Positions 1 through 64,000 are shown, counted from the stretch's first letter. The stretch is 64,000 bases of DNA from Candidatus Magasanikbacteria bacterium RIFCSPLOWO2_12_FULL_43_12 (GCA_001783065.1 MFQN01000003.1:15314-79313), one strand, 5' to 3'. The notes: generated by a model from the letters alone, not told the origin. Numbers and translations: made by a program.

Positions 1-327
1 CAAAACATAAATCAAATCCACTTTCGTCTTTCCAAGAGAAAATTTATTCATGTTCGCTCGAAAGAGTCTTGTTTTAATTTCTTTTTCTTTGGCGCGCGCT
101 TCTACAAAGTTCAACATCTCTCTGTTCAAATCCAATCCATAATATTTATAGCCGCGTTTATGCCATTCTTCCAAGTAAGGACTGTTTCCGGAAGCTAATT
201 CAAAAATTTTTCTAACTTTGACTTTAGAAAATTTCTTTATTGCTTTTTCAAAAAAATCAACCTCGTTTGATATATTCCTAAAACTGAAAGCGATTTCGTA
301 ATACTTGGGATTTTTATAAAGATACAT
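1..327 (-). CDS. class I SAM-dependent methyltransferase, N-terminal part (gene continues past the left window edge)
   Basis: Reverse-strand translation from ATG (complement of 325-327) reads MYLYKNPKYYEIAFSFRNISNEVDFFEKAIKKFSKVKVRKIFELASGNSPYLEEWHKRGYKYYGLDLN... with an E-L-A-S-G-N stretch resembling methyltransferase motif I. Open to position 1; absent from the ORF track because it is incomplete. Confidence 0.5.
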   Translation of the reverse strand, partial: MYLYKNPKYYEIAFSFRNISNEVDFFEKAIKKFSKVKVRKIFELASGNSPYLEEWHKRGYKYYGLDLNREMLNFVEARAKEKEIKTRLFRANMNKFSLGKTKVDLIYVL

Positions 328-330
328 AAG

Positions 331-430
331 TGGGCGATAATGGAGTCGAACCATCGACCCGCCTGCATTGACTTGCTGTCAAAGCATGTCGGGCAGGCCT
401 CGTCATTACCGCGCCCGACTTCGCCTTGAC
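331..430 (-). ncRNA. atypical ~95-100 nt tRNA-like element (T-arm ATGG-TTCGACT-CCAT, then 3' acceptor-like TATCGCCC; long internal hairpins); identity unresolved
   Basis: Minus strand reads ...GGTCGATGGTTCGACTCCATTATCGCCCAC, a canonical T-loop followed by an acceptor 3' strand. No convincing 5' acceptor or D-arm could be folded by eye. It lies directly 3' of tRNA-Ile in the same array. Confidence 0.3.
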
Positions 431-459
431 CTCTATATAAGATGATTAAAACTAACGTT

Positions 460-536
460 TGGTGCGCATGCCTGGATTTGAACCAGGGACCTCGTCATTA
501 TCAGTGACGCGCTCTAACCAACTGAGCTACACGCGC
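460..536 (-). tRNA. tRNA-Ile (anticodon GAT), CCA encoded
   Basis: Minus strand GCGCGTG TA GCTC AGTTGGTTA GAGC G CGTCA CTGATAA TGACG AGGTC CCTGG TTCAAAT CCAGG CATGCGC A CCA. All four stems pair (one G-U in the acceptor). Confidence 0.9.
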
Positions 537-560
537 TTATTTTTCTAAAATAAAAACTTG

Positions 561-624
561 CGCTCCCTGCCCCGCACCGACCCGAAGGGTCTGGTGCTGG
601 GGTAACCAATTGAGCTAATCGCCC
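561..624 (-). ncRNA. tRNA 5'-half-like segment (GGGCGAT TA GCTC AATTGGTTA) fused to a conserved 49-nt hairpin module, then GAGC; not a complete tRNA
   Basis: Acceptor-like 7-mer, D-stem 5' strand and D-loop are canonical, but are followed by the hairpin CCCCAGCACCAGACCC TTCG GGGTCGGTGCGGGG and then CAGG GAGC (closing the D-stem). No anticodon or T arm follows. Confidence 0.3.
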
Positions 625-629
625 CCTTG

Positions 630-704
630 TGGGTCTGAGCCGACTTGAACGGCTGGCCTCTTCGATGTCAACGAAGCGCTCTAACCAAACTGAGCTACAG
701 ACCC
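630..704 (-). tRNA. tRNA-Val (anticodon GAC), CCA not encoded
   Basis: Minus strand GGGTCTG TA GCTC AGTTTGGTTA GAGC G CTTCG TTGACAT CGAAG AGGCC AGCCG TTCAAGT CGGCT CAGACCC A; 75 nt, all stems pair. Confidence 0.85.
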
Positions 705-708
705 ATCG

Positions 709-773
709 CGCTCCCTGCCCCGCACCGACCCGAAGGGTCTGGTGCTGGGGTAACCAACTAAGCTACGAGCCCC
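709..773 (-). ncRNA. second tRNA 5'-half-like segment (GGGGCTC GT AGCT TAGTTGGTTA) fused to the identical 49-nt hairpin module
   Basis: Positions 709-757 are identical to 561-609 (49 nt). The upstream 15-16 nt are a different tRNA-like 5' acceptor/D region. It is followed after 4 nt by tRNA-Val. Confidence 0.3.
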
Positions 774-1042
774 TATCGTTTTTTGTAAATATCATGCGAA
801 CCCGCGTCAAGAAGATCAACCGAATCAGAAGCAATAAAATCAAAAAGAACCCGGTACCCGTTCTGTAGCCGAAACACGAAACACTCTTGGAGACGTCCTT
901 TGAGTTTGTGTGTTTTAAGCGAAGGATGATTTGGGTTACGCATGAACACTTTCATTTGCTTATCAAAATCATCTTGAATGCGCGGAGGAAGCTTCTTATA
1001 CGCGCGCTTGAAACGCGGCGAGAAGTTTATATTCATAATCAA
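773..1042 (-). CDS. type II toxin-antitoxin system toxin, RelE/ParE family
   Basis: 89 aa; the pattern ...HPSLKTHKLKGRLQECFVFRL.NGYRVLF... is typical of RelE/ParE mRNA-interferase toxins. It directly follows a small partner ORF, with the upstream stop adjacent to this start. Confidence 0.65.
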   Translation of the reverse strand: MIMNINFSPRFKRAYKKLPPRIQDDFDKQMKVFMRNPNHPSLKTHKLKGRLQECFVFRLQNGYRVLFDFIASDSVDLLDAGSHDIYKKR

Positions 1043-1300
1043 TCACGCGCGCAAAGCGGCGATTAAGCTCTTTGGAGTTTTATGAGTGGAATAATCGCCA
1101 AGAGCGTAATCAAGCCGCGCTTCGTTAATAATCTCATCAATCGTTTTGGCGGCATTAACCCGTTTCAAATCATCGGTTGAAATCTCAACAACGATCTTTT
1201 TTCCACGGGAATACCGAGAGAGATAACGAAACGCAGACAATGGTATTTTTACTATTGCCTCTTTTGTTTTTTGACAAACAACCAAATTTCCATTAGCCAT
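1043..1300 (-). CDS. putative antitoxin partner of the RelE/ParE toxin
   Basis: 85-aa ORF immediately upstream of and abutting the toxin gene; antitoxin-first operon order. Confidence 0.5.
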   Translation of the reverse strand: MANGNLVVCQKTKEAIVKIPLSAFRYLSRYSRGKKIVVEISTDDLKRVNAAKTIDEIINEARLDYALGDYSTHKTPKSLIAALRA

Positions 1301-1388
1301 ATTTTTTGCTAATATACGAAAATTCTATCATAGAACAAAATAAAAAGCAAGTGGCGCTGAAGAATGGCGGCCTACACGAATTATCAGA

Positions 1389-4300
1389 TCAAACATCCTC
1401 CTCCCCAAGCTCCTCTCCATCCTTATACGCCTCCGACTTGGAAATCGTCACAATCCTATCCCAGCGGAAATTCAGAGCGTTGAACACCGCTTCGTTCTTG
1501 ATGTGTCTTTTCACTTGTTTGCTGGAATCAGCCGGATCCGGTTCCAGACGATAAATTTTTGTTGAAGCGGCGTACTTAATCAAAGTATAATTTGGATGAT
1601 GATCGGTATAATTTATTTCTGAACCGGTGATGTATTTATCCAACAGTTTCTTATCAATGTCTTCAACCCAATTCCACGAATACTTAAGTCCGGTAAAAAT
1701 CTCTTCCGCGGTTATCCAATATTTCTCCCCGCCGAGAAGCAGATAAACTTTCGGATCGCTCACGATTTTTACCAGCGCGCCGTATTTCGGATCATATTTC
1801 GGCCCCCATGGCATAAATCCCAAAGTATCCAAAGGAATTTTATCTAATTTTGTTTTCGTTGTCGCGACCACGTCAGACCACGAACTGAAATAAGTAAAAA
1901 AAACATTTGATTTGTTGAACGGCCGCTTGGCGCATTCGTCAGTGATGTAATAGACCGCCGGCGAGCCGCTCAATTTATAAGCGCCATTGATAGTCAACGA
2001 ACATGATACTGGTGTTGGAACCGGTGTTGAGGTGTTTACGGTAAAAGTGAAAGATGACACCGGGCTGGAATTACCTGCCGCGTCTTTAGCAAAAACTTTC
2101 ACCGTATGCGAACCGTCAAACAAACTGGCGACAGTATATGTCTGCGCGCCGCCGATATCTACCAAAGATCCGTTATCCACTTGAACCACATAAGAAGTAA
2201 CACCATTGTTGTCATTGGAAGAATTCCAAGTAAATGTCGGCGTTTTGTCAGAATCATCACTAACTTTTTTCATTCCGCTCGGAGTGGTTGGGGCCGCTGT
2301 ATCAACCACATTCACCGGCGCGGCGCTCACTGAAACTGTAGCCAAAGATCCCAACCCGACATTACCCGCGTCATCCGAACAACGCGCCTGTAAACTGTGG
2401 CTGGCGGTATTAACAAATGTATATTCGCGGCTGGCAGTGCCGGTCTTTGTTCCTGATAAAGTCATCGCGCCTTGATTTGAACTGTCAACATACAGATCGC
2501 AAGAAACCACGCCGACAGCGTCAGAATAAGACGCGGTGAAGGATTGAGAAACAGTAGCCTGCGCGGTAACCGGAGTGATTGCGCCAACTGATGGCGGAGT
2601 AGTGTCAGCCGGCGTCGCGCTAGTGATTATCCATGTGTAAGAATCAGCGGTAGCGTCAACATTGCCCGCGGCATCTACCGCGCGCACTTGAAAAGTATGA
2701 TTGCCGACTGACAAATTGCTGTAGCTCTTCGGACTGTCGCATGAAGAAAATACGCCTGTATCCAATTTACATTCAAAAGTTACCGGTGTGATTGATGATC
2801 CTGTATAGCCAAAAGTAAAATCTCCCATACCGACACTGTTTGAGGATGGTTTGACCATGATTGATGTATCTTGCGCTGTCGTGTCCAAAATAATCGTATC
2901 AATATATTGCGCGCTAGTATTCGCGGCGCTGTCTTTGAATTTTACCGCCACTGTCTTCGCGCCATCGCCGCCGGACAAAGTAACTGTCTTGCTCGCCGCG
3001 TAGCCTTCCAATGATTCTGTGTCAACTGTCCCATCAACCGCGACTGTCATGCGTGTACAACCGACATTATCACTGCAAGTTAAAATTAATGTCGCCGAAT
3101 TGCTGTTGGTATAAGACGCGCCGCTGTTAATCGTGATTGAACCGGTTGGCGGGGTAGTATCCGGCCCAGTAGCGACAGTTACAGTTACGGTAGTGGCCGC
3201 GCCCCAAGTAGTGTTCGTGCCATCACTGCATTTTGCTTTCACCGCGTAAGAACCGGCGGAAGAAAAAGTATATGATTTTGTCGCGGTGCCGGAAGTCGTT
3301 CCTGCCAAAGACATATTGCCTTGAGAAATATCATTCACATATAATTCACAGCTCGTAACGCCAACATTATCAGAATATGAATTTGTAAAAGATTGCGCGC
3401 TGTTAGCGGTGGCGGTAGCCGGTGAAATCGCGCTAACTACAGGCGGAGTTGTGTCAGAAACGGCCGCGGCGCTCACAACAACAGTAATGGCCGCGCCCCA
3501 CGTAGTATTGGTGCCATCAGTACAGTTGGCTTTAACCGCGTAAGAACCGACTGAAGAAAAAGTATATGATTTGGTGGCAGTACCTGAAGCGACGCCGGCC
3601 AAAGACATGGCGCCTTGGGGGATGTCATCTACAAACAACCCGCAACTGGTAACACCGACGCTATCTGAATAAGACGCGGTAAACGATTGCGCGCTATTTA
3701 CGACTGCTGTAGCCGGTGAAATCGCGCTGACTGTTGGGGGGGTGGCGTCAATGGTATAGGTTAATGTGCTAAAAGGTCCGACATTACCCGCGGCATCAAC
3801 AGCCCGCACTTTGAAAGTGTGCGAACCATCAGCGCTATTATCAGGTAAAAATGTGACAGTGTAAGAAAAACCGGCATTAGTAATAGGCCAACTGTCTAAT
3901 TGAAACTCATACTTAGCTATGCCAGTACCAATCGTTCCGCTAACATCATCGCTGGATATACCCCAAGTAAGGGTTGGGTAATTATCATTATCAGGGGAAG
4001 TCTTGATTAAATTGATAGGCGCTGTTGGCGCGGTTTCGTCATAACGGACGATTGTGCCTGAACCGCCAACTGCCCATGCGGTTAGAACCGGACTATATTT
4101 AACTGCCACGCCATAAAGTGTTTGAGAGGTGTTGGAAGTTTCTGCCACCCAAGTCCAACCGCCTCCACTTTGCGTCCCGCGATAAATAAGTCCGGAAGAA
4201 CCAATGGTATAAATGCCGCCACTAGTATAAATGCCGCCGCTAAAAATACCTACTCCTAAAAAACTCTGTGTCATAGCGCCATCTTGAATCGCCGACCAAT

Positions 4301-5021
4301 TGGTGCCGTAGTTATCCGAAAGCAATATTACGCTGTTACCGGATACTCTTAAATTGCTTGTGGAAGATATCCGGCTAATATCAAAAAGCGTCGCGGTCGT
4401 ACCGGAATTTTTCGTTGTCCAGTCCGGTGTATCGCTGGCATTGGCATAACTGGTGTAAACAATTGTGCCATTTGTGCCAACAGCCCAGATACATCTTGTT
4501 GATAATCCACAAGCGCTAAATTCAACCCCGTATAGAACAGCGGCCAAATCCGACTGCAACACTGTCCATGTAACGCCATTGGTCGTTCTTAAAACCACAC
4601 CAGCAGTGCCAACCGCCACTACTTCTAGGCCATTATAAACATTAACATCCTGCAAGGAAAAAGAAGTGCCGGAAACTTGCTCTGTCCAATCTTCTCCACC
4701 ATTTGACGTTTTAAAAATTTTGCCGCTCATGCCAACCACCCAGCCGATTGAACTGTTGTACATATCAATACCGTAAAAATTGTTGCCCGCGCTGGTGTAA
4801 ACAGTACTCCAATTTTTTCCGCCATTAATGGTTTTTAAAATCGTTCCGCCATCACCAACCGCGAAGCCAATATTTTGATCAATCATATTAATATCACGCA
4901 GAATCACTGTAACACCAGAACTCTGCGCCACCCACCCGGCCGCGTAGCTTGACTGCGCCAAAAAAAATCCAATCGCGATGATTAATAAAAAAAATACTTT
5001 TGCTATGTTTTTTCCTAACAT
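1389..5021 (-). CDS. giant secreted surface protein: N-terminal signal peptide, BNR/Ycf48-like beta-propeller repeats, three Ig/PKD-like ~95-aa repeats, unknown C-terminal domain
   Basis: 1210 aa. N-terminus MLGKNIAKVFFLLIIAIGFFLAQSSYAAG. Repeated ...ILKT.NGG.NW.../...IFKTSNGGEDWTEQ blocks. Three copies of TPP.VSAISPATA..NSAQSFT.SYSD.VGVTSC.L.V.D..QGAMSLAG..SGTATKSYTF.S.GSYAVKA.C.DGTNTTWG. Confidence 0.8.
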   Translation of the reverse strand: MLGKNIAKVFFLLIIAIGFFLAQSSYAAGWVAQSSGVTVILRDINMIDQNIGFAVGDGGTILKTINGGKNWSTVYTSAGNNFYGIDMYNSSIGWVVGMSGKIFKTSNGGEDWTEQVSGTSFSLQDVNVYNGLEVVAVGTAGVVLRTTNGVTWTVLQSDLAAVLYGVEFSACGLSTRCIWAVGTNGTIVYTSYANASDTPDWTTKNSGTTATLFDISRISSTSNLRVSGNSVILLSDNYGTNWSAIQDGAMTQSFLGVGIFSGGIYTSGGIYTIGSSGLIYRGTQSGGGWTWVAETSNTSQTLYGVAVKYSPVLTAWAVGGSGTIVRYDETAPTAPINLIKTSPDNDNYPTLTWGISSDDVSGTIGTGIAKYEFQLDSWPITNAGFSYTVTFLPDNSADGSHTFKVRAVDAAGNVGPFSTLTYTIDATPPTVSAISPATAVVNSAQSFTASYSDSVGVTSCGLFVDDIPQGAMSLAGVASGTATKSYTFSSVGSYAVKANCTDGTNTTWGAAITVVVSAAAVSDTTPPVVSAISPATATANSAQSFTNSYSDNVGVTSCELYVNDISQGNMSLAGTTSGTATKSYTFSSAGSYAVKAKCSDGTNTTWGAATTVTVTVATGPDTTPPTGSITINSGASYTNSNSATLILTCSDNVGCTRMTVAVDGTVDTESLEGYAASKTVTLSGGDGAKTVAVKFKDSAANTSAQYIDTIILDTTAQDTSIMVKPSSNSVGMGDFTFGYTGSSITPVTFECKLDTGVFSSCDSPKSYSNLSVGNHTFQVRAVDAAGNVDATADSYTWIITSATPADTTPPSVGAITPVTAQATVSQSFTASYSDAVGVVSCDLYVDSSNQGAMTLSGTKTGTASREYTFVNTASHSLQARCSDDAGNVGLGSLATVSVSAAPVNVVDTAAPTTPSGMKKVSDDSDKTPTFTWNSSNDNNGVTSYVVQVDNGSLVDIGGAQTYTVASLFDGSHTVKVFAKDAAGNSSPVSSFTFTVNTSTPVPTPVSCSLTINGAYKLSGSPAVYYITDECAKRPFNKSNVFFTYFSSWSDVVATTKTKLDKIPLDTLGFMPWGPKYDPKYGALVKIVSDPKVYLLLGGEKYWITAEEIFTGLKYSWNWVEDIDKKLLDKYITGSEINYTDHHPNYTLIKYAASTKIYRLEPDPADSSKQVKRHIKNEAVFNALNFRWDRIVTISKSEAYKDGEELGEEDV
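2260..3700. repeat. three ~300-nt intragenic repeats (approx 2260-2560, 3040-3340, 3340-3700) encoding the Ig-like modules of the surface protein
   Basis: Near-identical peptide modules in the translation; visibly repeated DNA such as gccaaagacat.gcgccttg and gtaacgccgac..t.tc.gaata.ga. Confidence 0.7.
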
Positions 5022-5125
5022 AAAATTTTAATTAAACATTAATTTTTTATCTGTCTATATTATACTTCAATCTAAAAAATAGCGCAACAAAAAAACAGCC
5101 ATACGCTGTCATAAATAATAAAGAA

Positions 5126-5700
5126 TGGGGATCGCGGCGCTCCGATGTACATCGGAGCGCCGCGAGTGAAGAAAGAGGAGAATGATGAGGATTACTGGGG
5201 GTTGCGGAGGCGTGTCGCGACCTCGGAGAACAGCACGCGTTGCGCGCTGTCCGCCGCAGGTTGAACTCCTGGGAGCGGAATGTAGAAAGTGTCAGTGCTG
5301 GAGCTAACCTCCACCACCACCCTCCCGCCTGAAATGGTCATTCCGTGGGCAATCCGCCCGTCAAGAAGCCGCTGGGGAACCGAGAACCTGTGAGTTGTTC
5401 CCATTAGATTATCGCCCCCACGATGGCGTCGAACCTGACCATGACCGCCGGCTTGCGATCGTTGGGACGCGCGTAGCACGCCACTCTTGGCAGTTTGCTA
5501 CCTCGCTTTGGGTCCTTTATGACCACCGCACCGCTCTCAGTGCGATCGACATAGAGCACCCCCTTGCCACTAACCGTAACCCTCTTCCTTGTGCACGGAT
5601 TCAAGATTCTCTCCTTTTCTCTAGTACTGTAACCAGCTTCCGCCAACTTGGCGAAGATCCGGCGCCTGCCGGACTTTTTTCACTGGTATGATGGAAGTGA
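5126..5700. other. GC-rich (~60%) ORF-poor island between recG and the surface-protein gene; candidate structured ncRNA or decayed foreign gene
   Basis: Begins with a perfect 14-bp palindrome GCGGCGCTCCGATG TA CATCGGAGCGCCGC (5129-5158). About 550 nt of high GC in a ~40% GC genome; only short overlapping ORFs in different frames (5192..5479, 5404..5646, 5395..5691). Confidence 0.3.
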
Positions 5701-5744
5701 TTGTATACTAAAAACGGTTGACTGTCAAGGGAGCGACGGTGTAA

Positions 5745-5872
5745 ATTTTTAATTTTTAATTTGTAAACAATTTTTAATGAATTAATTTTCAATTACCAAA
5801 TGGCGGCATTATCACTAATTGAAAATTGGAAAATTGGTCATTGTTTAAAAATTACAAATTACAAATTAAAAA
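5745..5872. repeat. AT-rich palindromic intergenic element (AATTTTTAATTTGTAA ... TTACAAATTACAAATTAAAAATT); family member 1
   Basis: Long imperfect AT-only inverted repeat directly downstream of the recG stop; the same family recurs at 11602-11713 and 16040-16165. Confidence 0.5.
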
Positions 5873-8149
5873 TTATTCTAAATGCACTCTCTCTCCCCAC
5901 TCCTCTACTTTCTCTTTCAGCGCCGGATATTTTCCAAAATCCATCCCCCGCGCTAAATCGCGCGCCAGTTTTATAAGCTGTCCGTCTTTCATGGTAGCCA
6001 ACCGAAAATTTTCCATTCCGCTTTGCGCCGTGCCATAGACTTCGCCGGGGCCGCGGTTTTCCAAATCATATTCCGCGACTTTGAAACCGCTGGTGTTTTG
6101 TTCAAAAAATTTCAAACGCTCCGCGACTTTCGGAGAATCGCTATCCGTGAATAAAAAACAATATGATTGATGCGTGCTCCGGCAAACCCGGCCGCGGAAT
6201 TGATGCAATTGCGCCAAACCAAATCTTTCCGCGCCCTCAATCATCATCACGCTGGCATTAGGCACATTCACGCCAACCTCAATTACTGAAGTTGAAACCA
6301 AGATATTGATTGCTTGCCCAGTAGTGATGCTGAAAGCATCTACTACTGTGGATCCATTGCTAAACTGCTCCATTGTTTCTTGTTTTTCAGTTGATTTTAA
6401 TTTCCCATGCAAAAAACCAATTTTCAAATCCGGAAAAATCGTCTTAGATAACTTTTCGTATTCTACCATCACCGTTTTTCTCTCGTCATTTTGAAATTTG
6501 AAATTTGAAATTTGAAATTTATTTGTATCTTGTATCTTAGTATTTTGGTCAGTCTGAATCAACGGACAAACTACAAACACTTGTCGTCCTTGCTTCACTT
6601 GTTCTCTAATAAACTGATACGCTTTATCCCGATTGCGCGGTTCAACCAATCGCGTTTTAACCGGCTTACGCCCTGGCGGCATCTCGTCAATGATTGACAA
6701 ATCCAAATCGCCAAACACCGTCAACGCGAACGACCGCGGAATCGGTGTCGCCGTCATGCTTAAAAAGTGCGGCGTGGTTATCCCCCTCTCCTTGCCAAGG
6801 AGAGGGGCGGGGGGTGAGGTGGTCTCGCCGAGAGAGAGGTCTCGCTCGCCAACCCGCGTTTTCCCTCTCAACACCTTTCTCTGCTCCACTCCAAACCTAT
6901 GCTGTTCATCCACGATAACCAAACCAAGATTTTTAAATTGCACATCTTCAGACAGCAACGCCTGCGTCCCGACAATAACGCCAACTTCCCCATCTTTTAT
7001 TTTATTCCGCAATTTACTTTTACTATTTATCTCCCTATCTCCATTTATCTCCCTTATCATTCGCTGGCTTCCGGTAAACAATCCCAAACTAACTTTATCT
7101 CCCAGCGCCTCCAACAAAGTCTCAAAGTGCTGTTTAGCCAATATCTCGGTCGGACACATCAGCGCGGTCTGAAACCCATTCAACGCCGCGTTATACATCG
7201 CCATGGCCGCGACAACTGTTTTGCCGGAACCAACGTCGCCTTCAAGCAAACGATTCATTGGCTCGTCTTTTTCCAAATCGCGCAAAATTTCCCAGGCCGC
7301 GATTTTTTGTTTTTTAGTTAATTTAAACGGTAAAGAATCAACAAATTTTTTCGTTTCTTTTTCTTTGAATTCAATTTTCGGCGCGACTGCTTTTTTGATT
7401 TCCTGCCTTATCATCTCGCCGCGCAACTGCAAAATAAAAAGCTCATCAAATTTCAACCGGCGTTCCGCGTGTTTCAATTCGTCCTGCGATTCCGGAAAAT
7501 GAATCGCTTTAATCGCTTCAACCAAACTCATAACATCCGCGCGGTCGCGCAAATTTTCCGGCAACCACTCTTTAATCTGGTTCGCGAGATTAATCACCTG
7601 ACTCAACAAAAACCGCAACTGCTTATTCGTAATCCCGCTCGTTAACGAATACATCGGCACAATTCTGGCAGTGTGAGTAGTGCGCGTCCCCTCTCCTCGT
7701 AGAGCCTGCACTGAGCTCGCCGAAGTGAGAGGGGCAGGGTGAGGTCTCTCGCGTTCGTACGCCGGCCCCACCATCTGCGCCCCAAAAAAATCACCGGTAA
7801 CTTTGCCGGAAAGATAAACCCTATCCCCCGCCTTCAAAATCTTCGCGATAAACGGCTGGCCAAACCACACCACGCGCAACTGACCGGTGTCATCAGCCAC
7901 CACCGCCTCGGTGATAATCGTCCGCTTGCGCGGACTGCGCTTGCTCGCTATCAATTCAACCTTGCCGCGCACGCTCACCTGCATTCCCTCGCGCAAATCT
8001 TTAATCGGAACGACTTGACTATAATCTTCATATCGGAAAGGAAAATAAAACAACAAATCTTTGGCTGTTTCAATACCAAGCTGGCGCAGTTTTTTCTCCA
8101 ACGTCTTGCCAACACGGTTTAAATTTGACACCGGTGTAGATAAATCCAT
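5873..8149 (-). CDS. recG: ATP-dependent DNA helicase RecG (with in-frame insertions)
   Basis: 758 aa; wedge domain, helicase motifs ...GDVGSGKTVVAAMAMY..., ...VIVDEQHRFGVEQR..., ...MTATPIPRS... It carries extra segments not expected in RecG: a KFQISNFKFQ tandem block and two GC-rich palindromic insertions. Confidence 0.9.
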   Translation of the reverse strand: MDLSTPVSNLNRVGKTLEKKLRQLGIETAKDLLFYFPFRYEDYSQVVPIKDLREGMQVSVRGKVELIASKRSPRKRTIITEAVVADDTGQLRVVWFGQPFIAKILKAGDRVYLSGKVTGDFFGAQMVGPAYERERPHPAPLTSASSVQALRGEGTRTTHTARIVPMYSLTSGITNKQLRFLLSQVINLANQIKEWLPENLRDRADVMSLVEAIKAIHFPESQDELKHAERRLKFDELFILQLRGEMIRQEIKKAVAPKIEFKEKETKKFVDSLPFKLTKKQKIAAWEILRDLEKDEPMNRLLEGDVGSGKTVVAAMAMYNAALNGFQTALMCPTEILAKQHFETLLEALGDKVSLGLFTGSQRMIREINGDREINSKSKLRNKIKDGEVGVIVGTQALLSEDVQFKNLGLVIVDEQHRFGVEQRKVLRGKTRVGERDLSLGETTSPPAPLLGKERGITTPHFLSMTATPIPRSFALTVFGDLDLSIIDEMPPGRKPVKTRLVEPRNRDKAYQFIREQVKQGRQVFVVCPLIQTDQNTKIQDTNKFQISNFKFQNDERKTVMVEYEKLSKTIFPDLKIGFLHGKLKSTEKQETMEQFSNGSTVVDAFSITTGQAINILVSTSVIEVGVNVPNASVMMIEGAERFGLAQLHQFRGRVCRSTHQSYCFLFTDSDSPKVAERLKFFEQNTSGFKVAEYDLENRGPGEVYGTAQSGMENFRLATMKDGQLIKLARDLARGMDFGKYPALKEKVEEWGERVHLE
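6489..6520. repeat. tandem heptamer (TTGAAAT)x4 plus (TGTATCT)x2 inside the recG coding sequence, in frame
   Basis: ttgaaatttgaaatttgaaatttgaaattt atttgtatcttgtatct; translates (minus) to ...NKFQISNFKFQND... within RecG. Confidence 0.8.
6781..6850. repeat. GC-rich palindromic element, copy 1 (in frame within recG)
   Basis: CCCCTCTCCTTG C CAAGGAGAGGGG, then CGGGGGGTGAGGTGGTCTCGCCGAGAGAGAGGTCTCGC; encodes ...TTSPPAPLLGKERGITTPH... in RecG. Confidence 0.8.
7683..7762. repeat. GC-rich palindromic element, copy 2 (in frame within recG)
   Basis: CCCCTCTCCTCG..(insert)..TGAGAGGGG then CAGGGTGAGGTCTCTCGCG; same arms and tail as copy 1. Confidence 0.75.
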
Positions 8150-8157
8150 AAGTTAGT

Positions 8158-8200
8158 ATAATTCCCCTCTCCTTGTAGGAGAGGGGCGGGGTCCCAACTT
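8158..8200. repeat. GC-rich palindromic element, copy 3 (intergenic, just upstream of the recG start)
   Basis: CCCCTCTCCTTGTAGGAGAGGGG CGGGGTCCC. Confidence 0.8.
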
Positions 8201-8277
8201 CCATTATACCAAAAACCTGACTAACAAAAAAACCGCTCCGTAAAAATACGAAACGGTTTTTTAATCATTAAATCAAA

Positions 8278-8742
8278 TCACGCAGCCAATCTCACAGTAT
8301 CTTCCTCCTGCGCAGCTTTGGATAATTCATTTATTTTATCCTGAACATCGCCCATGTCTATTTTGGCGGTGTCGCCTTTTTCCATAGCCGATAACGCTTC
8401 CCGCATCCGGCCGTCAATCATCTGCGCCACATTTTTCCAACCCTCTCTCTGTTCTTCTGATAAACCGCGAGTGAGTGTCACGTGATCTTTTATTTGTTCG
8501 GCCGCGCCTCCCCAAAAACCTAATAAATAATGTCTTTCCAAAGCTGGGTCTTTAGGCATGTCTATCATCGGTACGCCGGCAAAAATCTCGCCATCAAATA
8601 AAACCTCGTGTGTTTGTCGCCACCCTGTCTTCTCGCCTTGAAGACGCATCTGACCTTCCTGTCTTTTTCTGCTTTCTTCCGGAGATAACACGCCTTCATC
8701 GCCTTCGTTGGAATATTTTATTGCTCTTAAGAGTTCTGCCAT
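8278..8742 (-). CDS. hypothetical protein (154 aa from MAELLRAIKYSNEG...)
   Basis: The ORF track shows 8278..8967, but its first 75 codons overlap tRNA-Arg (8791-8862). The first ATG clear of the tRNA is at 8740-8742. No recognisable domain. Confidence 0.45.
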   Translation of the reverse strand: MAELLRAIKYSNEGDEGVLSPEESRKRQEGQMRLQGEKTGWRQTHEVLFDGEIFAGVPMIDMPKDPALERHYLLGFWGGAAEQIKDHVTLTRGLSEEQREGWKNVAQMIDGRMREALSAMEKGDTAKIDMGDVQDKINELSKAAQEEDTVRLAA

Positions 8743-8790
8743 ATTTTTGAAATTAAAATAGCTTGCAGGGCGTAATGAAATGAAGCCCTG

Positions 8791-8862
8791 TGCACCCGCG
8801 AAGAATCGAACTTCGATTACAAGATCCGCAATCTTGTGTCCTATCCGTTGAACGACGGGTGC
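8791..8862 (-). tRNA. tRNA-Arg (anticodon GCG as read), CCA not encoded
   Basis: Minus strand GCACCCG TC GTTC AACGGATA GGAC A CAAGA TTGCGGA TCTTG TAAT CGAAG TTCGATT CTTCG CGGGTGC A; all stems pair (one G-U in the D-stem). Confidence 0.75.
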
Positions 8863-8989
8863 GTTTGCTTGCCGTATTTTATCACAAAACCCCGTCTTGT
8901 CAACACAACCCCAACTCTTGCTTGGAACAATCATCCGTCGTCGCTCGTCGCGTGTTCCATGATCCATGTTACGTGGATCCTGAATCGTG

Positions 8990-9490
8990 TCAATGTATTT
9001 TCCAATTTCTCGCCGCCCGATCCGTCAACGGTTCCTCTTTTTCAATATCCTCCGACAGATACTCGCGCAGGCTGTGCTTAACCTCAATCGGATTCATGTC
9101 TAAAAGCGGAATACGCAGTATTGGTTGAAGCGTATTTTTAGTGTCCAAAAATAATGTTTTGACTTCCGGCGGGTTGTAAACAATATAAAAATTCTCAAAT
9201 TCTGCGTAGGGATAAAAACGGGTGCCGACAATTACGCCCAAATCGGTTATCTGAAACGGAATCTGACGCGGTTCTTGATGCGATTGCAAAAATAAAATAA
9301 TCGCCGCCAAGATAACGATTAAAGAAAACAAAAAGTTGCCTGTAAAAACTCCATACAAAACCAATGCCAACCCCAAGACCGCTGCCAAAACATACCACAA
9401 CATCCCGCGGGCATGCTTTTCATATTCTAAAATTGTCCACTCGTGGATAACATCGCCAAGTAATGTTTCTTCGGTGATTTTTTGCGGCAT
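8990..9490 (-). CDS. hypothetical membrane protein (two predicted TM helices)
   Basis: 166 aa; hydrophobic stretches LWYVLAAVLGLALVLYGVF and FLFSLIVILAAIILFL. Confidence 0.55.
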   Translation of the reverse strand: MPQKITEETLLGDVIHEWTILEYEKHARGMLWYVLAAVLGLALVLYGVFTGNFLFSLIVILAAIILFLQSHQEPRQIPFQITDLGVIVGTRFYPYAEFENFYIVYNPPEVKTLFLDTKNTLQPILRIPLLDMNPIEVKHSLREYLSEDIEKEEPLTDRAARNWKIH

Positions 9491-9586
9491 ATTAAATTAA
9501 TTCCGTAGTTATATTGTACCAGATACAAAAAACATTGTAAAACTTCCACAGACCCTTTGCCAAGTCTTGCAACTACGTAAACTATA

Positions 9587-9988
9587 TCAATTTTTTAGAT
9601 TGATAGCCAGTTCCGGATCAGCTGTTTCTTCAAGTCGTTCATAACCGACACGAGCCAACCAGAGCTTGAATGGCTCGGCGTTGGGCGAGGGAATTGATTG
9701 AATGAGACGAAGCATTACTTCAGTATCTGCGGCATCGGTAAGACGCATTTTACCATCCGGCGCAATCATTTTCAAAGCGTGACATTTTGTCACGGTTTCT
9801 CCTCCCCCTTCTTTTAATAATCTTTCTTTAAGTTTCCGCCAATAGGCCGCAGGATCAACACTTTTTGTTAAAACAGCAATGATGTCGGAAACGGAAAAAT
9901 ACCAAAACTCTTTTTCTTCGTCCCAATGACGGCGGATTTGTTGTCCTTCAAAAATGGCAATGACTTTGTTTTTTGATTGTTTTTTCAT
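9587..9988 (-). CDS. Bro-N/antirepressor-like domain protein
   Basis: The pattern ...KVIAIFEGQQIRRHWDEEKEFWYFSVSDIIAVLTKS... resembles Bro-N/KilA-N-type domains. The ORF-track start at 10036 overlaps tRNA-Val; the start is taken as ATG at 9986-9988 (MKKQSKNK...). Confidence 0.5.
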   Translation of the reverse strand: MKKQSKNKVIAIFEGQQIRRHWDEEKEFWYFSVSDIIAVLTKSVDPAAYWRKLKERLLKEGGGETVTKCHALKMIAPDGKMRLTDAADTEVMLRLIQSIPSPNAEPFKLWLARVGYERLEETADPELAINLKN

Positions 9989-9997
9989 AAAAACACA

Positions 9998-10073
9998 TGG
10001 TGGTCGCACCTGGATTCGAACCAGGGACCTTCGCAATGTGAATGCGACGCTCTAACCAGCTGAGCCATGCGAC
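9998..10073 (-). tRNA. tRNA-Val (anticodon CAC), CCA encoded
   Basis: Minus strand GGTCGCA TG GCTC AGCTGGTTA GAGC G TCGCA TTCACAT TGCGA AGGTC CCTGG TTCGAAT CCAGG TGCGACC A CCA. Confidence 0.9.
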
Positions 10074-10164
10074 CATAGCTGAAACCATAATATCACATGA
10101 TAATCAAAAAATCAATGATCTGGCCTTGTCAAATCCTCCAAAAACCGCTATACTATGGCCAGAT

Positions 10165-11601
10165 ATGGAAACCAGACGGATAAATTTTTTATATACCAAC
10201 AATCCGATAGAAATTCCGCCGGAATTGCCGCCGCAAAAATCGCGCAAATGGCCGATTTTTTTGATTGTAATCGCGCTGTTAATTATTATTGGCGGCGTGA
10301 TTAAACTGATGGCAAAAGAAAACGCGCCCGATGATCCTTTGGCGTATGACCCGATAACACTGGAACCAAAAAAACCGGAAGGATTTATCAGCAAAATCAC
10401 GCAAATGGTTTTTTCGCGCGAATACCAGCTGAAAGGATATTCGGATGATAGAATAAATATTCTACTGCTTGGAATCGGCGGCATCGGCCATGACGGTCCG
10501 TTTTTAACTGATACGATAATGATCGCCAGTTTGAAGCCTTCAACCGGAGAAATCGCCACTATTTCCATCCCCCGCGACCTGGGTGTGGAAATCCCCGGGC
10601 AAGGCCTGAATAAAATAAATTATGCCGGCGCTTATGGCGAAGCCAAAGGGAGCGGAACCGGCGGAGCATTTGCCGTGAAAATTATTGAAGAAACTTTTGA
10701 TTTGAAAATTCATTATTACGCCCGCGTTGATTTTAAGGCATTCGCGGAAATTATTGATGAATTGGGTGGAATAACCATTAACGTGGAAAAATCATTTACT
10801 GATGAAATGTACCCGACAAAAAACGGAGGATACGAAACAGTCAGTTTTAAAACCGGAACGCAAACTATGAATGGCGCTACCGCGCTGAAATTCGTCCGCT
10901 CCCGCCACGGCAATAATGGCGAAGGCTCGGATTTCGCCCGCGCCCGGCGCCAGCAAAAAGCGATTTTCGCGCTGAAAGAAAAAGCCTTGGCGTTTTCCAC
11001 GCTGGTGAATCCGATTAAAATCAACAACATCCGCAAGACTTTATCCGACAATATCGCCACCAATTTAGAATTTTCCGATTTGATGTCTTTTTTCAAGTTA
11101 ATGCGTGAATTAAAAGTGCCAAACATCAGCACCACGGTATTGGATGACAGTGTTAATGGAAATTTGCAAAGCGCGACAACCGAATTCGGTTCGTTTATTC
11201 TTATGCCAAAAACCGGAAACTTTTCTGAAATAAACAATTTGATTGAAAATATTTTTGCCAAGACTCCGGTTAAAATTGATGACACTCCGGAACAATCCGC
11301 GATCGCTCTGCCGCCGGCGAAAATAGAGGTCCAAAACGGCACCTGGATTGCCGGCCTCGCCGCGCGCATGGGCAAACGATTGGAAGATAAAAATTTTATA
11401 ATAACGGCTGTCGGCAATACTGAAATTAAACCGATGCCAACCAGCGGAATTTATAAAATCAACGCCAACGCGCCGTTTGAAGTGATGCAAGCATTGCAAA
11501 AAGAACTCCGCATTCCGATTCGACAAACCTTGCCAAGCAACGTCACTGCTACCAGCACCGCTGATATACTGGTGCTGTTGGGGGAAGATATGAGAGAATA
11601 A
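10165..11601 (+). CDS. LytR-CpsA-Psr (LCP) family cell-envelope protein with an N-terminal TM helix
   Basis: The ORF-track start at 10042 lies within the tRNA; the start is taken at METRR (10165). TM WPIFLIVIALLIIIGGVI. LCP core ...INILLLGIGGIGHDGPFLTDTIMIASLKPSTGEIATISIPRDLGVEIPG...YARVDFKAFAEIIDELGGITINV... Confidence 0.85.
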   Translation: METRRINFLYTNNPIEIPPELPPQKSRKWPIFLIVIALLIIIGGVIKLMAKENAPDDPLAYDPITLEPKKPEGFISKITQMVFSREYQLKGYSDDRINILLLGIGGIGHDGPFLTDTIMIASLKPSTGEIATISIPRDLGVEIPGQGLNKINYAGAYGEAKGSGTGGAFAVKIIEETFDLKIHYYARVDFKAFAEIIDELGGITINVEKSFTDEMYPTKNGGYETVSFKTGTQTMNGATALKFVRSRHGNNGEGSDFARARRQQKAIFALKEKALAFSTLVNPIKINNIRKTLSDNIATNLEFSDLMSFFKLMRELKVPNISTTVLDDSVNGNLQSATTEFGSFILMPKTGNFSEINNLIENIFAKTPVKIDDTPEQSAIALPPAKIEVQNGTWIAGLAARMGKRLEDKNFIITAVGNTEIKPMPTSGIYKINANAPFEVMQALQKELRIPIRQTLPSNVTATSTADILVLLGEDMRE

Positions 11602-11713
11602 TTTTCAATTTCTAATTTTTAATTTTCAAACAATTTTCAATGAACTAATTTTCAATTATAAAACTCGGCTCATTAATTGAAAATTAAAAATTGAAAATTG
11701 AAAATTTCTGTGT
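11602..11713. repeat. AT-rich palindromic intergenic element (AATTTTCAATT ... AATTGAAAATT family), member 2
   Basis: aattttcaatttctaatttttaattttcaa...aattgaaaattaaaaattgaaaattgaaaattt; inverted-repeat symmetry. Confidence 0.5.
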
Positions 11714-13123
11714 ATGTCAACACCAGCCACAATCAAGCCTAACAATCTTCCCACCGTCGTCCTCGTCGGCCGAGTTAATGTCGGCAAATCAACTTTGTTT
11801 AATCGACTGACGGAAAAAAATCAAGCGATTGTGTCCGGTATTCCCGGCACTACCCGCACCAATAATGAAGGGCTGGTTTTGTGGCGCGGAAAATATTTCC
11901 GATTGATTGATACCGGCGGACTGACTTTTGACGAAAAAATCCAGCTGGAACCGGATATCATTAAACAAAGCGAAATGGCTGTGGCGGAAGCTGACATTAT
12001 TATTATGGTGGCTGACGCGCAAGACGGCGTCTTGCCGCAAGAAAAAGAGCTGGCAAAACGGATACGCCGAATCGCGAACAAACCGATAATGCTGGTTGCC
12101 AACAAAACCGACAGCGAAAAAATCGCCAAAAATCTGCGCCTGTCAGAATTCATGCGCCTCGGATTAGGCAAACCATTTACGGTTTCCGCCATCAGCGGCA
12201 GAAGCACCGGGGATCTGCTTGAAGAAATTTTAAAAATTCTTAAAAAAATCAAAAAAAATCTCAAAACCAAAATCACGGAAAAAGAAATAATCCAGGTAAG
12301 TTTGGTTGGCAAGCCGAACGTGGGAAAATCTTCGCTGTTCAACAAATTGATCGGCCAAGAAAAAGTGATTGTCAGCCCGATCGCCCACACCACGCGCGAA
12401 CCGCACGATACGCTGATGTCGTATGAAGACCCTTCGGTCATTCGACAAGCTCATGGCTCAGGGCAAGTTCTGATTAATTTTATTGACACTGCCGGCATCC
12501 GCCGCAAAGCCAAGGTGGAAGGCGAGCTGGAACAAAAAGGCATTGGCAAAAGCATCCAAGCGCTGGAAAAATCCGACATCTGCCTATTCGTGATTGATGG
12601 CAAAGAAATAATTTCTTCCCAAGACCAGCAGTTGGGCGGATTTTTGGAAAGGCGCGCCAAAAGCGTAATTATTTTAATCAACAAGTGGGACTTATCGCCT
12701 GATAATAGCGACCGTCAGCGAAATGATGTTAAAAAAATGATCTACGATGAATTCCCACACCTCCAATTCGCGCCGATTATGTTTATCAGCGGCAAAACCG
12801 GTTATCGCGTCCATGATATCTTCCCTCTAATCACACATGCTTGGCGCAGCCGGCACACCATTGTTCCGGAGGATGCCCTACGAGCATTTTTAAAGCAACT
12901 GATAAAAACCCATCGGCCCGCGCGCGGCAAAGGCACACGCCAGCCGGAGATTATCGCCATCCGCCAGATTGCCTCTAATCCGCCGGTTTTGAACACGGTT
13001 ATCAAAGCCAGAACATCTCTGCACCGTTCTTATGTTAATTTTATTGAAAATAAACTCCGCGAGCAGTTTGACTTCTTCGCCACGCCGGTTATAATTAAAC
13101 TATCAAAAAACAAAAAACTATGA
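11714..13123 (+). CDS. der: ribosome-biogenesis GTPase Der (EngA), tandem GTPase domains
   Basis: Two P-loops, GRVNVGKSTLFNRL and GKPNVGKSSLFNKL; DTGG/DTAG motifs; KH-like C-terminus; 469 aa. Confidence 0.9.
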   Translation: MSTPATIKPNNLPTVVLVGRVNVGKSTLFNRLTEKNQAIVSGIPGTTRTNNEGLVLWRGKYFRLIDTGGLTFDEKIQLEPDIIKQSEMAVAEADIIIMVADAQDGVLPQEKELAKRIRRIANKPIMLVANKTDSEKIAKNLRLSEFMRLGLGKPFTVSAISGRSTGDLLEEILKILKKIKKNLKTKITEKEIIQVSLVGKPNVGKSSLFNKLIGQEKVIVSPIAHTTREPHDTLMSYEDPSVIRQAHGSGQVLINFIDTAGIRRKAKVEGELEQKGIGKSIQALEKSDICLFVIDGKEIISSQDQQLGGFLERRAKSVIILINKWDLSPDNSDRQRNDVKKMIYDEFPHLQFAPIMFISGKTGYRVHDIFPLITHAWRSRHTIVPEDALRAFLKQLIKTHRPARGKGTRQPEIIAIRQIASNPPVLNTVIKARTSLHRSYVNFIENKLREQFDFFATPVIIKLSKNKKL

Positions 13124-13665
13124 AGCTGGTTGTCGGGTTAGGAAATCCGGGAAAAATATACGCGAAGACGCGCCACAACGCGGGTTTTATGGTATTGGAT
13201 AAATTGCGCGAGGAGTTTAAAGAAAATAATATTTCCAACTGGGAGTTGAGCAAAAAATTCAATGCCGAAGTCTGCGGCTGTACCATCAGCGGCAATAAAA
13301 TCGTGCTGACCAAGCCAATGACTTTCATGAATGACTCGGGTCAAGCCGTCCAGCTCATCGCGCATTTTTATAAATTAACTCCGGCTGATTTAATCGTGAT
13401 TCATGACGACAAAGACATCAAACTCGGTGAAATAAAAATCCAAACCAACCGCTCTTCCGCCGGCCACAATGGCGCGCAATCCATCATTGACCACATTGGC
13501 ACGCAAAACTTCACCCGCGTCCGCGTCGGTGTCGCGCCGGAAAATCCAAAAAAAATGTCCGACACCGCGAAGTTTGTTTTGAACAGGTTTGGGTTGTTTG
13601 AGAGAAAAAAAATTGAAGGAGCCGTAAAACAAACTGTGAAAGAAGTATTGGGTTTGATTAAATAA
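13120..13665 (+). CDS. pth: peptidyl-tRNA hydrolase
   Basis: MKLVVGLGNPGKIYAKTRHNAGFMVLD... is the canonical Pth N-terminus; 181 aa. Overlaps the der stop by 4 nt. Confidence 0.9.
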   Translation: MKLVVGLGNPGKIYAKTRHNAGFMVLDKLREEFKENNISNWELSKKFNAEVCGCTISGNKIVLTKPMTFMNDSGQAVQLIAHFYKLTPADLIVIHDDKDIKLGEIKIQTNRSSAGHNGAQSIIDHIGTQNFTRVRVGVAPENPKKMSDTAKFVLNRFGLFERKKIEGAVKQTVKEVLGLIK

Positions 13666-13668
13666 ATT

Positions 13669-14556
13669 ATGCGCGAAGAAATCACTAGAAGAAATTTTTT
13701 GAAAAAAACCGGAGCAATTTTAGGTTTGGCCGCTTTGGAACAAATGGGTGTTAGCGAAGCCAATGCCGAACCGAAAATTGACACGGCGACAGGTGGTAAA
13801 GAAAAAGAAAAAAACCAACTGCCGGAGATTGAATACCAAGACAAACAATTAGACGGGTTTGTTTACCAAAACAACCGCGACCGAAGAGGAAAACTAAAGG
13901 TGGAATCTCCGAAAAACGGAAGGATACTTTTTTTTAGGGAGTCGCTATCTCACAAACCAAATACAATATTACGCCAACTTGATCACGAATTGTACCACCA
14001 AAATTTTGATAAAGCCGGATTGGAAAAACAAACGGAAATCGCGCGCTTAATTTTATCAAAGTACAAAATAGAAGACATTTTAAAACAAGTCCTGAATGAA
14101 CCGACTTACGAGACGCAATTTGAACAATTGCGAAAACAATCCGGGCAACCAACCGCGGAAATTTATGCTGTCAATGAGTTTCTGGGCCACGTCATGAGCT
14201 ACGCCGATTACCCGCCGCCGGAAGTAAAAAACCCCAAAGGACATTTCACCAAACAGCAGTGGACGGAATTCTTATCTGAAGAGATAAAAAACGGCGGAAC
14301 GGAAGAAACTCTTATTGAACAATTTAAACAAAATCCGAATCTGATCACGCCCGCCTCTTCCGCCGCGTATGATGTTAGCGATAAATTCTTTTTTGAACTG
14401 CGGCAAAACAACATGTTGCTTCCAAACGATCTTAAAAAAGCGCTGGAAAAGTACGGTTTAACCGCCAATACCGAACGCGCCAAGGTTTTATTGGAGAGAA
14501 TAAAAAATCTAAAACAAAAGACACCAAATAGTCCCGATAGGGACGCCAGATTGTAG
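13669..14556 (+). CDS. hypothetical secreted protein with a twin-arginine (Tat) signal peptide
   Basis: N-terminus MREEITRRNFLKKTGAILGLAALEQMGVSEANA (RRxFLK motif); 295 aa; no recognised domain. Confidence 0.65.
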   Translation: MREEITRRNFLKKTGAILGLAALEQMGVSEANAEPKIDTATGGKEKEKNQLPEIEYQDKQLDGFVYQNNRDRRGKLKVESPKNGRILFFRESLSHKPNTILRQLDHELYHQNFDKAGLEKQTEIARLILSKYKIEDILKQVLNEPTYETQFEQLRKQSGQPTAEIYAVNEFLGHVMSYADYPPPEVKNPKGHFTKQQWTEFLSEEIKNGGTEETLIEQFKQNPNLITPASSAAYDVSDKFFFELRQNNMLLPNDLKKALEKYGLTANTERAKVLLERIKNLKQKTPNSPDRDARL

Positions 14557-14720
14557 CCAGGGCATTTATGCCCTGGAAAAGATTCACATTTAAACAAAAG
14601 TCCCAGAGGGACGGCACAAGTTATATTCAATACTTTCCAAAATATCTATTTTGAGCGATGTGTCGTCCCTCCGGGACTATCCGACATTATTGATCTTTTT
14701 CCAGGGGCTAAAGCCCCTGG
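14557..14720. other. nested dyad-symmetric GC-hairpin element (two CCAGGG-N-CCCTGG hairpins flanking paired GTCCC-N4-GGGAC arms); candidate structured RNA, MITE or terminator array
   Basis: CCAGGGCATTTATGCCCTGG (14557-14576); GTCCCAGAGGGACG (14600-14613) pairs with CGTCCCTCCGGGAC (14664-14677); CCAGGGGCTAAAGCCCCTGG (14701-14720). A third GTCCCGATAGGGAC lies at 14531-14545. No ORF. Confidence 0.35.
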
Positions 14721-14951
14721 CTACTATCTGTCGCCCATGTTGGGGCTCAAAACGATTGGACAATTGAAGTACCTGACTACGACCCTTACGGGACTTAACG
14801 ATATAAAATACATTTTGTAAGCATTAGACTGCCTGCCTATAGATCAATTGTCCATAACGGGATATCTAAAGAGATCATTTGTTGCATTAGATTTTTAAAC
14901 CAAACCCATTAGCAGCATTAGCATAAATTAGTATATTGGCATTATACTCAA

Positions 14952-16031
14952 ATGCGCAAAGAAATCCTCCTCTCCTACTTCCCTAAAATCACCCCCAAAC
15001 GCTACCAGCAAATGCTGGGGCTTTTTGCATCTTTGGATAACGCCTGGCAAGGACAATTTGACGATTACAAAAAAATCGGCTGGGAAGACGATTTGATTAA
15101 TGAATTCCTGAAATGGCGCGACGCGGTTGATGAAGAAAAAATTGAAAAAATTCTGAAGCAGGAAAAAATTCATTGCCTGCTAAAAGACAACGTTGATTAT
15201 CCGCCGCTGTTGAAAGAAATTTACGATCCGCCGTTTTGTTTGTTTGTCCGCGGTGAATTGAAGCCAAACGAATTCACGCTGGCCGTGGTCGGTCCGCGCA
15301 AATTCACTCATTACGGCAAACAAATAACCGAAGAGCTGACGCGCGACCTGGCCGGACAAGGGATTACGATCGTCAGCGGTCTGGCTTTGGGAATTGACAG
15401 CGTCGCGCATCAGGCCGCACTGAACGCGAACGGAATCACGGTCGCCGTGCTTGGAACAGGAATCAATCGCGCGCACATTTACCCGGCCGCCCACAAACAG
15501 CTGGCGGAAAAAATTATTGATAGCGGTGGAGCGGTCATTTCCGAATACCCGCCGGGCACTCTGCCGACCAAATTTACTTTTCCCCGCCGCAACAGAATTA
15601 TTGCCGGCATGTCGCTCGGCACTCTGGTGATTGAAGCCGCGGAAAGCTCGGGCGCGCTGATTACGGCGCAATGCGCGCTTGATTATAATCGCGAAGTTTT
15701 CGCCGTGCCGCAAAATATTACTTCGCCGACAGCGCTGGGGACAAACACTTTAATTAAAAACGGCGCGCATCCGGTAACTGCGGCGCAAGATATTTTTGAC
15801 GCGCTAAATTTGCATGATGTAAAAAAATTCATCGCTAATCGCGAAATTATTCCTGACTCCCCGACCGAAGCGGAAATCCTCAAGCATCTTTCCCGCGAAC
15901 CGGCTCATGTTGACCAGCTCGTCAAACTCTCCGGCCTTGACAGTCCGGCGGTAAATAGTACACTGGTACTTATGGAGATGAAAGGGAAGGTGAGGAATTT
16001 GGGAGGGATGATGTACGTGTTAAGTAAATAA
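14952..16031 (+). CDS. dprA: DNA processing protein DprA (Smf)
   Basis: Rossmann-like core ...LAVVGPRKFTHYGKQITEELTRDLAGQGITIVSGLALGIDSVAHQAALNANGITVAVLGTGI...; C-terminal winged-helix-like tail; 359 aa. Confidence 0.85.
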   Translation: MRKEILLSYFPKITPKRYQQMLGLFASLDNAWQGQFDDYKKIGWEDDLINEFLKWRDAVDEEKIEKILKQEKIHCLLKDNVDYPPLLKEIYDPPFCLFVRGELKPNEFTLAVVGPRKFTHYGKQITEELTRDLAGQGITIVSGLALGIDSVAHQAALNANGITVAVLGTGINRAHIYPAAHKQLAEKIIDSGGAVISEYPPGTLPTKFTFPRRNRIIAGMSLGTLVIEAAESSGALITAQCALDYNREVFAVPQNITSPTALGTNTLIKNGAHPVTAAQDIFDALNLHDVKKFIANREIIPDSPTEAEILKHLSREPAHVDQLVKLSGLDSPAVNSTLVLMEMKGKVRNLGGMMYVLSK

Positions 16032-16039
16032 TAAGTAAA

Positions 16040-16165
16040 TAGAACCCATATGATTTAACTAAAATTACCAATTCTCAATTTTCATAATTTTCAAAAAAAA
16101 TTTAAAATTTTGAATTTCTCCTGAAAATTGAAAATTCGTAAATTGAAAATTTTAATATAATTTCT
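16040..16165. repeat. AT-rich palindromic intergenic element (AATTTTCAATT/AATTGAAAATT family), member 3
   Basis: aattaccaattctcaattttcataattttcaaaaaaaatttaaaattttgaatttctcctgaaaattgaaaattcgtaaattgaaaatttt. Confidence 0.5.
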
Positions 16166-16858
16166 ATGCAAAAACTTAATCTCAAAAAAATCATCTTCCT
16201 CGCCGCCTTCGCTCTCATCGGTCTCGCCGCGATGCAGGTTCCGTTCAGCCAGCTCGTCGGCGCGAAGGGCGTCCGTTTCTCGCTCTTTGACTTCTACGGC
16301 CCGATCGCCGGCGGATTTGTCGGTTCAATCTGGGGTTTGGTGACAGTCGGGATAATGCAACTGGCCAACTGGGCATGGCACGGTTTCGCAACTGACGCCG
16401 GAACGATTATCAGATTTTTCCCAATGTTGTTTGCTTTATTGTATTTTGCTAAAAAAACACGATGGATGTTGTTGGTTCCGGCAATCGCTATGATTGCTTT
16501 CTGGGCGCATCCGGAAGGGAGACAGGCGTGGTATTACGCTCTTTACTGGTTAATTCCGATTGCCGCGTATTTCTTTCATGAAAAATCGATCCTGCTCCGC
16601 GCTCTCGGTACCACTTTCACCGCTCACGCTGTCGGCGGGGCATTGTGGATTTGGATTTTCAATATGAAAGCAATATTGTGGATTGGCTTAATCCCCGTAG
16701 TCTGGAAAGAACGAGGTCTGATGGCGATCGGCATTACTCTCACTTTCATTCTCTTTAATTTTTTGATGAGCGTTATCGCGCAAAAAACAAAAATCCAGTT
16801 GCCGTTCATAAAATTAAATCCGAAATACTCGCTCCAGCAAAATAAAACAACCCTTTAA
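16166..16858 (+). CDS. polytopic integral membrane protein (possibly an ECF-transporter S-component-like protein; sits upstream of folC)
   Basis: 230 aa, at least 5 hydrophobic helices, aromatic-rich (W/F/Y). The functional guess comes only from the small multi-TM architecture and the folC neighbourhood. Confidence 0.5.
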   Translation: MQKLNLKKIIFLAAFALIGLAAMQVPFSQLVGAKGVRFSLFDFYGPIAGGFVGSIWGLVTVGIMQLANWAWHGFATDAGTIIRFFPMLFALLYFAKKTRWMLLVPAIAMIAFWAHPEGRQAWYYALYWLIPIAAYFFHEKSILLRALGTTFTAHAVGGALWIWIFNMKAILWIGLIPVVWKERGLMAIGITLTFILFNFLMSVIAQKTKIQLPFIKLNPKYSLQQNKTTL

Positions 16859-16875
16859 CAGAGTTGCTTTAGCGG

Positions 16876-16963
16876 CGGAGAGCAATGGAGTCGAACCATA
16901 TTCGTCTTGCGACGAACCGACTACTTATCAGGTAACGTTCTGCGCCGGCAGAATTTACTCTCC
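16876..16963 (-). tRNA. atypical long (88 nt) tRNA-like gene: Ser/Sec-like architecture (9-bp acceptor with G discriminator, 6-bp D-stem/4-nt loop, long variable arm, 4-bp T-stem) but an Ile-type anticodon loop CTGATAA (GAT)
   Basis: Minus strand GGAGAGTAA A TTCTGC CGGC GCAGAA CG GTTAC CTGATAA GTAGT CGG TTCGTC GCAA GACGAA T ATGG TTCGACT CCAT TTGCTCTCC G. It shares the identical 15-mer ATGGTTCGACTCCAT with the element at 331-430. Folding was done by eye. Confidence 0.45.
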
Positions 16964-17009
16964 ATGCGCACCGCCAGCGATATTTTATCATAAAACAATA
17001 AAACAAAAC

Positions 17010-17030
17010 ACCCCTTTCGGGGGTTTTGTC
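17010..17030 (+). terminator. rho-independent terminator-like hairpin CCCCTTTCGGGGG + TTTTG
   Basis: cacccctttcgggggttttgtc; GC stem with a T-run on the plus strand, downstream of the membrane-protein gene. Confidence 0.5.
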
Positions 17031-17082
17031 GATTCGCGAAAACGAATACGGTTCGCTACCTGATAAGTACTCCAAATATATC

Positions 17083-18495
17083 ATGCTGCAAGAAATTTGT
17101 CAAGTTTTTTATCCACAACAGAACATGAACTTCAACCAAGCCTACAACTATATTCTTTCTCTTAATAATCTGCCGAGAAAAGAATACATGAGCGATCCGC
17201 GCCATTGCGGATGGTATTTGTTGCGTTTGCAATTCTTTTTAAATCTGATTGGAAATCCGGAACGCAAAATCCCCCACTATATTCACGTAACCGGCACATC
17301 AGGTAAGGGATCGGTAACCGCGTATCTGCATTCAATCCTGCAAGCTTCCGGCAAAACCGTCGGCTCAACCTATTCTCCGCACCCAACGATAATCACTGAA
17401 CGTTGGAAGGTCGGGAAACATTACATGACTAAAAAAGAGTTTGCCGATATCGTGGAATATCTAAAACCAAAACTGGATGAATACATCGCCAAAACGCCTT
17501 ATGATATGCTTTCTTTTTTTGAAGTTACCGAAGCGATCGGCTTGTTATTTTTCGTCCGCAAAAAAGTCAGCTGGGCGGTGATGGAAGTTGCTTGCGGCGG
17601 CCGGACAGACTCCAGCAATATCATTCCTTGGAAAGACGCGGCGATAATCACCAATATCGGCGTGGACCACATCGGCGTGCTTGGCAGAAACAAAGCGGAA
17701 ATCGCGTATGAAAAAGCGGGAATAATTAAGCGAGGCGCGCCAGTATTCACGATGGAGAAGGATGAGAAGATGTTGGAAATCATAAGAAAAGAATGCAAAA
17801 AAAATTCAGCCAAACTTTATCTCTCACATCCTACGCCCTACGCCCTACGCCCAACGACTGACATAGGACATATGGCATATGACGTAGGTAAGATGAAATT
17901 TAGTTATCAAAACGAAAATTATTCTATCCCTTGTCTCGGCGCTCACCAAATTCGTAACGCTATTCTCTGCATTGAGATTGCCCAACATTTAGGAATCAGC
18001 CGACAGTCTATAAAAAAAGGATTAAGCCGGGTTCAACAGCCGTTGCGAATGGAAGTTGTTTCTAAAAATCCGCTAATAATTCTTGATGGAGCGCATAATC
18101 CGGATAAGATGCGGACGACGGTAGATACACTTCATCACTTCATCACTTCATCACTTCATCACAGCGACACGAGACGCAATGTCAATTTACTGGTTGGTTT
18201 TTCCGGCGACAAAAACGTGGCAAAAATGATAAAACAACTTGTTTCCCTAAAACCCAAAACAATCGCGGTGACACGCAACACTACCAACCCGTTCCGCAAA
18301 GTGGCTGACCCGCAATCCACAAGCAAACAATTCAAAAAACTTTTACCGAAAACGAAAATCAAAATTTTTCTTGATCCTAAAACCGCGTTAGCTTGGTCAA
18401 AAAAACAAACAAAAAAAGACGAAATATTGCTCGTTACCGGCTCAATATTTGTAAGCGGAGAACTCCGCCCTCAATTTAAAGTGAAAAAGAAATAA
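17083..18495 (+). CDS. folC: folylpolyglutamate synthase/dihydrofolate synthase FolC (Mur-ligase family)
   Basis: P-loop ...IHVTGTSGKGSVTAYL...; Mur-ligase middle and C-terminal regions. The ORF-track start at 17026 overlaps the terminator hairpin, so an internal ATG (17083 or 17125) is more likely. Carries two in-frame tandem-repeat insertions. Confidence 0.8.
   Translation: MLQEICQVFYPQQNMNFNQAYNYILSLNNLPRKEYMSDPRHCGWYLLRLQFFLNLIGNPERKIPHYIHVTGTSGKGSVTAYLHSILQASGKTVGSTYSPHPTIITERWKVGKHYMTKKEFADIVEYLKPKLDEYIAKTPYDMLSFFEVTEAIGLLFFVRKKVSWAVMEVACGGRTDSSNIIPWKDAAIITNIGVDHIGVLGRNKAEIAYEKAGIIKRGAPVFTMEKDEKMLEIIRKECKKNSAKLYLSHPTPYALRPTTDIGHMAYDVGKMKFSYQNENYSIPCLGAHQIRNAILCIEIAQHLGISRQSIKKGLSRVQQPLRMEVVSKNPLIILDGAHNPDKMRTTVDTLHHFITSSLHHSDTRRNVNLLVGFSGDKNVAKMIKQLVSLKPKTIAVTRNTTNPFRKVADPQSTSKQFKKLLPKTKIKIFLDPKTALAWSKKQTKKDEILLVTGSIFVSGELRPQFKVKKK
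17830..17852. repeat. tandem heptamer (CTACGCC)x3 in frame in folC
   Basis: cctacgccctacgccctacgccc, encoding ...PTPYALRPT... Confidence 0.8.
18129..18161. repeat. tandem octamer (CTTCATCA)x4 in frame in folC
   Basis: cacttcatcacttcatcacttcatcacttcatcaca, encoding ...LHHFITSSLHHS... Confidence 0.8.
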
Positions 18496-18594
18496 AAACG
18501 AATCAATATTTGACACTTTCGTAAATGTTGTATATCATTAAAGACAATTTCGCAGTTCGTAATTTCGTATCCGGTTCGTAAGTTCGCACATATT

Positions 18595-20898
18595 ATGAAA
18601 ACCCTCGTCATCGTAGAATCCCCCACCAAGGCCAAAACCATCACAAAATTTTTAAATAAGGACTTCGTCGTGGAGTCCTCTTTTGGTCATGTGCGCGATC
18701 TGCCGGCGAGTGAGATGGGCGTGAATACGGAAGATGGGAGTTTTGAACCAAAATACATCGTAGCCAGAAAAAAAGCGCCGACCGTAAAAAAACTGAAAGA
18801 ACTGGCGAAAAAAAGTGATGAGATTATCTTTGCTACTGATGAGGATCGCGAAGGTGAGGCTATTTCTTGGCATTTGGCAAAACTGTTAGGCGTCGAACCG
18901 CAAGATGCCAAACGGATCGCGTTTCACGAAATCACCAAACACGCGATTGACGAAGCATTAAAAAATCCTCGCGCCATTGACCAAAAATTAGTTGACGCCC
19001 AGCAAGCGCGCCGAATTTTAGACAGATTGGTCGGTTATGAACTATCCCCTCTCTTGTGGAAAAAAGTCGCTAAGGGCTTGTCCGCCGGCCGCGTCCAATC
19101 AGTCGCAGTGCGCTTAATTGTGGAGCGCGAACGAGAGATAAAAGCGTTTGTCCCGCAGGAATATTGGAGTGTCATTGGTTTATTCGCTCCTACATCCTAT
19201 GTCCTAAGTCCTATATCTGCAGAACTACACTCAATCAACGGCAAAAAATTAGACAAACTTGATCTCAAAACAAAGGAACAAATTGACAATATCCTCGCGG
19301 ATTTGAAAAACGCGGAATATAAAATTTCTGACATTAAAAAATCAGAACAAAAACGCACCCCGCCTCCGCCGTTCACAACTTCAACCTTGCAACAAGCGTC
19401 AAACCAAAAATTAGGATATTCCGCCAAACAAACTATGCGTCTGGCGCAACAGCTTTATGAGGGTGTGGAATTAGGATCCGATGGTTCGGTAGGTTTAATC
19501 ACTTACATGCGCACTGACGCGGTGAATTTGTCGGAAAAATTTTTGACTGAAGCGCGCGCTTTAATCCGAAAAGACTTCGGCGATAAATACTCTCTGCCAA
19601 AACCCAGATTTTATCAAAACAAATCCAAGGGCGCGCAAGAAGCGCACGAAGCAATTCGCCCAGCTGACGCGAGCCGCACGCCGGAATCAGTCGCGTCGCA
19701 TTTAGACCCGCAACAATTAAAACTTTATACTCTGATTTGGAAACGCGCGGTCGCCACGCAAATGAGCGAGGCGAAATTGGATAAGACAACCGTAGACATC
19801 GTCAATCTGAAGTCCGAAGTCCGAAGTCCGAAGTCCGCTTACACCTTCCGCGCTAATGGTCAAACGGTTGCTTTTGACGGCTGGTTAAAACTTTATCCGG
19901 AAAGCGTAAAAGAAGAAATGCTGCCGGAATTAACAATCAACGAACCGATGGACTGCAAAGAATTAAAGCCGGAGCAACATTTTACCGAACCGCCGGCGCG
20001 TTATTCTGACGCGACTTTGGTTAAAATAATGGAAGAATATGGTATCGGCCGACCTTCCACTTACGCGCCGACGATTGCCACGATTGAAGATCGCGGTTAT
20101 GTGGAACGCGATGAAAATAAAAAATTAAAACCCAGCGATATAGCGTTTGTGGTTAATGATTTGCTGGTGGAACATTTTAAAAACATTGTTGATTACCAAT
20201 TCACCGCGGAAATGGAAGAAACGTTGGATAAAATCGCCGAAGGCGCGGTTGAATGGCGGCCGATGATTAAAAATTTCTATGGCCCTTTCCACGAAAGCAT
20301 TGTCGCTAAATCCTCTGAACTGCAAAAATCCGCCACGGTTGGCATGCATGAACTCGGTCATGATCCAACCACCAATCTGCCAATATTCGTGCGCCTCGGA
20401 CGCTTTGGTCCATACGCGCAATTGGGCGAAGGCGGCGGTGATGACAAACCGCGCTTCGCGCCGTTTAGACCGGGTCAAACATTGGACACCATCACCCTGG
20501 AAGACGCGGTGAAACTTTTCACTTTGCCGCGCGACTTAGGGCTGAGTGAAACCGGAGAAAAAATTACTGTCAGCACCGGACGTTATGGACCGTATGTTAA
20601 ATGCGGAGAAAAATTTTATTCGCTTAAAAACATTGACCCGTTTGAAATAACTTTGGAACAAGCGCTGGTAGTGATTAAAGAAAAAAACGAAGCGGAAGCG
20701 AATAAAATTATCAAAACTTTTCCTGATTCTGAAATCCAAATTCTCCACGGGCGGTACGGACCATACATAACTGACGGCAAAAAAAACGGCCGCATTCCAA
20801 AAGATACCGAACCTTCTAGTCTTGAACTATCACAATGCCAAGAAATTCTGGCCAACGCGAAAGAGAAAAGACCGCGGAGAGGCAAAACTAAAAAATAA
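18595..20898 (+). CDS. topA: DNA topoisomerase I
   Basis: Toprim N-terminus MKTLVIVESPTKAKTI...; ...EDREGEAISWHL...; active-site region ...GLITYMRTD...; C-terminal repeats with GRYGPY motifs; 767 aa. Confidence 0.9.
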   Translation: MKTLVIVESPTKAKTITKFLNKDFVVESSFGHVRDLPASEMGVNTEDGSFEPKYIVARKKAPTVKKLKELAKKSDEIIFATDEDREGEAISWHLAKLLGVEPQDAKRIAFHEITKHAIDEALKNPRAIDQKLVDAQQARRILDRLVGYELSPLLWKKVAKGLSAGRVQSVAVRLIVEREREIKAFVPQEYWSVIGLFAPTSYVLSPISAELHSINGKKLDKLDLKTKEQIDNILADLKNAEYKISDIKKSEQKRTPPPPFTTSTLQQASNQKLGYSAKQTMRLAQQLYEGVELGSDGSVGLITYMRTDAVNLSEKFLTEARALIRKDFGDKYSLPKPRFYQNKSKGAQEAHEAIRPADASRTPESVASHLDPQQLKLYTLIWKRAVATQMSEAKLDKTTVDIVNLKSEVRSPKSAYTFRANGQTVAFDGWLKLYPESVKEEMLPELTINEPMDCKELKPEQHFTEPPARYSDATLVKIMEEYGIGRPSTYAPTIATIEDRGYVERDENKKLKPSDIAFVVNDLLVEHFKNIVDYQFTAEMEETLDKIAEGAVEWRPMIKNFYGPFHESIVAKSSELQKSATVGMHELGHDPTTNLPIFVRLGRFGPYAQLGEGGGDDKPRFAPFRPGQTLDTITLEDAVKLFTLPRDLGLSETGEKITVSTGRYGPYVKCGEKFYSLKNIDPFEITLEQALVVIKEKNEAEANKIIKTFPDSEIQILHGRYGPYITDGKKNGRIPKDTEPSSLELSQCQEILANAKEKRPRRGKTKK
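19807..19831. repeat. tandem heptamer (GAAGTCC)x3+ in frame in topA
   Basis: ctgaagtccgaagtccgaagtccgc, encoding ...LKSEVRSPKSA... A second degenerate TCCTAYR repeat lies at 19190-19220. Confidence 0.8.
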
Positions 20899-20902
20899 AC
20901 GA

Positions 20903-20929
20903 AATATCCTCGGTAAAACCGAGGATATT
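20903..20929 (+). terminator. topA terminator hairpin AATATCCTCGG-TAAAA-CCGAGGATATT
   Basis: Perfect 11-bp inverted repeat 5 nt after the topA stop, followed by a T-rich tail. Confidence 0.6.
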
Positions 20930-21217
20930 TATAAAGCTGTTTGATGGGAGCAAGCTCCCAATACTGTATCCAAAAGGGCGTGTCTTAGAAATAAACGAGC
21001 CGAAGCCTGCAATACCCTAGAACACACCCTCCATGCTTGTCTGGATACAGATGGTTATCCGTTTTCAAAAACCGGATGATCATCTAAATCCACAATTTTT
21101 GTTTTAACAACGAATGACATACTATATCACACTTTGACTGTTTTGTCAAGCCCCACCTGTGGAAAACCACAATTTCTTGGCTAAAATAACACAAAAACAG
21201 CTGGGTAATATTAAAAA

Positions 21218-21312
21218 ATCCCCTCCCCTTTTAGGGGAGGGTTAGGGTGGGGTCTCTCGTCTTCACTCAACCACAACAACCCCCTCCTCGCCTCCCCCTA
21301 CAAGGGGGAGGG
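21218..21312. repeat. GC-rich palindromic element, copy 4 (two hairpins); the distal one supplies the C-terminal codons and stop of the VanW-domain gene
   Basis: CCCCTCCCCTTTTAGGGGAGGG TTAGGGTGGGGTCTCTCG ... CCTCCCCCTACAAGGGGGAGG; the latter encodes ...SLPLVGGGEEGVVVVE*. Confidence 0.75.
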
Positions 21313-23239
21313 ATGTGTCAACATTCACCTCATCTGCCTTCTTTTCTTCCACCCCCACCAAACAAATCTTCGGCAAGGCGCGGTAATGGCTTTCAAAAAT
21401 TGTCTCTTCTTTCTTTCGGCCATTGACGAACTCGCGAGTGTAGGTAAAAGAAGCGTCCGCGCCCTTGAACGCGTTCTGACACTCCTTCTCTCCTGGTTTT
21501 AATTTTGTTGTCTCAATTTCTTTCGGCTCACCATAAGGAATCCAACGCTTAACCACTGGTTTGGAATAATATCCCTTCCGGCCATCATTCGTCCCCCACA
21601 GATAAAACCTTAATTCACCGGTGGACGTATCCATTTCCGTTTGAATCAAAACATAATTCGCCGTGTCATTTCGAAAACGGAAATCCGGCTTGGGGTCATA
21701 AAACGTAGCGTCGGTGCCGGGATTCTTATTACTCGGATCATTATAATAACTCACGACTAATGAATGATTACGCCGTTCTACGATTTCCATGCCCGCGTTC
21801 ATCGCCATTCGGAACAGCGTGGTGCCGATCTGACACAACCCGCCGCCGATCTCCGGCTTAATCTCGTCGCCTTTAATCACTTTTTCAGGCAGATACCCGC
21901 CTTCCAAAGTAAAAGGCTGGGTATATTGTATGGCGGAAAAAATTTCTCCGGGTTTTATCAAAATGCCATTCAATTTTTTAACCGCGTTGGCGATATTTTT
22001 AATGCGATTAATCGGACTGCCGGAATAATTTGATATGCCGACGCCTAAAATTTCTTTTATTCCCAAATTATTGACGTCGCCGGTTTTGACATTGGGTTCA
22101 ACTTTTTCCACCACCGCGGCCACGGCAGTGGCCACGCCTTCATCGTGCCGCGTGCGCTCAATCAGCGCCTCGTTGATTGCCAAATAAGTTTTTTCCAAAT
22201 CTAATTTAATTCCGGGACGAGAGCCTTGAAATTCTTCTGTTTTGCCTTCAACACCAATTTTGAATTTAGCGTCTTGCGCTTCAACATTAACGCTCGGTTC
22301 TACTTTTTTGGTTAAAAAATCTACCACTGATTCTCGCTTCAAACCGAAAACAAAACCTTCGTCTGCCGCCTTTTGCGCCTCCACCCAATCGGCAATCTGA
22401 CCCAAACTAATCTGCCAATCATACTTCAAACCAGTATGCGGGTCTTGGTAACTCAAACTGACCGGGCCGTGAGCAAAAACGCTTGACAAACGATTTTCAA
22501 TGCTTTTCACGTCTATTTCAAAAATTTCCGGCTGTCCATTTTTAATGGAAATAGATACTTGTGCCAACTGTAAATTGGACCAAAGCCGATACACCTCGCT
22601 TACAGCGCCGTCATAATCAAAAACAACGCCCGCTTTTGCCGGCAAAATTTCATATTGTAAAGGATCTAATGATTTAATTTTAATTTCCGCGTTACGCGGC
22701 AAAGATTCATAAACGGAAATTTTGTTTTTAATCTTCTCTAATAACCGCGCCTCATCAACGCGCACCGTCTTCAATTCATATCTTGTTTCCCGCAGACCAG
22801 ACAGCAAAGCCGACACTCCCCATGATAGCAAATTGCGATCCTTGCCTATCAGATAATCCGCCTCTTTCTCAACTTCCATCTCTATCACATCCGGCAAAGC
22901 GCTGTCGCCAACCACCTCCGGATAAATCACCGTTGTTTCCTGTCGCCCATCCACTTCGTAACTAAACCACAGACCTTCATTGGCCATCTTGTCATTCATG
23001 TCTGACAAAAAAGCGACGACCTCGTTGCGGTCAAGGCCGGCCAAAGGCGCGTCGCCAATATATACTCCGGGCAAAACTTCACCACGAAAAGATGCTCCGT
23101 AAACAGCCAACGCGGACGCGCCAAGTATTATTATAATCACCGGCAGTCCCAAAACCAATAATAAAAATCTCCGCTTTGATTTCTCTATCGGTTTTTTTTC
23201 TGTTTTTTCTTCCAGAAAGTCCAACGACATATCATTCAT
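21263..23239 (-). CDS. VanW-domain protein with an N-terminal TM anchor
   Basis: C-terminal region ...GGGLCQIGTTLFRMAMNAGMEIVERRNHSLVVSYY... matches the VanW family signature. N-terminal TM helix LLLVLGLPVIIIILGASALAV. 658 aa. Confidence 0.75.
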   Translation of the reverse strand: MNDMSLDFLEEKTEKKPIEKSKRRFLLLVLGLPVIIIILGASALAVYGASFRGEVLPGVYIGDAPLAGLDRNEVVAFLSDMNDKMANEGLWFSYEVDGRQETTVIYPEVVGDSALPDVIEMEVEKEADYLIGKDRNLLSWGVSALLSGLRETRYELKTVRVDEARLLEKIKNKISVYESLPRNAEIKIKSLDPLQYEILPAKAGVVFDYDGAVSEVYRLWSNLQLAQVSISIKNGQPEIFEIDVKSIENRLSSVFAHGPVSLSYQDPHTGLKYDWQISLGQIADWVEAQKAADEGFVFGLKRESVVDFLTKKVEPSVNVEAQDAKFKIGVEGKTEEFQGSRPGIKLDLEKTYLAINEALIERTRHDEGVATAVAAVVEKVEPNVKTGDVNNLGIKEILGVGISNYSGSPINRIKNIANAVKKLNGILIKPGEIFSAIQYTQPFTLEGGYLPEKVIKGDEIKPEIGGGLCQIGTTLFRMAMNAGMEIVERRNHSLVVSYYNDPSNKNPGTDATFYDPKPDFRFRNDTANYVLIQTEMDTSTGELRFYLWGTNDGRKGYYSKPVVKRWIPYGEPKEIETTKLKPGEKECQNAFKGADASFTYTREFVNGRKKEETIFESHYRALPKICLVGVEEKKADEVNVDTSLPLVGGGEEGVVVVE

Positions 23240-23696
23240 CCTCTATCATCACCGGAATTTTTGTGTCAACTCTTTGTTTTAAAAGCCGGATGATTAAAAC
23301 GCCATTGCGGTATTCCGCGCGCGCGGAATCAGGTTTAACATCAACCGGCAAAACAATCGTGCGCGAAAATTTTCCCCAAAAACATTCTTGGTGGAAATAA
23401 TCGGCATCACCGGCTTCAGCCAAAGGCGAAACTCGCTGGCCGCGGATCGTTAACAAATCATTGTGCAAATAAACTTCAATCTTGTCAGTCGCCGCGCCGG
23501 CCATAGTGGAGACGATGATTATTTCTCTTTCGGTTTGAGCGACATCAACTGACAATTGTCCGTCTTGATGCTCTTCATGCCAATTTTCCGGCAACAAAAA
23601 ATCAGACGGCCGCGCGCTGGCCATGGCGTTCTCACCCGCTGTTTTCAAAATCATTTCAAACACCGGATTGGAATATATTTTCTGACCGGTATTCAT
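23232..23696 (-). CDS. Hsp20/alpha-crystallin family small heat-shock protein
   Basis: ...DVAQTEREIIIVSTMAGAATDKIEVYLHNDLLTIRGQR...FSRTIVLPVDVKPDSARAEYRNGVLIIRL... is the typical ACD pattern; 154 aa. Confidence 0.8.
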   Translation of the reverse strand: MNTGQKIYSNPVFEMILKTAGENAMASARPSDFLLPENWHEEHQDGQLSVDVAQTEREIIIVSTMAGAATDKIEVYLHNDLLTIRGQRVSPLAEAGDADYFHQECFWGKFSRTIVLPVDVKPDSARAEYRNGVLIIRLLKQRVDTKIPVMIEDE

Positions 23697-23787
23697 ACCT
23701 AAGTATTATACCAGATTTCTAAAAAGAAAAATACGCCAAGCGTTTCAAAATCTGTGTAATCTGTATAAATCAGTCTAAATCAATGCT

Positions 23788-25035
23788 CTAAAACCTCTCA
23801 ACATTCTCCTCCACATAATTCCACAACTCCCGCGCGACATTACTTGGTTCGCCGGCCAGCGGCTCGTGATGCAAATCAATGAACGGCGTGCCGTTGCACT
23901 CTATAATCCCCCACTTTTGTCCTTGTGGAGGAATAGTAACATCTTTAATAATAAAATCAAAACCCACCAGCGGATCGTCCACGACTGCGGCCGCTTGTTC
24001 CATTACGTTTTTTATCTCCGGATGTGTTTCTTTGATTACTTCGGCGCGGAAACCGCCGTAACTCACGCCGATTTTTTCCAAAAGGTCAATTATTTCTCCG
24101 CCGGTTGGTACACTATTCAATGCCCAGCCTCTGCGACTCAAAAAACTAAGATGTTGATTATCAATTATAACCTCGCTGACAAGATGATGCCGAGTTTTAT
24201 TTTTAATATCAATAAGTTCCGCGATGGTATGAACGCCGTCGCCGACGACTCGCGGCGGATCTCCCCGCAAAAGACCGGCCAGCTTACCGTTAATTAATGT
24301 CGCGCGATAAACGCTTCCCTCCAAATGTTCCTCCATTATCACCCAATGACACAGTTGTTTGGCAATTTTAAACGCTTGCTTTAATTCTTCTACTGTAAAA
24401 ACATTGGTGGTGGTGTGCCGGCCGCGCGAACCCAGTCGCGGTTTTATGATCACCGGTTTATCAAGCTGACGGAACATCTCCAGTATTTTATCCCAGCGAG
24501 AAAATGAACCTCCGCGCGCGACCGGCAAATCTGCTTGTTGTAATTTTTTCTTCAGCAATTCTTTATCATCCAACCACAGCTCTGAACCGCTGTCAGTCCT
24601 TATCGGCCGCGGCAAGCCGTTAAAATAAATCCGCTTGTTGCGAACCACGGCTTGATACACGTCAACCGAACGTCCGCAGACAATAAAATTTCCCATCAAA
24701 ATACCGCGCCTGATCGCTTCCTGCCAAAACACCTTGCCGCGTTCGCAAACAACGCGCGTGATATTAGCATTCGGTTTAGCAACGCCGAAAAGTTTAAGTA
24801 CATAAATACTGCCGATAAAAAATTTGTGAGCCAATCTTGATAATAACGAATAGACCCAGCCGCGGATAATTATTCTATCCAACGGATTCAAAAATACTTG
24901 CGCGGTTTCCGCGAGCCATGCGGGAAAATGCGGAGTCGGATTGTTCCCGCACGCTTGACAGTTTTTTTTAGACAAACAGGGTTGGCTCATAGGAAAATTT
25001 TGGCGGCAAAATATTCGTTGCCTTGCCATAAACAA
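23788..25035 (-). CDS. ATP-grasp domain protein (RimK/cyanophycin-synthetase-like ligase), start uncertain
   Basis: ...KPVIIKPRLGSRGRHTTTNVFTVEELKQAF..., ...GSVYRATLINGKLAGLLRGDPP..., ...WGIIECNGTPFIDLHH... resemble ATP-grasp nucleotide-binding elements. 415 aa; overlaps the upstream ORF by 68 nt. Confidence 0.55.
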   Translation of the reverse strand: MFMARQRIFCRQNFPMSQPCLSKKNCQACGNNPTPHFPAWLAETAQVFLNPLDRIIIRGWVYSLLSRLAHKFFIGSIYVLKLFGVAKPNANITRVVCERGKVFWQEAIRRGILMGNFIVCGRSVDVYQAVVRNKRIYFNGLPRPIRTDSGSELWLDDKELLKKKLQQADLPVARGGSFSRWDKILEMFRQLDKPVIIKPRLGSRGRHTTTNVFTVEELKQAFKIAKQLCHWVIMEEHLEGSVYRATLINGKLAGLLRGDPPRVVGDGVHTIAELIDIKNKTRHHLVSEVIIDNQHLSFLSRRGWALNSVPTGGEIIDLLEKIGVSYGGFRAEVIKETHPEIKNVMEQAAAVVDDPLVGFDFIIKDVTIPPQGQKWGIIECNGTPFIDLHHEPLAGEPSNVARELWNYVEENVERF

Positions 25036-26392
25036 TTTTATATAATTCCGGCATCATCTGGTCAACCGCCTCATTAAGGGAGCGCTTTGACGCGGTATCG
25101 CGCAAACGCTCTGCGGTGTCTCCATTCGCGTAAAGGAGAAAATCAAACGGAGTAGCTGGAACATCCCTCCCCTGATTAGACAACGTGCCAAGAACAAATT
25201 CTCCGCAAAAATAATCGGTGCTAATTGAGGACAGCTGATCAATTTCAATCTGGCCGGCGCCAATCGTTTGCCGTAACGAACGATACGCTTCTTTCATGGC
25301 GGTGAGATAACTAACCTGCAAAAACCCGCCGCCGCAGGACAATCCGTAATAAAAACTCAAAACAATAAAAGTCAAGGCCATGCTCGGCATAATTTCTTTT
25401 TTAAGAATCGCTTCGCGAAGCGCGGTTGGCTCAAGCGCGATTCGGTATTCCCCGTCTTCTGATGCCAGTATTAAACCATCGCGAATCAATCGTTTTCTTC
25501 TGCCGTTCTGAATCGCCCAAAATAATATCGTGCCGCGAGCTGATTCTGAAGAAAATGCGCCGGCAATGCCGTCAAAATATTTTTCAAACGCGCGCAACGC
25601 TGATTCGTCGGTGAGTAAACGGAACAACGCGGTGTCGCGTCCCAAGTGATACGCGAGCAAAAGTTCGTTGACGATATTTTCCTGCTCAAGATAAATAAGA
25701 TTGACCGCCGACTGCCCTGGCATTTTCTTCCAAAGACAATAATTTAGATATGTAATCTGCTCCGAATAAGAACGCGCGGAAAATAATCGCGGCTGTAGAC
25801 AGACATCCCGTGTGATTTCCTTTAATCGCTCTTTGAATCCGATGGAAAAATTTTTATTCTTATCAATCTCCTCAACAATCGCGTCCAAGGTTGATTCCTG
25901 ATAACGCGGCAAAGCAAACACCGGATGCTGGCGATAACGCAGGCTGAAAAAATGCAGACATTCTTTTCCCAAATCGTTATTATGGAAAAAAAATCCGCGC
26001 GGAAAAGAAGAATTATTCAAAGATACTCCGCCAACCGAAAAAACAAAGACGCAATTACGGCCGCGCTGTTCGTTTGCCAACGAACGGACAAAATGGCTGT
26101 TGGAAAAAAACGGATGAGTGAGCGGACCATGATGGTCGGTGGTAGAAGCGCGGTAATTCACGCGCAACTGTTTTATCGCGTCGCCGCTAATCGCTGGATT
26201 AATATATTTATCAATTAAATTTTTCAAAACCGTGAAAAACTCTTCTTGCCGGGCTAATGACACCGGCGGCAATAAACTATCTGCCGTCTCTTTAAAAAAA
26301 TCAAGAAGGGATAGATTTCCCTTCTCATTAAGAATACGTCTAAATATTGGCGTGCGCTGTAAAACTTTATCACGCAGGTCTTTAAAAGTCAT
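24968..26392 (-). CDS. hypothetical protein (475 aa), co-oriented with and overlapping the ATP-grasp gene
   Basis: The ORF-track start at 26464 overlaps tRNA-Ser; the start is taken at MTFKDLRDK (ATG 26390-26392). No recognised domain. Confidence 0.5.
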   Translation of the reverse strand: MTFKDLRDKVLQRTPIFRRILNEKGNLSLLDFFKETADSLLPPVSLARQEEFFTVLKNLIDKYINPAISGDAIKQLRVNYRASTTDHHGPLTHPFFSNSHFVRSLANEQRGRNCVFVFSVGGVSLNNSSFPRGFFFHNNDLGKECLHFFSLRYRQHPVFALPRYQESTLDAIVEEIDKNKNFSIGFKERLKEITRDVCLQPRLFSARSYSEQITYLNYCLWKKMPGQSAVNLIYLEQENIVNELLLAYHLGRDTALFRLLTDESALRAFEKYFDGIAGAFSSESARGTILFWAIQNGRRKRLIRDGLILASEDGEYRIALEPTALREAILKKEIMPSMALTFIVLSFYYGLSCGGGFLQVSYLTAMKEAYRSLRQTIGAGQIEIDQLSSISTDYFCGEFVLGTLSNQGRDVPATPFDFLLYANGDTAERLRDTASKRSLNEAVDQMMPELYKIVYGKATNILPPKFSYEPTLFV

Positions 26393-26414
26393 AATGCGCC
26401 TGGATGTAAAAAAT

Positions 26415-26504
26415 TGGCGGAGAGACAGGGATTCGAACCCTGGGACCCCTTTCGGGGTCAGCACATTAGCAGTGTGCTGCTTTCAGCCGCTCAGCCATCT
26501 CTCC
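26415..26504 (-). tRNA. tRNA-Ser (anticodon GCT), CCA encoded
   Basis: Minus strand GGAGAGA TG GCT GAGCGGCTGAA AGC A GCACA CTGCTAA TGTGC TGACCCCGAAAGGGGTCC CAGGG TTCGAAT CCCTG TCTCTCC G CCA; long variable arm, G73. Confidence 0.9.
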
Positions 26505-26551
26505 GTTGGTCGTTAGTTTATACCAATTTAAACCAAGAGTCAAGACGCTCG

Positions 26552-27256
26552 CTACCCCCTCGCCACGCTAAACCCAATCACTCTTTTAACGCCGGAGGAT
26601 TTCAATACTCGCGCGCATTCTTGCATGGTCGCGCCGGTAGTGAAAACGTCGTCAACTAATAAAACCGCGTTTGCCCGAAAATCGCTATTAACAAACGCGT
26701 GGTGGACATTTAATTGCCGTTCTTCACGAGAAAGCTTGGCTTGCTGTAAAGTATAACGATCTCGCTTTAACAAATCAACCACCGGCCGGCCGATTTTCTG
26801 ACCTAAAATATCTGCCAACAGGCGCGCCTGATTGAATCCTCGTTCCGCAAAACGCCTGCGATGCAGAGGCACCGGAACAATCAAATCTATTTCTGACAAA
26901 ACTCCAAGCTGATGAATTAAAAATCCGTCAATCATTTTCGCGAACACGGCGATAATCTCTTCGGCATAATTATACTTTAGTGCCTTGATTAATTTCCCAA
27001 CCAAGTTCTCTTCTTGATAAACTGCGATCGCCACTGCTCTATCTAAACAAGACTGTGGCTGACAAACAGCGCAACAAGCGCCATTCCCATTCGGCCGATA
27101 ACAAACCGGACAATAAAATACACCGCGCAAATCTATTTTGCCAAAACAATCCGCGCAAACCCATTCTCCCTCCTTATCGCAACCCAGACAAAAAATGGGA
27201 AATAAGCAATCTTTACTTATCTGCAAAATTTTTGAAACAGCAGTCTTTGTCGCCAT
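26552..27256 (-). CDS. comFC: competence protein ComF (phosphoribosyltransferase-type with N-terminal zinc ribbon)
   Basis: Cys pairs C..C...C..C in CLFPIFCLGCDKEGEWVCADCF... and CPVCYRPNGNGACCAVC; PRTase motif ...AVLLVDDVFTTGATMQE...; 234 aa. Confidence 0.8.
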   Translation of the reverse strand: MATKTAVSKILQISKDCLFPIFCLGCDKEGEWVCADCFGKIDLRGVFYCPVCYRPNGNGACCAVCQPQSCLDRAVAIAVYQEENLVGKLIKALKYNYAEEIIAVFAKMIDGFLIHQLGVLSEIDLIVPVPLHRRRFAERGFNQARLLADILGQKIGRPVVDLLKRDRYTLQQAKLSREERQLNVHHAFVNSDFRANAVLLVDDVFTTGATMQECARVLKSSGVKRVIGFSVARG

Positions 27257-27308
27257 ACATACAAAAAGAGGTCGAGCCTCTTTTTAGCAAATATATTCTT
27301 AACAAAAA

Positions 27309-27358
27309 TTAGTATACATTAGTATCATTAGTACTCTATTCGTATATTAGTATTTTAA
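27309..27358. repeat. TAGTAT-rich ~45-nt repeat, copy 1 (CATTAGTATCATTAGTACTCTATTCGTATATTAGTATTTTAATTAGTATCCC)
   Basis: Nearly identical to 28046-28097 and, in reverse complement, to 30008-30052. Confidence 0.75.
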
Positions 27359-27960
27359 TTAGTATCCCAATAAAACCCACCCACCTTCCACTCTCCGCCT
27401 GCATCAACCAAATCAACCGTACCGGACCGATATGCAGTTTCCTGCTTATCAGCGTTGCTTTTAATCTGCTGTGTATCTACTTTGACTGACGCGCTGTTAT
27501 CAGAAATATTTGATAAGCTCGCGGCAATCACTTTCGTTGTTACACCCTGATACTCCGCCGCGGTTTTAATTTTTTGCGTTTCAATCCATTTGCCCATCGG
27601 TGATGTGGCTAAAATCAAAACATCATCAATATGCGTGTTGTCATTCTGGTTTGAAAAAGTGGTAAATCTTTCCACAAATAATCTGGCGATTTGTTTGGCG
27701 TAAATCTCGCGCGACTTTTCCACTGGAACAAAAACCTCCGGCTCTTTCGCGGGCGGTAAAACCGCCCCGCCGCCAGCCGGCGCGGAAGAACCGCCGGGCA
27801 ACGTTGCTGTGGTTTCCGCTGTGGTCTCTCCAGTCAACGGCGCCGCCACTTCTACCGCTTTTTTCTTATTTAAAACAAAATAAAACAGCAGAGTGAAAGC
27901 TAAGATAAAACCTATTCCAAGACTCAAGATAATAAAGATTCTTTTACGAAGGTCTAACAT
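27355..27960 (-). CDS. hypothetical exported/membrane-anchored protein (N-terminal TM, Ala/Gly/Thr-rich linker)
   Basis: 201 aa; IFIILSLGIGFILAFTLLFYFVL then TAETTATLPGGSSAPAGGGAVLPPAKEPE low-complexity segment. Confidence 0.55.
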   Translation of the reverse strand: MLDLRKRIFIILSLGIGFILAFTLLFYFVLNKKKAVEVAAPLTGETTAETTATLPGGSSAPAGGGAVLPPAKEPEVFVPVEKSREIYAKQIARLFVERFTTFSNQNDNTHIDDVLILATSPMGKWIETQKIKTAAEYQGVTTKVIAASLSNISDNSASVKVDTQQIKSNADKQETAYRSGTVDLVDAGGEWKVGGFYWDTN

Positions 27961-28039
27961 ATACCAATATACTAATTTACTAATTATACAAATGCTATAC
28001 CAATGTACTTTGAAGTTTCTTAATATTAAATACTTTCTT

Positions 28040-28097
28040 TATCAAGATTAGTATAGCATTAGTATCATTAGTACTCAATTCGTATATTAGTATTTTA
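28040..28097. repeat. TAGTAT-rich repeat, copy 2 (direct), immediately downstream of virB4
   Basis: ttagtatagcattagtatcattagtactcaattcgtatattagtattttatta. Confidence 0.75.
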
Positions 28098-30002
28098 TTA
28101 CCCTATATCCAAATCTTGGTTGCCGCCCTGCCGTCCGCCCATCTGCGCCTCAAACTCTTTCTTCGCCTTTTCAATAGCCATAAGTTGCGCCGGGTCGGAA
28201 GTAATCAGCTGGTCTTCGGTGTAAGACGCGATGACTTTAATCGCGGCGCGTTTTAGACCGGCAAAGAAAATTCCTTCGCCAACCGCGCTTTCCAACAATA
28301 AATATTTCTCGCCTTCGGTCAGCATAAAAGTTTTTTGGATAATATCAACCGCGGCCGGCAACTGGCGCAAAAGAAGCTGCAAGGCCGAATTGGTGACGAT
28401 TGAATGGCCATATTGCGACTGCAAAAAGTCATTAACATCCTGCGTAATCGTGGTAACGCCCAAATAATACTTGCGGCATCTTTTGACCAACGCGTAAATA
28501 AACTTCGCGCTGTCCTCATGCGTCATCAACCACCACGCTTCATCAATAATCAGCAAACGTTTTTTCCGCTCGCTCCGAACGATATTCCAAACATAATTAA
28601 CCAAACTATAAATCGCCATCGGACGCAACTCATCTTCCAGATCGCGCACGCTGAACACCACCAACTGATTGTTCATGTTAACGTTGGTCGGCGAATTAAA
28701 CAATCCGGAAAAAGTGCCTTCCGTGTATTTTTTAAGCTTCAAAACCATTGTCTGCGCCCCCTCCATTCCTTCCAAAACATCAAGCAAGTCCTGCATTATT
28801 GGCGGTTCAACCGTGGCTAAGTTAGAACTGGGCGTAATATCTTTTTTCGCGTAGGTCTCTCGCAGCGCCTGATCCATCACCGAATCTTCCAGCGCGCTTA
28901 AAGAACCAAACATAATTCTTATCAAGCCCTTTGAAGTAATTATCGCGCTTCTAATCACGTCCTCGGTGGAAATCTGCTGGCCGACCGGCCGCGGCAAATC
29001 AAAAGGATTAACTTTGCTTTCCGATGCCAAAGAAATATTAACATAAGTGCCGCCGACCGCTTCGCATAAGTGCTGATATTCCATTTCCGGGTCTATGATA
29101 ATAATGTCAGTGCCCATCATCAAACTGCGCAAGACTTCCAATTTTACCGCGTATGATTTTCCGGCGCCGGAGGTGGCAAAAACAACCATGTTGGCATTTT
29201 GCAAACTGAATCTGTCAAACAAAATCAGACTGTTATTATGCTGATTAATGCCGTACAAAATGCCATTATCGCTCGTCAATTCCGCGGACATAAACGGAAA
29301 CGACGCGGCAATCGGCGATGAATTCATGTTAAAAGCAATGTTTAATTCGTCAACGCATAAAGGCATGGTGGAGTTAAATCCCTGTTCAGCTTGAAACAAC
29401 ACGTGTTTGCTGTAAATCAATCGCGCGCCAAAAACATTTTCAATATCTTCCGTCATTTTATTCAACTCATCAACCGACTTGGCGTATAAAGTAACATAAA
29501 AAGCGAATTGAAAAAAATGTTCCGTACCCTGCGTTAAATCATCGCGCAGTTGCTCAATGTCGCGCAAAGCGGTTTCGCGCAAAGGATCGCGCGCCGCGCC
29601 TTTTTCCGCGTCCGCGCTAATCTGCGCTTCCAGCACGCCGACTTTCTTTTTTAATTGCTTTAAAATAATCGCCGAATTGATCGGATAAAAAAACATTGAG
29701 GTGTCCATCGTGGCGTTAAAATTCAAAATTGGCGCGCTCCAGCCCACGGCGATATAGCGCGGGTAAGTAATGGCAAAAATCGTGCGCAAAAAAGTCTCGC
29801 CAAGCTGGATGAAATTTGATTCAACCCGAAAGGCGGACGGCGCGATTAGATCGCGGATCGCCACCGTGCCTTCGCGGTAAACGCGCTCTTCTTCCAGAGA
29901 AATCAATTCCTCCCGCACTTCTTTCTTTTTCTTTTCCGCTTCTTCTTGGGACTTCGCGCTGCCGAGAAATTTCTTGTCAATTGTGGTCGGCTTAAATGGC
30001 AT
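28098..30002 (-). CDS. virB4: VirB4/TrbE-family type IV secretion ATPase
   Basis: Walker A ...VVFATSGAGKSYAVKLEV...; Walker B/DE ...LLIIDEAWWL...; 634 aa; overall VirB4/CagE layout. Confidence 0.85.
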   Translation of the reverse strand: MPFKPTTIDKKFLGSAKSQEEAEKKKKEVREELISLEEERVYREGTVAIRDLIAPSAFRVESNFIQLGETFLRTIFAITYPRYIAVGWSAPILNFNATMDTSMFFYPINSAIILKQLKKKVGVLEAQISADAEKGAARDPLRETALRDIEQLRDDLTQGTEHFFQFAFYVTLYAKSVDELNKMTEDIENVFGARLIYSKHVLFQAEQGFNSTMPLCVDELNIAFNMNSSPIAASFPFMSAELTSDNGILYGINQHNNSLILFDRFSLQNANMVVFATSGAGKSYAVKLEVLRSLMMGTDIIIIDPEMEYQHLCEAVGGTYVNISLASESKVNPFDLPRPVGQQISTEDVIRSAIITSKGLIRIMFGSLSALEDSVMDQALRETYAKKDITPSSNLATVEPPIMQDLLDVLEGMEGAQTMVLKLKKYTEGTFSGLFNSPTNVNMNNQLVVFSVRDLEDELRPMAIYSLVNYVWNIVRSERKKRLLIIDEAWWLMTHEDSAKFIYALVKRCRKYYLGVTTITQDVNDFLQSQYGHSIVTNSALQLLLRQLPAAVDIIQKTFMLTEGEKYLLLESAVGEGIFFAGLKRAAIKVIASYTEDQLITSDPAQLMAIEKAKKEFEAQMGGRQGGNQDLDIG

Positions 30003-30003
30003 A

Positions 30004-30120
30004 ATTCATAATACTAATATACGAATAGAGTACTAAATGATACTAATGGATACAAATATTTAGCATCAGAGGGTATTAGTATTCATTAGTATCATTAGTA
30101 AATTAGTATATTGGTATGTT
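30004..30120. repeat. TAGTAT-rich repeat copies 3-4 (inverted relative to copies 1-2), immediately upstream of virB4
   Basis: 30008-30052 is the reverse complement of the 27313-27355 core; 30070-30118 is a degenerate direct copy (tattagtattcattagtatcattagtaaattagtatattggtatg). Confidence 0.7.
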
Positions 30121-30123
30121 AAA

Positions 30124-30804
30124 CTATTCTATTTGCAACTGTTCAATCGGCTGAAGCTGTTCCGCCAATGAGATATCCGGATTGTAGCTGGAATAAAATA
30201 ATTCAATCGCCGCTTGGGTGTCCAACTGAACTACTTCCAACCCCATGCCCTGCAAACCGGAAAACACCTGCCGCAAACGCATATTTAAATCCTCTTGACG
30301 CTGTTTGAACCGCTCTTCTTTTAAACGCACGCTCAAGGCCGGTTTCAACACTTCTTTAAACTTCGTCCAAAAAGATTTTCTCTTGTTGGAAAGCGGGTCA
30401 TACGGCACCACCACATAAAAACGCTTGGTCATTATCTGTCCCATCTGTATCAACTCCTGAATAAACGAACGATAGTCCGCGGTTTGGATGCGCAAAAGCT
30501 CGTTCGGCTGCTCTTTTTCCAGTTGGATTAATTTTTCCACGTATGGCTTAATCTGCAACTTGCGCGATTGTATTACTATTTGCAAAGGAAAATCCAACGA
30601 ATTTAGAAAACTCACATACGAAGAAATCAAAGCGTTCTGCTCATCTTCCGATTTTAACGCAAAATTGATGCTGGAAGTCATCAGCACCGCGCGCAAAGTT
30701 CCGTCTTTCAAAATTATCGCGCCGTCTTTTATTTCCGCGATTGGCAAGTGCGTCTGCGTGGACGGCTTGCCAGACTTTTTCTTTTTTACCTTTTCGTTTT
30801 TCAT
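30124..30804 (-). CDS. hypothetical protein (226 aa, Lys-rich N-terminus), T4SS-cluster component
   Basis: Lies between the PrgI-like gene and virB4 with a 2-nt gap to the upstream gene; no recognisable domain. Confidence 0.5.
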   Translation of the reverse strand: MKNEKVKKKKSGKPSTQTHLPIAEIKDGAIILKDGTLRAVLMTSSINFALKSEDEQNALISSYVSFLNSLDFPLQIVIQSRKLQIKPYVEKLIQLEKEQPNELLRIQTADYRSFIQELIQMGQIMTKRFYVVVPYDPLSNKRKSFWTKFKEVLKPALSVRLKEERFKQRQEDLNMRLRQVFSGLQGMGLEVVQLDTQAAIELFYSSYNPDISLAEQLQPIEQLQIE

Positions 30805-30805
30805 A

Positions 30806-31249
30806 TTACTCCTCCGGCCGATAAAACCCGCCGGTATTCACAATTAAAGCCAAATCCCTGATATGCTCGCTCCGCGCCGCTTTTCTCTCTTCTTTTTCTT
30901 CAATCTCCGGCGGTTCTTGCAAACGCAGATAATTTAATTCGTCTTTATCATAATTTTTCCGCCAAACACGCAAGCCCGGACGGCGGACGGTTTGCAATAA
31001 ATTTAAAATAAAATAATGAAATGTTTGACCGTTAATTTTTACAAAGGCCACGATTAGCGACCCGCCGCCAACCACCGCCAAAGTTGTGATGAATAAAGCG
31101 AAATCAGCGTATTTGAAAGCAAGGAAAACCAACAGTCCGGACGTGAGCAGAATTAAAAACTGCCGCACCGTTATCGGCCCGAAAATCTTGTCTTCCACGT
31201 CAATGAATTGCGGGACTACAAATTGTTGCATAGCCAATTTAACAATCAA
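30806..31249 (-). CDS. PrgI/TcpE-like (VirB3-analogous) small membrane protein
   Basis: 147 aa; ...QFVVPQFIDVEDKIFGPITVRQFLILLTSGLLVFLAF... plus a second TM helix. Both the position upstream of virB4 and the motif are characteristic of Gram-positive-type PrgI. Confidence 0.55.
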   Translation of the reverse strand: MIVKLAMQQFVVPQFIDVEDKIFGPITVRQFLILLTSGLLVFLAFKYADFALFITTLAVVGGGSLIVAFVKINGQTFHYFILNLLQTVRRPGLRVWRKNYDKDELNYLRLQEPPEIEEKEERKAARSEHIRDLALIVNTGGFYRPEE

Positions 31250-32502
31250 ATTGTCTTTCCAACCTCCGCTATTCTTTCAAACTCTTCAAATTTAATTCCA
31301 CTCTCTCCCACAACTTCCGTTAGTTTCCTCCTCTCATTCACCGCGCGCTTAATTAAATTCTGATAATCTTTATACACCGGGCTGCTAAACCACGCATCCA
31401 GCGCCTGAAGATATATTATAACAGATTCTTTCCTTAAAGCCGAGAACTTACCGCGCAAAACCTGAATTGAATCAATCCCGCCGGTCGCCAAACGGCGGAA
31501 ATCTGTCAAAGTCATTGTCGCGATCTCATCAATCGGCCCCAGGGAAACTTTCTCCGCCGGTTCAACTTTCGGCGGCACAACATCTTGAACCAACGGTTTG
31601 GTGTTAATCCCCAACACCTCCCCTGCCCTCCTCCGAGGAGGGAGCTTGTTAGCCACACCATCGGATCCGCCTGCCGGCGATACAGAGAAAGTCTGTGAGT
31701 GTATCCTAACACCTCCATCGCCCTCCTCCGAGGAGGGAATTTTTGAGCTCCCATCTCGGAGAGGGGTAGGCCTTCGAGGCTCTAAGGAGCCCTCAGGCTC
31801 TCGAAGAGGGGGTGTGTTCGCCAAATGCCAAATTTTTTTTATCGCCGCGATCACCGCAGCTGTTTGTTCTTCAGAAAATCCCAACCCGCCTTCCGCCTCG
31901 TTTCTTTGCAAATACCCGCGCATTTGCTCTTCATTCCTCACTCCCTTTACAAAAGACACGACCAACGAATTCAATCTCCCTCTCATTTCATCTTTAACCG
32001 GAAATCTGATTTCTTTTACAAACAAATCATACAAATCACCTCTCTTGTCAGGCAAAACATTTACTGCTTTAATTTTCATCGCTTCATCAGCAGAATCTTC
32101 CAACAACGACTTATTATCCTCTCTCGTCCACGCTTTCACCTCACTATTTTTCTGTTTCTTGTTATCTGTCTCCTGCATTATATCGTCAACTCTTTGGGTT
32201 TTGTTAATTGTGTTTTGTGTTTTGCTCTTCACTGTTCGCACATACTTCGCTTCATCCACAAAAATATCCTTCACCGGCGCCGCCGTCGCTACCGCTTCCT
32301 CGCCAATCTTCGCCGGCAGATTTGACCCCAGCTCTCGGACTTCAGCTTTCGGATTTATGATTTTAGGTTTAGCAATCTCAACACTCGCCGATTGAGTTTT
32401 GTTAATTGTGTTTTGTGTTCTGTACACGCCAAACTCATCCCAACTCATCCTTACGGACGTGCCGTCGGATTTTTTGACGAGGATTGTGGGTTGATTGGGC
32501 AT
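31246..32502 (-). CDS. hypothetical protein (418 aa) carrying in-frame GC-rich palindromic insertions
   Basis: Starts MPNQPTILVKKSDG (shared 5' module). Internal TQNTINKTQ duplication. The segment ...VANKLPPRRRAGEVLG... is encoded by CCTCCTCCGAGGAGGG palindromes. Confidence 0.55.
   Translation of the reverse strand: MPNQPTILVKKSDGTSVRMSWDEFGVYRTQNTINKTQSASVEIAKPKIINPKAEVRELGSNLPAKIGEEAVATAAPVKDIFVDEAKYVRTVKSKTQNTINKTQRVDDIMQETDNKKQKNSEVKAWTREDNKSLLEDSADEAMKIKAVNVLPDKRGDLYDLFVKEIRFPVKDEMRGRLNSLVVSFVKGVRNEEQMRGYLQRNEAEGGLGFSEEQTAAVIAAIKKIWHLANTPPLREPEGSLEPRRPTPLRDGSSKIPSSEEGDGGVRIHSQTFSVSPAGGSDGVANKLPPRRRAGEVLGINTKPLVQDVVPPKVEPAEKVSLGPIDEIATMTLTDFRRLATGGIDSIQVLRGKFSALRKESVIIYLQALDAWFSSPVYKDYQNLIKRAVNERRKLTEVVGESGIKFEEFERIAEVGKTI
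31601..31812. repeat. GC-rich palindromic element cluster, copy 5 (CCCTCCTCCGAGGAGGG x2, CCCATCTCGGAGAGGGG, GGCTCTCGAAGAGGGGG), in frame within the 31246..32502 gene
   Basis: ctcccctgccctcctccgaggagggag ... cgccctcctccgaggagggaa ... cccatctcggagagggg ... ggctctcgaagagggggtg. Confidence 0.7.
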
Positions 32503-32505
32503 AGA
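32463..32505. repeat. conserved ~40-nt 5' module (reverse strand ATGCCCAATCAACCCACAATCCTCGTCAAAAAATCCGAC, encoding MPNQPTILVKKSD), copy 1
   Basis: Also at 33928-33976 and 34563-34610 with 3-5 substitutions. Confidence 0.7.
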
Positions 32506-33744
32506 TTAAAGCTCCCAAGGATAAATGCAGTGTTCATCTTTTTTCTTTCCTTCTAAACCAACCACCTTATAGTCTTTGGCTTTGTATTTCTTGCAAAATG
32601 AATTTACGGCATTGCTTTTAAAATTTCTAAAATTTGTTTTCACCTCTATCGGCAAAAGAGACGCGCGCAAATCTAAAACAAAATCAACTTCCGCGTGCCT
32701 GTGTGTCCGCCAAAAATGTATGCGCTCGCGTCCATATTTTTTTACGAGCTCGGCAAAAACGCTGGTTTCAAACAGATCGCCGCTAATCCTAGCGCTCAGT
32801 TCCTTATAACGCAATACCTGCAACAAACCTGTATCATAAAAAAATATTTTAGGAGCCTTTGACACCTCAACATTGGCGCTATGGCTAAACGGATGGACAA
32901 ATTTTATAATATACGTGTTCTCTAAAATTGATAGATACTGTTCAACTGTCTGCGCCGCCAAACCTATTGTGCTTGCCGTGGCAGATACGCTTAAAAGCTG
33001 TCCGCTCTGTGCCGCCAAAACTTTCAATAAGTTATTAAACTTTTCTATCTCCACAATATTAGCCAAATCTCTTATGTCTTTCCGCACATAAGTGTCAATT
33101 ATAATCTGCAAATATTTTTCTTTTATTTCTATTGAATCTTGCAAAACAATTTTCGGATATCCGCCATAAAAAACATATTCGCGATACATACGGATGACAT
33201 CTTCAAAAATCGGCCCTTTGCCAAGTTTAGACACCTGTTCCAAGTTATAGTTAATGTTTTTAAACCTCAAGAACTCGCTGAACGATAAATTAAAAACTTC
33301 AAAGTTGACTATCCTGCCAACGAGCGAATCACTAAATTTATTCTTAATATCAAAACTGGACGAACCTGACACAATTAGCTTTAGATACTTATGATGATCT
33401 GCCAACAATTTCAAAAAAGACGACGGTTTCTTAAGATTCTGTATCTCATCTATAAAGACAAATAATTTTTTATCCGACCGGCTTAACTCTCCCCAATCAA
33501 ATCCAGCCCCTTCAAGATAAGATAAAAAATTTTCCACGCCAGCGTCAAGGATGTCTGTTTTTCTTGAATCCTCAAGATCAAAAAAGTATGTTTTTTCACC
33601 GGCCGCATTCAGCTGATCTTGCAAATAGAGCATTATGGATGTTTTTCCAACTTGTCTTGCGCCATGTAACACCAAAACATCGTCTATATTGATATACTTC
33701 AAAATTTCATCTAAAATATCACGTTTTATCAAGTTTTTTGTCAT
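32506..33744 (-). CDS. AAA+ ATPase of the COG1373/DUF4143 type
   Basis: P-loop ...LHGARQVGKTSIML...; DEIQ Walker B ...VFIDEIQNL...; 412 aa; C-terminal region typical of DUF4143 ATPases. Confidence 0.75.
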   Translation of the reverse strand: MTKNLIKRDILDEILKYINIDDVLVLHGARQVGKTSIMLYLQDQLNAAGEKTYFFDLEDSRKTDILDAGVENFLSYLEGAGFDWGELSRSDKKLFVFIDEIQNLKKPSSFLKLLADHHKYLKLIVSGSSSFDIKNKFSDSLVGRIVNFEVFNLSFSEFLRFKNINYNLEQVSKLGKGPIFEDVIRMYREYVFYGGYPKIVLQDSIEIKEKYLQIIIDTYVRKDIRDLANIVEIEKFNNLLKVLAAQSGQLLSVSATASTIGLAAQTVEQYLSILENTYIIKFVHPFSHSANVEVSKAPKIFFYDTGLLQVLRYKELSARISGDLFETSVFAELVKKYGRERIHFWRTHRHAEVDFVLDLRASLLPIEVKTNFRNFKSNAVNSFCKKYKAKDYKVVGLEGKKKDEHCIYPWEL

Positions 33745-33927
33745 AAGTGTATGTATTTCTAAACTGCACTTTCATTTTACCATACCTTTATTTCAAAGTC
33801 AAGTTTAACTTTACCTTATGATTTTTTTACACCATACTCCCATTTTATCTGGCCTTTTTCTATCACCACACTGCCATTTAACCGCATTTTTACACCTTTT
33901 GGCTGTGTTAAGCGGAAAATAAGTTGT

Positions 33928-33976
33928 AATTGTTGGATTTTTTACGAGAATTGTGGGTTGGTTTGATGGCATAATG
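33928..33976. repeat. MPxxPTILVK 5' module, copy 2 (intergenic, 190 nt upstream of the ATPase gene)
   Basis: Reverse strand atgccatcaaaccaacccacaattctcgtaaaaaatcc. Confidence 0.65.
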
Positions 33977-34058
33977 TTATCCACTTGACAAATGAATTGA
34001 TCTACTTTATACTTTAGGTAGTATTACTAGAAAAGAGCACTTCTTAATGGTTTCGTCC

Positions 34059-34559
34059 TTAAGCGGTGCTTTTTTTATACTCTAGCTTTCCGCGCAAATT
34101 TTCCATAAAAAATATTTTCTCTTTTGCGTGTTGTCTCAACAGTCCGGAGCACCTTTTGTAATTCGGGCTTAATACTGCCAATAATTTCCTTTTTCCGTAC
34201 AGGTATCTAACCAAAGAATAAAAATCGCCGTCGCTTGTTACTACCAATGCCTTATCAAATTTTTCTAATTCTATCATCACCTGAAGCACCAAATCAGCAT
34301 CAACATTTCCTTTCAAATCACCATTTCCATCAGGAATAGTCGGCTTAAATATTAAAATAAAACCCGCCTCTTGTAATTTATTATACAAGTCTTGATTGCC
34401 GCTGACAAAACCAATAAATAAATACGCTCTCTCAATATGATATTTCTCTTTTAAATATCGTCTGAATCTTTTGTAATCTAATTTCCACCCTAAACTCAAA
34501 ATCCCTAAATGCAGATTCTGACTGTCAATAAACGCGTAATTGTTTCCTATTTTTGGCAT
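34059..34559 (-). CDS. NYN-domain (LabA-like PIN) protein
   Basis: ...NYAFIDSQNLHLGI..., ...AYLFIGFVSGNQDLYNKLQEAGFILIF..., ...NVDADLVLQVMIE...ALVVTSDGDFYSLVRYL...; the start is taken at MPKIGNN because the ORF-track N-terminus is translation of the repeat module in another frame. Confidence 0.7.
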   Translation of the reverse strand: MPKIGNNYAFIDSQNLHLGILSLGWKLDYKRFRRYLKEKYHIERAYLFIGFVSGNQDLYNKLQEAGFILIFKPTIPDGNGDLKGNVDADLVLQVMIELEKFDKALVVTSDGDFYSLVRYLYGKRKLLAVLSPNYKRCSGLLRQHAKEKIFFMENLRGKLEYKKSTA

Positions 34560-34562
34560 ATG

Positions 34563-34610
34563 GTCGGATTTTTGACGAGAATTGTGGGTTTGGTGGGCAT
34601 ACCGGCACAA
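34563..34610. repeat. MPxxPTILVK 5' module, copy 3
   Basis: Reverse strand atgcccaccaaacccacaattctcgtcaaaaatccgac. Confidence 0.65.
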
Positions 34611-34638
34611 TCTTACCGAATTTATTTACTAATCAACC

Positions 34639-36231
34639 TTAATCAAATTCTATATCTGGATTCGTAGATAAATATTTTAATTTCTTCCTCGCTTCCTCTT
34701 CTGCCTGCTTCCAAACACTTTCTTCTATACCAAATCTAAACCACGGAGTGTACCAGCTGTCCGGTAATTTTTTATTAAATTTAACTTTTCCTTCTCGTTC
34801 ATCAAAATATATAATTGGTCCGTAATCAAAAGAAGGGAACACTTCTGAATACAAATCGCTTAGACGCGCCACCCGGCTCAAAAACGGCTCATCTTCCCAC
34901 GGCACAGACTCAAAAGCGGTTATAAGTTTTGCCTTTGTCAACGCCGGCCGATCAAACAATTTAAAATGTTCTCTTAATTCTTCCGTATCTTTGTCGCTAA
35001 TATCTTGCCGCACAATTTTTTTCCAATCATATTTATCCGATAAAATCTGTTCTTCGGTGAGTATCCCGCGATAATCCACGAAATCGCAATCACGCAAATG
35101 GATATATAAATACAATAACTTCTGCAATAACGGCTTCAAACCAAGCGGCCATTTATGCTCGGCAATGGCTTGATTAATATACAAATCATGTTCAGCAACA
35201 TCACGACCATCGCCTTTGGCGAAAGACAAAAATCCCTTAATGAATCCGCCGACTGTTGTTTGGTCTTCACCAACATGAATAAGCTGCGCGCTATAACGCA
35301 AAAGTTCGGAGAAACTACCAGAATTAATAATATAATCAGTTAACAAGGGCCGACCGGCTAAATACTCCTGCAATTCTTTTTCAATCAAGACCCCAAAACA
35401 CAGCGCTTCCCACAGATACCATTCCATGGCTCTGGCCTGCCGCCATTCGTTCAACTCGTTAAAATTACCCAGAGATAAATGCAAAAGTACGATAAACAAC
35501 AGGTGGTCCGCTTCAAACTCAAAAATGTTTTTATCTGCTTGTTTAGCATTAACATATAAAAATTTACCTGCCCAAGTCAATGCTTCTCCATCGTGATTAT
35601 GCACGGCTTGACCCAAAATCCGTAATACCGGCACCCAATCAACAACCGGAACGTCTGGCTCCTTTTCTAAACCAGCAAGTTGTACTGACCCACCCAGCGG
35701 CGAATAATAAAGAAGAGCGGCCGCTATCAACCTAAGCTGTGGTTTTAATTTTTCATATAGCTCCGCCACCACTGTTAGCTGTTGGCTAATTTTTAACTGT
35801 ACCGCGTCCGTTCGACTGAACACTTTGGCAGACATCAATTCTATTCCCTGTTTATCCAATTCCAACAGCGCGCCTAATGCTTTCCATGATTCAATGGTGG
35901 CAGACGCAGTTTGACCGATTACTCCTCTCTGACTACTCTCAAAGACGACTACAGCCTCGTCAATTTTATCACGCAGAATAGCGACTACCTCCCAATTTAT
36001 CTGCTCAAGCATGGCCACAAAAAAAGCATCGCGTTTGTCGGAAACTGGTTGAGAAAAATCAAAACGCGACATCTCTTCTTGTAAATCCGCCAGCCATTGC
36101 CAAACCGATTCGTTTTTCCAAGCAGTGCCAAAAAACTCCTCGGCTGATGATACAGCCAAAATGATACTTCCCAATCTTTTTTGCCACTCAGCTGTCGTGG
36201 CCGGTACAAAATATTGAGGTAACATAGTCAA
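34639..36231 (-). CDS. hypothetical protein (530 aa)
   Basis: Long ORF without recognisable motifs; co-oriented within the T4SS-like cluster. Confidence 0.55.
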   Translation of the reverse strand: MTMLPQYFVPATTAEWQKRLGSIILAVSSAEEFFGTAWKNESVWQWLADLQEEMSRFDFSQPVSDKRDAFFVAMLEQINWEVVAILRDKIDEAVVVFESSQRGVIGQTASATIESWKALGALLELDKQGIELMSAKVFSRTDAVQLKISQQLTVVAELYEKLKPQLRLIAAALLYYSPLGGSVQLAGLEKEPDVPVVDWVPVLRILGQAVHNHDGEALTWAGKFLYVNAKQADKNIFEFEADHLLFIVLLHLSLGNFNELNEWRQARAMEWYLWEALCFGVLIEKELQEYLAGRPLLTDYIINSGSFSELLRYSAQLIHVGEDQTTVGGFIKGFLSFAKGDGRDVAEHDLYINQAIAEHKWPLGLKPLLQKLLYLYIHLRDCDFVDYRGILTEEQILSDKYDWKKIVRQDISDKDTEELREHFKLFDRPALTKAKLITAFESVPWEDEPFLSRVARLSDLYSEVFPSFDYGPIIYFDEREGKVKFNKKLPDSWYTPWFRFGIEESVWKQAEEEARKKLKYLSTNPDIEFD

Positions 36232-36242
36232 TTGCCTAATTA

Positions 36243-39200
36243 TTATTCTCCTCTTCTTTTTCCTTCACTTGCCCTTGCAAGCGAACGCCTTATACGCTCT
36301 GGGTTAAACCGATAGGAAGAATCTTGATTTACCCAAGCCACTAATTCTTCAACATTGTTTATGTTTTCACCGCAAATATTCATATTAAGGTTGCCCTTCA
36401 TACCATCATCAAACGATAAACCGCTTCGCTCGGCAAGTGAACCAAACAGGGCAGCAGGGTTATTCTGTAAAAATGCGGCGTAATTACCACGGAGTCGCTT
36501 TTCGACTTCTTTTTTGCGCTGATCTTTGTCAATAATATGTTTAAAAGTGCTTCTGAAATATGCTGAATCATCGTCGCCTATTTTTGTTCTTCCATTTTCA
36601 TCCTGACGTATTGTCTCTCCAGCGGCCATACCGGCGATGTGATCTTTATTTCTGCCATCAACTTTAGCGAATTCGCGCTGATTAGACAATCCAGCAAATG
36701 TTTCTCTGATTGCGTCATCGCATTCTTCACTCGCTGTATAATCTATTGTTCCAAAATCTTCCTGCATTTGACCTATGCTGTGGGTTTTTAAACGAGATAA
36801 ACGTTGGTCAAGACCCAATTTACGCCACTCGCCCAACACAAACTCCTTGCCTTTGTGGCCCAAGTTACCGCGTAACATTCCTTCATTCATATCATAATAA
36901 GTGTGTCCGCCGTCATCAATGTGGCCAGTGTTCATCGCCAAATTTTTAAAGTCTGCCAACATCTCAAATGCTTCCGTAAATTCATCCATAGACTTCATAA
37001 ATGTCGCAGCGGCCATCTTTGCACCATCCGCCATTCCCGCCACTGGTTCAATAAATTTTTCTGTATAAGCCATAAGTTGTTCAATGCTGGCGTCTACCGC
37101 GGCAGTGGCTCTGACATCACCTTCTCCTGCCTTTTCTATTTGCTCATCTGTTATCATCCCGGCTTCCTTCGCTACCCGCATTCTTGAGAGTTTGTCTGCG
37201 CCAGGACCGACTATGTTTGCATAATTGCTATGTGCTATCTCTGCCAATTGTTTGTTTGCTTCGCCGTAACCTTCGTCTGTACTCTCCATACGCCACAAAA
37301 CAGCTTCTTCAGCTTGCATTTGTTTCCTATCCCCTCCCATGCCAATCAATTTTTGTACTTGCGCGGTTCGATCAGCCCCAGAACGATTATCTTTTGGATC
37401 CCAATGTAACTTGTTAATAAATATTTCTTCCAACGCTTCCGCCTCTTCTCTTTTTTCCCCGGTCAGAGTTTTCTTGCTGGTCGCCATCTTTGCAACCCGA
37501 GCTAATAAATCATCCATCCAGCCATTAGACGTAAGATGTTTGACATGGGCCATCATCTGCGCTTTTTGGTCGGTGGTAATCTCTTTACCTTGTTTTTGCA
37601 ATTTAAAAAATTGACCTAGTGTTCCCATGGCGTTTACCACTGACTGCTCGCGCTCCACCCCCTGCAATCTTTCCGTCTGTTTTTTTACCCAATCTTTAAA
37701 AGCAGAAGCTGGAGTTTTAAAATTATACCTCTCCAATGTGAAAATATCCGTGGCGTGATCAGCCGCTTCAGCTTTATTCGCTCCGGTAATGTCTTTGTTG
37801 TATTCAGCTATCATCTGCGCTTGCGCCATCTTCGCGCCGACATTTGTCAACGACAACGCTTCTAATGACAGTTTTATACCTTTTGCCTGAGCGCCTTCCA
37901 AAGCATCTTTCAATTCTTTCGCTCCTTTTTTGAATAAATCGCCCATTTTTTTATCCTTGATACCGTCAATAAAGGCCTTTGACGCTTCCGCTCCCATCTT
38001 TGAAGCTACCTCGGCTGAGAATAGTGAACCATAACTCTCTAACCCAAGAATAATTTTTTTTGCTTCTGTTTCCGATGCCTCTACTCCGGCACCAACCGCG
38101 GCAGCTTTCTGGGCTGCCTGTAAATAAGCAATGGCAACGTTACTATTCTTGCGTTCTACCTCTTTTCCGTTCGCCATCACCGGTTCGCCATCCTTGCCTA
38201 TCAAGAACCCACTATATAAGTCTTCTTCTATTTCTTCCAGTCGCTTACTAACCTCCGTGTCACGATCGCGTTGGTCCATTATTTCTTTCAATTCCTTACT
38301 AATTGGTGGTTTTTCTTTACTATCACTGTCACGATAATTTTTTATTTCTTTTTCGTCTGCATCCGGTAGTGTACTACCAGCATCCGCCACTACTTTATCC
38401 CAAGCATCACTTGCTTTAATTGTTTTTTCTGTCGCCGCCTTGTAGACATCTCGTTGTTCCGCAATAGTGCGACTGCCGTCTTCCACTCTTTCTGTCTTTT
38501 CTAAATCTGTGGCAATTTGAGCTTTTTTTTCTTCTATGGTCCTTTTTGCGTCTTCAACCGCATTTACCGCCTTCTGCCTTTCGTCTTCCAACTTCTTAGC
38601 TGCCTTTTCCTCCAAAAGTCCTTTGCTGTTGCCTTGAATTTTCACATCCAGATCTTCTATCTTTTTTTCTTCCGCCACCTTCATCTTTCCAAGTTGAGTT
38701 TTGTCCTTGTCAGTCAAAACTCCCTCGGTATCTTTCAACTTTTCACTAATTTTTTCCAATGTTTCTTCCGCTTTATTCTTCTCCTCTTTATCCTCAATCA
38801 TCTCCGTATATTCTCCGCTTTTCTTTAGTATTTTCAATCCTTTTTCCGCAAATTTAATTTCCTCATTTGCTTTATTTAAATTCGTCTGCGCCAATAGCAC
38901 ATCGGTGTCCGTCTTTAATTTTGCGTCAACAACAACCTGTATCTTAGCCTCTGCGGTTCGCAAGATATTTTTTGCGCCAGCCTCTTCTGCCTCTGCCGCT
39001 ACTAAATCACTGCTCTTTCGTCCTTCTCGCGCTTCGTCGCTATCTTTGACAGCTTTCTCCATATCAGGCCTCGCCCTTTCTATAATTTTCTTCCGCTCAC
39101 TGCCTATCAGCGCCTTCCCTTCTTCCTCCCACCTCTGCTGTCTAATCGCAAAACGCGCGGCTTCCCCGGCCAGTGTGGACACCTCTCCTGTGTCTGGATT

Positions 39201-40826
39201 GAAATAGGCTTTGCCGTCTTTATAACGCGGTCCGTGCATTGCTTTTTCTTTTGCCTCTGCCACTCCTTCGGCGTCTCTATGCTTACTCCTTTCCTCATAC
39301 GCTTCTAACTCACCATGTCTGCTGCGAGCGCGATTGCCCCATTGCCCGCTGGATTGCATTTTGCCTAACAAATCTTCTGCATATTCCGCTGTATGTTCCG
39401 CCGCTTTCAGGTGTTTTTTCCTCCTAGCTGTTCCACCAGCCAAAACTCCCACATTCCAACCAAAAAGTTTACGCATACCCCTGCCCATATAATCTTCTTT
39501 AGCCAAGTCACCCTTACCTCCAGCCCCAGTGTACCAGGCATCCTTGGTTCTCGCCCATTTCATCTTTGCGTGTTCGGTCCAAAACTCTCCTCCCAAAGGC
39601 ATGTGCCACAGCGCGCCTTTCCCAGCCAACTTTACTCCGCGTCCTGTCGCCCCAGCCAACCACCTCCCCGCGGCATAACCGGTCGCGATGGTGGCGACTT
39701 TGCCGAAGAAATCTTTAGCCTTGGACGCGACACTGCCGCCGGCAACGTTGAGTTTCTGCACTTCCTGCAAGCCGACGAATAACAATACTATGGCCACCAA
39801 AAAATTCGCCATGTTTTCCCAAGTGGTAACCGCGGATAAAGTTAAAGCGCCGACTGAATCAATGCTCCCTGCCTGCAACATTTGGTCGGTAATGCCGATG
39901 TCGCTACCGAGCGTACCGGAGCCGGCAGTGGCAAAAGCCAGCCACATGAAAAACGAAATTGTTGGCGCGAGCACGACATAATTGGAAAATTCCTTCCACC
40001 ATTCGCCATAGCGATTCGTGGTTTGCGGCAAAGCGATGAATAAAAACGCCAACGGAGATAAAATAATCAAAACCCACAGCACTGTCATCCGCAAAAGCAT
40101 CATTATCGCGTAAGCGCCCATTACCAGCATGGCAAGCAAAGCGAAAAGCATGGCCACAACAGAAGCCACCAGTGTCCGGCCCAACAAATTAAAACTTTCT
40201 CCACCAACGCCAACATCATTTTTCCCGGTGGTGATAGCGTAAATCTTTTCAAAATGAAACATGTTGATCAGATTGCCGCCGGCTGTCGCGGAAATCGCGC
40301 TGGCAAAAGTCAGAGTGAAAACATGCGCCGCGTCAATGAAAAGCTGGCAAATCAAATTACTGAAATTAACAAACACCGCGCTTAAAATAAGTTTGACTAG
40401 AGTCTTATTCCATTGATATTGTTCAATGCCGAGAATGGTGCCAATGGCGATCACCAGCAAAATCACCACAAAAAACATATTGACCACATCGCGTACCATC
40501 AGCCAGCCAAGCTTGACTACCGGAGAATCAATATAGTTGTTGTATTGAGCTAACGCGATAAAAAAGCGCAGGAAAAAAATGCTCATTTTTATAAAAAACT
40601 CACCCAAACCCAGGGCCAGATTCGTAAACATGTCCATTATGCCGCCGGAAATAACCCCCATATCGCCCAAAGCTGGGTTTGCCATTGAAGTGAGCGGGAA
40701 CATCACCGCGCCAATCACCAAAATTACAAACAAAAAACTCAAGCCTGTTTTGCCTTTCCTAAACACAAGCAAACACAAAAATCGTTTCAGGATAAGAAAA
40801 AATTTTCGCTTTAATAAGCTCTTCAT
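36243..40826 (-). CDS. giant VirB6/TrbL-like polytopic membrane protein with a ~1000-aa charged coiled-coil/low-complexity C-terminal extension
   Basis: 1527 aa. The first ~450 aa contain at least 8 hydrophobic helices (FLFVILVIGAVMF, LVAIVLLFVGL, etc.). The remainder is Glu/Lys/Ala-rich and heptad-like (...EEKAAKKLEDERQKAVNAVEDAKRTIEEKKAQIATDLEK...). Confidence 0.65.
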   Translation of the reverse strand: MKSLLKRKFFLILKRFLCLLVFRKGKTGLSFLFVILVIGAVMFPLTSMANPALGDMGVISGGIMDMFTNLALGLGEFFIKMSIFFLRFFIALAQYNNYIDSPVVKLGWLMVRDVVNMFFVVILLVIAIGTILGIEQYQWNKTLVKLILSAVFVNFSNLICQLFIDAAHVFTLTFASAISATAGGNLINMFHFEKIYAITTGKNDVGVGGESFNLLGRTLVASVVAMLFALLAMLVMGAYAIMMLLRMTVLWVLIILSPLAFLFIALPQTTNRYGEWWKEFSNYVVLAPTISFFMWLAFATAGSGTLGSDIGITDQMLQAGSIDSVGALTLSAVTTWENMANFLVAIVLLFVGLQEVQKLNVAGGSVASKAKDFFGKVATIATGYAAGRWLAGATGRGVKLAGKGALWHMPLGGEFWTEHAKMKWARTKDAWYTGAGGKGDLAKEDYMGRGMRKLFGWNVGVLAGGTARRKKHLKAAEHTAEYAEDLLGKMQSSGQWGNRARSRHGELEAYEERSKHRDAEGVAEAKEKAMHGPRYKDGKAYFNPDTGEVSTLAGEAARFAIRQQRWEEEGKALIGSERKKIIERARPDMEKAVKDSDEAREGRKSSDLVAAEAEEAGAKNILRTAEAKIQVVVDAKLKTDTDVLLAQTNLNKANEEIKFAEKGLKILKKSGEYTEMIEDKEEKNKAEETLEKISEKLKDTEGVLTDKDKTQLGKMKVAEEKKIEDLDVKIQGNSKGLLEEKAAKKLEDERQKAVNAVEDAKRTIEEKKAQIATDLEKTERVEDGSRTIAEQRDVYKAATEKTIKASDAWDKVVADAGSTLPDADEKEIKNYRDSDSKEKPPISKELKEIMDQRDRDTEVSKRLEEIEEDLYSGFLIGKDGEPVMANGKEVERKNSNVAIAYLQAAQKAAAVGAGVEASETEAKKIILGLESYGSLFSAEVASKMGAEASKAFIDGIKDKKMGDLFKKGAKELKDALEGAQAKGIKLSLEALSLTNVGAKMAQAQMIAEYNKDITGANKAEAADHATDIFTLERYNFKTPASAFKDWVKKQTERLQGVEREQSVVNAMGTLGQFFKLQKQGKEITTDQKAQMMAHVKHLTSNGWMDDLLARVAKMATSKKTLTGEKREEAEALEEIFINKLHWDPKDNRSGADRTAQVQKLIGMGGDRKQMQAEEAVLWRMESTDEGYGEANKQLAEIAHSNYANIVGPGADKLSRMRVAKEAGMITDEQIEKAGEGDVRATAAVDASIEQLMAYTEKFIEPVAGMADGAKMAAATFMKSMDEFTEAFEMLADFKNLAMNTGHIDDGGHTYYDMNEGMLRGNLGHKGKEFVLGEWRKLGLDQRLSRLKTHSIGQMQEDFGTIDYTASEECDDAIRETFAGLSNQREFAKVDGRNKDHIAGMAAGETIRQDENGRTKIGDDDSAYFRSTFKHIIDKDQRKKEVEKRLRGNYAAFLQNNPAALFGSLAERSGLSFDDGMKGNLNMNICGENINNVEELVAWVNQDSSYRFNPERIRRSLARASEGKRRGE

Positions 40827-40857
40827 GCTGGTTGTTTGAAGACAGCGGTATTATACC

Positions 40858-40965
40858 ATATTTTATGCGCGAAGAGGAGGGGGTGGGGATAACGGCGAGC
40901 AGGATGCAGGATGCACGCAGCATGACACATTTTTGAAAAACAAAAAATCCTCGTTATTATTACGG
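40858..40965. repeat. upstream leader element with GGATGC/GGATAC heptad repeats (gggataacggcgagcaggatgcaggatgcacgcagcatgac...gaaaaacaaaaaa), 5' of the VirB6-like gene
   Basis: Shares ACGGCG.ACAG.ATGCAGGAT.CA and the A-rich tail with 56880-56945 and 58685-58760. Confidence 0.55.
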
Positions 40966-40985
40966 GAATTTTTTTTCTTAAAGTT

Positions 40986-41195
40986 TCACTCTAACCCAGC
41001 CGCGCGTAAAATCGCTTTTAATGTGCCTATCGGCAAATTCTTTGAATGATACGGAACCACAGCTCTTTTCTCTGGTAACGGTTGGTAAAAAACATAATGA
41101 CTGCCTGAAACATGATCCAAAATAAAACCATTTTCTTGCAATAATTTTATTACTTGTTTTGAAGTCAGCCGTGGAGTTTTAGGCATAAGCCACAT
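40986..41195 (-). CDS. hicA: HicA-family toxin
   Basis: 69 aa; ...LTSKQVIKLLQENGFILDHVSGSHYVFY... is the YcfA/HicA signature. Confidence 0.8.
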   Translation of the reverse strand: MWLMPKTPRLTSKQVIKLLQENGFILDHVSGSHYVFYQPLPEKRAVVPYHSKNLPIGTLKAILRAAGLE

Positions 41196-41421
41196 CCAAT
41201 GAGGTAATAAAACTATGTTCGTCGCTTACGACTTCGCCACCATGTTTGCGAACACTCTTAAGATACGAATCAATCGCATCAATCGCCATTTCTTTTGCTT
41301 CAGTCAAAGTGCGGCCGAAAGTAATACAGCCAGCTAAGGCCGGCACAATAACCGTAAAACCGCCCTCAATTTCAGGACGAAAAATTAAATTGTAATGCAA
41401 ATTTTTTTTCATATTTTTCAC
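41179..41421 (-). CDS. hicB: HicB-family antitoxin
   Basis: 80 aa; ...YNLIFRPEIEGGFTVIVPALAGCITFGRTLTEAKEMAIDAI... RNase-H-like HicB fold pattern; overlaps hicA by 17 nt. Confidence 0.8.
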   Translation of the reverse strand: MKNMKKNLHYNLIFRPEIEGGFTVIVPALAGCITFGRTLTEAKEMAIDAIDSYLKSVRKHGGEVVSDEHSFITSLDVAYA

Positions 41422-41479
41422 AATATTATTAACACATATACACTACAGAATTTAATCAAAAAAGTCAATACACACCTTA

Positions 41480-41550
41480 TGCGTCTTATTACACTCCCCC
41501 GTACACCACCACCCAGCTATTCAACACCTGAACGCGAGGAATGATAAAAA
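41480..41550. repeat. ~70-nt duplicated fragment of the 60694..64000 gene (homologous to 60871-60945), intergenic
   Basis: cttatgcgtcttattacactcccccgtacaccaccacccagctattcaacacctgaacgcgagg versus cttatacgtcttatcacactctcccgtacaccacccccaattatccaacacctgaacacgagg. Confidence 0.7.
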
Positions 41551-41672
41551 TAGTATACTAATACTCACTGATGATAATTTGAATAACATTCATATTTTCT
41601 TTTTCTAACAAAAAACCATCTCAATATTAAGACAGTTTTTTGTCTGAAAGAATTTTGTTTGCATAAAATCTT

Positions 41673-41987
41673 TCATTTTAATTTTATCCCCGTTCTTTTA
41701 ATTTCAAAAACCATCGGGTCAGAATCATTTTGAAAATCGCGAACACTAAAGACATGCGCCTCTAATCGCCTGTCAACTGCCATGCCTATTTTTGAATACA
41801 GCGCCAATTTCCTCCAAAAATTAATTTTGCTGTCATCAACAACAACAGCGACGTCTATGTCGCTCCACTTGCCCGCCCGCCCGGAAACACAAGAACCAAA
41901 CAAATAGGCCGCCTTGACTGTCAATCCGTTGTCTTCCAACATTTCCGCGTAATTTTTTACGATCTTTTTTACTTTAGCTTTTGACAT
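41673..41987 (-). CDS. nucleotidyltransferase (MNT-type antitoxin)
   Basis: ...AYLFGSCVSGRAGKWSDIDVAVVVDD... (G-S-x10-D-x-D); 104 aa; overlaps the HEPN partner. Confidence 0.8.
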   Translation of the reverse strand: MSKAKVKKIVKNYAEMLEDNGLTVKAAYLFGSCVSGRAGKWSDIDVAVVVDDSKINFWRKLALYSKIGMAVDRRLEAHVFSVRDFQNDSDPMVFEIKRTGIKLK

Positions 41988-42358
41988 AACATCTCATATA
42001 AGGCGACAATCCGTTTATAATACCCTTCCGTAAAATCTCTCGTGCATACTTGATAAAACTGCAACTTGAAATCGGGATAGCGCGTCGCGATATTAAAATT
42101 GTTCACCTCCTTTAGGAATAATATGTATTCCTCCGACAAATTTAATTTAGCCAAGTCATGCAAACGGACTAGGTCATGAATGCGCGGAGACTGTTTCTTC
42201 GTGATTTTCACGACCAGCGCTTTCAAAATCTTTTCTAAAACTATGTGTCCGAAAAATAAACAGTCTGAATAACGTTTCAACTTTTTTAAACCAAGCATCG
42301 TGTCAAAATCATGCTCAGCTGTCTTTTTCCAATACATGACAACTTCTTTGTAATCCAT
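41969..42358 (-). CDS. HEPN-domain protein (toxin partner)
   Basis: 129 aa all-helical with an Rx4-6H-type motif (...RIHDLVRLHD...); directly upstream of and overlapping the NTase gene. Confidence 0.7.
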   Translation of the reverse strand: MDYKEVVMYWKKTAEHDFDTMLGLKKLKRYSDCLFFGHIVLEKILKALVVKITKKQSPRIHDLVRLHDLAKLNLSEEYILFLKEVNNFNIATRYPDFKLQFYQVCTRDFTEGYYKRIVALYEMLCQKLK

Positions 42359-42366
42359 ATGTTTAC

Positions 42367-42460
42367 ACTATACCAACAAACAACCGTTGTGTCAAAAAAT
42401 CCTGCGCCCTATCCTGTAGCTCGCGCCCACCCTACTTATCCACACCACACCCTTGATAAA
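42367..42460. promoter_or_regulatory. conserved bidirectional promoter module (CTATACCAACAAACAACCGTTGTGTCAAAAAATCC ... CTTATCCACACCNCACCCTTGAYAAAAC), copy 1
   Basis: Both sub-blocks are repeated at 59426-59461 and 59806-59835; they contain a TTGACA/TTGATA -35-like hexamer. Confidence 0.45.
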
Positions 42461-42565
42461 ACTGCGAAAATCGGTCCAAAAAAACCATCAACATGATACA
42501 GACGCTTGCTAAAATCTCAAATATAACATACCATCCCTATAGCTCTTTACAGCGGAAGTTCCGCG

Positions 42566-43090
42566 ATGGATTTTAGAAACTGTCACTTTATGCCAAAAAT
42601 CACTTTGAAAAAAATAAAACCCGCGGATAAAAACCATTTTGCCAAATGGTGGCGGGACAAAACACTGCTTAAACTGACGAGCGGCATTTTAAAACCAATA
42701 TCTGATAAAGAAATAACGAAATATTTTTTTGCTATATTACAAAACAAAAATGACTATCACTTCCTAATCCGCGCGGACAAAAAAGTCATCGGCCACGTCT
42801 CTTTAGTTAAAAGGAATGGCAATCGGTATGAAACTCAAATAATTATTGGCGAAAAAAAATATTGGAATAAAGGCTATGGCGCGAAAGCTATCAAAATCCT
42901 CATGAATAAAGCAAAACGATTGGGTATTCCAAAAATATTTCTTGAAGTCAGACCGACTAACCTGCGGGCTATCAAGGCCTATGAAAAATGCGGCTTTATT
43001 AAATCCGGCGTTAAAAAATATCCAAAAAATAAATTCATGCCGGAAATTTTGAAGATGGAATTTGAAAACACATTGCAAAAAACAAAATAG
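42566..43090 (+). CDS. GNAT-family N-acetyltransferase
   Basis: ...IGHVSLVKRNGNRYETQIIIGEKKYWNKGYGAKAIKILMNKAKRLG...FLEVRPTNLRAIKAYEKCGF... (acetyl-CoA-binding Q/R-x-x-G-x-G/A motif); 174 aa. Confidence 0.85.
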   Translation: MDFRNCHFMPKITLKKIKPADKNHFAKWWRDKTLLKLTSGILKPISDKEITKYFFAILQNKNDYHFLIRADKKVIGHVSLVKRNGNRYETQIIIGEKKYWNKGYGAKAIKILMNKAKRLGIPKIFLEVRPTNLRAIKAYEKCGFIKSGVKKYPKNKFMPEILKMEFENTLQKTK

Positions 43091-43099
43091 TCCTTCTCG

Positions 43100-43400
43100 C
43101 GGTGAACCAGCAATGTTTCAAATTGTGTTTTGCAACCGGCAAAATAAACTGGATCCACACTCATAAACCTCCCAATCTCACTATTGTAATACCTCTGTCC
43201 GGCATAATATAACCCGCTCGCATCAAGCTCATACCCGGTAAACTTCTTATCATTCTCGTAAGCTGTGTATTTATTATCCAACCGGACCGAACCAAACGGG
43301 TAGTAATCCAATACTTCAACCACAAAGCCGTTTTTGTCTGTTTCAACGCTTGAACCGGAGAGGTGGTCGATATGATGGTAGATTAGTTTACCCTATCCGC
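43100..43400 (-). pseudogene. truncated RHS C-terminal-core fragment (orphan remnant)
   Basis: ...VEVLDYYPFGSVRLDNKYTAYENDKKFTGYELDASGLYYAGQRYYNSEIGRFMSVDP is about 90% identical to 48800-49120. Homology ends where it runs into the GNAT gene; no toxin tip or start codon. Confidence 0.6.
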
Positions 43401-43444
43401 TAATGCCTGAGCATGACGATGGCGGGCAAACATCGTCAATTGTA

Positions 43445-44020
43445 TTAAAAACCACCCATCGAACCACTTGACAGTTTTTTCTTTTGTTTATTGAATTCAT
43501 CAAGATCAATAATTTCTTTTTCATAAAGCCAATTGAGTGATCTTAATTTTTCGTCTTGTTCAAATGAATCGCTAACATATTTATTTAAGAAAAAAGATCT
43601 TCTCTTCTCAAAAATTTCTTTAATAAAATTATCCAGTGTTTCTTTATCCGGTCTATTATTAAAGAAAACTAGATTTGCGCTATTCAATCCTTGAATTATT
43701 CTAAAGTCTTTTTTATTAAATAAAAAAATTGCTAAACTTATGATAGCCATACCAATCCAAAATAAAATTGCCCACTTGTCATCAGTTGAATAATAAATTT
43801 GGACAATACCTAATATAATTGAAACAATTAAAAAAACAAAAAAAACAACGAGCCAGCCTCCCTTTTTATTTGTAGAAATAATTTCTTTGTTTAAAATTTC
43901 TTCAAATGAAAGTGCGCATTCAAAATAATTCCACAAGTACCTATCAGAAACCTTCACGCCATTATCTAAAATTTCAAACTTTTTGAAATTTAGACCGTAT
44001 CTTTGATTTAAAGTATTCAT
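43445..44020 (-). CDS. hypothetical membrane protein (2 TM) with a SHOCT-like C-terminal tail
   Basis: 191 aa; WLVVFFVFLIVSIILGIVQIY and ILFWIGMAIISLAIFLF; C-terminus ...LNWLYEKEIIDLDEFNKQKKKL. Confidence 0.5.
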   Translation of the reverse strand: MNTLNQRYGLNFKKFEILDNGVKVSDRYLWNYFECALSFEEILNKEIISTNKKGGWLVVFFVFLIVSIILGIVQIYYSTDDKWAILFWIGMAIISLAIFLFNKKDFRIIQGLNSANLVFFNNRPDKETLDNFIKEIFEKRRSFFLNKYVSDSFEQDEKLRSLNWLYEKEIIDLDEFNKQKKKLSSGSMGGF

Positions 44021-44089
44021 AATAATTTAATTGGCTTTTTTATAATTTCAATTATCAATACCATTTTAAAAAAATCCGGCGGGGAAAAA

Positions 44090-44965
44090 TTACCAACAAA
44101 TTACCGCCTCCCCACCAATCTTTTCTTTTATAAAATTCTTTGCTTCTGTAAAACTACCAATTTCATCTATCAAACCGTTTTCTAATGCCATCTCGCCTGG
44201 CATCGAAGATCCATCAGCCAGCGACTTCACTTTTTCAACATCCAAATTACGACTTGTGGCGATGCTTTTCACAAGATCATCGTGAAGTATCTGTATATCA
44301 CGCATAATTAATTGTTTTTCCTCTTCTGTCAGTTGCTTGTTCGGATTAGCGGAATCTTTGTATTTTCCAGAACTTAGTATATTATACTTTACTCCGTCTT
44401 TTTCGTTCTTTTTTACATTATCGAGATACGACATGGTTACACCAATACTTCCTACATCCGAATTTTTTAATGCAAATATTGTGTCAGCCCCGGTTGCCAC
44501 ATAATATGCCGCTGACAGGCCTTGAGATCTAATCAATGTTATAATCGGTTTATCCAAATGTTTCATTGCTTCCACAATTTCTTCTGCAGCCGCAGTATAC
44601 CCGCCGAACGAATCTATTTCTAATAATACCGCCTTGATATTCTCATGCTTTTTTGCTTCATCCAAATTAAATATAATATTTTCTGAGGCGGTTGAATCTG
44701 AATAAAATTCTTTACTCTTGTCATCAATAGTATTTGGTATATATGTCACTAGATTACCGCGTAAAACAACACCAGCCACGTTACAATCTCCGGCATAACG
44801 CTCCGTACTCTGTACTGATGTGTTGAGTTTAGAAAAATCTATTTTTGTGTAAAAAAAATACGCCACACTAATTACAAAAATTATAAAACTCAATCCTATG
44901 CCTGCCGCCACAAACATAAAAATTCTTTTAATATCATTATTGTTCCCCTGCTTTATTTCTTCCAT
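44090..44965 (-). CDS. sppA: signal peptide peptidase SppA (S49 family, ClpP fold)
   Basis: ...KAVLLEIDSFGGYTAAAEEIVEAMKHL.KPIITLIRSQGLSAAYYVATGADTIFA...; N-terminal TM helix; 291 aa. Confidence 0.75.
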   Translation of the reverse strand: MEEIKQGNNNDIKRIFMFVAAGIGLSFIIFVISVAYFFYTKIDFSKLNTSVQSTERYAGDCNVAGVVLRGNLVTYIPNTIDDKSKEFYSDSTASENIIFNLDEAKKHENIKAVLLEIDSFGGYTAAAEEIVEAMKHLDKPIITLIRSQGLSAAYYVATGADTIFALKNSDVGSIGVTMSYLDNVKKNEKDGVKYNILSSGKYKDSANPNKQLTEEEKQLIMRDIQILHDDLVKSIATSRNLDVEKVKSLADGSSMPGEMALENGLIDEIGSFTEAKNFIKEKIGGEAVICW

Positions 44966-44966
44966 A

Positions 44967-45854
44967 TCATTGTGCGTTAGACTTTTTATTTAGTTTCTTA
45001 GTTTTAATCTCAGTGATTTTTCTTTGTACAGAATCCAATGGCCTTACCAAGTAAATAAGGAAAACAAACTTTAAAATTAACGGCCAAATCATAAGAGGCA
45101 TCCTAAATAATATTAGCGTAACCAGATTTTCTAAAATAAGAATAATCAATATGGCAATAGCAACTTCTAAAGCAAGTTTATTTTTCTTTTTAATTAATTG
45201 TCCTAATGCAAAAAAAATGAAAGCTAATATTATTATTATAATCAAATAAATCTTAGCAAGCAAACCTTCGGATATCTTATTTAAATAAACAATTACAGAA
45301 AAGACACTGGATACAGCCAAAATAAATGCTACATTCGAAGCGACATTCCATATTTTGTCGGAATCAGATAGCACACAATTTTTTGAATCAGCTTGTAAAT
45401 TTAAGTACGCCGACTGTCCAGACACACTATCATTAATATTTCTTTGTACCCGTATAAATGGAAACATTTTACCAACCCGAAAAGCGTAAACATACAAGAC
45501 AGTGAATAGTGGTATAATTAATAATAACCAAAACACATAACCAAAAATTACCGACCATTGAGGTAAATCAGCAGCGGCTACTTTTGGTTGAATTGCGACA
45601 AAAAAATACACCGTATTCCATACTATGGCTACAAAAAAGAAAAACTTCCAAAATATCTTCTCCAATATTTTTTTACTCCAACAAAAACCATACAAACCAA
45701 CTAATGCTGGAATTAATACCACTAAATCAATAAATTTCCAAATACTATCAAATCCTTTGGAATAATCCATGATTGATAGTATCATATAAACCCAAAACAG
45801 TATCTTCCAACCGATATTTTTTGGTTTAATTAGATTCTGTTGAACTTCGTCCAT
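44967..45854 (-). CDS. hypothetical polytopic membrane protein
   Basis: 295 aa, at least 7 hydrophobic helices; 2-nt gap to sppA. Confidence 0.55.
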   Translation of the reverse strand: MDEVQQNLIKPKNIGWKILFWVYMILSIMDYSKGFDSIWKFIDLVVLIPALVGLYGFCWSKKILEKIFWKFFFFVAIVWNTVYFFVAIQPKVAAADLPQWSVIFGYVFWLLLIIPLFTVLYVYAFRVGKMFPFIRVQRNINDSVSGQSAYLNLQADSKNCVLSDSDKIWNVASNVAFILAVSSVFSVIVYLNKISEGLLAKIYLIIIIILAFIFFALGQLIKKKNKLALEVAIAILIILILENLVTLILFRMPLMIWPLILKFVFLIYLVRPLDSVQRKITEIKTKKLNKKSNAQ

Positions 45855-45909
45855 ATTTAAATTAATTTAATTGGTCGTGTCCACATCCTTTCTCAGCGCC
45901 AAAATTGAA

Positions 45910-46275
45910 TTATTGTGAATTAAAATCCTGCTTGATTTTATTAAGCCATTCTCTACCATTTTGATTCAGTAATTTTTCACCAACTTCAAGACCTTTTTTA
46001 GAACCCACTAAAACTTCAAAAACACCAACTTGAGGCAAATTCTGAACGTTTGGATCTTCAGAATCCTGCATTTCGTTTATTAAATCAAAAGATTTTTTGA
46101 TTACCCTATCACCCTGAGACTCAGATTTAATTTTTCCTAACAGAAAGTCACCAAATTTGTCAAAAACTATTGTGGGTTCACTTAGCTCAAATTCATCAAA
46201 CTGGTGATAAGATTTAAGCTCTGGAACCCTATTTAGTAATTCTTGCACTGCATTGTCGTGGGTTATTTTTGTCAT
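45910..46275 (-). CDS. putative immunity protein for orphan RHS toxin cassette 3
   Basis: 121-aa acidic protein immediately downstream (2-nt gap) of the orphan C-terminal toxin ORF. Confidence 0.45.
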   Translation of the reverse strand: MTKITHDNAVQELLNRVPELKSYHQFDEFELSEPTIVFDKFGDFLLGKIKSESQGDRVIKKSFDLINEMQDSEDPNVQNLPQVGVFEVLVGSKKGLEVGEKLLNQNGREWLNKIKQDFNSQ

Positions 46276-46276
46276 A

Positions 46277-47360
46277 TTATTTTTTTACATCAGTCGCCGT
46301 TTTCACAGCATCTTTAAGATTGTTTAATAATGATTGTCCTATTTGTCTATCTTGAGTAGATAAATTATCCTGTCCAAGATACCTCGTTAATTCTGTAATT
46401 CTTCCAGTAGCCTTCTCTATGTGTCCAGACTTAGAGAGTAAATCGCCTGTTTGAGTTTCGTAACGCAATGCATCCGCTGTGCCACCGTCACCTATTTTAG
46501 ATCCTTTTCTATACAATTGTTGTACAATTTCTTTCAGCTTATGGTCAGATACATTGTCTAATAAAACTCCTCTAGTATTTTTACCAGCTTTCGTAATATC
46601 AAATGCATGATTTGCGGCCTTCCCTGCCGCCCCATACCCGCCACCAGGCAATACAACACCGAGCAACATACCGCCGGTCGCGATTCCTTTGTCGCTAAAC
46701 GTTGCATCTTTGTCTGCCAAAGTAGATACCGTATCATACACATCATAAGCTGACATACCAAATTCTGCAACAGCCCACGCGGCTATCAAGATAGGTATTA
46801 TTTCCCCATCCGGATCCGTATATTTCAACGGATTGTTATTCGCGTAAGCGTAACTATTCAAACTTTGAGGATCTGATAAATGAACTTTTAGACTTCTCTC
46901 ATACTTTTGTTCAAACCATGCCGCTCCGATGTCGAGGAAAGATGGATCCTCGCTCAAAAACTGCCCTCTCTAACCATCATAATACCTCGCATTAAGGTAA
47001 GACAGCTCGCTTTCTTCATCAAAATATTGTCCAATGAATTGTTTGCTTGTATTATCAGAACCAACGTCAATTCTCTTTTTTCCGTATGGATAATAGTCAA
47101 ATACATGCGTGGCAGAACCTTGATTGTCCGTGGTTATGTTTGTGCTGCCGAGGTGGTCGGTGTGGATATATTTTACACTGTTATTGTTTTCAATGGTAGC
47201 GACAAGGTTGTTTCCGGCGTAGATATATTTAGATGTTTTATTTCCCTCTTTTTCGTAGTGTTTAAATGGGTATATTGTAGTTGTGCCATTGGTGGTCTTT
47301 TTTGTTCTTTGTCCGGATTCGTCGTACGCGTATGTAACACTGTTGGTAACACATCATGAC
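46277..47360 (-). CDS. orphan RHS C-terminal cassette 3: ~400 nt of RHS-core homology (46958-47360, interrupted by an in-frame TAG) plus core end DPxG...NNNPLKYTDPDGE and a distinct C-terminal toxin domain (ORF 46277..46957)
   Basis: 46958-47360 is about 90% identical to 50340-50740 of the main rhs gene; the translated ORF begins MSEDPSFLDIGAAWFEQKYERSLKVHLSDPQSLNSYAYANNNPLKYTDPDGE, followed by a unique ~170-aa tip. Confidence 0.7.
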
Positions 47361-47367
47361 CTCGTTT

Positions 47368-47688
47368 TTAATGTTCCATCCCAATCCAATCAGTTAAAAT
47401 ACCATAAACTTCTGTAGCTAAATCTTTATATTTTTCAACAAAACCGGCAGTCTCCTCGTCAAATGTTTCGATGAAAACTTTGTGGACGTTTCTGATAAAT
47501 TCGTCAACATTAAAACTTAGATTAAACATTTCCACACTCTTTTTTATTTCGAGATCATATTCATCATGATTGTTTGCATCTGCGTAGTATATCCCAACAG
47601 GATTATACTTGTTAAACACTTTCCTCAACTTTTCAAGAATGACAGAACCTTCGGCCAACTCGATCAATCTACCTTTGTCAACCATCAT
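47368..47688 (-). CDS. hypothetical small acidic protein (possible orphan immunity protein)
   Basis: 106 aa; located between two toxin cassettes; no recognisable motif. Confidence 0.4.
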   Translation of the reverse strand: MMVDKGRLIELAEGSVILEKLRKVFNKYNPVGIYYADANNHDEYDLEIKKSVEMFNLSFNVDEFIRNVHKVFIETFDEETAGFVEKYKDLATEVYGILTDWIGMEH

Positions 47689-47819
47689 AAGCCGCCACCC
47701 CCCTTCTTTTTATTCCATTCTAATGCCATACATTAGATAGTTTAATTTTAAAAAACAACAGGACTATCCTTTTCTCTTGTAACAGCATCGGTTAAATCAT
47801 TCATTTTTAGGGGTTTAAT

Positions 47820-48152
47820 TTATGGTGACCCCTCAAATAATTTAATTAATTCTCGACACGCGATCTTAGCATTATTCATATAATAATCCTCGGTAGTTTT
47901 AATTTCTTTATCCTTTTCAGCAAGTGCATCGTGACTCCACTTCTTTCGCACATCACCAAACGGCAGATGATCTGTCTCTGATGCAACACCTACAAAAAAC
48001 AACAAACTTTTGTTATTTTCTAAATTATACCCAAACTGAAAACCATTCAATTTGCGAGCCCCCTCAATAATGCTAATCTTATTATCCAGAATATCATTTG
48101 CAATTTTGATAATTTTTTCTTTGTAATCCATATTATTTTTTAAAAAAATCAA
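47820..48152 (-). CDS. putative immunity protein for orphan RHS toxin cassette 2
   Basis: 110 aa; overlaps the 3' end of the toxin ORF by 20 nt. Confidence 0.45.
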   Translation of the reverse strand: MIFLKNNMDYKEKIIKIANDILDNKISIIEGARKLNGFQFGYNLENNKSLLFFVGVASETDHLPFGDVRKKWSHDALAEKDKEIKTTEDYYMNNAKIACRELIKLFEGSP

Positions 48153-49173
48153 TTAACACGCTTTTAACTTCCACTATTTTATTATTTGCAACATTCTTGT
48201 AATAATGCGGTTGATAACGGATACCAGTTGGACTCACAAAAATTTCTTTTGTTACATTTTTTACCCAATTTTTTGCTCCGCCACCATATTGTTCAGATAA
48301 TCTTTTTGCCGCTCGTAAAGTTCCTTCTGCCCCGGAAAAAATTGTTTTACTATTTTCAATAACTTCCTTTTTTAACAAACCAGCTTGAGTAAAGGCACTC
48401 CATAATACTGAACCACCTTCCTTAATCCCCTTATTCGCAACTGAACTTCTTCCACCCGTCCCCACATCAAGCGCCATAAAACCAATCGCCAATCCACGCG
48501 TACTGCCCTTTGTGTCCGGGTCAAACACATCCGCCGCGTTGTTTATCATACCACCAATGGTATGGTTCACAAACGCCGCCGAATGACCAACAATACCACC
48601 TTGTGCTTGTGCGTAATCCGCCGAAGCATTAAAGAAATCCCCGACTTTTCTTTGATCGGCGGCCATTTGTCTGCCGATATCGCCGTAAAATTGACCGTCG
48701 GGATCAGTATATCTCAGCGGATTATTCTTAACATACGCATACGAATTCAGGTTTTGCGGATCTGCCAAGAGTTGTGGTAATTTCATTTCCGTAATTTGTT
48801 CTGCTTCGCGTGTACCCATTACTATACTTAGCGGATCCACACTCATAAACCTCCCCACCTCACTATCATAATACCTCTGTCCGGCGTAATACAATCCGCT
48901 CGCGTCAAGCTCATACCCAGTGAACTTCTTATCGTTTTCGTAAGTCGTGTATTTATTATCCAACCGAACCGAGCCGAATGGGTAGTAATCCAATACTTCA
49001 ACCGCATACCCGTCTTTATTGGTTTCAACGCTTGAACCCGAGAGATGATCGGTGTGATGATAGATTATTTTTCCGTCGTCAATCGTGGCGATTGAGCTGT
49101 CTCCGGCAAAGATATGTTTCTTTGCTTTTCCTTGCCCTGAACCAGGCTGAATGGCGGCTTCAATAGTATACAA
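48133..49173 (-). CDS. orphan RHS C-terminal cassette 2 (core end + unique toxin domain)
   Basis: ...IIYHHTDHLSGSSVETNKDGYAVEVLDYYPFGSVRLD...YYAGQRYYDSEVGRFMSVDPL...DPQNLNSYAYVKNNPLRYTDPDGQ, followed by a ~190-aa unique tip. Confidence 0.7.
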   Translation of the reverse strand: MYTIEAAIQPGSGQGKAKKHIFAGDSSIATIDDGKIIYHHTDHLSGSSVETNKDGYAVEVLDYYPFGSVRLDNKYTTYENDKKFTGYELDASGLYYAGQRYYDSEVGRFMSVDPLSIVMGTREAEQITEMKLPQLLADPQNLNSYAYVKNNPLRYTDPDGQFYGDIGRQMAADQRKVGDFFNASADYAQAQGGIVGHSAAFVNHTIGGMINNAADVFDPDTKGSTRGLAIGFMALDVGTGGRSSVANKGIKEGGSVLWSAFTQAGLLKKEVIENSKTIFSGAEGTLRAAKRLSEQYGGGAKNWVKNVTKEIFVSPTGIRYQPHYYKNVANNKIVEVKSVLIDFFKK

Positions 49174-49247
49174 CCTGTTCGGGTAGATTGAAACTTTACC
49201 CTGCGCCCCTGTGGCGCCAGGGTTGGTGTTTTCGGTTTAAATTTTAA

Positions 49248-49601
49248 TTAACTCTTAATCTCATAAGAAAAATCTAATTCGTCATAGCGATTTTCTTTAT
49301 GTGTATTTTTTTCTATAATTTCTTCTAATATTTTTTTGTCTTTTGGATCAATATTATCAAGAGCCTTATAATTTTCGAGAACAAGATGAATGCCGGTTAT
49401 TTTGTCACGATCGGGGTCATCGATGAAGGTTTTAGATTCAGTGTCAAGACTCTGAAAACTATCATCAAACGAATCCCAATTTGCATTTGTTTTCTCGCTA
49501 TCTACTGGCGGATAAGCAAAATCAAATATCTTATTAAAACAATATAAAAGATCTGCTTTACTTTTGACATTAATTAAATTTACAGTATATTTTTTAATCA
49601 T
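49248..49601 (-). CDS. putative barstar-like immunity protein for the main RHS toxin
   Basis: 117 aa, very acidic (D/E-rich), immediately downstream (5-nt gap) of the rhs gene whose tip is barnase-like. Confidence 0.45.
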   Translation of the reverse strand: MIKKYTVNLINVKSKADLLYCFNKIFDFAYPPVDSEKTNANWDSFDDSFQSLDTESKTFIDDPDRDKITGIHLVLENYKALDNIDPKDKKILEEIIEKNTHKENRYDELDFSYEIKS

Positions 49602-49605
49602 AAAT

Positions 49606-52600
49606 TTAATTATTTTTATTAACTTTCAAAAAAGCTGGTCCTTTATTTTTTTGTTCGCCATAATGAGTGTTCGTATAATACATTTCCCCATTTTTTCCTG
49701 TGACGAGTCTTTCGGCCGTTCTGTTGCCTTGGTTTGGAGTTGTGTCCCATTTCTGGTAGTGCCCTTTTTCTTGTTGAGGCAAGTAACCTTCTTTATTTTC
49801 AAACAGCCCTCCTCCTTTATAATTTTGCATTGGACTCTTAAAACCATTCCCCTCCAAGTGTTCTATCACTCCTTGCACATGCGAAGGCAACGCGCCTCTC
49901 CCAATACTTGCCATTTCATTTGCCTTCCTCACCATCCCTCCCGCAACGAATGGAACACCAGCCGCCAATCCGCTGATAGTACGATCTGTCCATGAAAGAG
50001 GGTTGCCTGAGAAAGTGTCTTTTCCTGATATGGCCTCTTTTGCGTCTATGATATCTCCCAGCACGGGGGTTGAACGGATTGAACTTTCCATGGGGCGATT
50101 TGCAAAGGCATTTCCTATCATTCCAATAAGGGCTGATTGGGTGGCGATAAATGTTCCTGCGGCAATTATGGAAGGAGTTGTGTAGGCTATAATAGGTACA
50201 AGAAAGGCAAGCTCTCCGTTTTGGTCTTGATACATGATGGGATTATTCCTAGCGTACGCATAGCTATTAAACGATTGGGGGTCTATCAAATTCTGCCCAC
50301 TCCTCCAAAACACCGGATCTTGTGAAAGGAATTTTCCTCTCACCCCATCATAATATCTCGCGTTAAGGTAAGACAGCTCGCTTTCTTTGTCAAAATATTG
50401 TCCGATGAATTGTTTGTTTGTATTATCAGAACCAGCATCAATTCTCTTTTTTCCGTATGGATAATAGTCAGATACATGGGTGACAAAACCTTGGTTGTCA
50501 GTAGTTACGTTTGTGCTGTCCAGGTGGTCGGTGTGGATATATTTTACACTGTTATTGTTTTCAATGGTAGCGACAAGGTTGTTTCCGGCGTAAATGTATT
50601 TGGTTGTTTTCGTCCCGTCTTTTTCGTAATGTTTGAATGGGTATATTGTAGTTGTGTCATTGGCTGTTTTCTTGGTTCTCTGCCCGGTTTGGTCGTACGC
50701 ATACGTAACTTTGTTGGCGACAGTCGCGGTGGTTGTATTTGTCGACGACTGCGTGTAGGTGACGGTGAGATACGGATCTTGAGTGGTGCCTGTGTATTCT
50801 CCAGAAAAGATGGAAAAATAATTGTACCGTGTGGACGTTGCCGACGAACTGATGAACGCGGAATCAATGACATCATGTCCTTCGCGCAATCCGAGCTTGG
50901 TTGCGCCGGTCTTTGAAACCCAATTCCTACCATTGGCATTAAAATTGAAAGTAAGATACTTGCCAGTGATGATGTTAGTAAGGTCTTTGCGCTCGCTTAA
51001 ATCTATACCTTCAGTTGGATTGTCAATACTTCCGGCCTGATCAAAGTCGTCTATGGAAAGGGCTGCCGCGCTGGCTTGAGAGGCCTGAACTACTGTGATA
51101 AAATCATCGCCGTCATTGTCGTGATTGGTTATTGATTGTGGAAAGACGTTGAGCGAGGCGGAAGTGACTGTTGCGTTGTCGGGAATCTGGGATGTGTCAA
51201 AAGGCAAGAATGAACGATAGATAACATAGCTGGCGGTTGATTTGGCAGGTCCTGTCAGAAGGTAGGAAAATGTCGCGGAAGCGCCTGAACCAGACGTTGC
51301 GTCATGCGCCGTGTCCCAAGAGAAGCTGGATTTGAAGATGGATCCATCCACTGCGGTTGGATAAAAATTCATGGTTGTGGTCGTTGTGGCGGCAGTATTT
51401 ATGGTTGGGGAGGTCGCGGTCTCACCGGAAGACACCAGACGGTTCTGGTAATCCCATTCGTACGTCGTTATACCGTCGCTGACAAGGTTGCCGTTGTTGT
51501 CGTAGGCGAATGTCTTGTTGCCGACTTGAGTTACCGCGTGAGGATTGGTATATCCGGTTTGGGCGTACGCGTAATCCCCGACATCTGATTTGTTTAAGAT
51601 GTTTCCAATCGCGTCATAATTATATGTTTGCGTGTAATTTTGATTGTTTTTGGCGTTGGTTATGGTGGCGGATTTTAATCGGTACAAATCATCGTAAGTA
51701 TAGTTGCTCGTTTTGGCAGTGTCTAAATTTCCCGCGTCAATTATTTGGGTGATGTTGCCGACTGTGTCATAGGCGTAAAAAAGATCTTGCAACGTAACAA
51801 CCGCCGATTTTGAGTCGGATTTGGTTGTTTGCGTATAGGTGACGGTAAGATACGGATCTTGAACGGTGCCGGAGTATTCGCTCGTACGGATGGTCAAAAA
51901 ATTGTATTGTATGGTTGTTGAAGACGAACTCGTAAATGCCGAATCAATCACGTCATGACCTTCGCGCAGACCCAATCGCGTTGCGCCGATCGCGGAAATC
52001 CAACCCAGTCCGGTGGAATTAAGGTTGAAGGCGAGATATTTGCCAACCGCGATATTGGTGATGTCTTTGCGTTCGTTTGAATTAACGCCTTCGGTCGGGT
52101 TATTTATGGCCCCAGTTTGATCAAAATCTTCCTTGGCAAGTATCGTCGTACTCGCCTGGGACGTCTGCACAAGCGTGATAAAGTCATCTCCATCGTTGTC
52201 ATCATTTTTTTTCGCATAGACATACACGTTGAGCGAGGCGGATGTGATCGCGGCGTCGTCAGGAATGGAGGAAGTATCAAAAGGGAGAAAGGTACGATAG
52301 ATGTAATACAACTTTGAAGATTTGATGATTCCCGTAGTGGCTGCTAAAGCGGTATAGTTGCTGGCTATTCCCGCTGTCGCGTCATGCGCCGCGTCCCAAG
52401 AAGGGTTGGAGCTATAGATATACCCGTCTCCGGCTGTTGGATAAAACGTCTGGGTGGTTGTCGTGGTCGTCGCGCCAGATGATTCTTGCTTATACCCGGT
52501 CGTCACTTTATGCTTGAGACGGTGAAGTTGGTTTTCATCGTAGGTGTTTGTCGTGGCTGTGCCATTGCCATTTTCTTGATAAGCAATCTGTCCAAGCGGA

Positions 52601-55600
52601 GAATAATCAAAATCATTTACCACGCTCGCAAAATCTCCGCCAGTGCTTTCTTTTTGGGAAATATTTTCAAGCAGACCCGCGGAATTGTATTGATTTTTTA
52701 CTTCGCTATTATCCGGATAGATTGTTGACTTTACATTGCCGGCTCTATCATAGGTGTATTGAGTAACATAATCTATCGCGTCAATATCCTTTGTCTCCTT
52801 CGCTATTTGTCCCAAGGCATTATAGTCATAGCTCGTATTTGCGCCGCTGTTTTTCACGCCGCACAATCGGCCGATGCCGTTTGCACAGCCGGCATCATAA
52901 GTGTAGGTTACTTCAACTCCGGCCTGCGCCGCGGTGTCTTCGGTGATTTTTCGATTGAGTGAATCATAATTATACGCGACAATTTGATTTTTCGGATCGG
53001 TTTGGTTTTTTAAATTCCCGTTGTTATCATAAGTGTAATTCCAAATCCCAAACGTGAAATCGCCAGGGGCGTGCGAATCTTGGGCAGATAATCTCCTTCC
53101 CAAACCGTCGTAGCCGAAATTTCTTACATTTCCAAGAGCGTCGGTAATTTTCACCAGATTATCATTTCCATCATACCCGTAATACGTGTGATAATTTGCC
53201 AGCGCCGGATTAGTGATTTTTTCCGTTACCTGAATTAAACGTCCAAACGCGTCATTGTAATAGTCTTTGGTATTTCCTTTCGCGTCAATGGTGGAAACTT
53301 TCCAGTTGAAATAATTATTGGCAGTCGTCCCAACCGCGTTGGTGATAGTTTTCACTCGTTTGAGAGCGTCATAAGTATAGGTGGTGTATAAATTTGTGTT
53401 TATTGTCGGCGCGGTTTGCGCGGAGCCGACGGAAAAATATGCCAACGTCTCGGATTCAACCATGCCTAATTTATTATACGCGAAATCTTCCACGGAAAAA
53501 CCGTCTTCCACTTCAGTTCGTTCTTGAATTGTCTTGTCCAAACCGTTTATGTATGAAAAAGAATCAACGGCGTTGGCGTCGTCTAAATATTTTTTTGTCT
53601 GAACCGCGCGCGGATTGGTATTGTCCGTGTAAAAATATTCGGCTGACACGACCAAAGCTGTCGGATTGCTTGCATCCGGTATGCGCTCTTGCTTGACTCG
53701 GCCGAGCGGGTCAAAAGACGTTTCATACGCGTAATTATTCGCGTCTATTATCTGCTTAGGTTTGCCGACAGCATAATCGTATTGGTATTTAACCGTTTGT
53801 CCGAGCGAGTTGGCGATGGCCGCGGGATAAAGATTATTTGCATCATAAATCATCGTCGTCAAATTATTATTGCCGTCGTATGATTTCACCGCCAAACCGA
53901 AATTATTATATGTCTTTTGATTATCCGCGTATTGATTCCCGCTTATCCAATTTTTCTCTTTGGTTTTATTGCCGATACTCGCTTGCCCGAAAGGCAGATT
54001 ATCATAATACGAGATTGTTTCGCGAATTTTTACGCCGCTTGAATCAGTAACGATTTCTTGAGACAACAAGGCGATAATATTCGCGCCGTTTCCAGCGTAA
54101 GAATATGTATGAATTCTGGCGTCCGCGCCGACATCCGCGATCGCGCCGTTATTTGGCGCTGATACTTCGCCCCATTCTGTTTTCTTGGTTAAATTGCCGT
54201 TTGAATTATTATATGCAAAACTTTCCGCGCCGGCTTTTTCCGCGCCGGCGCTATCAAAACTTTTTTTGATAGTTTCCGAATTGAAAACAAAACTGCGATT
54301 ATTACCCAAATCCGCCAAACCAAATTTATTTAATGTTTTTGCTTGCAATTTTCCGCTACCATCCAATATATCCTCGCGGTACATCAGATTAATTTTTGCC
54401 GGATGGTCAACGTACTCACCCAAAGCGCTGTCGGTTTCATCGCCTTGATGAAAATACTGTTTGGTAACATTTCCCAGCGCGTCGGTTTTGGCTACCATCT
54501 GAAATCCGGCAAAACGTTTATCCAGATAATTGTTAAAATAATATTTCCCGCCTTCATATTGATAACTCGTCGTCGCTTTATTGCCCAAACCGTCATCGGT
54601 CGCAATCTTATCCGCCACATACACCATAAAAGGCAGTTTTGGATTGGCTTGCGAGCCGTCAGTCTTTTTGAACATCTGGGCGGTTTGGTATGTTACTTCG
54701 GTAATCGCGCCCTTGCTGTGGTCAACGCGAATGAGCAAATCAGCTTTCGCCCCCTTATTCAAATATACACCATTGCCGCCCTCGCCGCCAAGCCGCAGAA
54801 AATCGCTCAAACCATCTCCATTCACGTCTATTACGCGCCAGCCATTATCCAAATTGTTTCCTCCGCCAGAATCTTTAAGAAAAGATGTGGGGATAGTTTG
54901 AGTAGAATCATACGCCCAGCCGGCGCCATCGCCTTTGTTCATATACACAACCAAGGGGTCGGTGGCTTTTAATCCATTCCCGCGCGCGAAATCCACCAAA
55001 CCGTCGCCGTTAATATCCAAAAAACTGTTAGCGCCGTCGTATGTGCCTGGGATGCCGCCGCCTAAATATGGCGTGTCAAGCGAATAAGAACAATCATAAT
55101 TTTTTCCGCCATCAATATTTAAACAAGTACTTGCCTTCGGCAACACTTGGGTCCCGCTATCGCTAACAGTGACAAACCCGGAATAAACAAAATCTTCCAA
55201 CCCGTCGCCATTAACATCCATAATCACTGTTTCATAAGGGCTGTTCATTTGCGAACACATATAATAGCTCGGCGGAAGAGAATGCTCGCTGCTTGATTCC
55301 CACGCGCCATTTCCTTTATTGATAAAAATTCCTTGAATCCAAGGAGTATATTTTAATATGTCTGCCAAACCATCGCCGTTTATGTCTGCCAAACGCACGC
55401 AATTATCCAAAATACCATTGGTTGGCGATATGTTTATAAAAAGAGCCGGTGAATTATAATTTGCATCCATTACCCAGCTATCTTGTCCGATTTTCTTGAT
55501 AAATACTTTGGTTGGCTGGGCCACATTATCTTGTATTTTTCCATACACAAAATCCAGCATACCGTCGCCATTCACATCGCCAAGACGAACGCCATTATCG

Positions 55601-56778
55601 CCGCCGTTCATGTATATTGGCGTGGGCGACCCGCCGCCACTGATATATCCGCCATTGCCGTTATTTATAAAAGACTTGTTATTTATCATCTTTCCCGTGC
55701 TATCCGTGTCATCGCTGGAAAACAAATCAAGCAAACCATCACCGGTTACGTCGGCAATCCGTTGTCCTTTGTCTTGATACCCCACCCAAGACCCCCAATC
55801 CGGCGCGTAATAACCGTCAAATTTCCAACCCTTTTCTTTTTGTTGGTAGGTGAATGTCGTCGGCGGCAATGTGATGATATTCCCGTTCTTATTTCCGGAT
55901 TCAATTATGCCGCCAAGCAAGGATCGCTTATTATTATCACCGATCACGTAACTGAAATCATATTTCCTCACCCATTCTCCATTAGCCTTTACCGTAATAT
56001 TTGAAATTCTATATTGCGTGCGGATTTTAAAACCGGCATTATACATAACCGCGGTGTCCGCGCGCGCCTCGCGATTGAAAATCACTTCAAAAATGCCGTC
56101 TTCCGTGTTATGCCCGGTATAGACAATCCGCTCCGGATATATTTGTCCGCTGTCTTTAAAATATTCGTATTTAACAAAATTGTCATTAGTGTCGCGAATT
56201 TCCTGCAACAGCCATTTATACGCGTGGCTGGCGTTGTTCGCGTCGTCTTGACGCGCGGCCGCGTCATTGCCGAAAGTATAAACCGCGCCGGTTTTATCCG
56301 TAACCACCCATTTATTATTAATCAACGCGTAATTTAAAAAGTCGCCGGTTTCCACCTTGGCGCCGTATTGCCCGTTGGCGCCATCCGTCAAATTTATTGG
56401 AATGATTTCTCCGGACAAACTGGAATAAAAATAATTTTCCGTATAAAGTTTATCAACTCCTTTTTTGGGTAATCTTTGGATATACGGAATGGAAAAAGAC
56501 CAGCCATACCCAGCGATATTTGACTGGTCTTCGTCTTGGTTGTTATATTGCAGTTTCAAATCCGGCTGCAGCCCGTTTCTGCCGGGCGGAATAACGATAT
56601 CTTGATCAAAAATAAAAGCGCCCGATTGAGCGCCTGCGGTTATCTCCGGCAGTTCTGATTTTATTTCGGTGGAAGCGCGATAAACATACCCGCCATCAGC
56701 CGCTTGAACCATGTTTAAGGGCAAAAATACCAATAGCAAAAATAAAATAATCGGATACGATTTTTTATTCTTCCACAT
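49606..56778 (-). CDS. RHS/YD-repeat polymorphic toxin: signal peptide, FG-GAP-like repeats, YD repeats, two ~230-aa internal duplications, RHS core, C-terminal barnase/RNase-Sa-like ribonuclease domain
   Basis: 2390 aa. Signal peptide MWKNKKSYPIILFLLLVFLPLNMVQA. Repeats DVTGDGLLDLF/DVNGDGMLDFVY/DINGDGLADIL/DVNGDGLEDFVY. YD repeats (YTYDALKRVKTIT..., YGYDGNDNLVKITDALGNVRNFGYDGLGRRLS). Core end ...LNARYYDGVRGKFLSQDP...DPQSFNSYAYARNNPIMYQDQNGE. Tip ...GHYQKWDTTPNQGNRTAERLVTGKNGEMYYTNTHYGEQ resembles the barnase/RNase Sa active-site region. Confidence 0.85.
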   Translation of the reverse strand: MWKNKKSYPIILFLLLVFLPLNMVQAADGGYVYRASTEIKSELPEITAGAQSGAFIFDQDIVIPPGRNGLQPDLKLQYNNQDEDQSNIAGYGWSFSIPYIQRLPKKGVDKLYTENYFYSSLSGEIIPINLTDGANGQYGAKVETGDFLNYALINNKWVVTDKTGAVYTFGNDAAARQDDANNASHAYKWLLQEIRDTNDNFVKYEYFKDSGQIYPERIVYTGHNTEDGIFEVIFNREARADTAVMYNAGFKIRTQYRISNITVKANGEWVRKYDFSYVIGDNNKRSLLGGIIESGNKNGNIITLPPTTFTYQQKEKGWKFDGYYAPDWGSWVGYQDKGQRIADVTGDGLLDLFSSDDTDSTGKMINNKSFINNGNGGYISGGGSPTPIYMNGGDNGVRLGDVNGDGMLDFVYGKIQDNVAQPTKVFIKKIGQDSWVMDANYNSPALFINISPTNGILDNCVRLADINGDGLADILKYTPWIQGIFINKGNGAWESSSEHSLPPSYYMCSQMNSPYETVIMDVNGDGLEDFVYSGFVTVSDSGTQVLPKASTCLNIDGGKNYDCSYSLDTPYLGGGIPGTYDGANSFLDINGDGLVDFARGNGLKATDPLVVYMNKGDGAGWAYDSTQTIPTSFLKDSGGGNNLDNGWRVIDVNGDGLSDFLRLGGEGGNGVYLNKGAKADLLIRVDHSKGAITEVTYQTAQMFKKTDGSQANPKLPFMVYVADKIATDDGLGNKATTSYQYEGGKYYFNNYLDKRFAGFQMVAKTDALGNVTKQYFHQGDETDSALGEYVDHPAKINLMYREDILDGSGKLQAKTLNKFGLADLGNNRSFVFNSETIKKSFDSAGAEKAGAESFAYNNSNGNLTKKTEWGEVSAPNNGAIADVGADARIHTYSYAGNGANIIALLSQEIVTDSSGVKIRETISYYDNLPFGQASIGNKTKEKNWISGNQYADNQKTYNNFGLAVKSYDGNNNLTTMIYDANNLYPAAIANSLGQTVKYQYDYAVGKPKQIIDANNYAYETSFDPLGRVKQERIPDASNPTALVVSAEYFYTDNTNPRAVQTKKYLDDANAVDSFSYINGLDKTIQERTEVEDGFSVEDFAYNKLGMVESETLAYFSVGSAQTAPTINTNLYTTYTYDALKRVKTITNAVGTTANNYFNWKVSTIDAKGNTKDYYNDAFGRLIQVTEKITNPALANYHTYYGYDGNDNLVKITDALGNVRNFGYDGLGRRLSAQDSHAPGDFTFGIWNYTYDNNGNLKNQTDPKNQIVAYNYDSLNRKITEDTAAQAGVEVTYTYDAGCANGIGRLCGVKNSGANTSYDYNALGQIAKETKDIDAIDYVTQYTYDRAGNVKSTIYPDNSEVKNQYNSAGLLENISQKESTGGDFASVVNDFDYSPLGQIAYQENGNGTATTNTYDENQLHRLKHKVTTGYKQESSGATTTTTTQTFYPTAGDGYIYSSNPSWDAAHDATAGIASNYTALAATTGIIKSSKLYYIYRTFLPFDTSSIPDDAAITSASLNVYVYAKKNDDNDGDDFITLVQTSQASTTILAKEDFDQTGAINNPTEGVNSNERKDITNIAVGKYLAFNLNSTGLGWISAIGATRLGLREGHDVIDSAFTSSSSTTIQYNFLTIRTSEYSGTVQDPYLTVTYTQTTKSDSKSAVVTLQDLFYAYDTVGNITQIIDAGNLDTAKTSNYTYDDLYRLKSATITNAKNNQNYTQTYNYDAIGNILNKSDVGDYAYAQTGYTNPHAVTQVGNKTFAYDNNGNLVSDGITTYEWDYQNRLVSSGETATSPTINTAATTTTTMNFYPTAVDGSIFKSSFSWDTAHDATSGSGASATFSYLLTGPAKSTASYVIYRSFLPFDTSQIPDNATVTSASLNVFPQSITNHDNDGDDFITVVQASQASAAALSIDDFDQAGSIDNPTEGIDLSERKDLTNIITGKYLTFNFNANGRNWVSKTGATKLGLREGHDVIDSAFISSSATSTRYNYFSIFSGEYTGTTQDPYLTVTYTQSSTNTTTATVANKVTYAYDQTGQRTKKTANDTTTIYPFKHYEKDGTKTTKYIYAGNNLVATIENNNSVKYIHTDHLDSTNVTTDNQGFVTHVSDYYPYGKKRIDAGSDNTNKQFIGQYFDKESELSYLNARYYDGVRGKFLSQDPVFWRSGQNLIDPQSFNSYAYARNNPIMYQDQNGELAFLVPIIAYTTPSIIAAGTFIATQSALIGMIGNAFANRPMESSIRSTPVLGDIIDAKEAISGKDTFSGNPLSWTDRTISGLAAGVPFVAGGMVRKANEMASIGRGALPSHVQGVIEHLEGNGFKSPMQNYKGGGLFENKEGYLPQQEKGHYQKWDTTPNQGNRTAERLVTGKNGEMYYTNTHYGEQKNKGPAFLKVNKNN
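50750..52520. repeat. two ~690-nt tandem intragenic repeats in rhs (approx 50750-51440 and 51830-52520)
   Basis: Near-identical DNA (gacggtgagatacggatcttgagtggtgcc... versus gacggtaagatacggatcttgaacggtgcc...), encoding TMNFYPTAVDGSIF... and TTQTFYPTAGDGYIY... modules. Confidence 0.75.
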
Positions 56779-56840
56779 AGATTTAGAATCAACAAATCAG
56801 CCGTGAAGTTATTATACAGGTTTTAGAAAAAACGTCAAGT

Positions 56841-56945
56841 GGCTGGCAGGTTTTGTCGGCTGATTGCCGAATTTGGGGCCGACGGCGGACAGGATACGGA
56901 ATACGGATAACATTGCTCATGTGAAAACGAAAAACAAAATAATCC
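56841..56945. repeat. composite upstream element 5' of rhs: ~28 nt homologous to the coding region of the 60694..64000 gene (GATTGCCGAATTTGGGGCCGACGGCG) plus GGATAC/GGAATAC heptad repeats and an A-rich tail
   Basis: Compare 61152-61177, 57700-57725 and 58665-58760. Confidence 0.6.
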
Positions 56946-56946
56946 T

Positions 56947-57276
56947 TCATTTTAATTTCACGCCTGTCTTTTTGATTTCATAAACCAAGGGATCCTCTTC
57001 GCTGGCAAAATCCTTGACGCTGAAAAAGTGTGGTTCTATCCCGCGTTCAACATCAACAATTCTGCGTTTTTTCCACAAAAATCCCCAATCGGCATTCCCG
57101 TTGTTTTTTTTTGAAATTATGCAAACATCAATATCGCTCCATGCTCGAGCGTGATTTTTCGCGTAAGAACCAAAGAGGTAAGCTTTCTCCACTTTTAAAC
57201 CCTTATCTTCCAAATGTCGCACAAAATCCTTGGCAAATTTTTTTACTTGTCTGACGGGGTATTTTTTTTTAACCAT
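56947..57276 (-). CDS. nucleotidyltransferase (MNT-type antitoxin), pair 2
   Basis: ...AYLFGSYAKNHARAWSDIDVCIIS...; 109 aa. Confidence 0.8.
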   Translation of the reverse strand: MVKKKYPVRQVKKFAKDFVRHLEDKGLKVEKAYLFGSYAKNHARAWSDIDVCIISKKNNGNADWGFLWKKRRIVDVERGIEPHFFSVKDFASEEDPLVYEIKKTGVKLK

Positions 57277-57641
57277 AGCATTATCTCGCGTGTTAAACGA
57301 AAATATTTTTGCGTAAATTTCTTGGTTGCTTTTTTGTAAAAAGAAAATTTAAAATCATCATACCGCGCGGCGATATTAAATGTATTAATTACGGCTAAAT
57401 GCTTGGCGTATTTACCGGGTAATTTTATATTTGAGAGAATGGCTAATCTTTCTAAATCATGAGTAATTGGAAAGATTTTTTCCCTGCTTTCTAAATATTT
57501 TCCTTTGAGTAAAAGTTCTAGAACCAAATGGGAGTAAAATAAACAATCAGAATATTTGCCGCTTCCAAACAAAGACTTTGCCGTCTCCCATTTCCTCGTT
57601 GAATTAGTGGCACAATAGTTTTTTAAAGATTCAATATTCAT
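57243..57641 (-). CDS. HEPN-domain protein, pair 2
   Basis: 132 aa helical; overlaps the NTase gene by 34 nt; similar to the 41969..42358 and 58058..58459 products. Confidence 0.7.
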   Translation of the reverse strand: MNIESLKNYCATNSTRKWETAKSLFGSGKYSDCLFYSHLVLELLLKGKYLESREKIFPITHDLERLAILSNIKLPGKYAKHLAVINTFNIAARYDDFKFSFYKKATKKFTQKYFRLTREIMLWLKKNTPSDK

Positions 57642-57680
57642 ACGGGGATATTATACCAAAAAGAAGTAAAAAGTCAATGC

Positions 57681-57760
57681 TGGGCAAGTCTTGCGTGATT
57701 GGTTGCCGAATTTGGGACCGACATCAACGCAATTAGGATATGTTGTTGGACACTCGGTAT
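57681..57760. repeat. short copy of the GGTTGCCGAATTTGGGACCGAC fragment of the 60694..64000 gene
   Basis: gattggttgccgaatttgggaccgacatcaacgc. Confidence 0.55.
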
Positions 57761-57764
57761 TGTT

Positions 57765-58076
57765 TTAAACAATTTTTATCCCACTCTTTCTTGCCTCGCA
57801 AGCCATCTGAGTGCCGCGGGTTTTAAAATCATTTTCATCAATCAGAGTCGGTTCGATTCTGGAATCGGCTCTTGCGGCGAGTTTCCATAGCAACATTTTT
57901 GCGTTTAAATAATCCTTTGTTTTCTTTGAAATAATTGCCACATCAATATCGCTGTTTTTGTCCGCCTTGCCAGACGCATAAGAGCCAAACAAATAAATAT
58001 TTGAAAACAAAAAACCACTATCTCTTAAAACTTGAGCATAATTCTTAATAATTTTTTTTACTTCATTAACAGACAT
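57765..58076 (-). CDS. nucleotidyltransferase (MNT-type antitoxin), pair 3
   Basis: ...IYLFGSYASGKADKNSDIDVAIIS...; 103 aa. Confidence 0.8.
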   Translation of the reverse strand: MSVNEVKKIIKNYAQVLRDSGFLFSNIYLFGSYASGKADKNSDIDVAIISKKTKDYLNAKMLLWKLAARADSRIEPTLIDENDFKTRGTQMACEARKSGIKIV

Positions 58077-58459
58077 AATCTTTTGTGCATTTTTTTAATT
58101 TTTGGTAAAAATTTATCCGCGTATGTTTTGTTGCACAGCTTATAAAAATCGAATTTTTCTTCTGGGTACCGGCCGGCCATATTAAATTCATTGACTATGG
58201 ATAAAAAATCTAATTCGTCCGGACTAAGCGTAATTCTAGCCAGCTCGGCAAGCCGGCGCAAGTTATGAATTCTCGGAGCGTAATCCTTAGTTTTTTCAAT
58301 AACTAACGCTTTGAGCGCTTTTTCCAAGACAAGATACCCAAAAAACAGACACGCCGAATATCGTTTGCTTTTACACAAACTTAACATTGTCTTGTAATCA
58401 TATGCCATTCCGTTTTTCCAGAAGACGATGGATTTCCTAACTGAAGATTGATTAATCAT
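58058..58459 (-). CDS. HEPN-domain protein, pair 3
   Basis: 133 aa; overlaps the NTase gene by 19 nt. Confidence 0.7.
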   Translation of the reverse strand: MINQSSVRKSIVFWKNGMAYDYKTMLSLCKSKRYSACLFFGYLVLEKALKALVIEKTKDYAPRIHNLRRLAELARITLSPDELDFLSIVNEFNMAGRYPEEKFDFYKLCNKTYADKFLPKIKKMHKRLCLLMK

Positions 58460-58499
58460 AGTCGCAATATATTAAATATACCCTGATTCCCTCTAAAAG

Positions 58500-58760
58500 T
58501 CAAATCAATGTATCAATCAATGTTTTATCTTTGAATTTCTCAACTTTCACTGCCGAACCATTGTCAACGTCGCAAGTATAATTAAATATGCGAACGACCG
58601 GAGTGTCTTTGCCCGTCCGCCATCCGGCTTGAGCCGTCAGGCGATTGCCGTGCGGACAGGTTTTGTTGGGCTGGTTGCCGAATTTGGGACCGACGGCGAA
58701 CAGAATGCAGGATACAGATAACAGGATACATTTTGGAGAAATAAAAAACAAAAAACTACT
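58500..58760 (-). pseudogene. duplicated 3'-fragment of the large Cys-rich protein gene (alternative C-terminal piece ...VGPKFGNQPNKTC...RIFNYTCDVDNG...) followed by the GGATAC-repeat leader
   Basis: 58560-58690 is homologous to 61020-61177 with a 45-nt GC-rich insertion; the ORF has no 5' part or start context. Confidence 0.65.
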
Positions 58761-58778
58761 TATTGATAGTAGTTTTTT
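58751..58778. terminator. bidirectional terminator hairpin AAAAACTACT-TATTGAT-AGTAGTTTTT
   Basis: Downstream of the hepT stop; T-runs on both sides; similar to the 60634-60667 hairpin. Confidence 0.55.
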
Positions 58779-58796
58779 GTCTTAAAGAATTTTGTC

Positions 58797-59138
58797 CTAT
58801 CCGATCTCTTCCAGCACTTTCGTAATCTGTTTTTTTAATTGCGGAATATCTTTTCGCACCACTTCCCAGACTAAATGCAAATCCACGATAAAATATTCAT
58901 AAATCAATTTATTCCTCATGCCGGAGATTTCCTGCCAAGAAACTTTAGGAAAAGCGCGGCGCACATCATCAGGAATTTGACTTACCGCTTCGCCGATTAC
59001 CTCCAATCTGCGAATAAAAGCGTCCTGCAGAAGCTCTGACTCCAAAAAATCTTTTTTTGTTTTGCCGGCCAAATAGTCTTCAACATTGGCAATGGATTCC
59101 AAAATGTGCAATAAAAAAATTTTAGGATCTTTCTTCAT
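58797..59138 (-). CDS. hepT: HepT-like (DUF86) HEPN toxin
   Basis: 113 aa; ...RRLEVIGEAVSQIPDDVRRAFPKVSWQEISGMRNKLIYEYF... Confidence 0.75.
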   Translation of the reverse strand: MKKDPKIFLLHILESIANVEDYLAGKTKKDFLESELLQDAFIRRLEVIGEAVSQIPDDVRRAFPKVSWQEISGMRNKLIYEYFIVDLHLVWEVVRKDIPQLKKQITKVLEEIG

Positions 59139-59416
59139 AAAATACGAACCTGATCTTTTTCAACATAAGATTTTAAAAGCGGATGAACGGAACGGAATGT
59201 CACCACATCAACATCAATGCCGAGCTTGCTTCTTAAATCTTCCTCCAGTCCGACCAAACCTAACAAAGACATACCTTTGGGCGGTTTTATTAATAAATCC
59301 AAATCGCTCCCATGCTTCTGTTCATTGCGAGCGTAAGAACCAAAAATCGCCGCTTTTTGTATCTTGTGCTGTTTTAACACAGGTTTAATCTTTCTTGTGA
59401 TTGCGGTTAGTGTCAT
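59135..59416 (-). CDS. mntA: MntA-like nucleotidyltransferase antitoxin
   Basis: 93 aa; ...AAIFGSYARNEQKHGSDLDLLI...; overlaps hepT by 4 nt. Confidence 0.8.
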   Translation of the reverse strand: MTLTAITRKIKPVLKQHKIQKAAIFGSYARNEQKHGSDLDLLIKPPKGMSLLGLVGLEEDLRSKLGIDVDVVTFRSVHPLLKSYVEKDQVRIL

Positions 59417-59521
59417 ATAAATAGACTATACCAACAAACAACCGTTGTGTCAAAAAATCCCTCCTCATATAGTTGAATAAATTTTTTTATTTCCGAGACG
59501 GCTAACTCGCTAAAACGGATT

Positions 59522-59752
59522 TCAAACATAAGATGGTTTTTTTGACGCGGTGTATTGTTTTTTCCACGCAATCAAAAATTTTTTCTGGAGCTGCTCAGTG
59601 GATTCATCAATATATTTATCAAGAACATCTTTTGCCTCCGCGATTGAATACCCGTTTTTTATTGATTTTTTTTGTTTCCTTGTAGCCATATAATTTGTGA
59701 TTAATTCTAATAATATTGTACATAATTGAAAACGAAAAGTCAAACCAACCAA
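59522..59752 (-). CDS. small hypothetical protein (start probably the internal MATRKQKK)
   Basis: 76-aa ORF, Lys-rich; weak. Confidence 0.3.
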   Translation of the reverse strand: MVGLTFRFQLCTILLELITNYMATRKQKKSIKNGYSIAEAKDVLDKYIDESTEQLQKKFLIAWKKQYTASKKPSYV

Positions 59753-60006
59753 ACATCTCGCATATGTTATATTATCCGTGTCCTGTATTCTGTCGCGAAC
59801 TTATCCACACCCCACCCTTGACAAAACCAGTCAAGTTAGCATAAATCACAAAACCCGCTTGACAATCATCATTTTTTATGGTCTAATTAAATTGGATAAG
59901 TGTGTTTGTTCTTTAAATCGTTTCCCTCGTTCGCGGCTAAATGCCTTGAGCTGGGGAACAAATATTGGTTGGCTTAAAACAATCCGCATGTCTGCGGTGA
60001 GGAGTG

Positions 60007-60062
60007 TAGTTTTTCTTTCGTCCCTCCCCCTCGTAGGGGGAGGCAGGAGGGGGTCTCAACGA
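60007..60062. repeat. GC-rich palindromic element, copy 6 (intergenic)
   Basis: CCCTCCCCCTCGTAGGGGGAGG CAGGAGGGGGTCTCAACGAG. Confidence 0.75.
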
Positions 60063-60159
60063 GTGTTATCACACTAAAAGAAAAAACTCTACTCCCCGCC
60101 GCAGACTAAGTTAGTCCGCACGCGGGTCGCGTCCCATTTCGGGACAAAGGAGGTGCGCC

Positions 60160-60570
60160 ATGGTGCGTTTCAACTGGCTGCTCGCCGCTCTTGCGTGCGC
60201 CATTCTCGGCGCAACTCTCCTCGCGTCCTGCGATTCCGAGGGCGTTATCGCGCCCGACCCCACCTGTCAGGACCCGGCGTCCTGTCCTTACTCGCTCAAC
60301 TCGAGCAAGGATATCGTGTCCTCCACGGACACGGAACAGGAGGGCTCCCAGCCCGACATCGAGCAACCCGCTCCCCCGCCCGCCCCGGACTACACAGGGG
60401 AACCTTGTCCCAACATTGGGTGTGTACTCACCAAGGCACCCCCAGACGAACCTAACGAATGGGACTGTGGCGAACCGCCTGACTTCCCGCCTGACTCCAT
60501 GATCATCACAGGCATTCCCACCGCCTGGGTGCCGGCCAAATGCGGCATCCCCGAGCCAACCAACGAGTAG
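60160..60570 (+). CDS. small Pro/Cys-rich lipoprotein encoded in a GC-rich (>60%) islet
   Basis: Strong SD (AAAGGAGGTGCGCC ATG). Signal peptide plus lipobox MVRFNWLLAALACAILGATLLASC. 136 aa. The antisense ORF 60106..60582 was rejected. Confidence 0.6.
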   Translation: MVRFNWLLAALACAILGATLLASCDSEGVIAPDPTCQDPASCPYSLNSSKDIVSSTDTEQEGSQPDIEQPAPPPAPDYTGEPCPNIGCVLTKAPPDEPNEWDCGEPPDFPPDSMIITGIPTAWVPAKCGIPEPTNE

Positions 60571-60633
60571 CCTGCGCTCCATCTTCCAGCAGGCATCTCA
60601 AAAGAATTTTGTAAAAACAAAATTCTTTAAGAC

Positions 60634-60667
60634 AAAAAACTACCATTTATTGAGGTAGTTTTTTGTT
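60634..60667. terminator. bidirectional terminator hairpin AAAAAACTACC-ATTTATTGA-GGTAGTTTTTT
   Basis: Between the convergent lipoprotein gene and the large minus-strand gene. Confidence 0.6.
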
Positions 60668-60693
60668 TTTTATCCCCCATTTCCATTTATCTC

Positions 60694-63600
60694 TCAATCT
60701 CCTGGTGCCACCACAATAATATTATCAAAATTTACCCATTGATAAATTCCTACTTGTTTATTTTCCAAAGCACACTGATCATTTGTTTCTGATAAATCTG
60801 TTGTATTCCACGGATACTCATTATAACACCCAGTGGACTTTTTGCTTACAGACGGTAACTGCAAATCCTTATACGTCTTATCACACTCTCCCGTACACCA
60901 CCCCCAATTATCCAACACCTGAACACGAGGCTGAAAGACGCAGACCAAATCATCATTTTCGTAGCCTTTGTCAATTAAGAAGTTGTACCATTTCTTACCT
61001 AAACTTTCGTCTATGGATATGCCGGCAAGGTTTATGGAGTTATTAGTGACTGTTTTGAAATCTTTAACTGCCACTGCCTGGCCATTGTCAACATCGCAAG
61101 TATAATTAAATATGCGAATGACCGGAGAATCTTTGCAGGTTTTGTTGGGTTGGTTGCCGAATTTGGGGCCGACGTCTTCACATTCGTACCATTCAACAAA
61201 ATTGTCTAAATTAATTTTTGATGACGGACATTCATTCTCATTATTACATGTTTGACCTGGATAAATCTCCAAAGCCGTGCCATCTTTATAGTAATTCACA
61301 CACTCTTTTGCCTTTCCACTATTGTCACCGCAATACGGTTTGTAATTTGTGTAATAACCCTGCGAAATGCCGGAGATTGTGTTATCCGGCTTGCCGTAGC
61401 CTTTCTCTTGCCAATCAACCATAATCCGGCGCAAAGGCATTTGGTTGTGGTCGGCCCAGGCGAAGAATTGGACTTGCGCCATTTTTGTCTTAATGCCGAA
61501 TAGTTTGTCATCAACTTTGTTCTTGATGATGCCATTTACGGAAAATCCCTGTTCTTTGCTATCTAATTTACATTTTTGTCCAACACAATCAACCGCCGGA
61601 TAAATTTTGGGTGGGGTGCCATTGACTGAAGCATAATCGCCAAATAACATTTGATTTTCAGCGTTCTTGGTAAACGGCTCTTGAGCAATACCCCACCCAT
61701 AAGGATTATACGTTTTAGCGCTGGTGAGCATCCTGTATGCCCGTTCGTATATAGTAGCAAACAGCCAATTCAAGATATCATGTTTGGGTTCAATAATTTC
61801 AGGCGAATTATCTTCAGTCCAATCGTCCTGTACTTCTTCATCTCGATTATAACCGGAACTTTTACCTAACCAATCCTCACTTAAGGTACACCAACCATTA
61901 AACTTGACTTTGGCTGTTGACTCAAATGATTGCAAGCACTGCCATGGCGTGCCGGCATGCAAAATGTCGTTGGTTGGATTGGGATATAAATAACACCATG
62001 GATTGTCCGCATCGCAATTGTCAAGATTATTAAATCGTGCAGAGCCAAACGGAGCGGCATCGGCGCCATAATCAACATTATTCACTTTTTGTTTTGCCGC
62101 GAATTTTCCGTACGGCCAGACATTATCCGTGTAAGCTTTATTTTTACCATCCAAATCAACAACTTTTACCGCTTCCACGCACATCGGCTTAAGAGTGAAA
62201 ATAACCGCCATTGCATAACCGAACTCATCGCCATCATCAGCATCCAGCTCTTCGCAATTACGTGAACGGTAACCGATAAATTTTCCCGTCTCTTTATCAA
62301 ATAAAATTTCCACCGCGATAAAATGATTATCATCTTCTTTGCCTGTCTTACAATCAACATCTGATTTCCCACTCTTGCTTGCCAATGGATCAACTAAATA
62401 AGTGTTCGCGTTCACATATTCTTCTATGGCAGACGAGTCTCCGGTTGTCGGATCCTCGCCATACAACGGATCCATAGCCATCCATTGTAAGAGGTATCCT
62501 TCTACTGGGTTATTATTATTCAATTTATCGGTTTTGTGCTCCGTCTTCATCGTCCAATATTTGCAAAAACTGCAATTTCCCATTGCCGCGCTTTTTTTCA
62601 TATCAAGGTTAACTGATTCGCCCAAAACATTCGGGTAATCCTTGTCTAAATAAATCGTCAGCGGCATGCCCATGCCGGGCACCACCGGATCGTCCACACC
62701 ATCATCACCGTTTTCACTCAACCACAGCGGCACAAAAGAAACCGCGTAAATCATGTCTTTTGTTAAAAGTGTTTCTGCTTTGTTTGGCCCGTGACGTAAA
62801 ATTCCGCTATCATGGTCCTCCACAGCCACGGTCTCAATCTTAAACCCATCGTTATTTTGATACACCACCGCTTTAGATGGCGTAAAATAATCATTGTTAC
62901 CCGGCGGCCACTCCACATCAGGAAATAAAGCGGCGTATGGTTTTGTTTTTTCAGGCTCTTTCGGACTATAGCCGCCTGTCGCCATTGCGGTGGCAAAATA
63001 GATGGAATTTTTCTTTAACAATTGCCCTAAGGTGTTATCCTCATAACCGTAATTATCGTCCCATTTGCCGCCCGCCCTATCCCACATCCAATCATTTTCA
63101 GCTGAATCAGGAAGGTAACTCCAGCCGCTATTATCCGGAATAGTGCCATAGCCGTTATCCTTGGCCGGCGTTACTGCCACATCCACACGACTTATGTAAT
63201 GGTATGTCCCTACGGAATTAAATCCATCGGTAGTAAAACCATTAAGACTGCCGGATAATAATCCTATCATCTGCCAGGCACTTTGTTGAATTTTTTCAAA
63301 ACCAAAAGATTCTGGTGATAAATTATAAACACCGCCTCCGCTGAAATTTCCATTATCGCACAGATTGTAACCCAACTTGTCATTACTTGACCATTTCTTC
63401 GTTAAATCGCAATCAAACTCCAAATCCGGACTCAATCCTCCCACCCCCAGCATCTCGGTGCAATACGCCCGTCCCGGACTGCCCTTGCCGGTCGGCGGAA
63501 CATAACCGATTGATGGATCGCTGTAATAAATATCAAACAAACCCGGAACATAATCCAGAGGCAGCCAAGTCAGACAGGCGAAAGCGTCCGGCGCGTCGTC

Positions 63601-64000
63601 AATCCGGCCGTTGATGTGACGGCTTAAGTCGCGCTCTAAACAGTAGCCGTTCCAGCCGATGCGCGTGTTGCGTTTTATCTGGCGAATGCAAGCGCCGCTA
63701 TTCACTTCATCATCTTTATCAGCGCAATCTTTATTTGAACTGCACGACTTGCCGTCATTCGGGCCGTCTTGGCAAATGCCGCCTTTTTGCAAATCCTGAT
63801 GCAATACGCCGCCAAGCTCGTAATATTTCGTTTCTTCCGCGGAATTATTACTGCCATATTCAACTTTAATATAATTGCAGTCGCAATTTTCTCCCTCGGC
63901 GCAAAAACTGGCATTGGTTAAAAATGACTGTGTGAATTGCGACACATCGTCTAATTTTCCTTTGAACGGACTGGCCTGTTCCGGATAACCGCGGCATTCT
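60694..64000 (-). CDS. large cysteine-rich secreted/surface protein (>1100 aa; 5' end beyond the window)
   Basis: The frame stays open from the ORF-track GTG start (63945) to the window edge, so the gene is partial. Many Cys pairs (CDCNY, CSSNKDC, CTGECDK, etc.) and Asn/Asp/Gly/Trp-rich. Its 3' region is the source of the dispersed fragments at 41480, 56867, 57700 and 58500. Confidence 0.75.
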   Translation of the reverse strand, partial: ECRGYPEQASPFKGKLDDVSQFTQSFLTNASFCAEGENCDCNYIKVEYGSNNSAEETKYYELGGVLHQDLQKGGICQDGPNDGKSCSSNKDCADKDDEVNSGACIRQIKRNTRIGWNGYCLERDLSRHINGRIDDAPDAFACLTWLPLDYVPGLFDIYYSDPSIGYVPPTGKGSPGRAYCTEMLGVGGLSPDLEFDCDLTKKWSSNDKLGYNLCDNGNFSGGGVYNLSPESFGFEKIQQSAWQMIGLLSGSLNGFTTDGFNSVGTYHYISRVDVAVTPAKDNGYGTIPDNSGWSYLPDSAENDWMWDRAGGKWDDNYGYEDNTLGQLLKKNSIYFATAMATGGYSPKEPEKTKPYAALFPDVEWPPGNNDYFTPSKAVVYQNNDGFKIETVAVEDHDSGILRHGPNKAETLLTKDMIYAVSFVPLWLSENGDDGVDDPVVPGMGMPLTIYLDKDYPNVLGESVNLDMKKSAAMGNCSFCKYWTMKTEHKTDKLNNNNPVEGYLLQWMAMDPLYGEDPTTGDSSAIEEYVNANTYLVDPLASKSGKSDVDCKTGKEDDNHFIAVEILFDKETGKFIGYRSRNCEELDADDGDEFGYAMAVIFTLKPMCVEAVKVVDLDGKNKAYTDNVWPYGKFAAKQKVNNVDYGADAAPFGSARFNNLDNCDADNPWCYLYPNPTNDILHAGTPWQCLQSFESTAKVKFNGWCTLSEDWLGKSSGYNRDEEVQDDWTEDNSPEIIEPKHDILNWLFATIYERAYRMLTSAKTYNPYGWGIAQEPFTKNAENQMLFGDYASVNGTPPKIYPAVDCVGQKCKLDSKEQGFSVNGIIKNKVDDKLFGIKTKMAQVQFFAWADHNQMPLRRIMVDWQEKGYGKPDNTISGISQGYYTNYKPYCGDNSGKAKECVNYYKDGTALEIYPGQTCNNENECPSSKINLDNFVEWYECEDVGPKFGNQPNKTCKDSPVIRIFNYTCDVDNGQAVAVKDFKTVTNNSINLAGISIDESLGKKWYNFLIDKGYENDDLVCVFQPRVQVLDNWGWCTGECDKTYKDLQLPSVSKKSTGCYNEYPWNTTDLSETNDQCALENKQVGIYQWVNFDNIIVVAPGD

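Follow-up and report, generated by a model that had tools for sequence, protein, structure and literature searches.

A probable TcdB/TcaC-type RHS polymorphic toxin locus with a barnase-family tip in a Candidatus Magasanikbacteria genome

Gene content and host

The analysed window, a stretch of 64,000 nucleotides, comes from a Candidatus Magasanikbacteria (CPR) genome that was assembled from a groundwater metagenome. The organism is uncultivated and has a very small genome, consistent with the reduced-genome organism assumed in the original prediction, which had been made from the sequence alone. The locus comprises one large RHS gene, a barstar-like gene, two orphan toxin/immunity cassettes, an extra small ORF and a decayed core relic (Table 1). 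Every feature of the original prediction was recovered at the position given there, and its interpretation stands in almost all points. Thirteen other contigs carry it, all at least 99.87% identical; these were therefore regarded as one clone that provides no independent support, and no tip-swapped variants were seen among them.

Table 1 Features of the RHS locus, with positions counted from the first nucleotide of the window.
Feature	Position	Strand	Basis or remark
Main RHS polymorphic toxin gene	49606-56778	-	2390 aa; intact 7.2-kb ORF
Predicted Sec signal peptide, aa 1-26	56701-56778	-	MWKNKKSYPIILFLLLVFLPLNMVQA, followed by AD; read by eye from sequence
TcB-like N-terminal module: SpvB (aa 52-212) and FG-GAP/integrin-like beta-propeller (aa ~340-690)	54709-56625	-	Pfam
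Tandem-duplication units, ~1 kb each: DNRLRE-like domain and flanking YD repeats	51625-52584 and 50530-51507	-	
DNRLRE-like domain copy 1, aa 1445-1652, within RHS shell	51823-52446	-	NF033679
DNRLRE-like domain copy 2, aa 1805-2012, within RHS shell	50743-51366	-	NF033679
Rhs-associated core domain, aa 2105-2188	50215-50466	-	TIGR03696; ends ...NNPIMYQDQNGE
Hydrophobic segment directly after core, aa 2190-2229	50092-50211	-	Read from sequence
PT-TG pre-toxin domain, aa 2235-2287	49918-50076	-	PF14449
RNase Sa/barnase-family toxin domain, aa 2289-2375	49654-49914	-	PF00545
Barstar-like immunity gene, 117 aa	49248-49601	-	Pfam Barstar, DxxxD, adjacency
Orphan cassette 2: ~160 aa Rhs core (complete DPDGQ end) and CT2 tip, aa 162-346	48133-49173	-	TIGR03696, 66.1 bits
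CT2 immunity candidate, DUF2489-like, 110 aa (103 aa from ATG)	47820-48152	-	
Extra acidic small ORF, 106 aa	47368-47688	-	
Orphan cassette 3: ~130 aa core, in-frame TAG (46958-46960), core end, CT3 tip	46277-47345	-	
CT3 immunity candidate, DUF7674, 121 aa	45910-46275	-	PF24722
Decayed Rhs core relic, without tip or immunity gene	43095-43400	-	86% DNA identity to orphan 2 core

Domain architecture of the main RHS protein

The large ORF encodes the RHS protein that had been predicted, in the order signal peptide, SpvB, FG-GAP propeller, RHS/YD shell, Rhs core, PT-TG and RNase tip; SpvB, FG-GAP_3, RHS_repeat, PT-TG and Ribonuclease all scored above their Pfam cut-offs. Read by eye, the putative signal peptide consists of a basic n-region, a hydrophobic core and VQA. 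The proposed FG-GAP N-terminus was recovered (FG-GAP_3, 62 bits) alongside SpvB (53 bits), and six D(V/I)(N/T)GDG(L/M) motifs were located in the propeller between aa 343 and 651. Repeats of the YD/RHS shell were matched by PF05593 RHS_repeat (98.3 bits) and TIGR01643 (38.9 bits), with TEN_YD-shell in precomputed matches, and the Rhs-associated core scored 61.9 bits against an NCBIfam cut-off of 32.5. Sequence matches in the PDB were the Rhs cocoon structures 8qja, 8h8a, Tse15 and 7q97, together with TccC2 (6l7i).

The end of the core is the presumed autoproteolysis site. Here the original prediction, which had a canonical DPxGE end in the main core, needs correction: the actual end is the variant DQNGE, in which both Asp positions are kept and Gln stands instead of Pro, and the canonical DPDG(E/Q) end is found here only in the two orphan cassettes. 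The hydrophobic segment behind the core, which may act in membrane translocation, has an analogous counterpart in orphan 3. The PT-TG domain that comes after it reached 27.3 bits (cut-off 23.5).

An internal duplication of 690 nt had also been predicted. Its existence was borne out, but not its size, as each unit measures about 1 kb and holds a conserved domain of ~208 aa (~624 nt). Sequence comparison indicates that the duplication is real but old: the two units, at aa 1399-1718 and 1758-2083 of the protein, have 165 of their 331 aligned columns in common, and the DNA trace consists of one 92-nt block with 73% identity at a spacing of 1080 nt. Both units are present in an 85%-identical relative (L004). 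The duplicated element is a pair of DNRLRE-like (lectin-type) domains, a point absent from the original prediction. Against the NF033679 cut-off of 34, copies 1 and 2 scored 32.5 bits (E 8e-8) and 33.0 bits (E 6e-8), respectively, and copy 1 additionally gave a weak TGFb_propeptide match. Inserts of lectin type are a recurring trait of this class of proteins: DNRLRE-like here, Laminin_G_3 in locus L020.

The RNase tip and its barstar-like partner

The resemblance of the C-terminal tip to barnase and RNase Sa, proposed from the sequence, was recovered by Pfam Ribonuclease (PF00545, 30.4 bits, cut-off 24) and by an end-to-end alignment with RNase Sa2 (1py3; residues 5-89 of 97, E 1.5e-9). An exhaustive search with the tip returned 1313 homologues. 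The tip keeps the equivalents of RNase Sa Glu41 (base recognition), Arg65 and Arg69 (the transition-state pair), His85 (the general acid) and Tyr86. The general-base position, Glu54 in RNase Sa and Glu73 in barnase, is occupied by Lys2343 (AAA, 49750-49752), one transition from GAA. This column holds Glu in 153 of 170 homologous domains, and Glu is found in all of the nearest relatives (P0022, P0026, P0027 and P0029); substitutions were seen as Lys in P0103, P0105 and P0095 and as Ser in P0025. Because of Lys2343, canonical catalysis by the tip is doubtful, and we therefore treat it as a family homologue by sequence for which canonical enzyme activity is not to be assumed. The Glu-to-Lys exchange was overlooked in the original prediction and is the sole odd detail of an otherwise ordinary, complete locus.

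The neighbouring 117-aa ORF, which had been suggested to encode a barstar-like inhibitor, begins 4 nt past the stop codon of the main gene, and its product has a pI of 4.7 with 25 acidic versus 17 basic residues. Its own score against Pfam Barstar (PF01337) was 22.0 bits (E 1.6e-4) at a cut-off of 23.4, and hhalign of a two-sequence profile was uninformative (E 0.22). The DxxxD motif defined for Imm-Barstar (PMC3482391) is kept, with D43 and D47 aligning to barstar D35 and D39. A homologue in L007 (37% identity, E 1e-23), adjoining a homologous RNase tip, matched profile positions 3-93 of 96 and, with 32.7 bits, exceeded the Barstar cut-off, and a second one (48% identity, E 5e-30) lies beside the RNase tip in L022. 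Pairs of RNase and Barstar recur in six other loci; the Barstar gene lies 3' of homologous RNase tips in L007, L020, L021, L022 and the P0105 contig, L020 being of the same SpvB/FG-GAP/RHS/RNase protein class. The independent Lys variants P0103 and P0105 and the Ser variant P0025 are each accompanied by a downstream Barstar gene. The barstar-like assignment is supported by the conserved motif and by the homologue that passes the Pfam cut-off.

Orphan cassettes and core relic

Orphan cassette 2 and its adjacent small gene were found as predicted. The CT2 tip had no Pfam match at E<=10 and no PDB match; tblastn returned distant homologues in Photobacterium (E 4e-6), in Leptospira rhs arrays (E 5e-4) and in a Paraburkholderia CDI orphan (E 2e-3). 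The CT2 immunity candidate reached 18.8 bits against DUF2489 (PF10675, cut-off 27). Homologues of this candidate directly follow CT2-like tips in Photobacterium pPHDD1 (E 8e-9) and P. phymatum (E 4e-10), and the P. phymatum gene scored 27.8 bits against DUF2489. The CT2/DUF2489-like pairing is found in two proteobacterial loci (Photobacterium and Paraburkholderia). Ntox10 (PF15520) was rejected for the CT2 tip, since the sole link was weak: in tblastn the tip matched (E 1e-2) the C-terminal end of a protein from Leptospira, upstream of which that protein has its own Ntox10 match. The extra 106-aa ORF, likewise present as predicted, may be a stray gene with an immunity or accessory role; it had no Pfam and no plasmid match, and its one homologue (39% identity, E 3e-10) is located right after the barstar-like gene in L007.

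For orphan cassette 3, some 400 nt of core homology interrupted by a TAG had been described, and the alignment agrees: 46965-47264 corresponds to 50336-50635 of the main core with 90% DNA identity, the aligned homology extending to ~400 nt, and the TAG stands in place of the Val codon of the main-gene 'YYDGVRGKF'. The ORF 3' of the TAG (46277-46957, minus strand) is followed by the immunity candidate; throughout the locus, each immunity gene either overlaps its toxin gene or lies 1-4 nt from it. The CT3 tip carries the motif LYR..IGDGGTADALRxExxTG..GHxxK, has no family in Pfam, NCBIfam or PDB, and gave a helical AF2 model with pLDDT 70-93. Its immunity candidate matched PF24722 with 42.2 bits (cut-off 27), and a DUF7674 gene also lies 3' of CT3-type tips in L007, L019, Proteus mirabilis (L023) and Kitasatospora (L024). 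In total, the CT3/DUF7674 pairing occurs in five independent loci from three phyla, including CPR contigs, Proteus and Kitasatospora, and from these five toxin-adjacent occurrences we infer that DUF7674 is an immunity protein. Tips lacking toxin-family similarity together with downstream small ORFs that are no conserved partners would have spoken against the original prediction, by its own terms; as both orphan pairs are conserved elsewhere, it stands, and both orphans read as real toxin/immunity pairs by sequence.

The predicted decayed cassette, 2.5 kb beyond orphan 3, proved to be a core-only relic, of which 43151-43392 shows 86% DNA identity to 48833-49074 of orphan 2. The homology ends after '...GRFMSVDP', beyond which the ORF enters a convergent GNAT acetyltransferase gene at its 3' end, and the TIGR03696 match (47.7 bits) covers only profile positions 1-55 of 76. 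Given this relic and the in-frame stop in orphan 3, part of the locus is therefore decaying. The TAG means that cassette 3 is currently silenced or decaying and, a point absent from the original prediction, that it is not productively swappable without repair of this codon.

Relation to known toxin systems

Among known systems, the locus is closest to the TcdB/TcaC-type RHS toxins (PMC3482391). In common with the metagenomic 2261-aa protein P0031 in L020, it has a signal peptide, SpvB, an integrin-like propeller, an RHS shell with a lectin-type insert, an Rhs core, a tip of the barnase family and, downstream of it, a Barstar gene. It differs from P0031 in having a duplicated DNRLRE-like insert and not Laminin_G_3, and from toxins of this type in the DQNGE core end, the Lys for the catalytic Glu of the RNase and the CPR host. 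The architecture of signal peptide, SpvB, beta-propeller and RHS was catalogued in 2012, as was Tox-Barnase with Imm-Barstar and its DxxxD (Zhang et al. 2012, PMC3482391), and the CPR locus adds another example to this known class.

With barnase/barstar and RNase Sa (PF00545/PF01337), the tip shares the fold family by sequence and the His, two Arg, Tyr and base-recognition Glu, and the inhibitor shares DxxxD and the position immediately downstream of the RNase. The differences are the general-base Glu-to-Lys exchange, the placement of the RNase at the tip of a 2390-aa carrier in contrast to the free secreted enzymes, and an inhibitor score 1.4 bits under the Pfam cut-off. Photorhabdus/Yersinia TcB-TcC likewise has SpvB, a propeller, an RHS cocoon, an aspartyl autoprotease and an encapsulated C-terminal toxin, features that are predicted for the window protein, which also matches TccC2; in the window, however, a single protein combines B and C, no TcA was found, and the toxin is of an antibacterial type and has an immunity gene. 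In Bacillus subtilis WapA and the enterobacterial Rhs loci, too, an RHS carrier that is Sec- or surface-exposed bears a C-terminal tip of RNase type and has its cognate immunity, and orphan rhs-CT/rhsI tips with core homology follow downstream. WapA, unlike the window protein, is without the SpvB and FG-GAP module, and enterobacterial Rhs proteins use a T6SS (PAAR/VgrG), which appears to be absent here.

Proposed mechanism and alternative readings

We are fairly confident in reading the locus as one for an RHS polymorphic toxin of the TcdB/TcaC type. Its domain composition, homologies, repeats and conserved toxin/immunity pairings are directly established, and from them we infer how the toxin may be exported, encapsulated, cleaved and delivered, and how its RNase may act and be inhibited. 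Points that speak against this reading are Lys2343, the DQNG core end, the decay of part of the locus and the fact that neither a TcA-like partner nor other delivery machinery could be recognised, the large neighbouring ORFs being without Pfam matches. The predicted signal peptide suggests that the 2390-aa protein would be exported by Sec. By homology to solved Rhs/TcC structures, SpvB, the six-motif propeller and the YD-repeat shell may form a closed cocoon like that of a fused TcB-TcC, in which the two shell-inserted DNRLRE-like jelly-roll domains would probably face outward as surface- or glycan-binding modules. The aspartyl autoprotease of the Rhs core would cleave after ...DQNGE and free, inside the cocoon, a piece made of the hydrophobic segment, PT-TG and the RNase Sa/barnase-family domain. 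Upon contact with a neighbouring cell this C-terminal piece would be released and enter, and the RNase would degrade RNA. Producer and kin would be protected by the translationally coupled barstar-like protein, whose acidic DxxxD helix may block the active site of the RNase in the manner of barstar on barnase. The CT2/DUF2489-like and CT3/DUF7674 orphans would be promoterless spare tips whose immunity genes are still able to protect against neighbours using CT2 or CT3 toxins, with the core homology of orphan 3 as a potential substrate for tip replacement via recombination.

Alternatively, the locus might be a decaying relic in which the GAA-to-AAA change has left the RNase tip dead or strongly attenuated, orphan 3 is a pseudogene, nothing is intoxicated and only the immunity genes are useful. 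The rarity of Lys at a position where the nearest relatives have Glu, the single transition that separates the codons, the TAG and the truncated core relic would all fit, and substitutions of barnase Glu73 and RNase Sa Glu54 cut activity by orders of magnitude. Such a relic nevertheless appears unlikely, as the 7.2-kb ORF is intact, all other RNase active-site residues are kept, and the barstar-like gene is both intact and translationally coupled. The Lys and Ser variants elsewhere have also kept their Barstar genes, which suggests that such variants remain dangerous to the producer, and RNases of the barnase type need very little residual activity to be toxic. We put forward only tentatively, and would not expect to hold in full, a joint proposal. 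The Lys-for-Glu tip would not be dead but part of a recurrent, barstar-requiring sub-class of the barnase family (the window protein, P0103, P0105 and P0095, with Ser in P0025) that cleaves RNA non-canonically or with altered specificity, and CT3/DUF7674 and CT2/DUF2489 would be two uncharacterised toxin/immunity families that polymorphic toxin systems, RHS and CDI included, share across phyla.

The toxin could instead be aimed at the bacterial host of a presumed epibiotic CPR organism, for attack or resource extraction and not against competing kin, with the DNRLRE-like inserts as host-surface receptors. CPR bacteria that have been brought into culture live attached to bacterial hosts, the source belongs to this lineage, and the recurrence of lectin-type inserts in the class is at most indirectly in keeping with such a role. 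We give this possibility little credence, since an immunity gene with an orphan array is a hallmark of kin or neighbour competition (PMC3482391), the window gives no indication of a host or target, and an RNase with barstar immunity fits either target equally. A role of the protein as BC subunit in an ABC Tc complex of the insecticidal type, with eukaryotic cells as target, is highly improbable despite its TcB-TcC layout (SpvB, FG-GAP propeller, RHS and core) and the TccC2 match, as no TcA-family domain was recognised in the window, where the large neighbouring ORFs are without Pfam matches, and the bacterial-type RNase tip, the adjacent barstar gene and the orphan cassettes are features of interbacterial polymorphic toxins.

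Architecture of the RHS protein

The original prediction of an RHS polymorphic-toxin locus, with an FG-GAP N-terminus, a barnase-like C-terminal toxin, a putative barstar-like immunity gene, orphan and decayed cassettes and an internal duplication, was confirmed as an observation, and its interpretation is supported by domain scores and by recurrent toxin/immunity pairings. The 7.2-kb main ORF is followed by small co-directional ORFs (see table). Six D(V/I)(N/T)GDG(L/M) motifs were found within its FG-GAP region (aa 343-651), and the N-terminus, MWKNKKSYPIILFLLLVFLPLNMVQA|AD, reads by eye as a predicted Sec signal peptide. Solved structures matching the shell and core were the T6SS Rhs cocoons 8qja, 8h8a, Tse15, 7q97 and Tse5, as well as TccC2.

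Features of the RHS locus, its surroundings and the comparison loci (window positions with strand, unless aa or another locus is given)
Feature	Location	Score or size
Main RHS protein	49606-56778 (-)	2390 aa
SpvB	aa 52-212	53 bits (profile search)
FG-GAP_3 repeats	aa about 340-690	62 bits (profile search)
RHS/YD repeats	shell region	98 bits (profile search)
Rhs-associated core TIGR03696	aa 2105-2188	61.9 bits, cut-off 32.5
PT-TG	aa 2235-2287	27.3 bits (profile search)
Ribonuclease PF00545	aa 2319-2374	30.4 bits, cut-off 24
Barstar-like gene	49248-49601 (-)	117 aa
Orphan 2	48133-49173	TIGR03696 66.1 bits
Candidate immunity gene, orphan 2	47820-48152 (-)	110 aa
Acidic ORF	47368-47688 (-)	106 aa
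Orphan 3	46277 to about 47345	
Candidate immunity gene, orphan 3	45910-46275 (-)	121 aa; DUF7674 42.2 bits
Decayed cassette	43100-43400	
Flanking toxin-antitoxin-like pairs	40986-42358 and 56947-59416	
Lipoprotein-type ORF	60160-60570 (+)	136 aa
Giant ORFs	36243-40826 (-) and 60694-63945 (-)	
VirB4/TraG-type ATPase gene	28098-30002 (-)	TraG P-loop domain 99.8 bits
CT3-type tip with DUF7674	L023 4857-5692; L024 3828-5635; L019 3067-4465	
CT2-like tip with DUF2489-like gene	L025 3692-4521; L027 3968-4562	

The internal duplication comprises aa 1399-1718 and 1758-2083, with 165 of 331 aligned columns in common. Each unit contains one domain of ~208 aa resembling NCBIfam DNRLRE (32.5 and 33.0 bits, below the cut-off of 34; E about 6e-8), and both domains also match TGF-beta propeptide weakly. 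Since the alignment with L004, another Magasanikbacteria MAG whose gene is 85% identical to the main gene, spans both units, the duplication is older than the split from that lineage. The 2261-aa protein of contig L020 (SpvB/FG-GAP/RHS/Laminin_G_3/RNase) and the window protein belong to one class, and the position of Laminin_G_3 in the shell of the former indicates that lectin-type inserts (DNRLRE, Laminin_G_3) are recurrent among RHS shells of this class.

RNase tip and barstar-like partner

The last ~100 residues of the main protein aligned with residues 5-89 of 97 of RNase Sa2 (1py3, E 1.5e-9), and also with RNase Sa3, RNase Sa, binase and barnase. A word-indexed search with the 110-aa RNase domain gave no match because too few 5-mers were in common; in its place, phmmer was run exhaustively against 1.8 billion representative proteins and returned 1313 tip homologues (E<=1e-3). 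From the best 150 of these, 170 domain hits were aligned, with RNase Sa and barnase as references. The window protein keeps all the residues equivalent to RNase Sa Glu41, Arg65, Arg69, His85 and Tyr86. Lys2343 (codon AAA) takes the place of the general base (Sa Glu54, barnase Glu73). Of the 170 aligned domains, 153 have Glu in this column; the nearest homologues have Glu (P0022, P0026, P0027, P0029) or Ser (P0025), and the only other Lys residues among the 170 are those of P0103, P0105 and P0095.

Lys2343 is the main caveat on the model presented below. Replacing the general-base Glu of barnase or RNase Sa cuts activity by orders of magnitude, and a Lys where this Glu is expected could leave the tip inactive. 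We consider a dead tip unlikely, since independent Lys and Ser variants still have their Barstar genes, and since both the remaining active-site residues and the 7.2-kb ORF are intact. Fixation of the Lys in the 13 other contigs carrying the locus was rejected as independent evidence: all match the window at 99.87% identity or more and therefore represent one clonal population without independent weight. This natural Lys variant at the barnase-family general base is now documented and open to direct testing. In four of the homologues (P0021, P0023, P0024 and P0032) the barnase-like domain occurs in two or three tandem copies; several lack the catalytic Glu and His and may be pseudo-enzyme repeats.

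The putative immunity gene begins 4 nt past the main stop codon, and its product (pI 4.7) scored 22.0 bits on Pfam Barstar (cut-off 23.4, E 1.6e-4). In the unrelated array L007, the gene after a homologous RNase tip encodes a homologue of this product (37% identity, E 1e-23) with a Barstar score of 32.7 bits, and the gene after P0025 on contig L022 encodes another (48% identity, E 5e-30). Barstar genes also come after RNase tips on contigs L020 and L021 and on that of P0105. In a multiple alignment D43 and D47 of the window protein correspond to barstar D35 and D39, and they fit the DxxxD signature of Imm-Barstar (PMC3482391). Comparison of a two-sequence immunity profile, too shallow for this purpose, with barstar in hhalign gave E 0.22.

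Orphan cassettes and their candidate immunity families

Orphan 3 has about 400 nt in common with the main core at roughly 90% identity, and its TAG lies at the Val of the main gene's YYDGVRGKF. Its product has been deposited as a hypothetical 'Candidatus Magasanikbacteria bacterium RIFCSPLOWO2_01_FU...' protein. The tip, CT3, is a member of a conserved, unnamed family whose motif is LYR..IGDGGTADALRxExxTG..GHxxK; none of 11 members searched matched a Pfam, NCBIfam or PDB sequence family, and a phage match was likewise absent. The AF2 model of CT3 is a small helical domain (pLDDT 70-93) with no PDB fold match. The window shares this arrangement, a DUF7674 gene directly after a CT3-type tip, with four other loci: L007, L019, an rhs orphan array of Proteus mirabilis (L023) and a polymorphic-toxin locus of Kitasatospora (L024). 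The pairing occurs in CPR, Actinomycetota and Gammaproteobacteria alike, which suggests that DUF7674 is an immunity family dedicated to CT3-type tips, a role that we regard as probable.

In orphan 2, a stretch of about 160 core residues that retains the full DPDGQ end is joined to a 185-aa tip, CT2, which had no Pfam or PDB match and no full-length homologue in an index of 5.8 billion proteins. Searches of plasmid records with tblastn detected distant relatives of the last ~70 CT2 residues in Photobacterium damselae pPHDD1 (E 4e-6), Leptospira rhs arrays (E 5e-4) and a Paraburkholderia phymatum CDI orphan (E 2e-3). Homologues of the 110-aa ORF lie immediately downstream of the CT2-like tips in Photobacterium (E 8e-9) and Paraburkholderia (E 4e-10), the latter scoring above the DUF2489 cut-off, and DUF2489 is probably an immunity family for the CT2-type tip. 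Both of these pairs sit amid other orphan toxin/immunity pairs (NucA/NucB with SMI1/KNR4, CdiA with Imm8). A single-sequence AF2 model of CT2 (pLDDT 42) was discarded without a fold search.

The acidic ORF that separates orphans 2 and 3 had no plasmid match and one homologue only (39% identity, E 3e-10), which directly follows the barstar-like gene in L007; the ORF may once have belonged to the RNase cassette, with orphan 2 inserted later. The decayed cassette matches the core of orphan 2 at 86% identity, ends within the core and has no tip.

The identical locus was found on contigs of GCA_001784235.1 and GCA_001782965.1, in Rifle-type groundwater metagenomes and in JGI 3300025311. Tip-swapped variants, which the original prediction had proposed to look for, were absent from the contigs analysed, which are one clone and all have both core copies at 3371-nt spacing. 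The exact 68-nt core pattern retrieved nothing from the metagenome_contigs collection, which evidently does not include this sample, as JGI contig L001 has the pattern.

Proposed mechanism and relation to known systems

The standard model for TcdB/TcaC-type RHS toxins is the best-supported one for this locus, and from the composition, homology and pairings reported here we infer all of its dynamic steps. The main protein would be exported by Sec, its TcB-like propeller would help the shell to close, and the core autoprotease would free the tip within the cocoon. The tip would then reach a neighbouring cell, where the RNase would attack RNA, while the barstar-like inhibitor would protect the producer. 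The orphans could act both as a reservoir for recombination and as a repertoire of immunity. No TcA-like partner was visible in a Pfam survey of the large neighbouring ORFs.

The TcdB/TcaC export class (signal peptide, SpvB, integrin-like propeller, RHS) was catalogued in 2012 together with the pairing of Tox-Barnase and Imm-Barstar (PMC3482391), and a CPR (Saccharibacteria) genome has been reported to carry an RHS/YD toxin together with an immunity gene (PMC6031116); the locus type is thus already known. Our additions are modest, namely the natural RNase Lys variant and the probable immunity roles of DUF7674 and DUF2489 for two unnamed tips. CPR genomes are generally described as about 1 Mb, and this bacterium spends about 11 kb on an interbacterial toxin system that is complete and includes spare tips. 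Such investment is ecologically relevant, though noted earlier for CPR.

Surroundings of the locus

The interval from the decayed cassette to orphan 3 contains two genes for membrane proteins and one for a signal-peptide peptidase (S49). Five type II toxin-antitoxin-like pairs (three HEPN/MNT, one HepT/MNT and one HicA/HicB) flank the RHS locus; because they occur on both sides, the whole stretch looks like a conflict island of toxin-antitoxin modules.

A GC-rich patch at 60.1-60.6 kb was considered as a structured RNA, but it matched no Rfam family and is better explained by the lipoprotein-type ORF (…LLASC… signal), which has about 55-60% GC against 37-45% around it. This ORF is an annotated gene on the other contigs and is possibly a recent foreign acquisition. 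Neither giant ORF had a Pfam hit; one encodes 1527 aa, and the product of the other, rich in Cys, extends to 2898 aa where contigs are longer. At 37-39 kb the AT skew is extreme (-0.28 to -0.38). The VirB4/TraG-type P-loop ATPase gene, 20 kb from the RHS locus, could be part of a type IV-like secretion or pilus apparatus.
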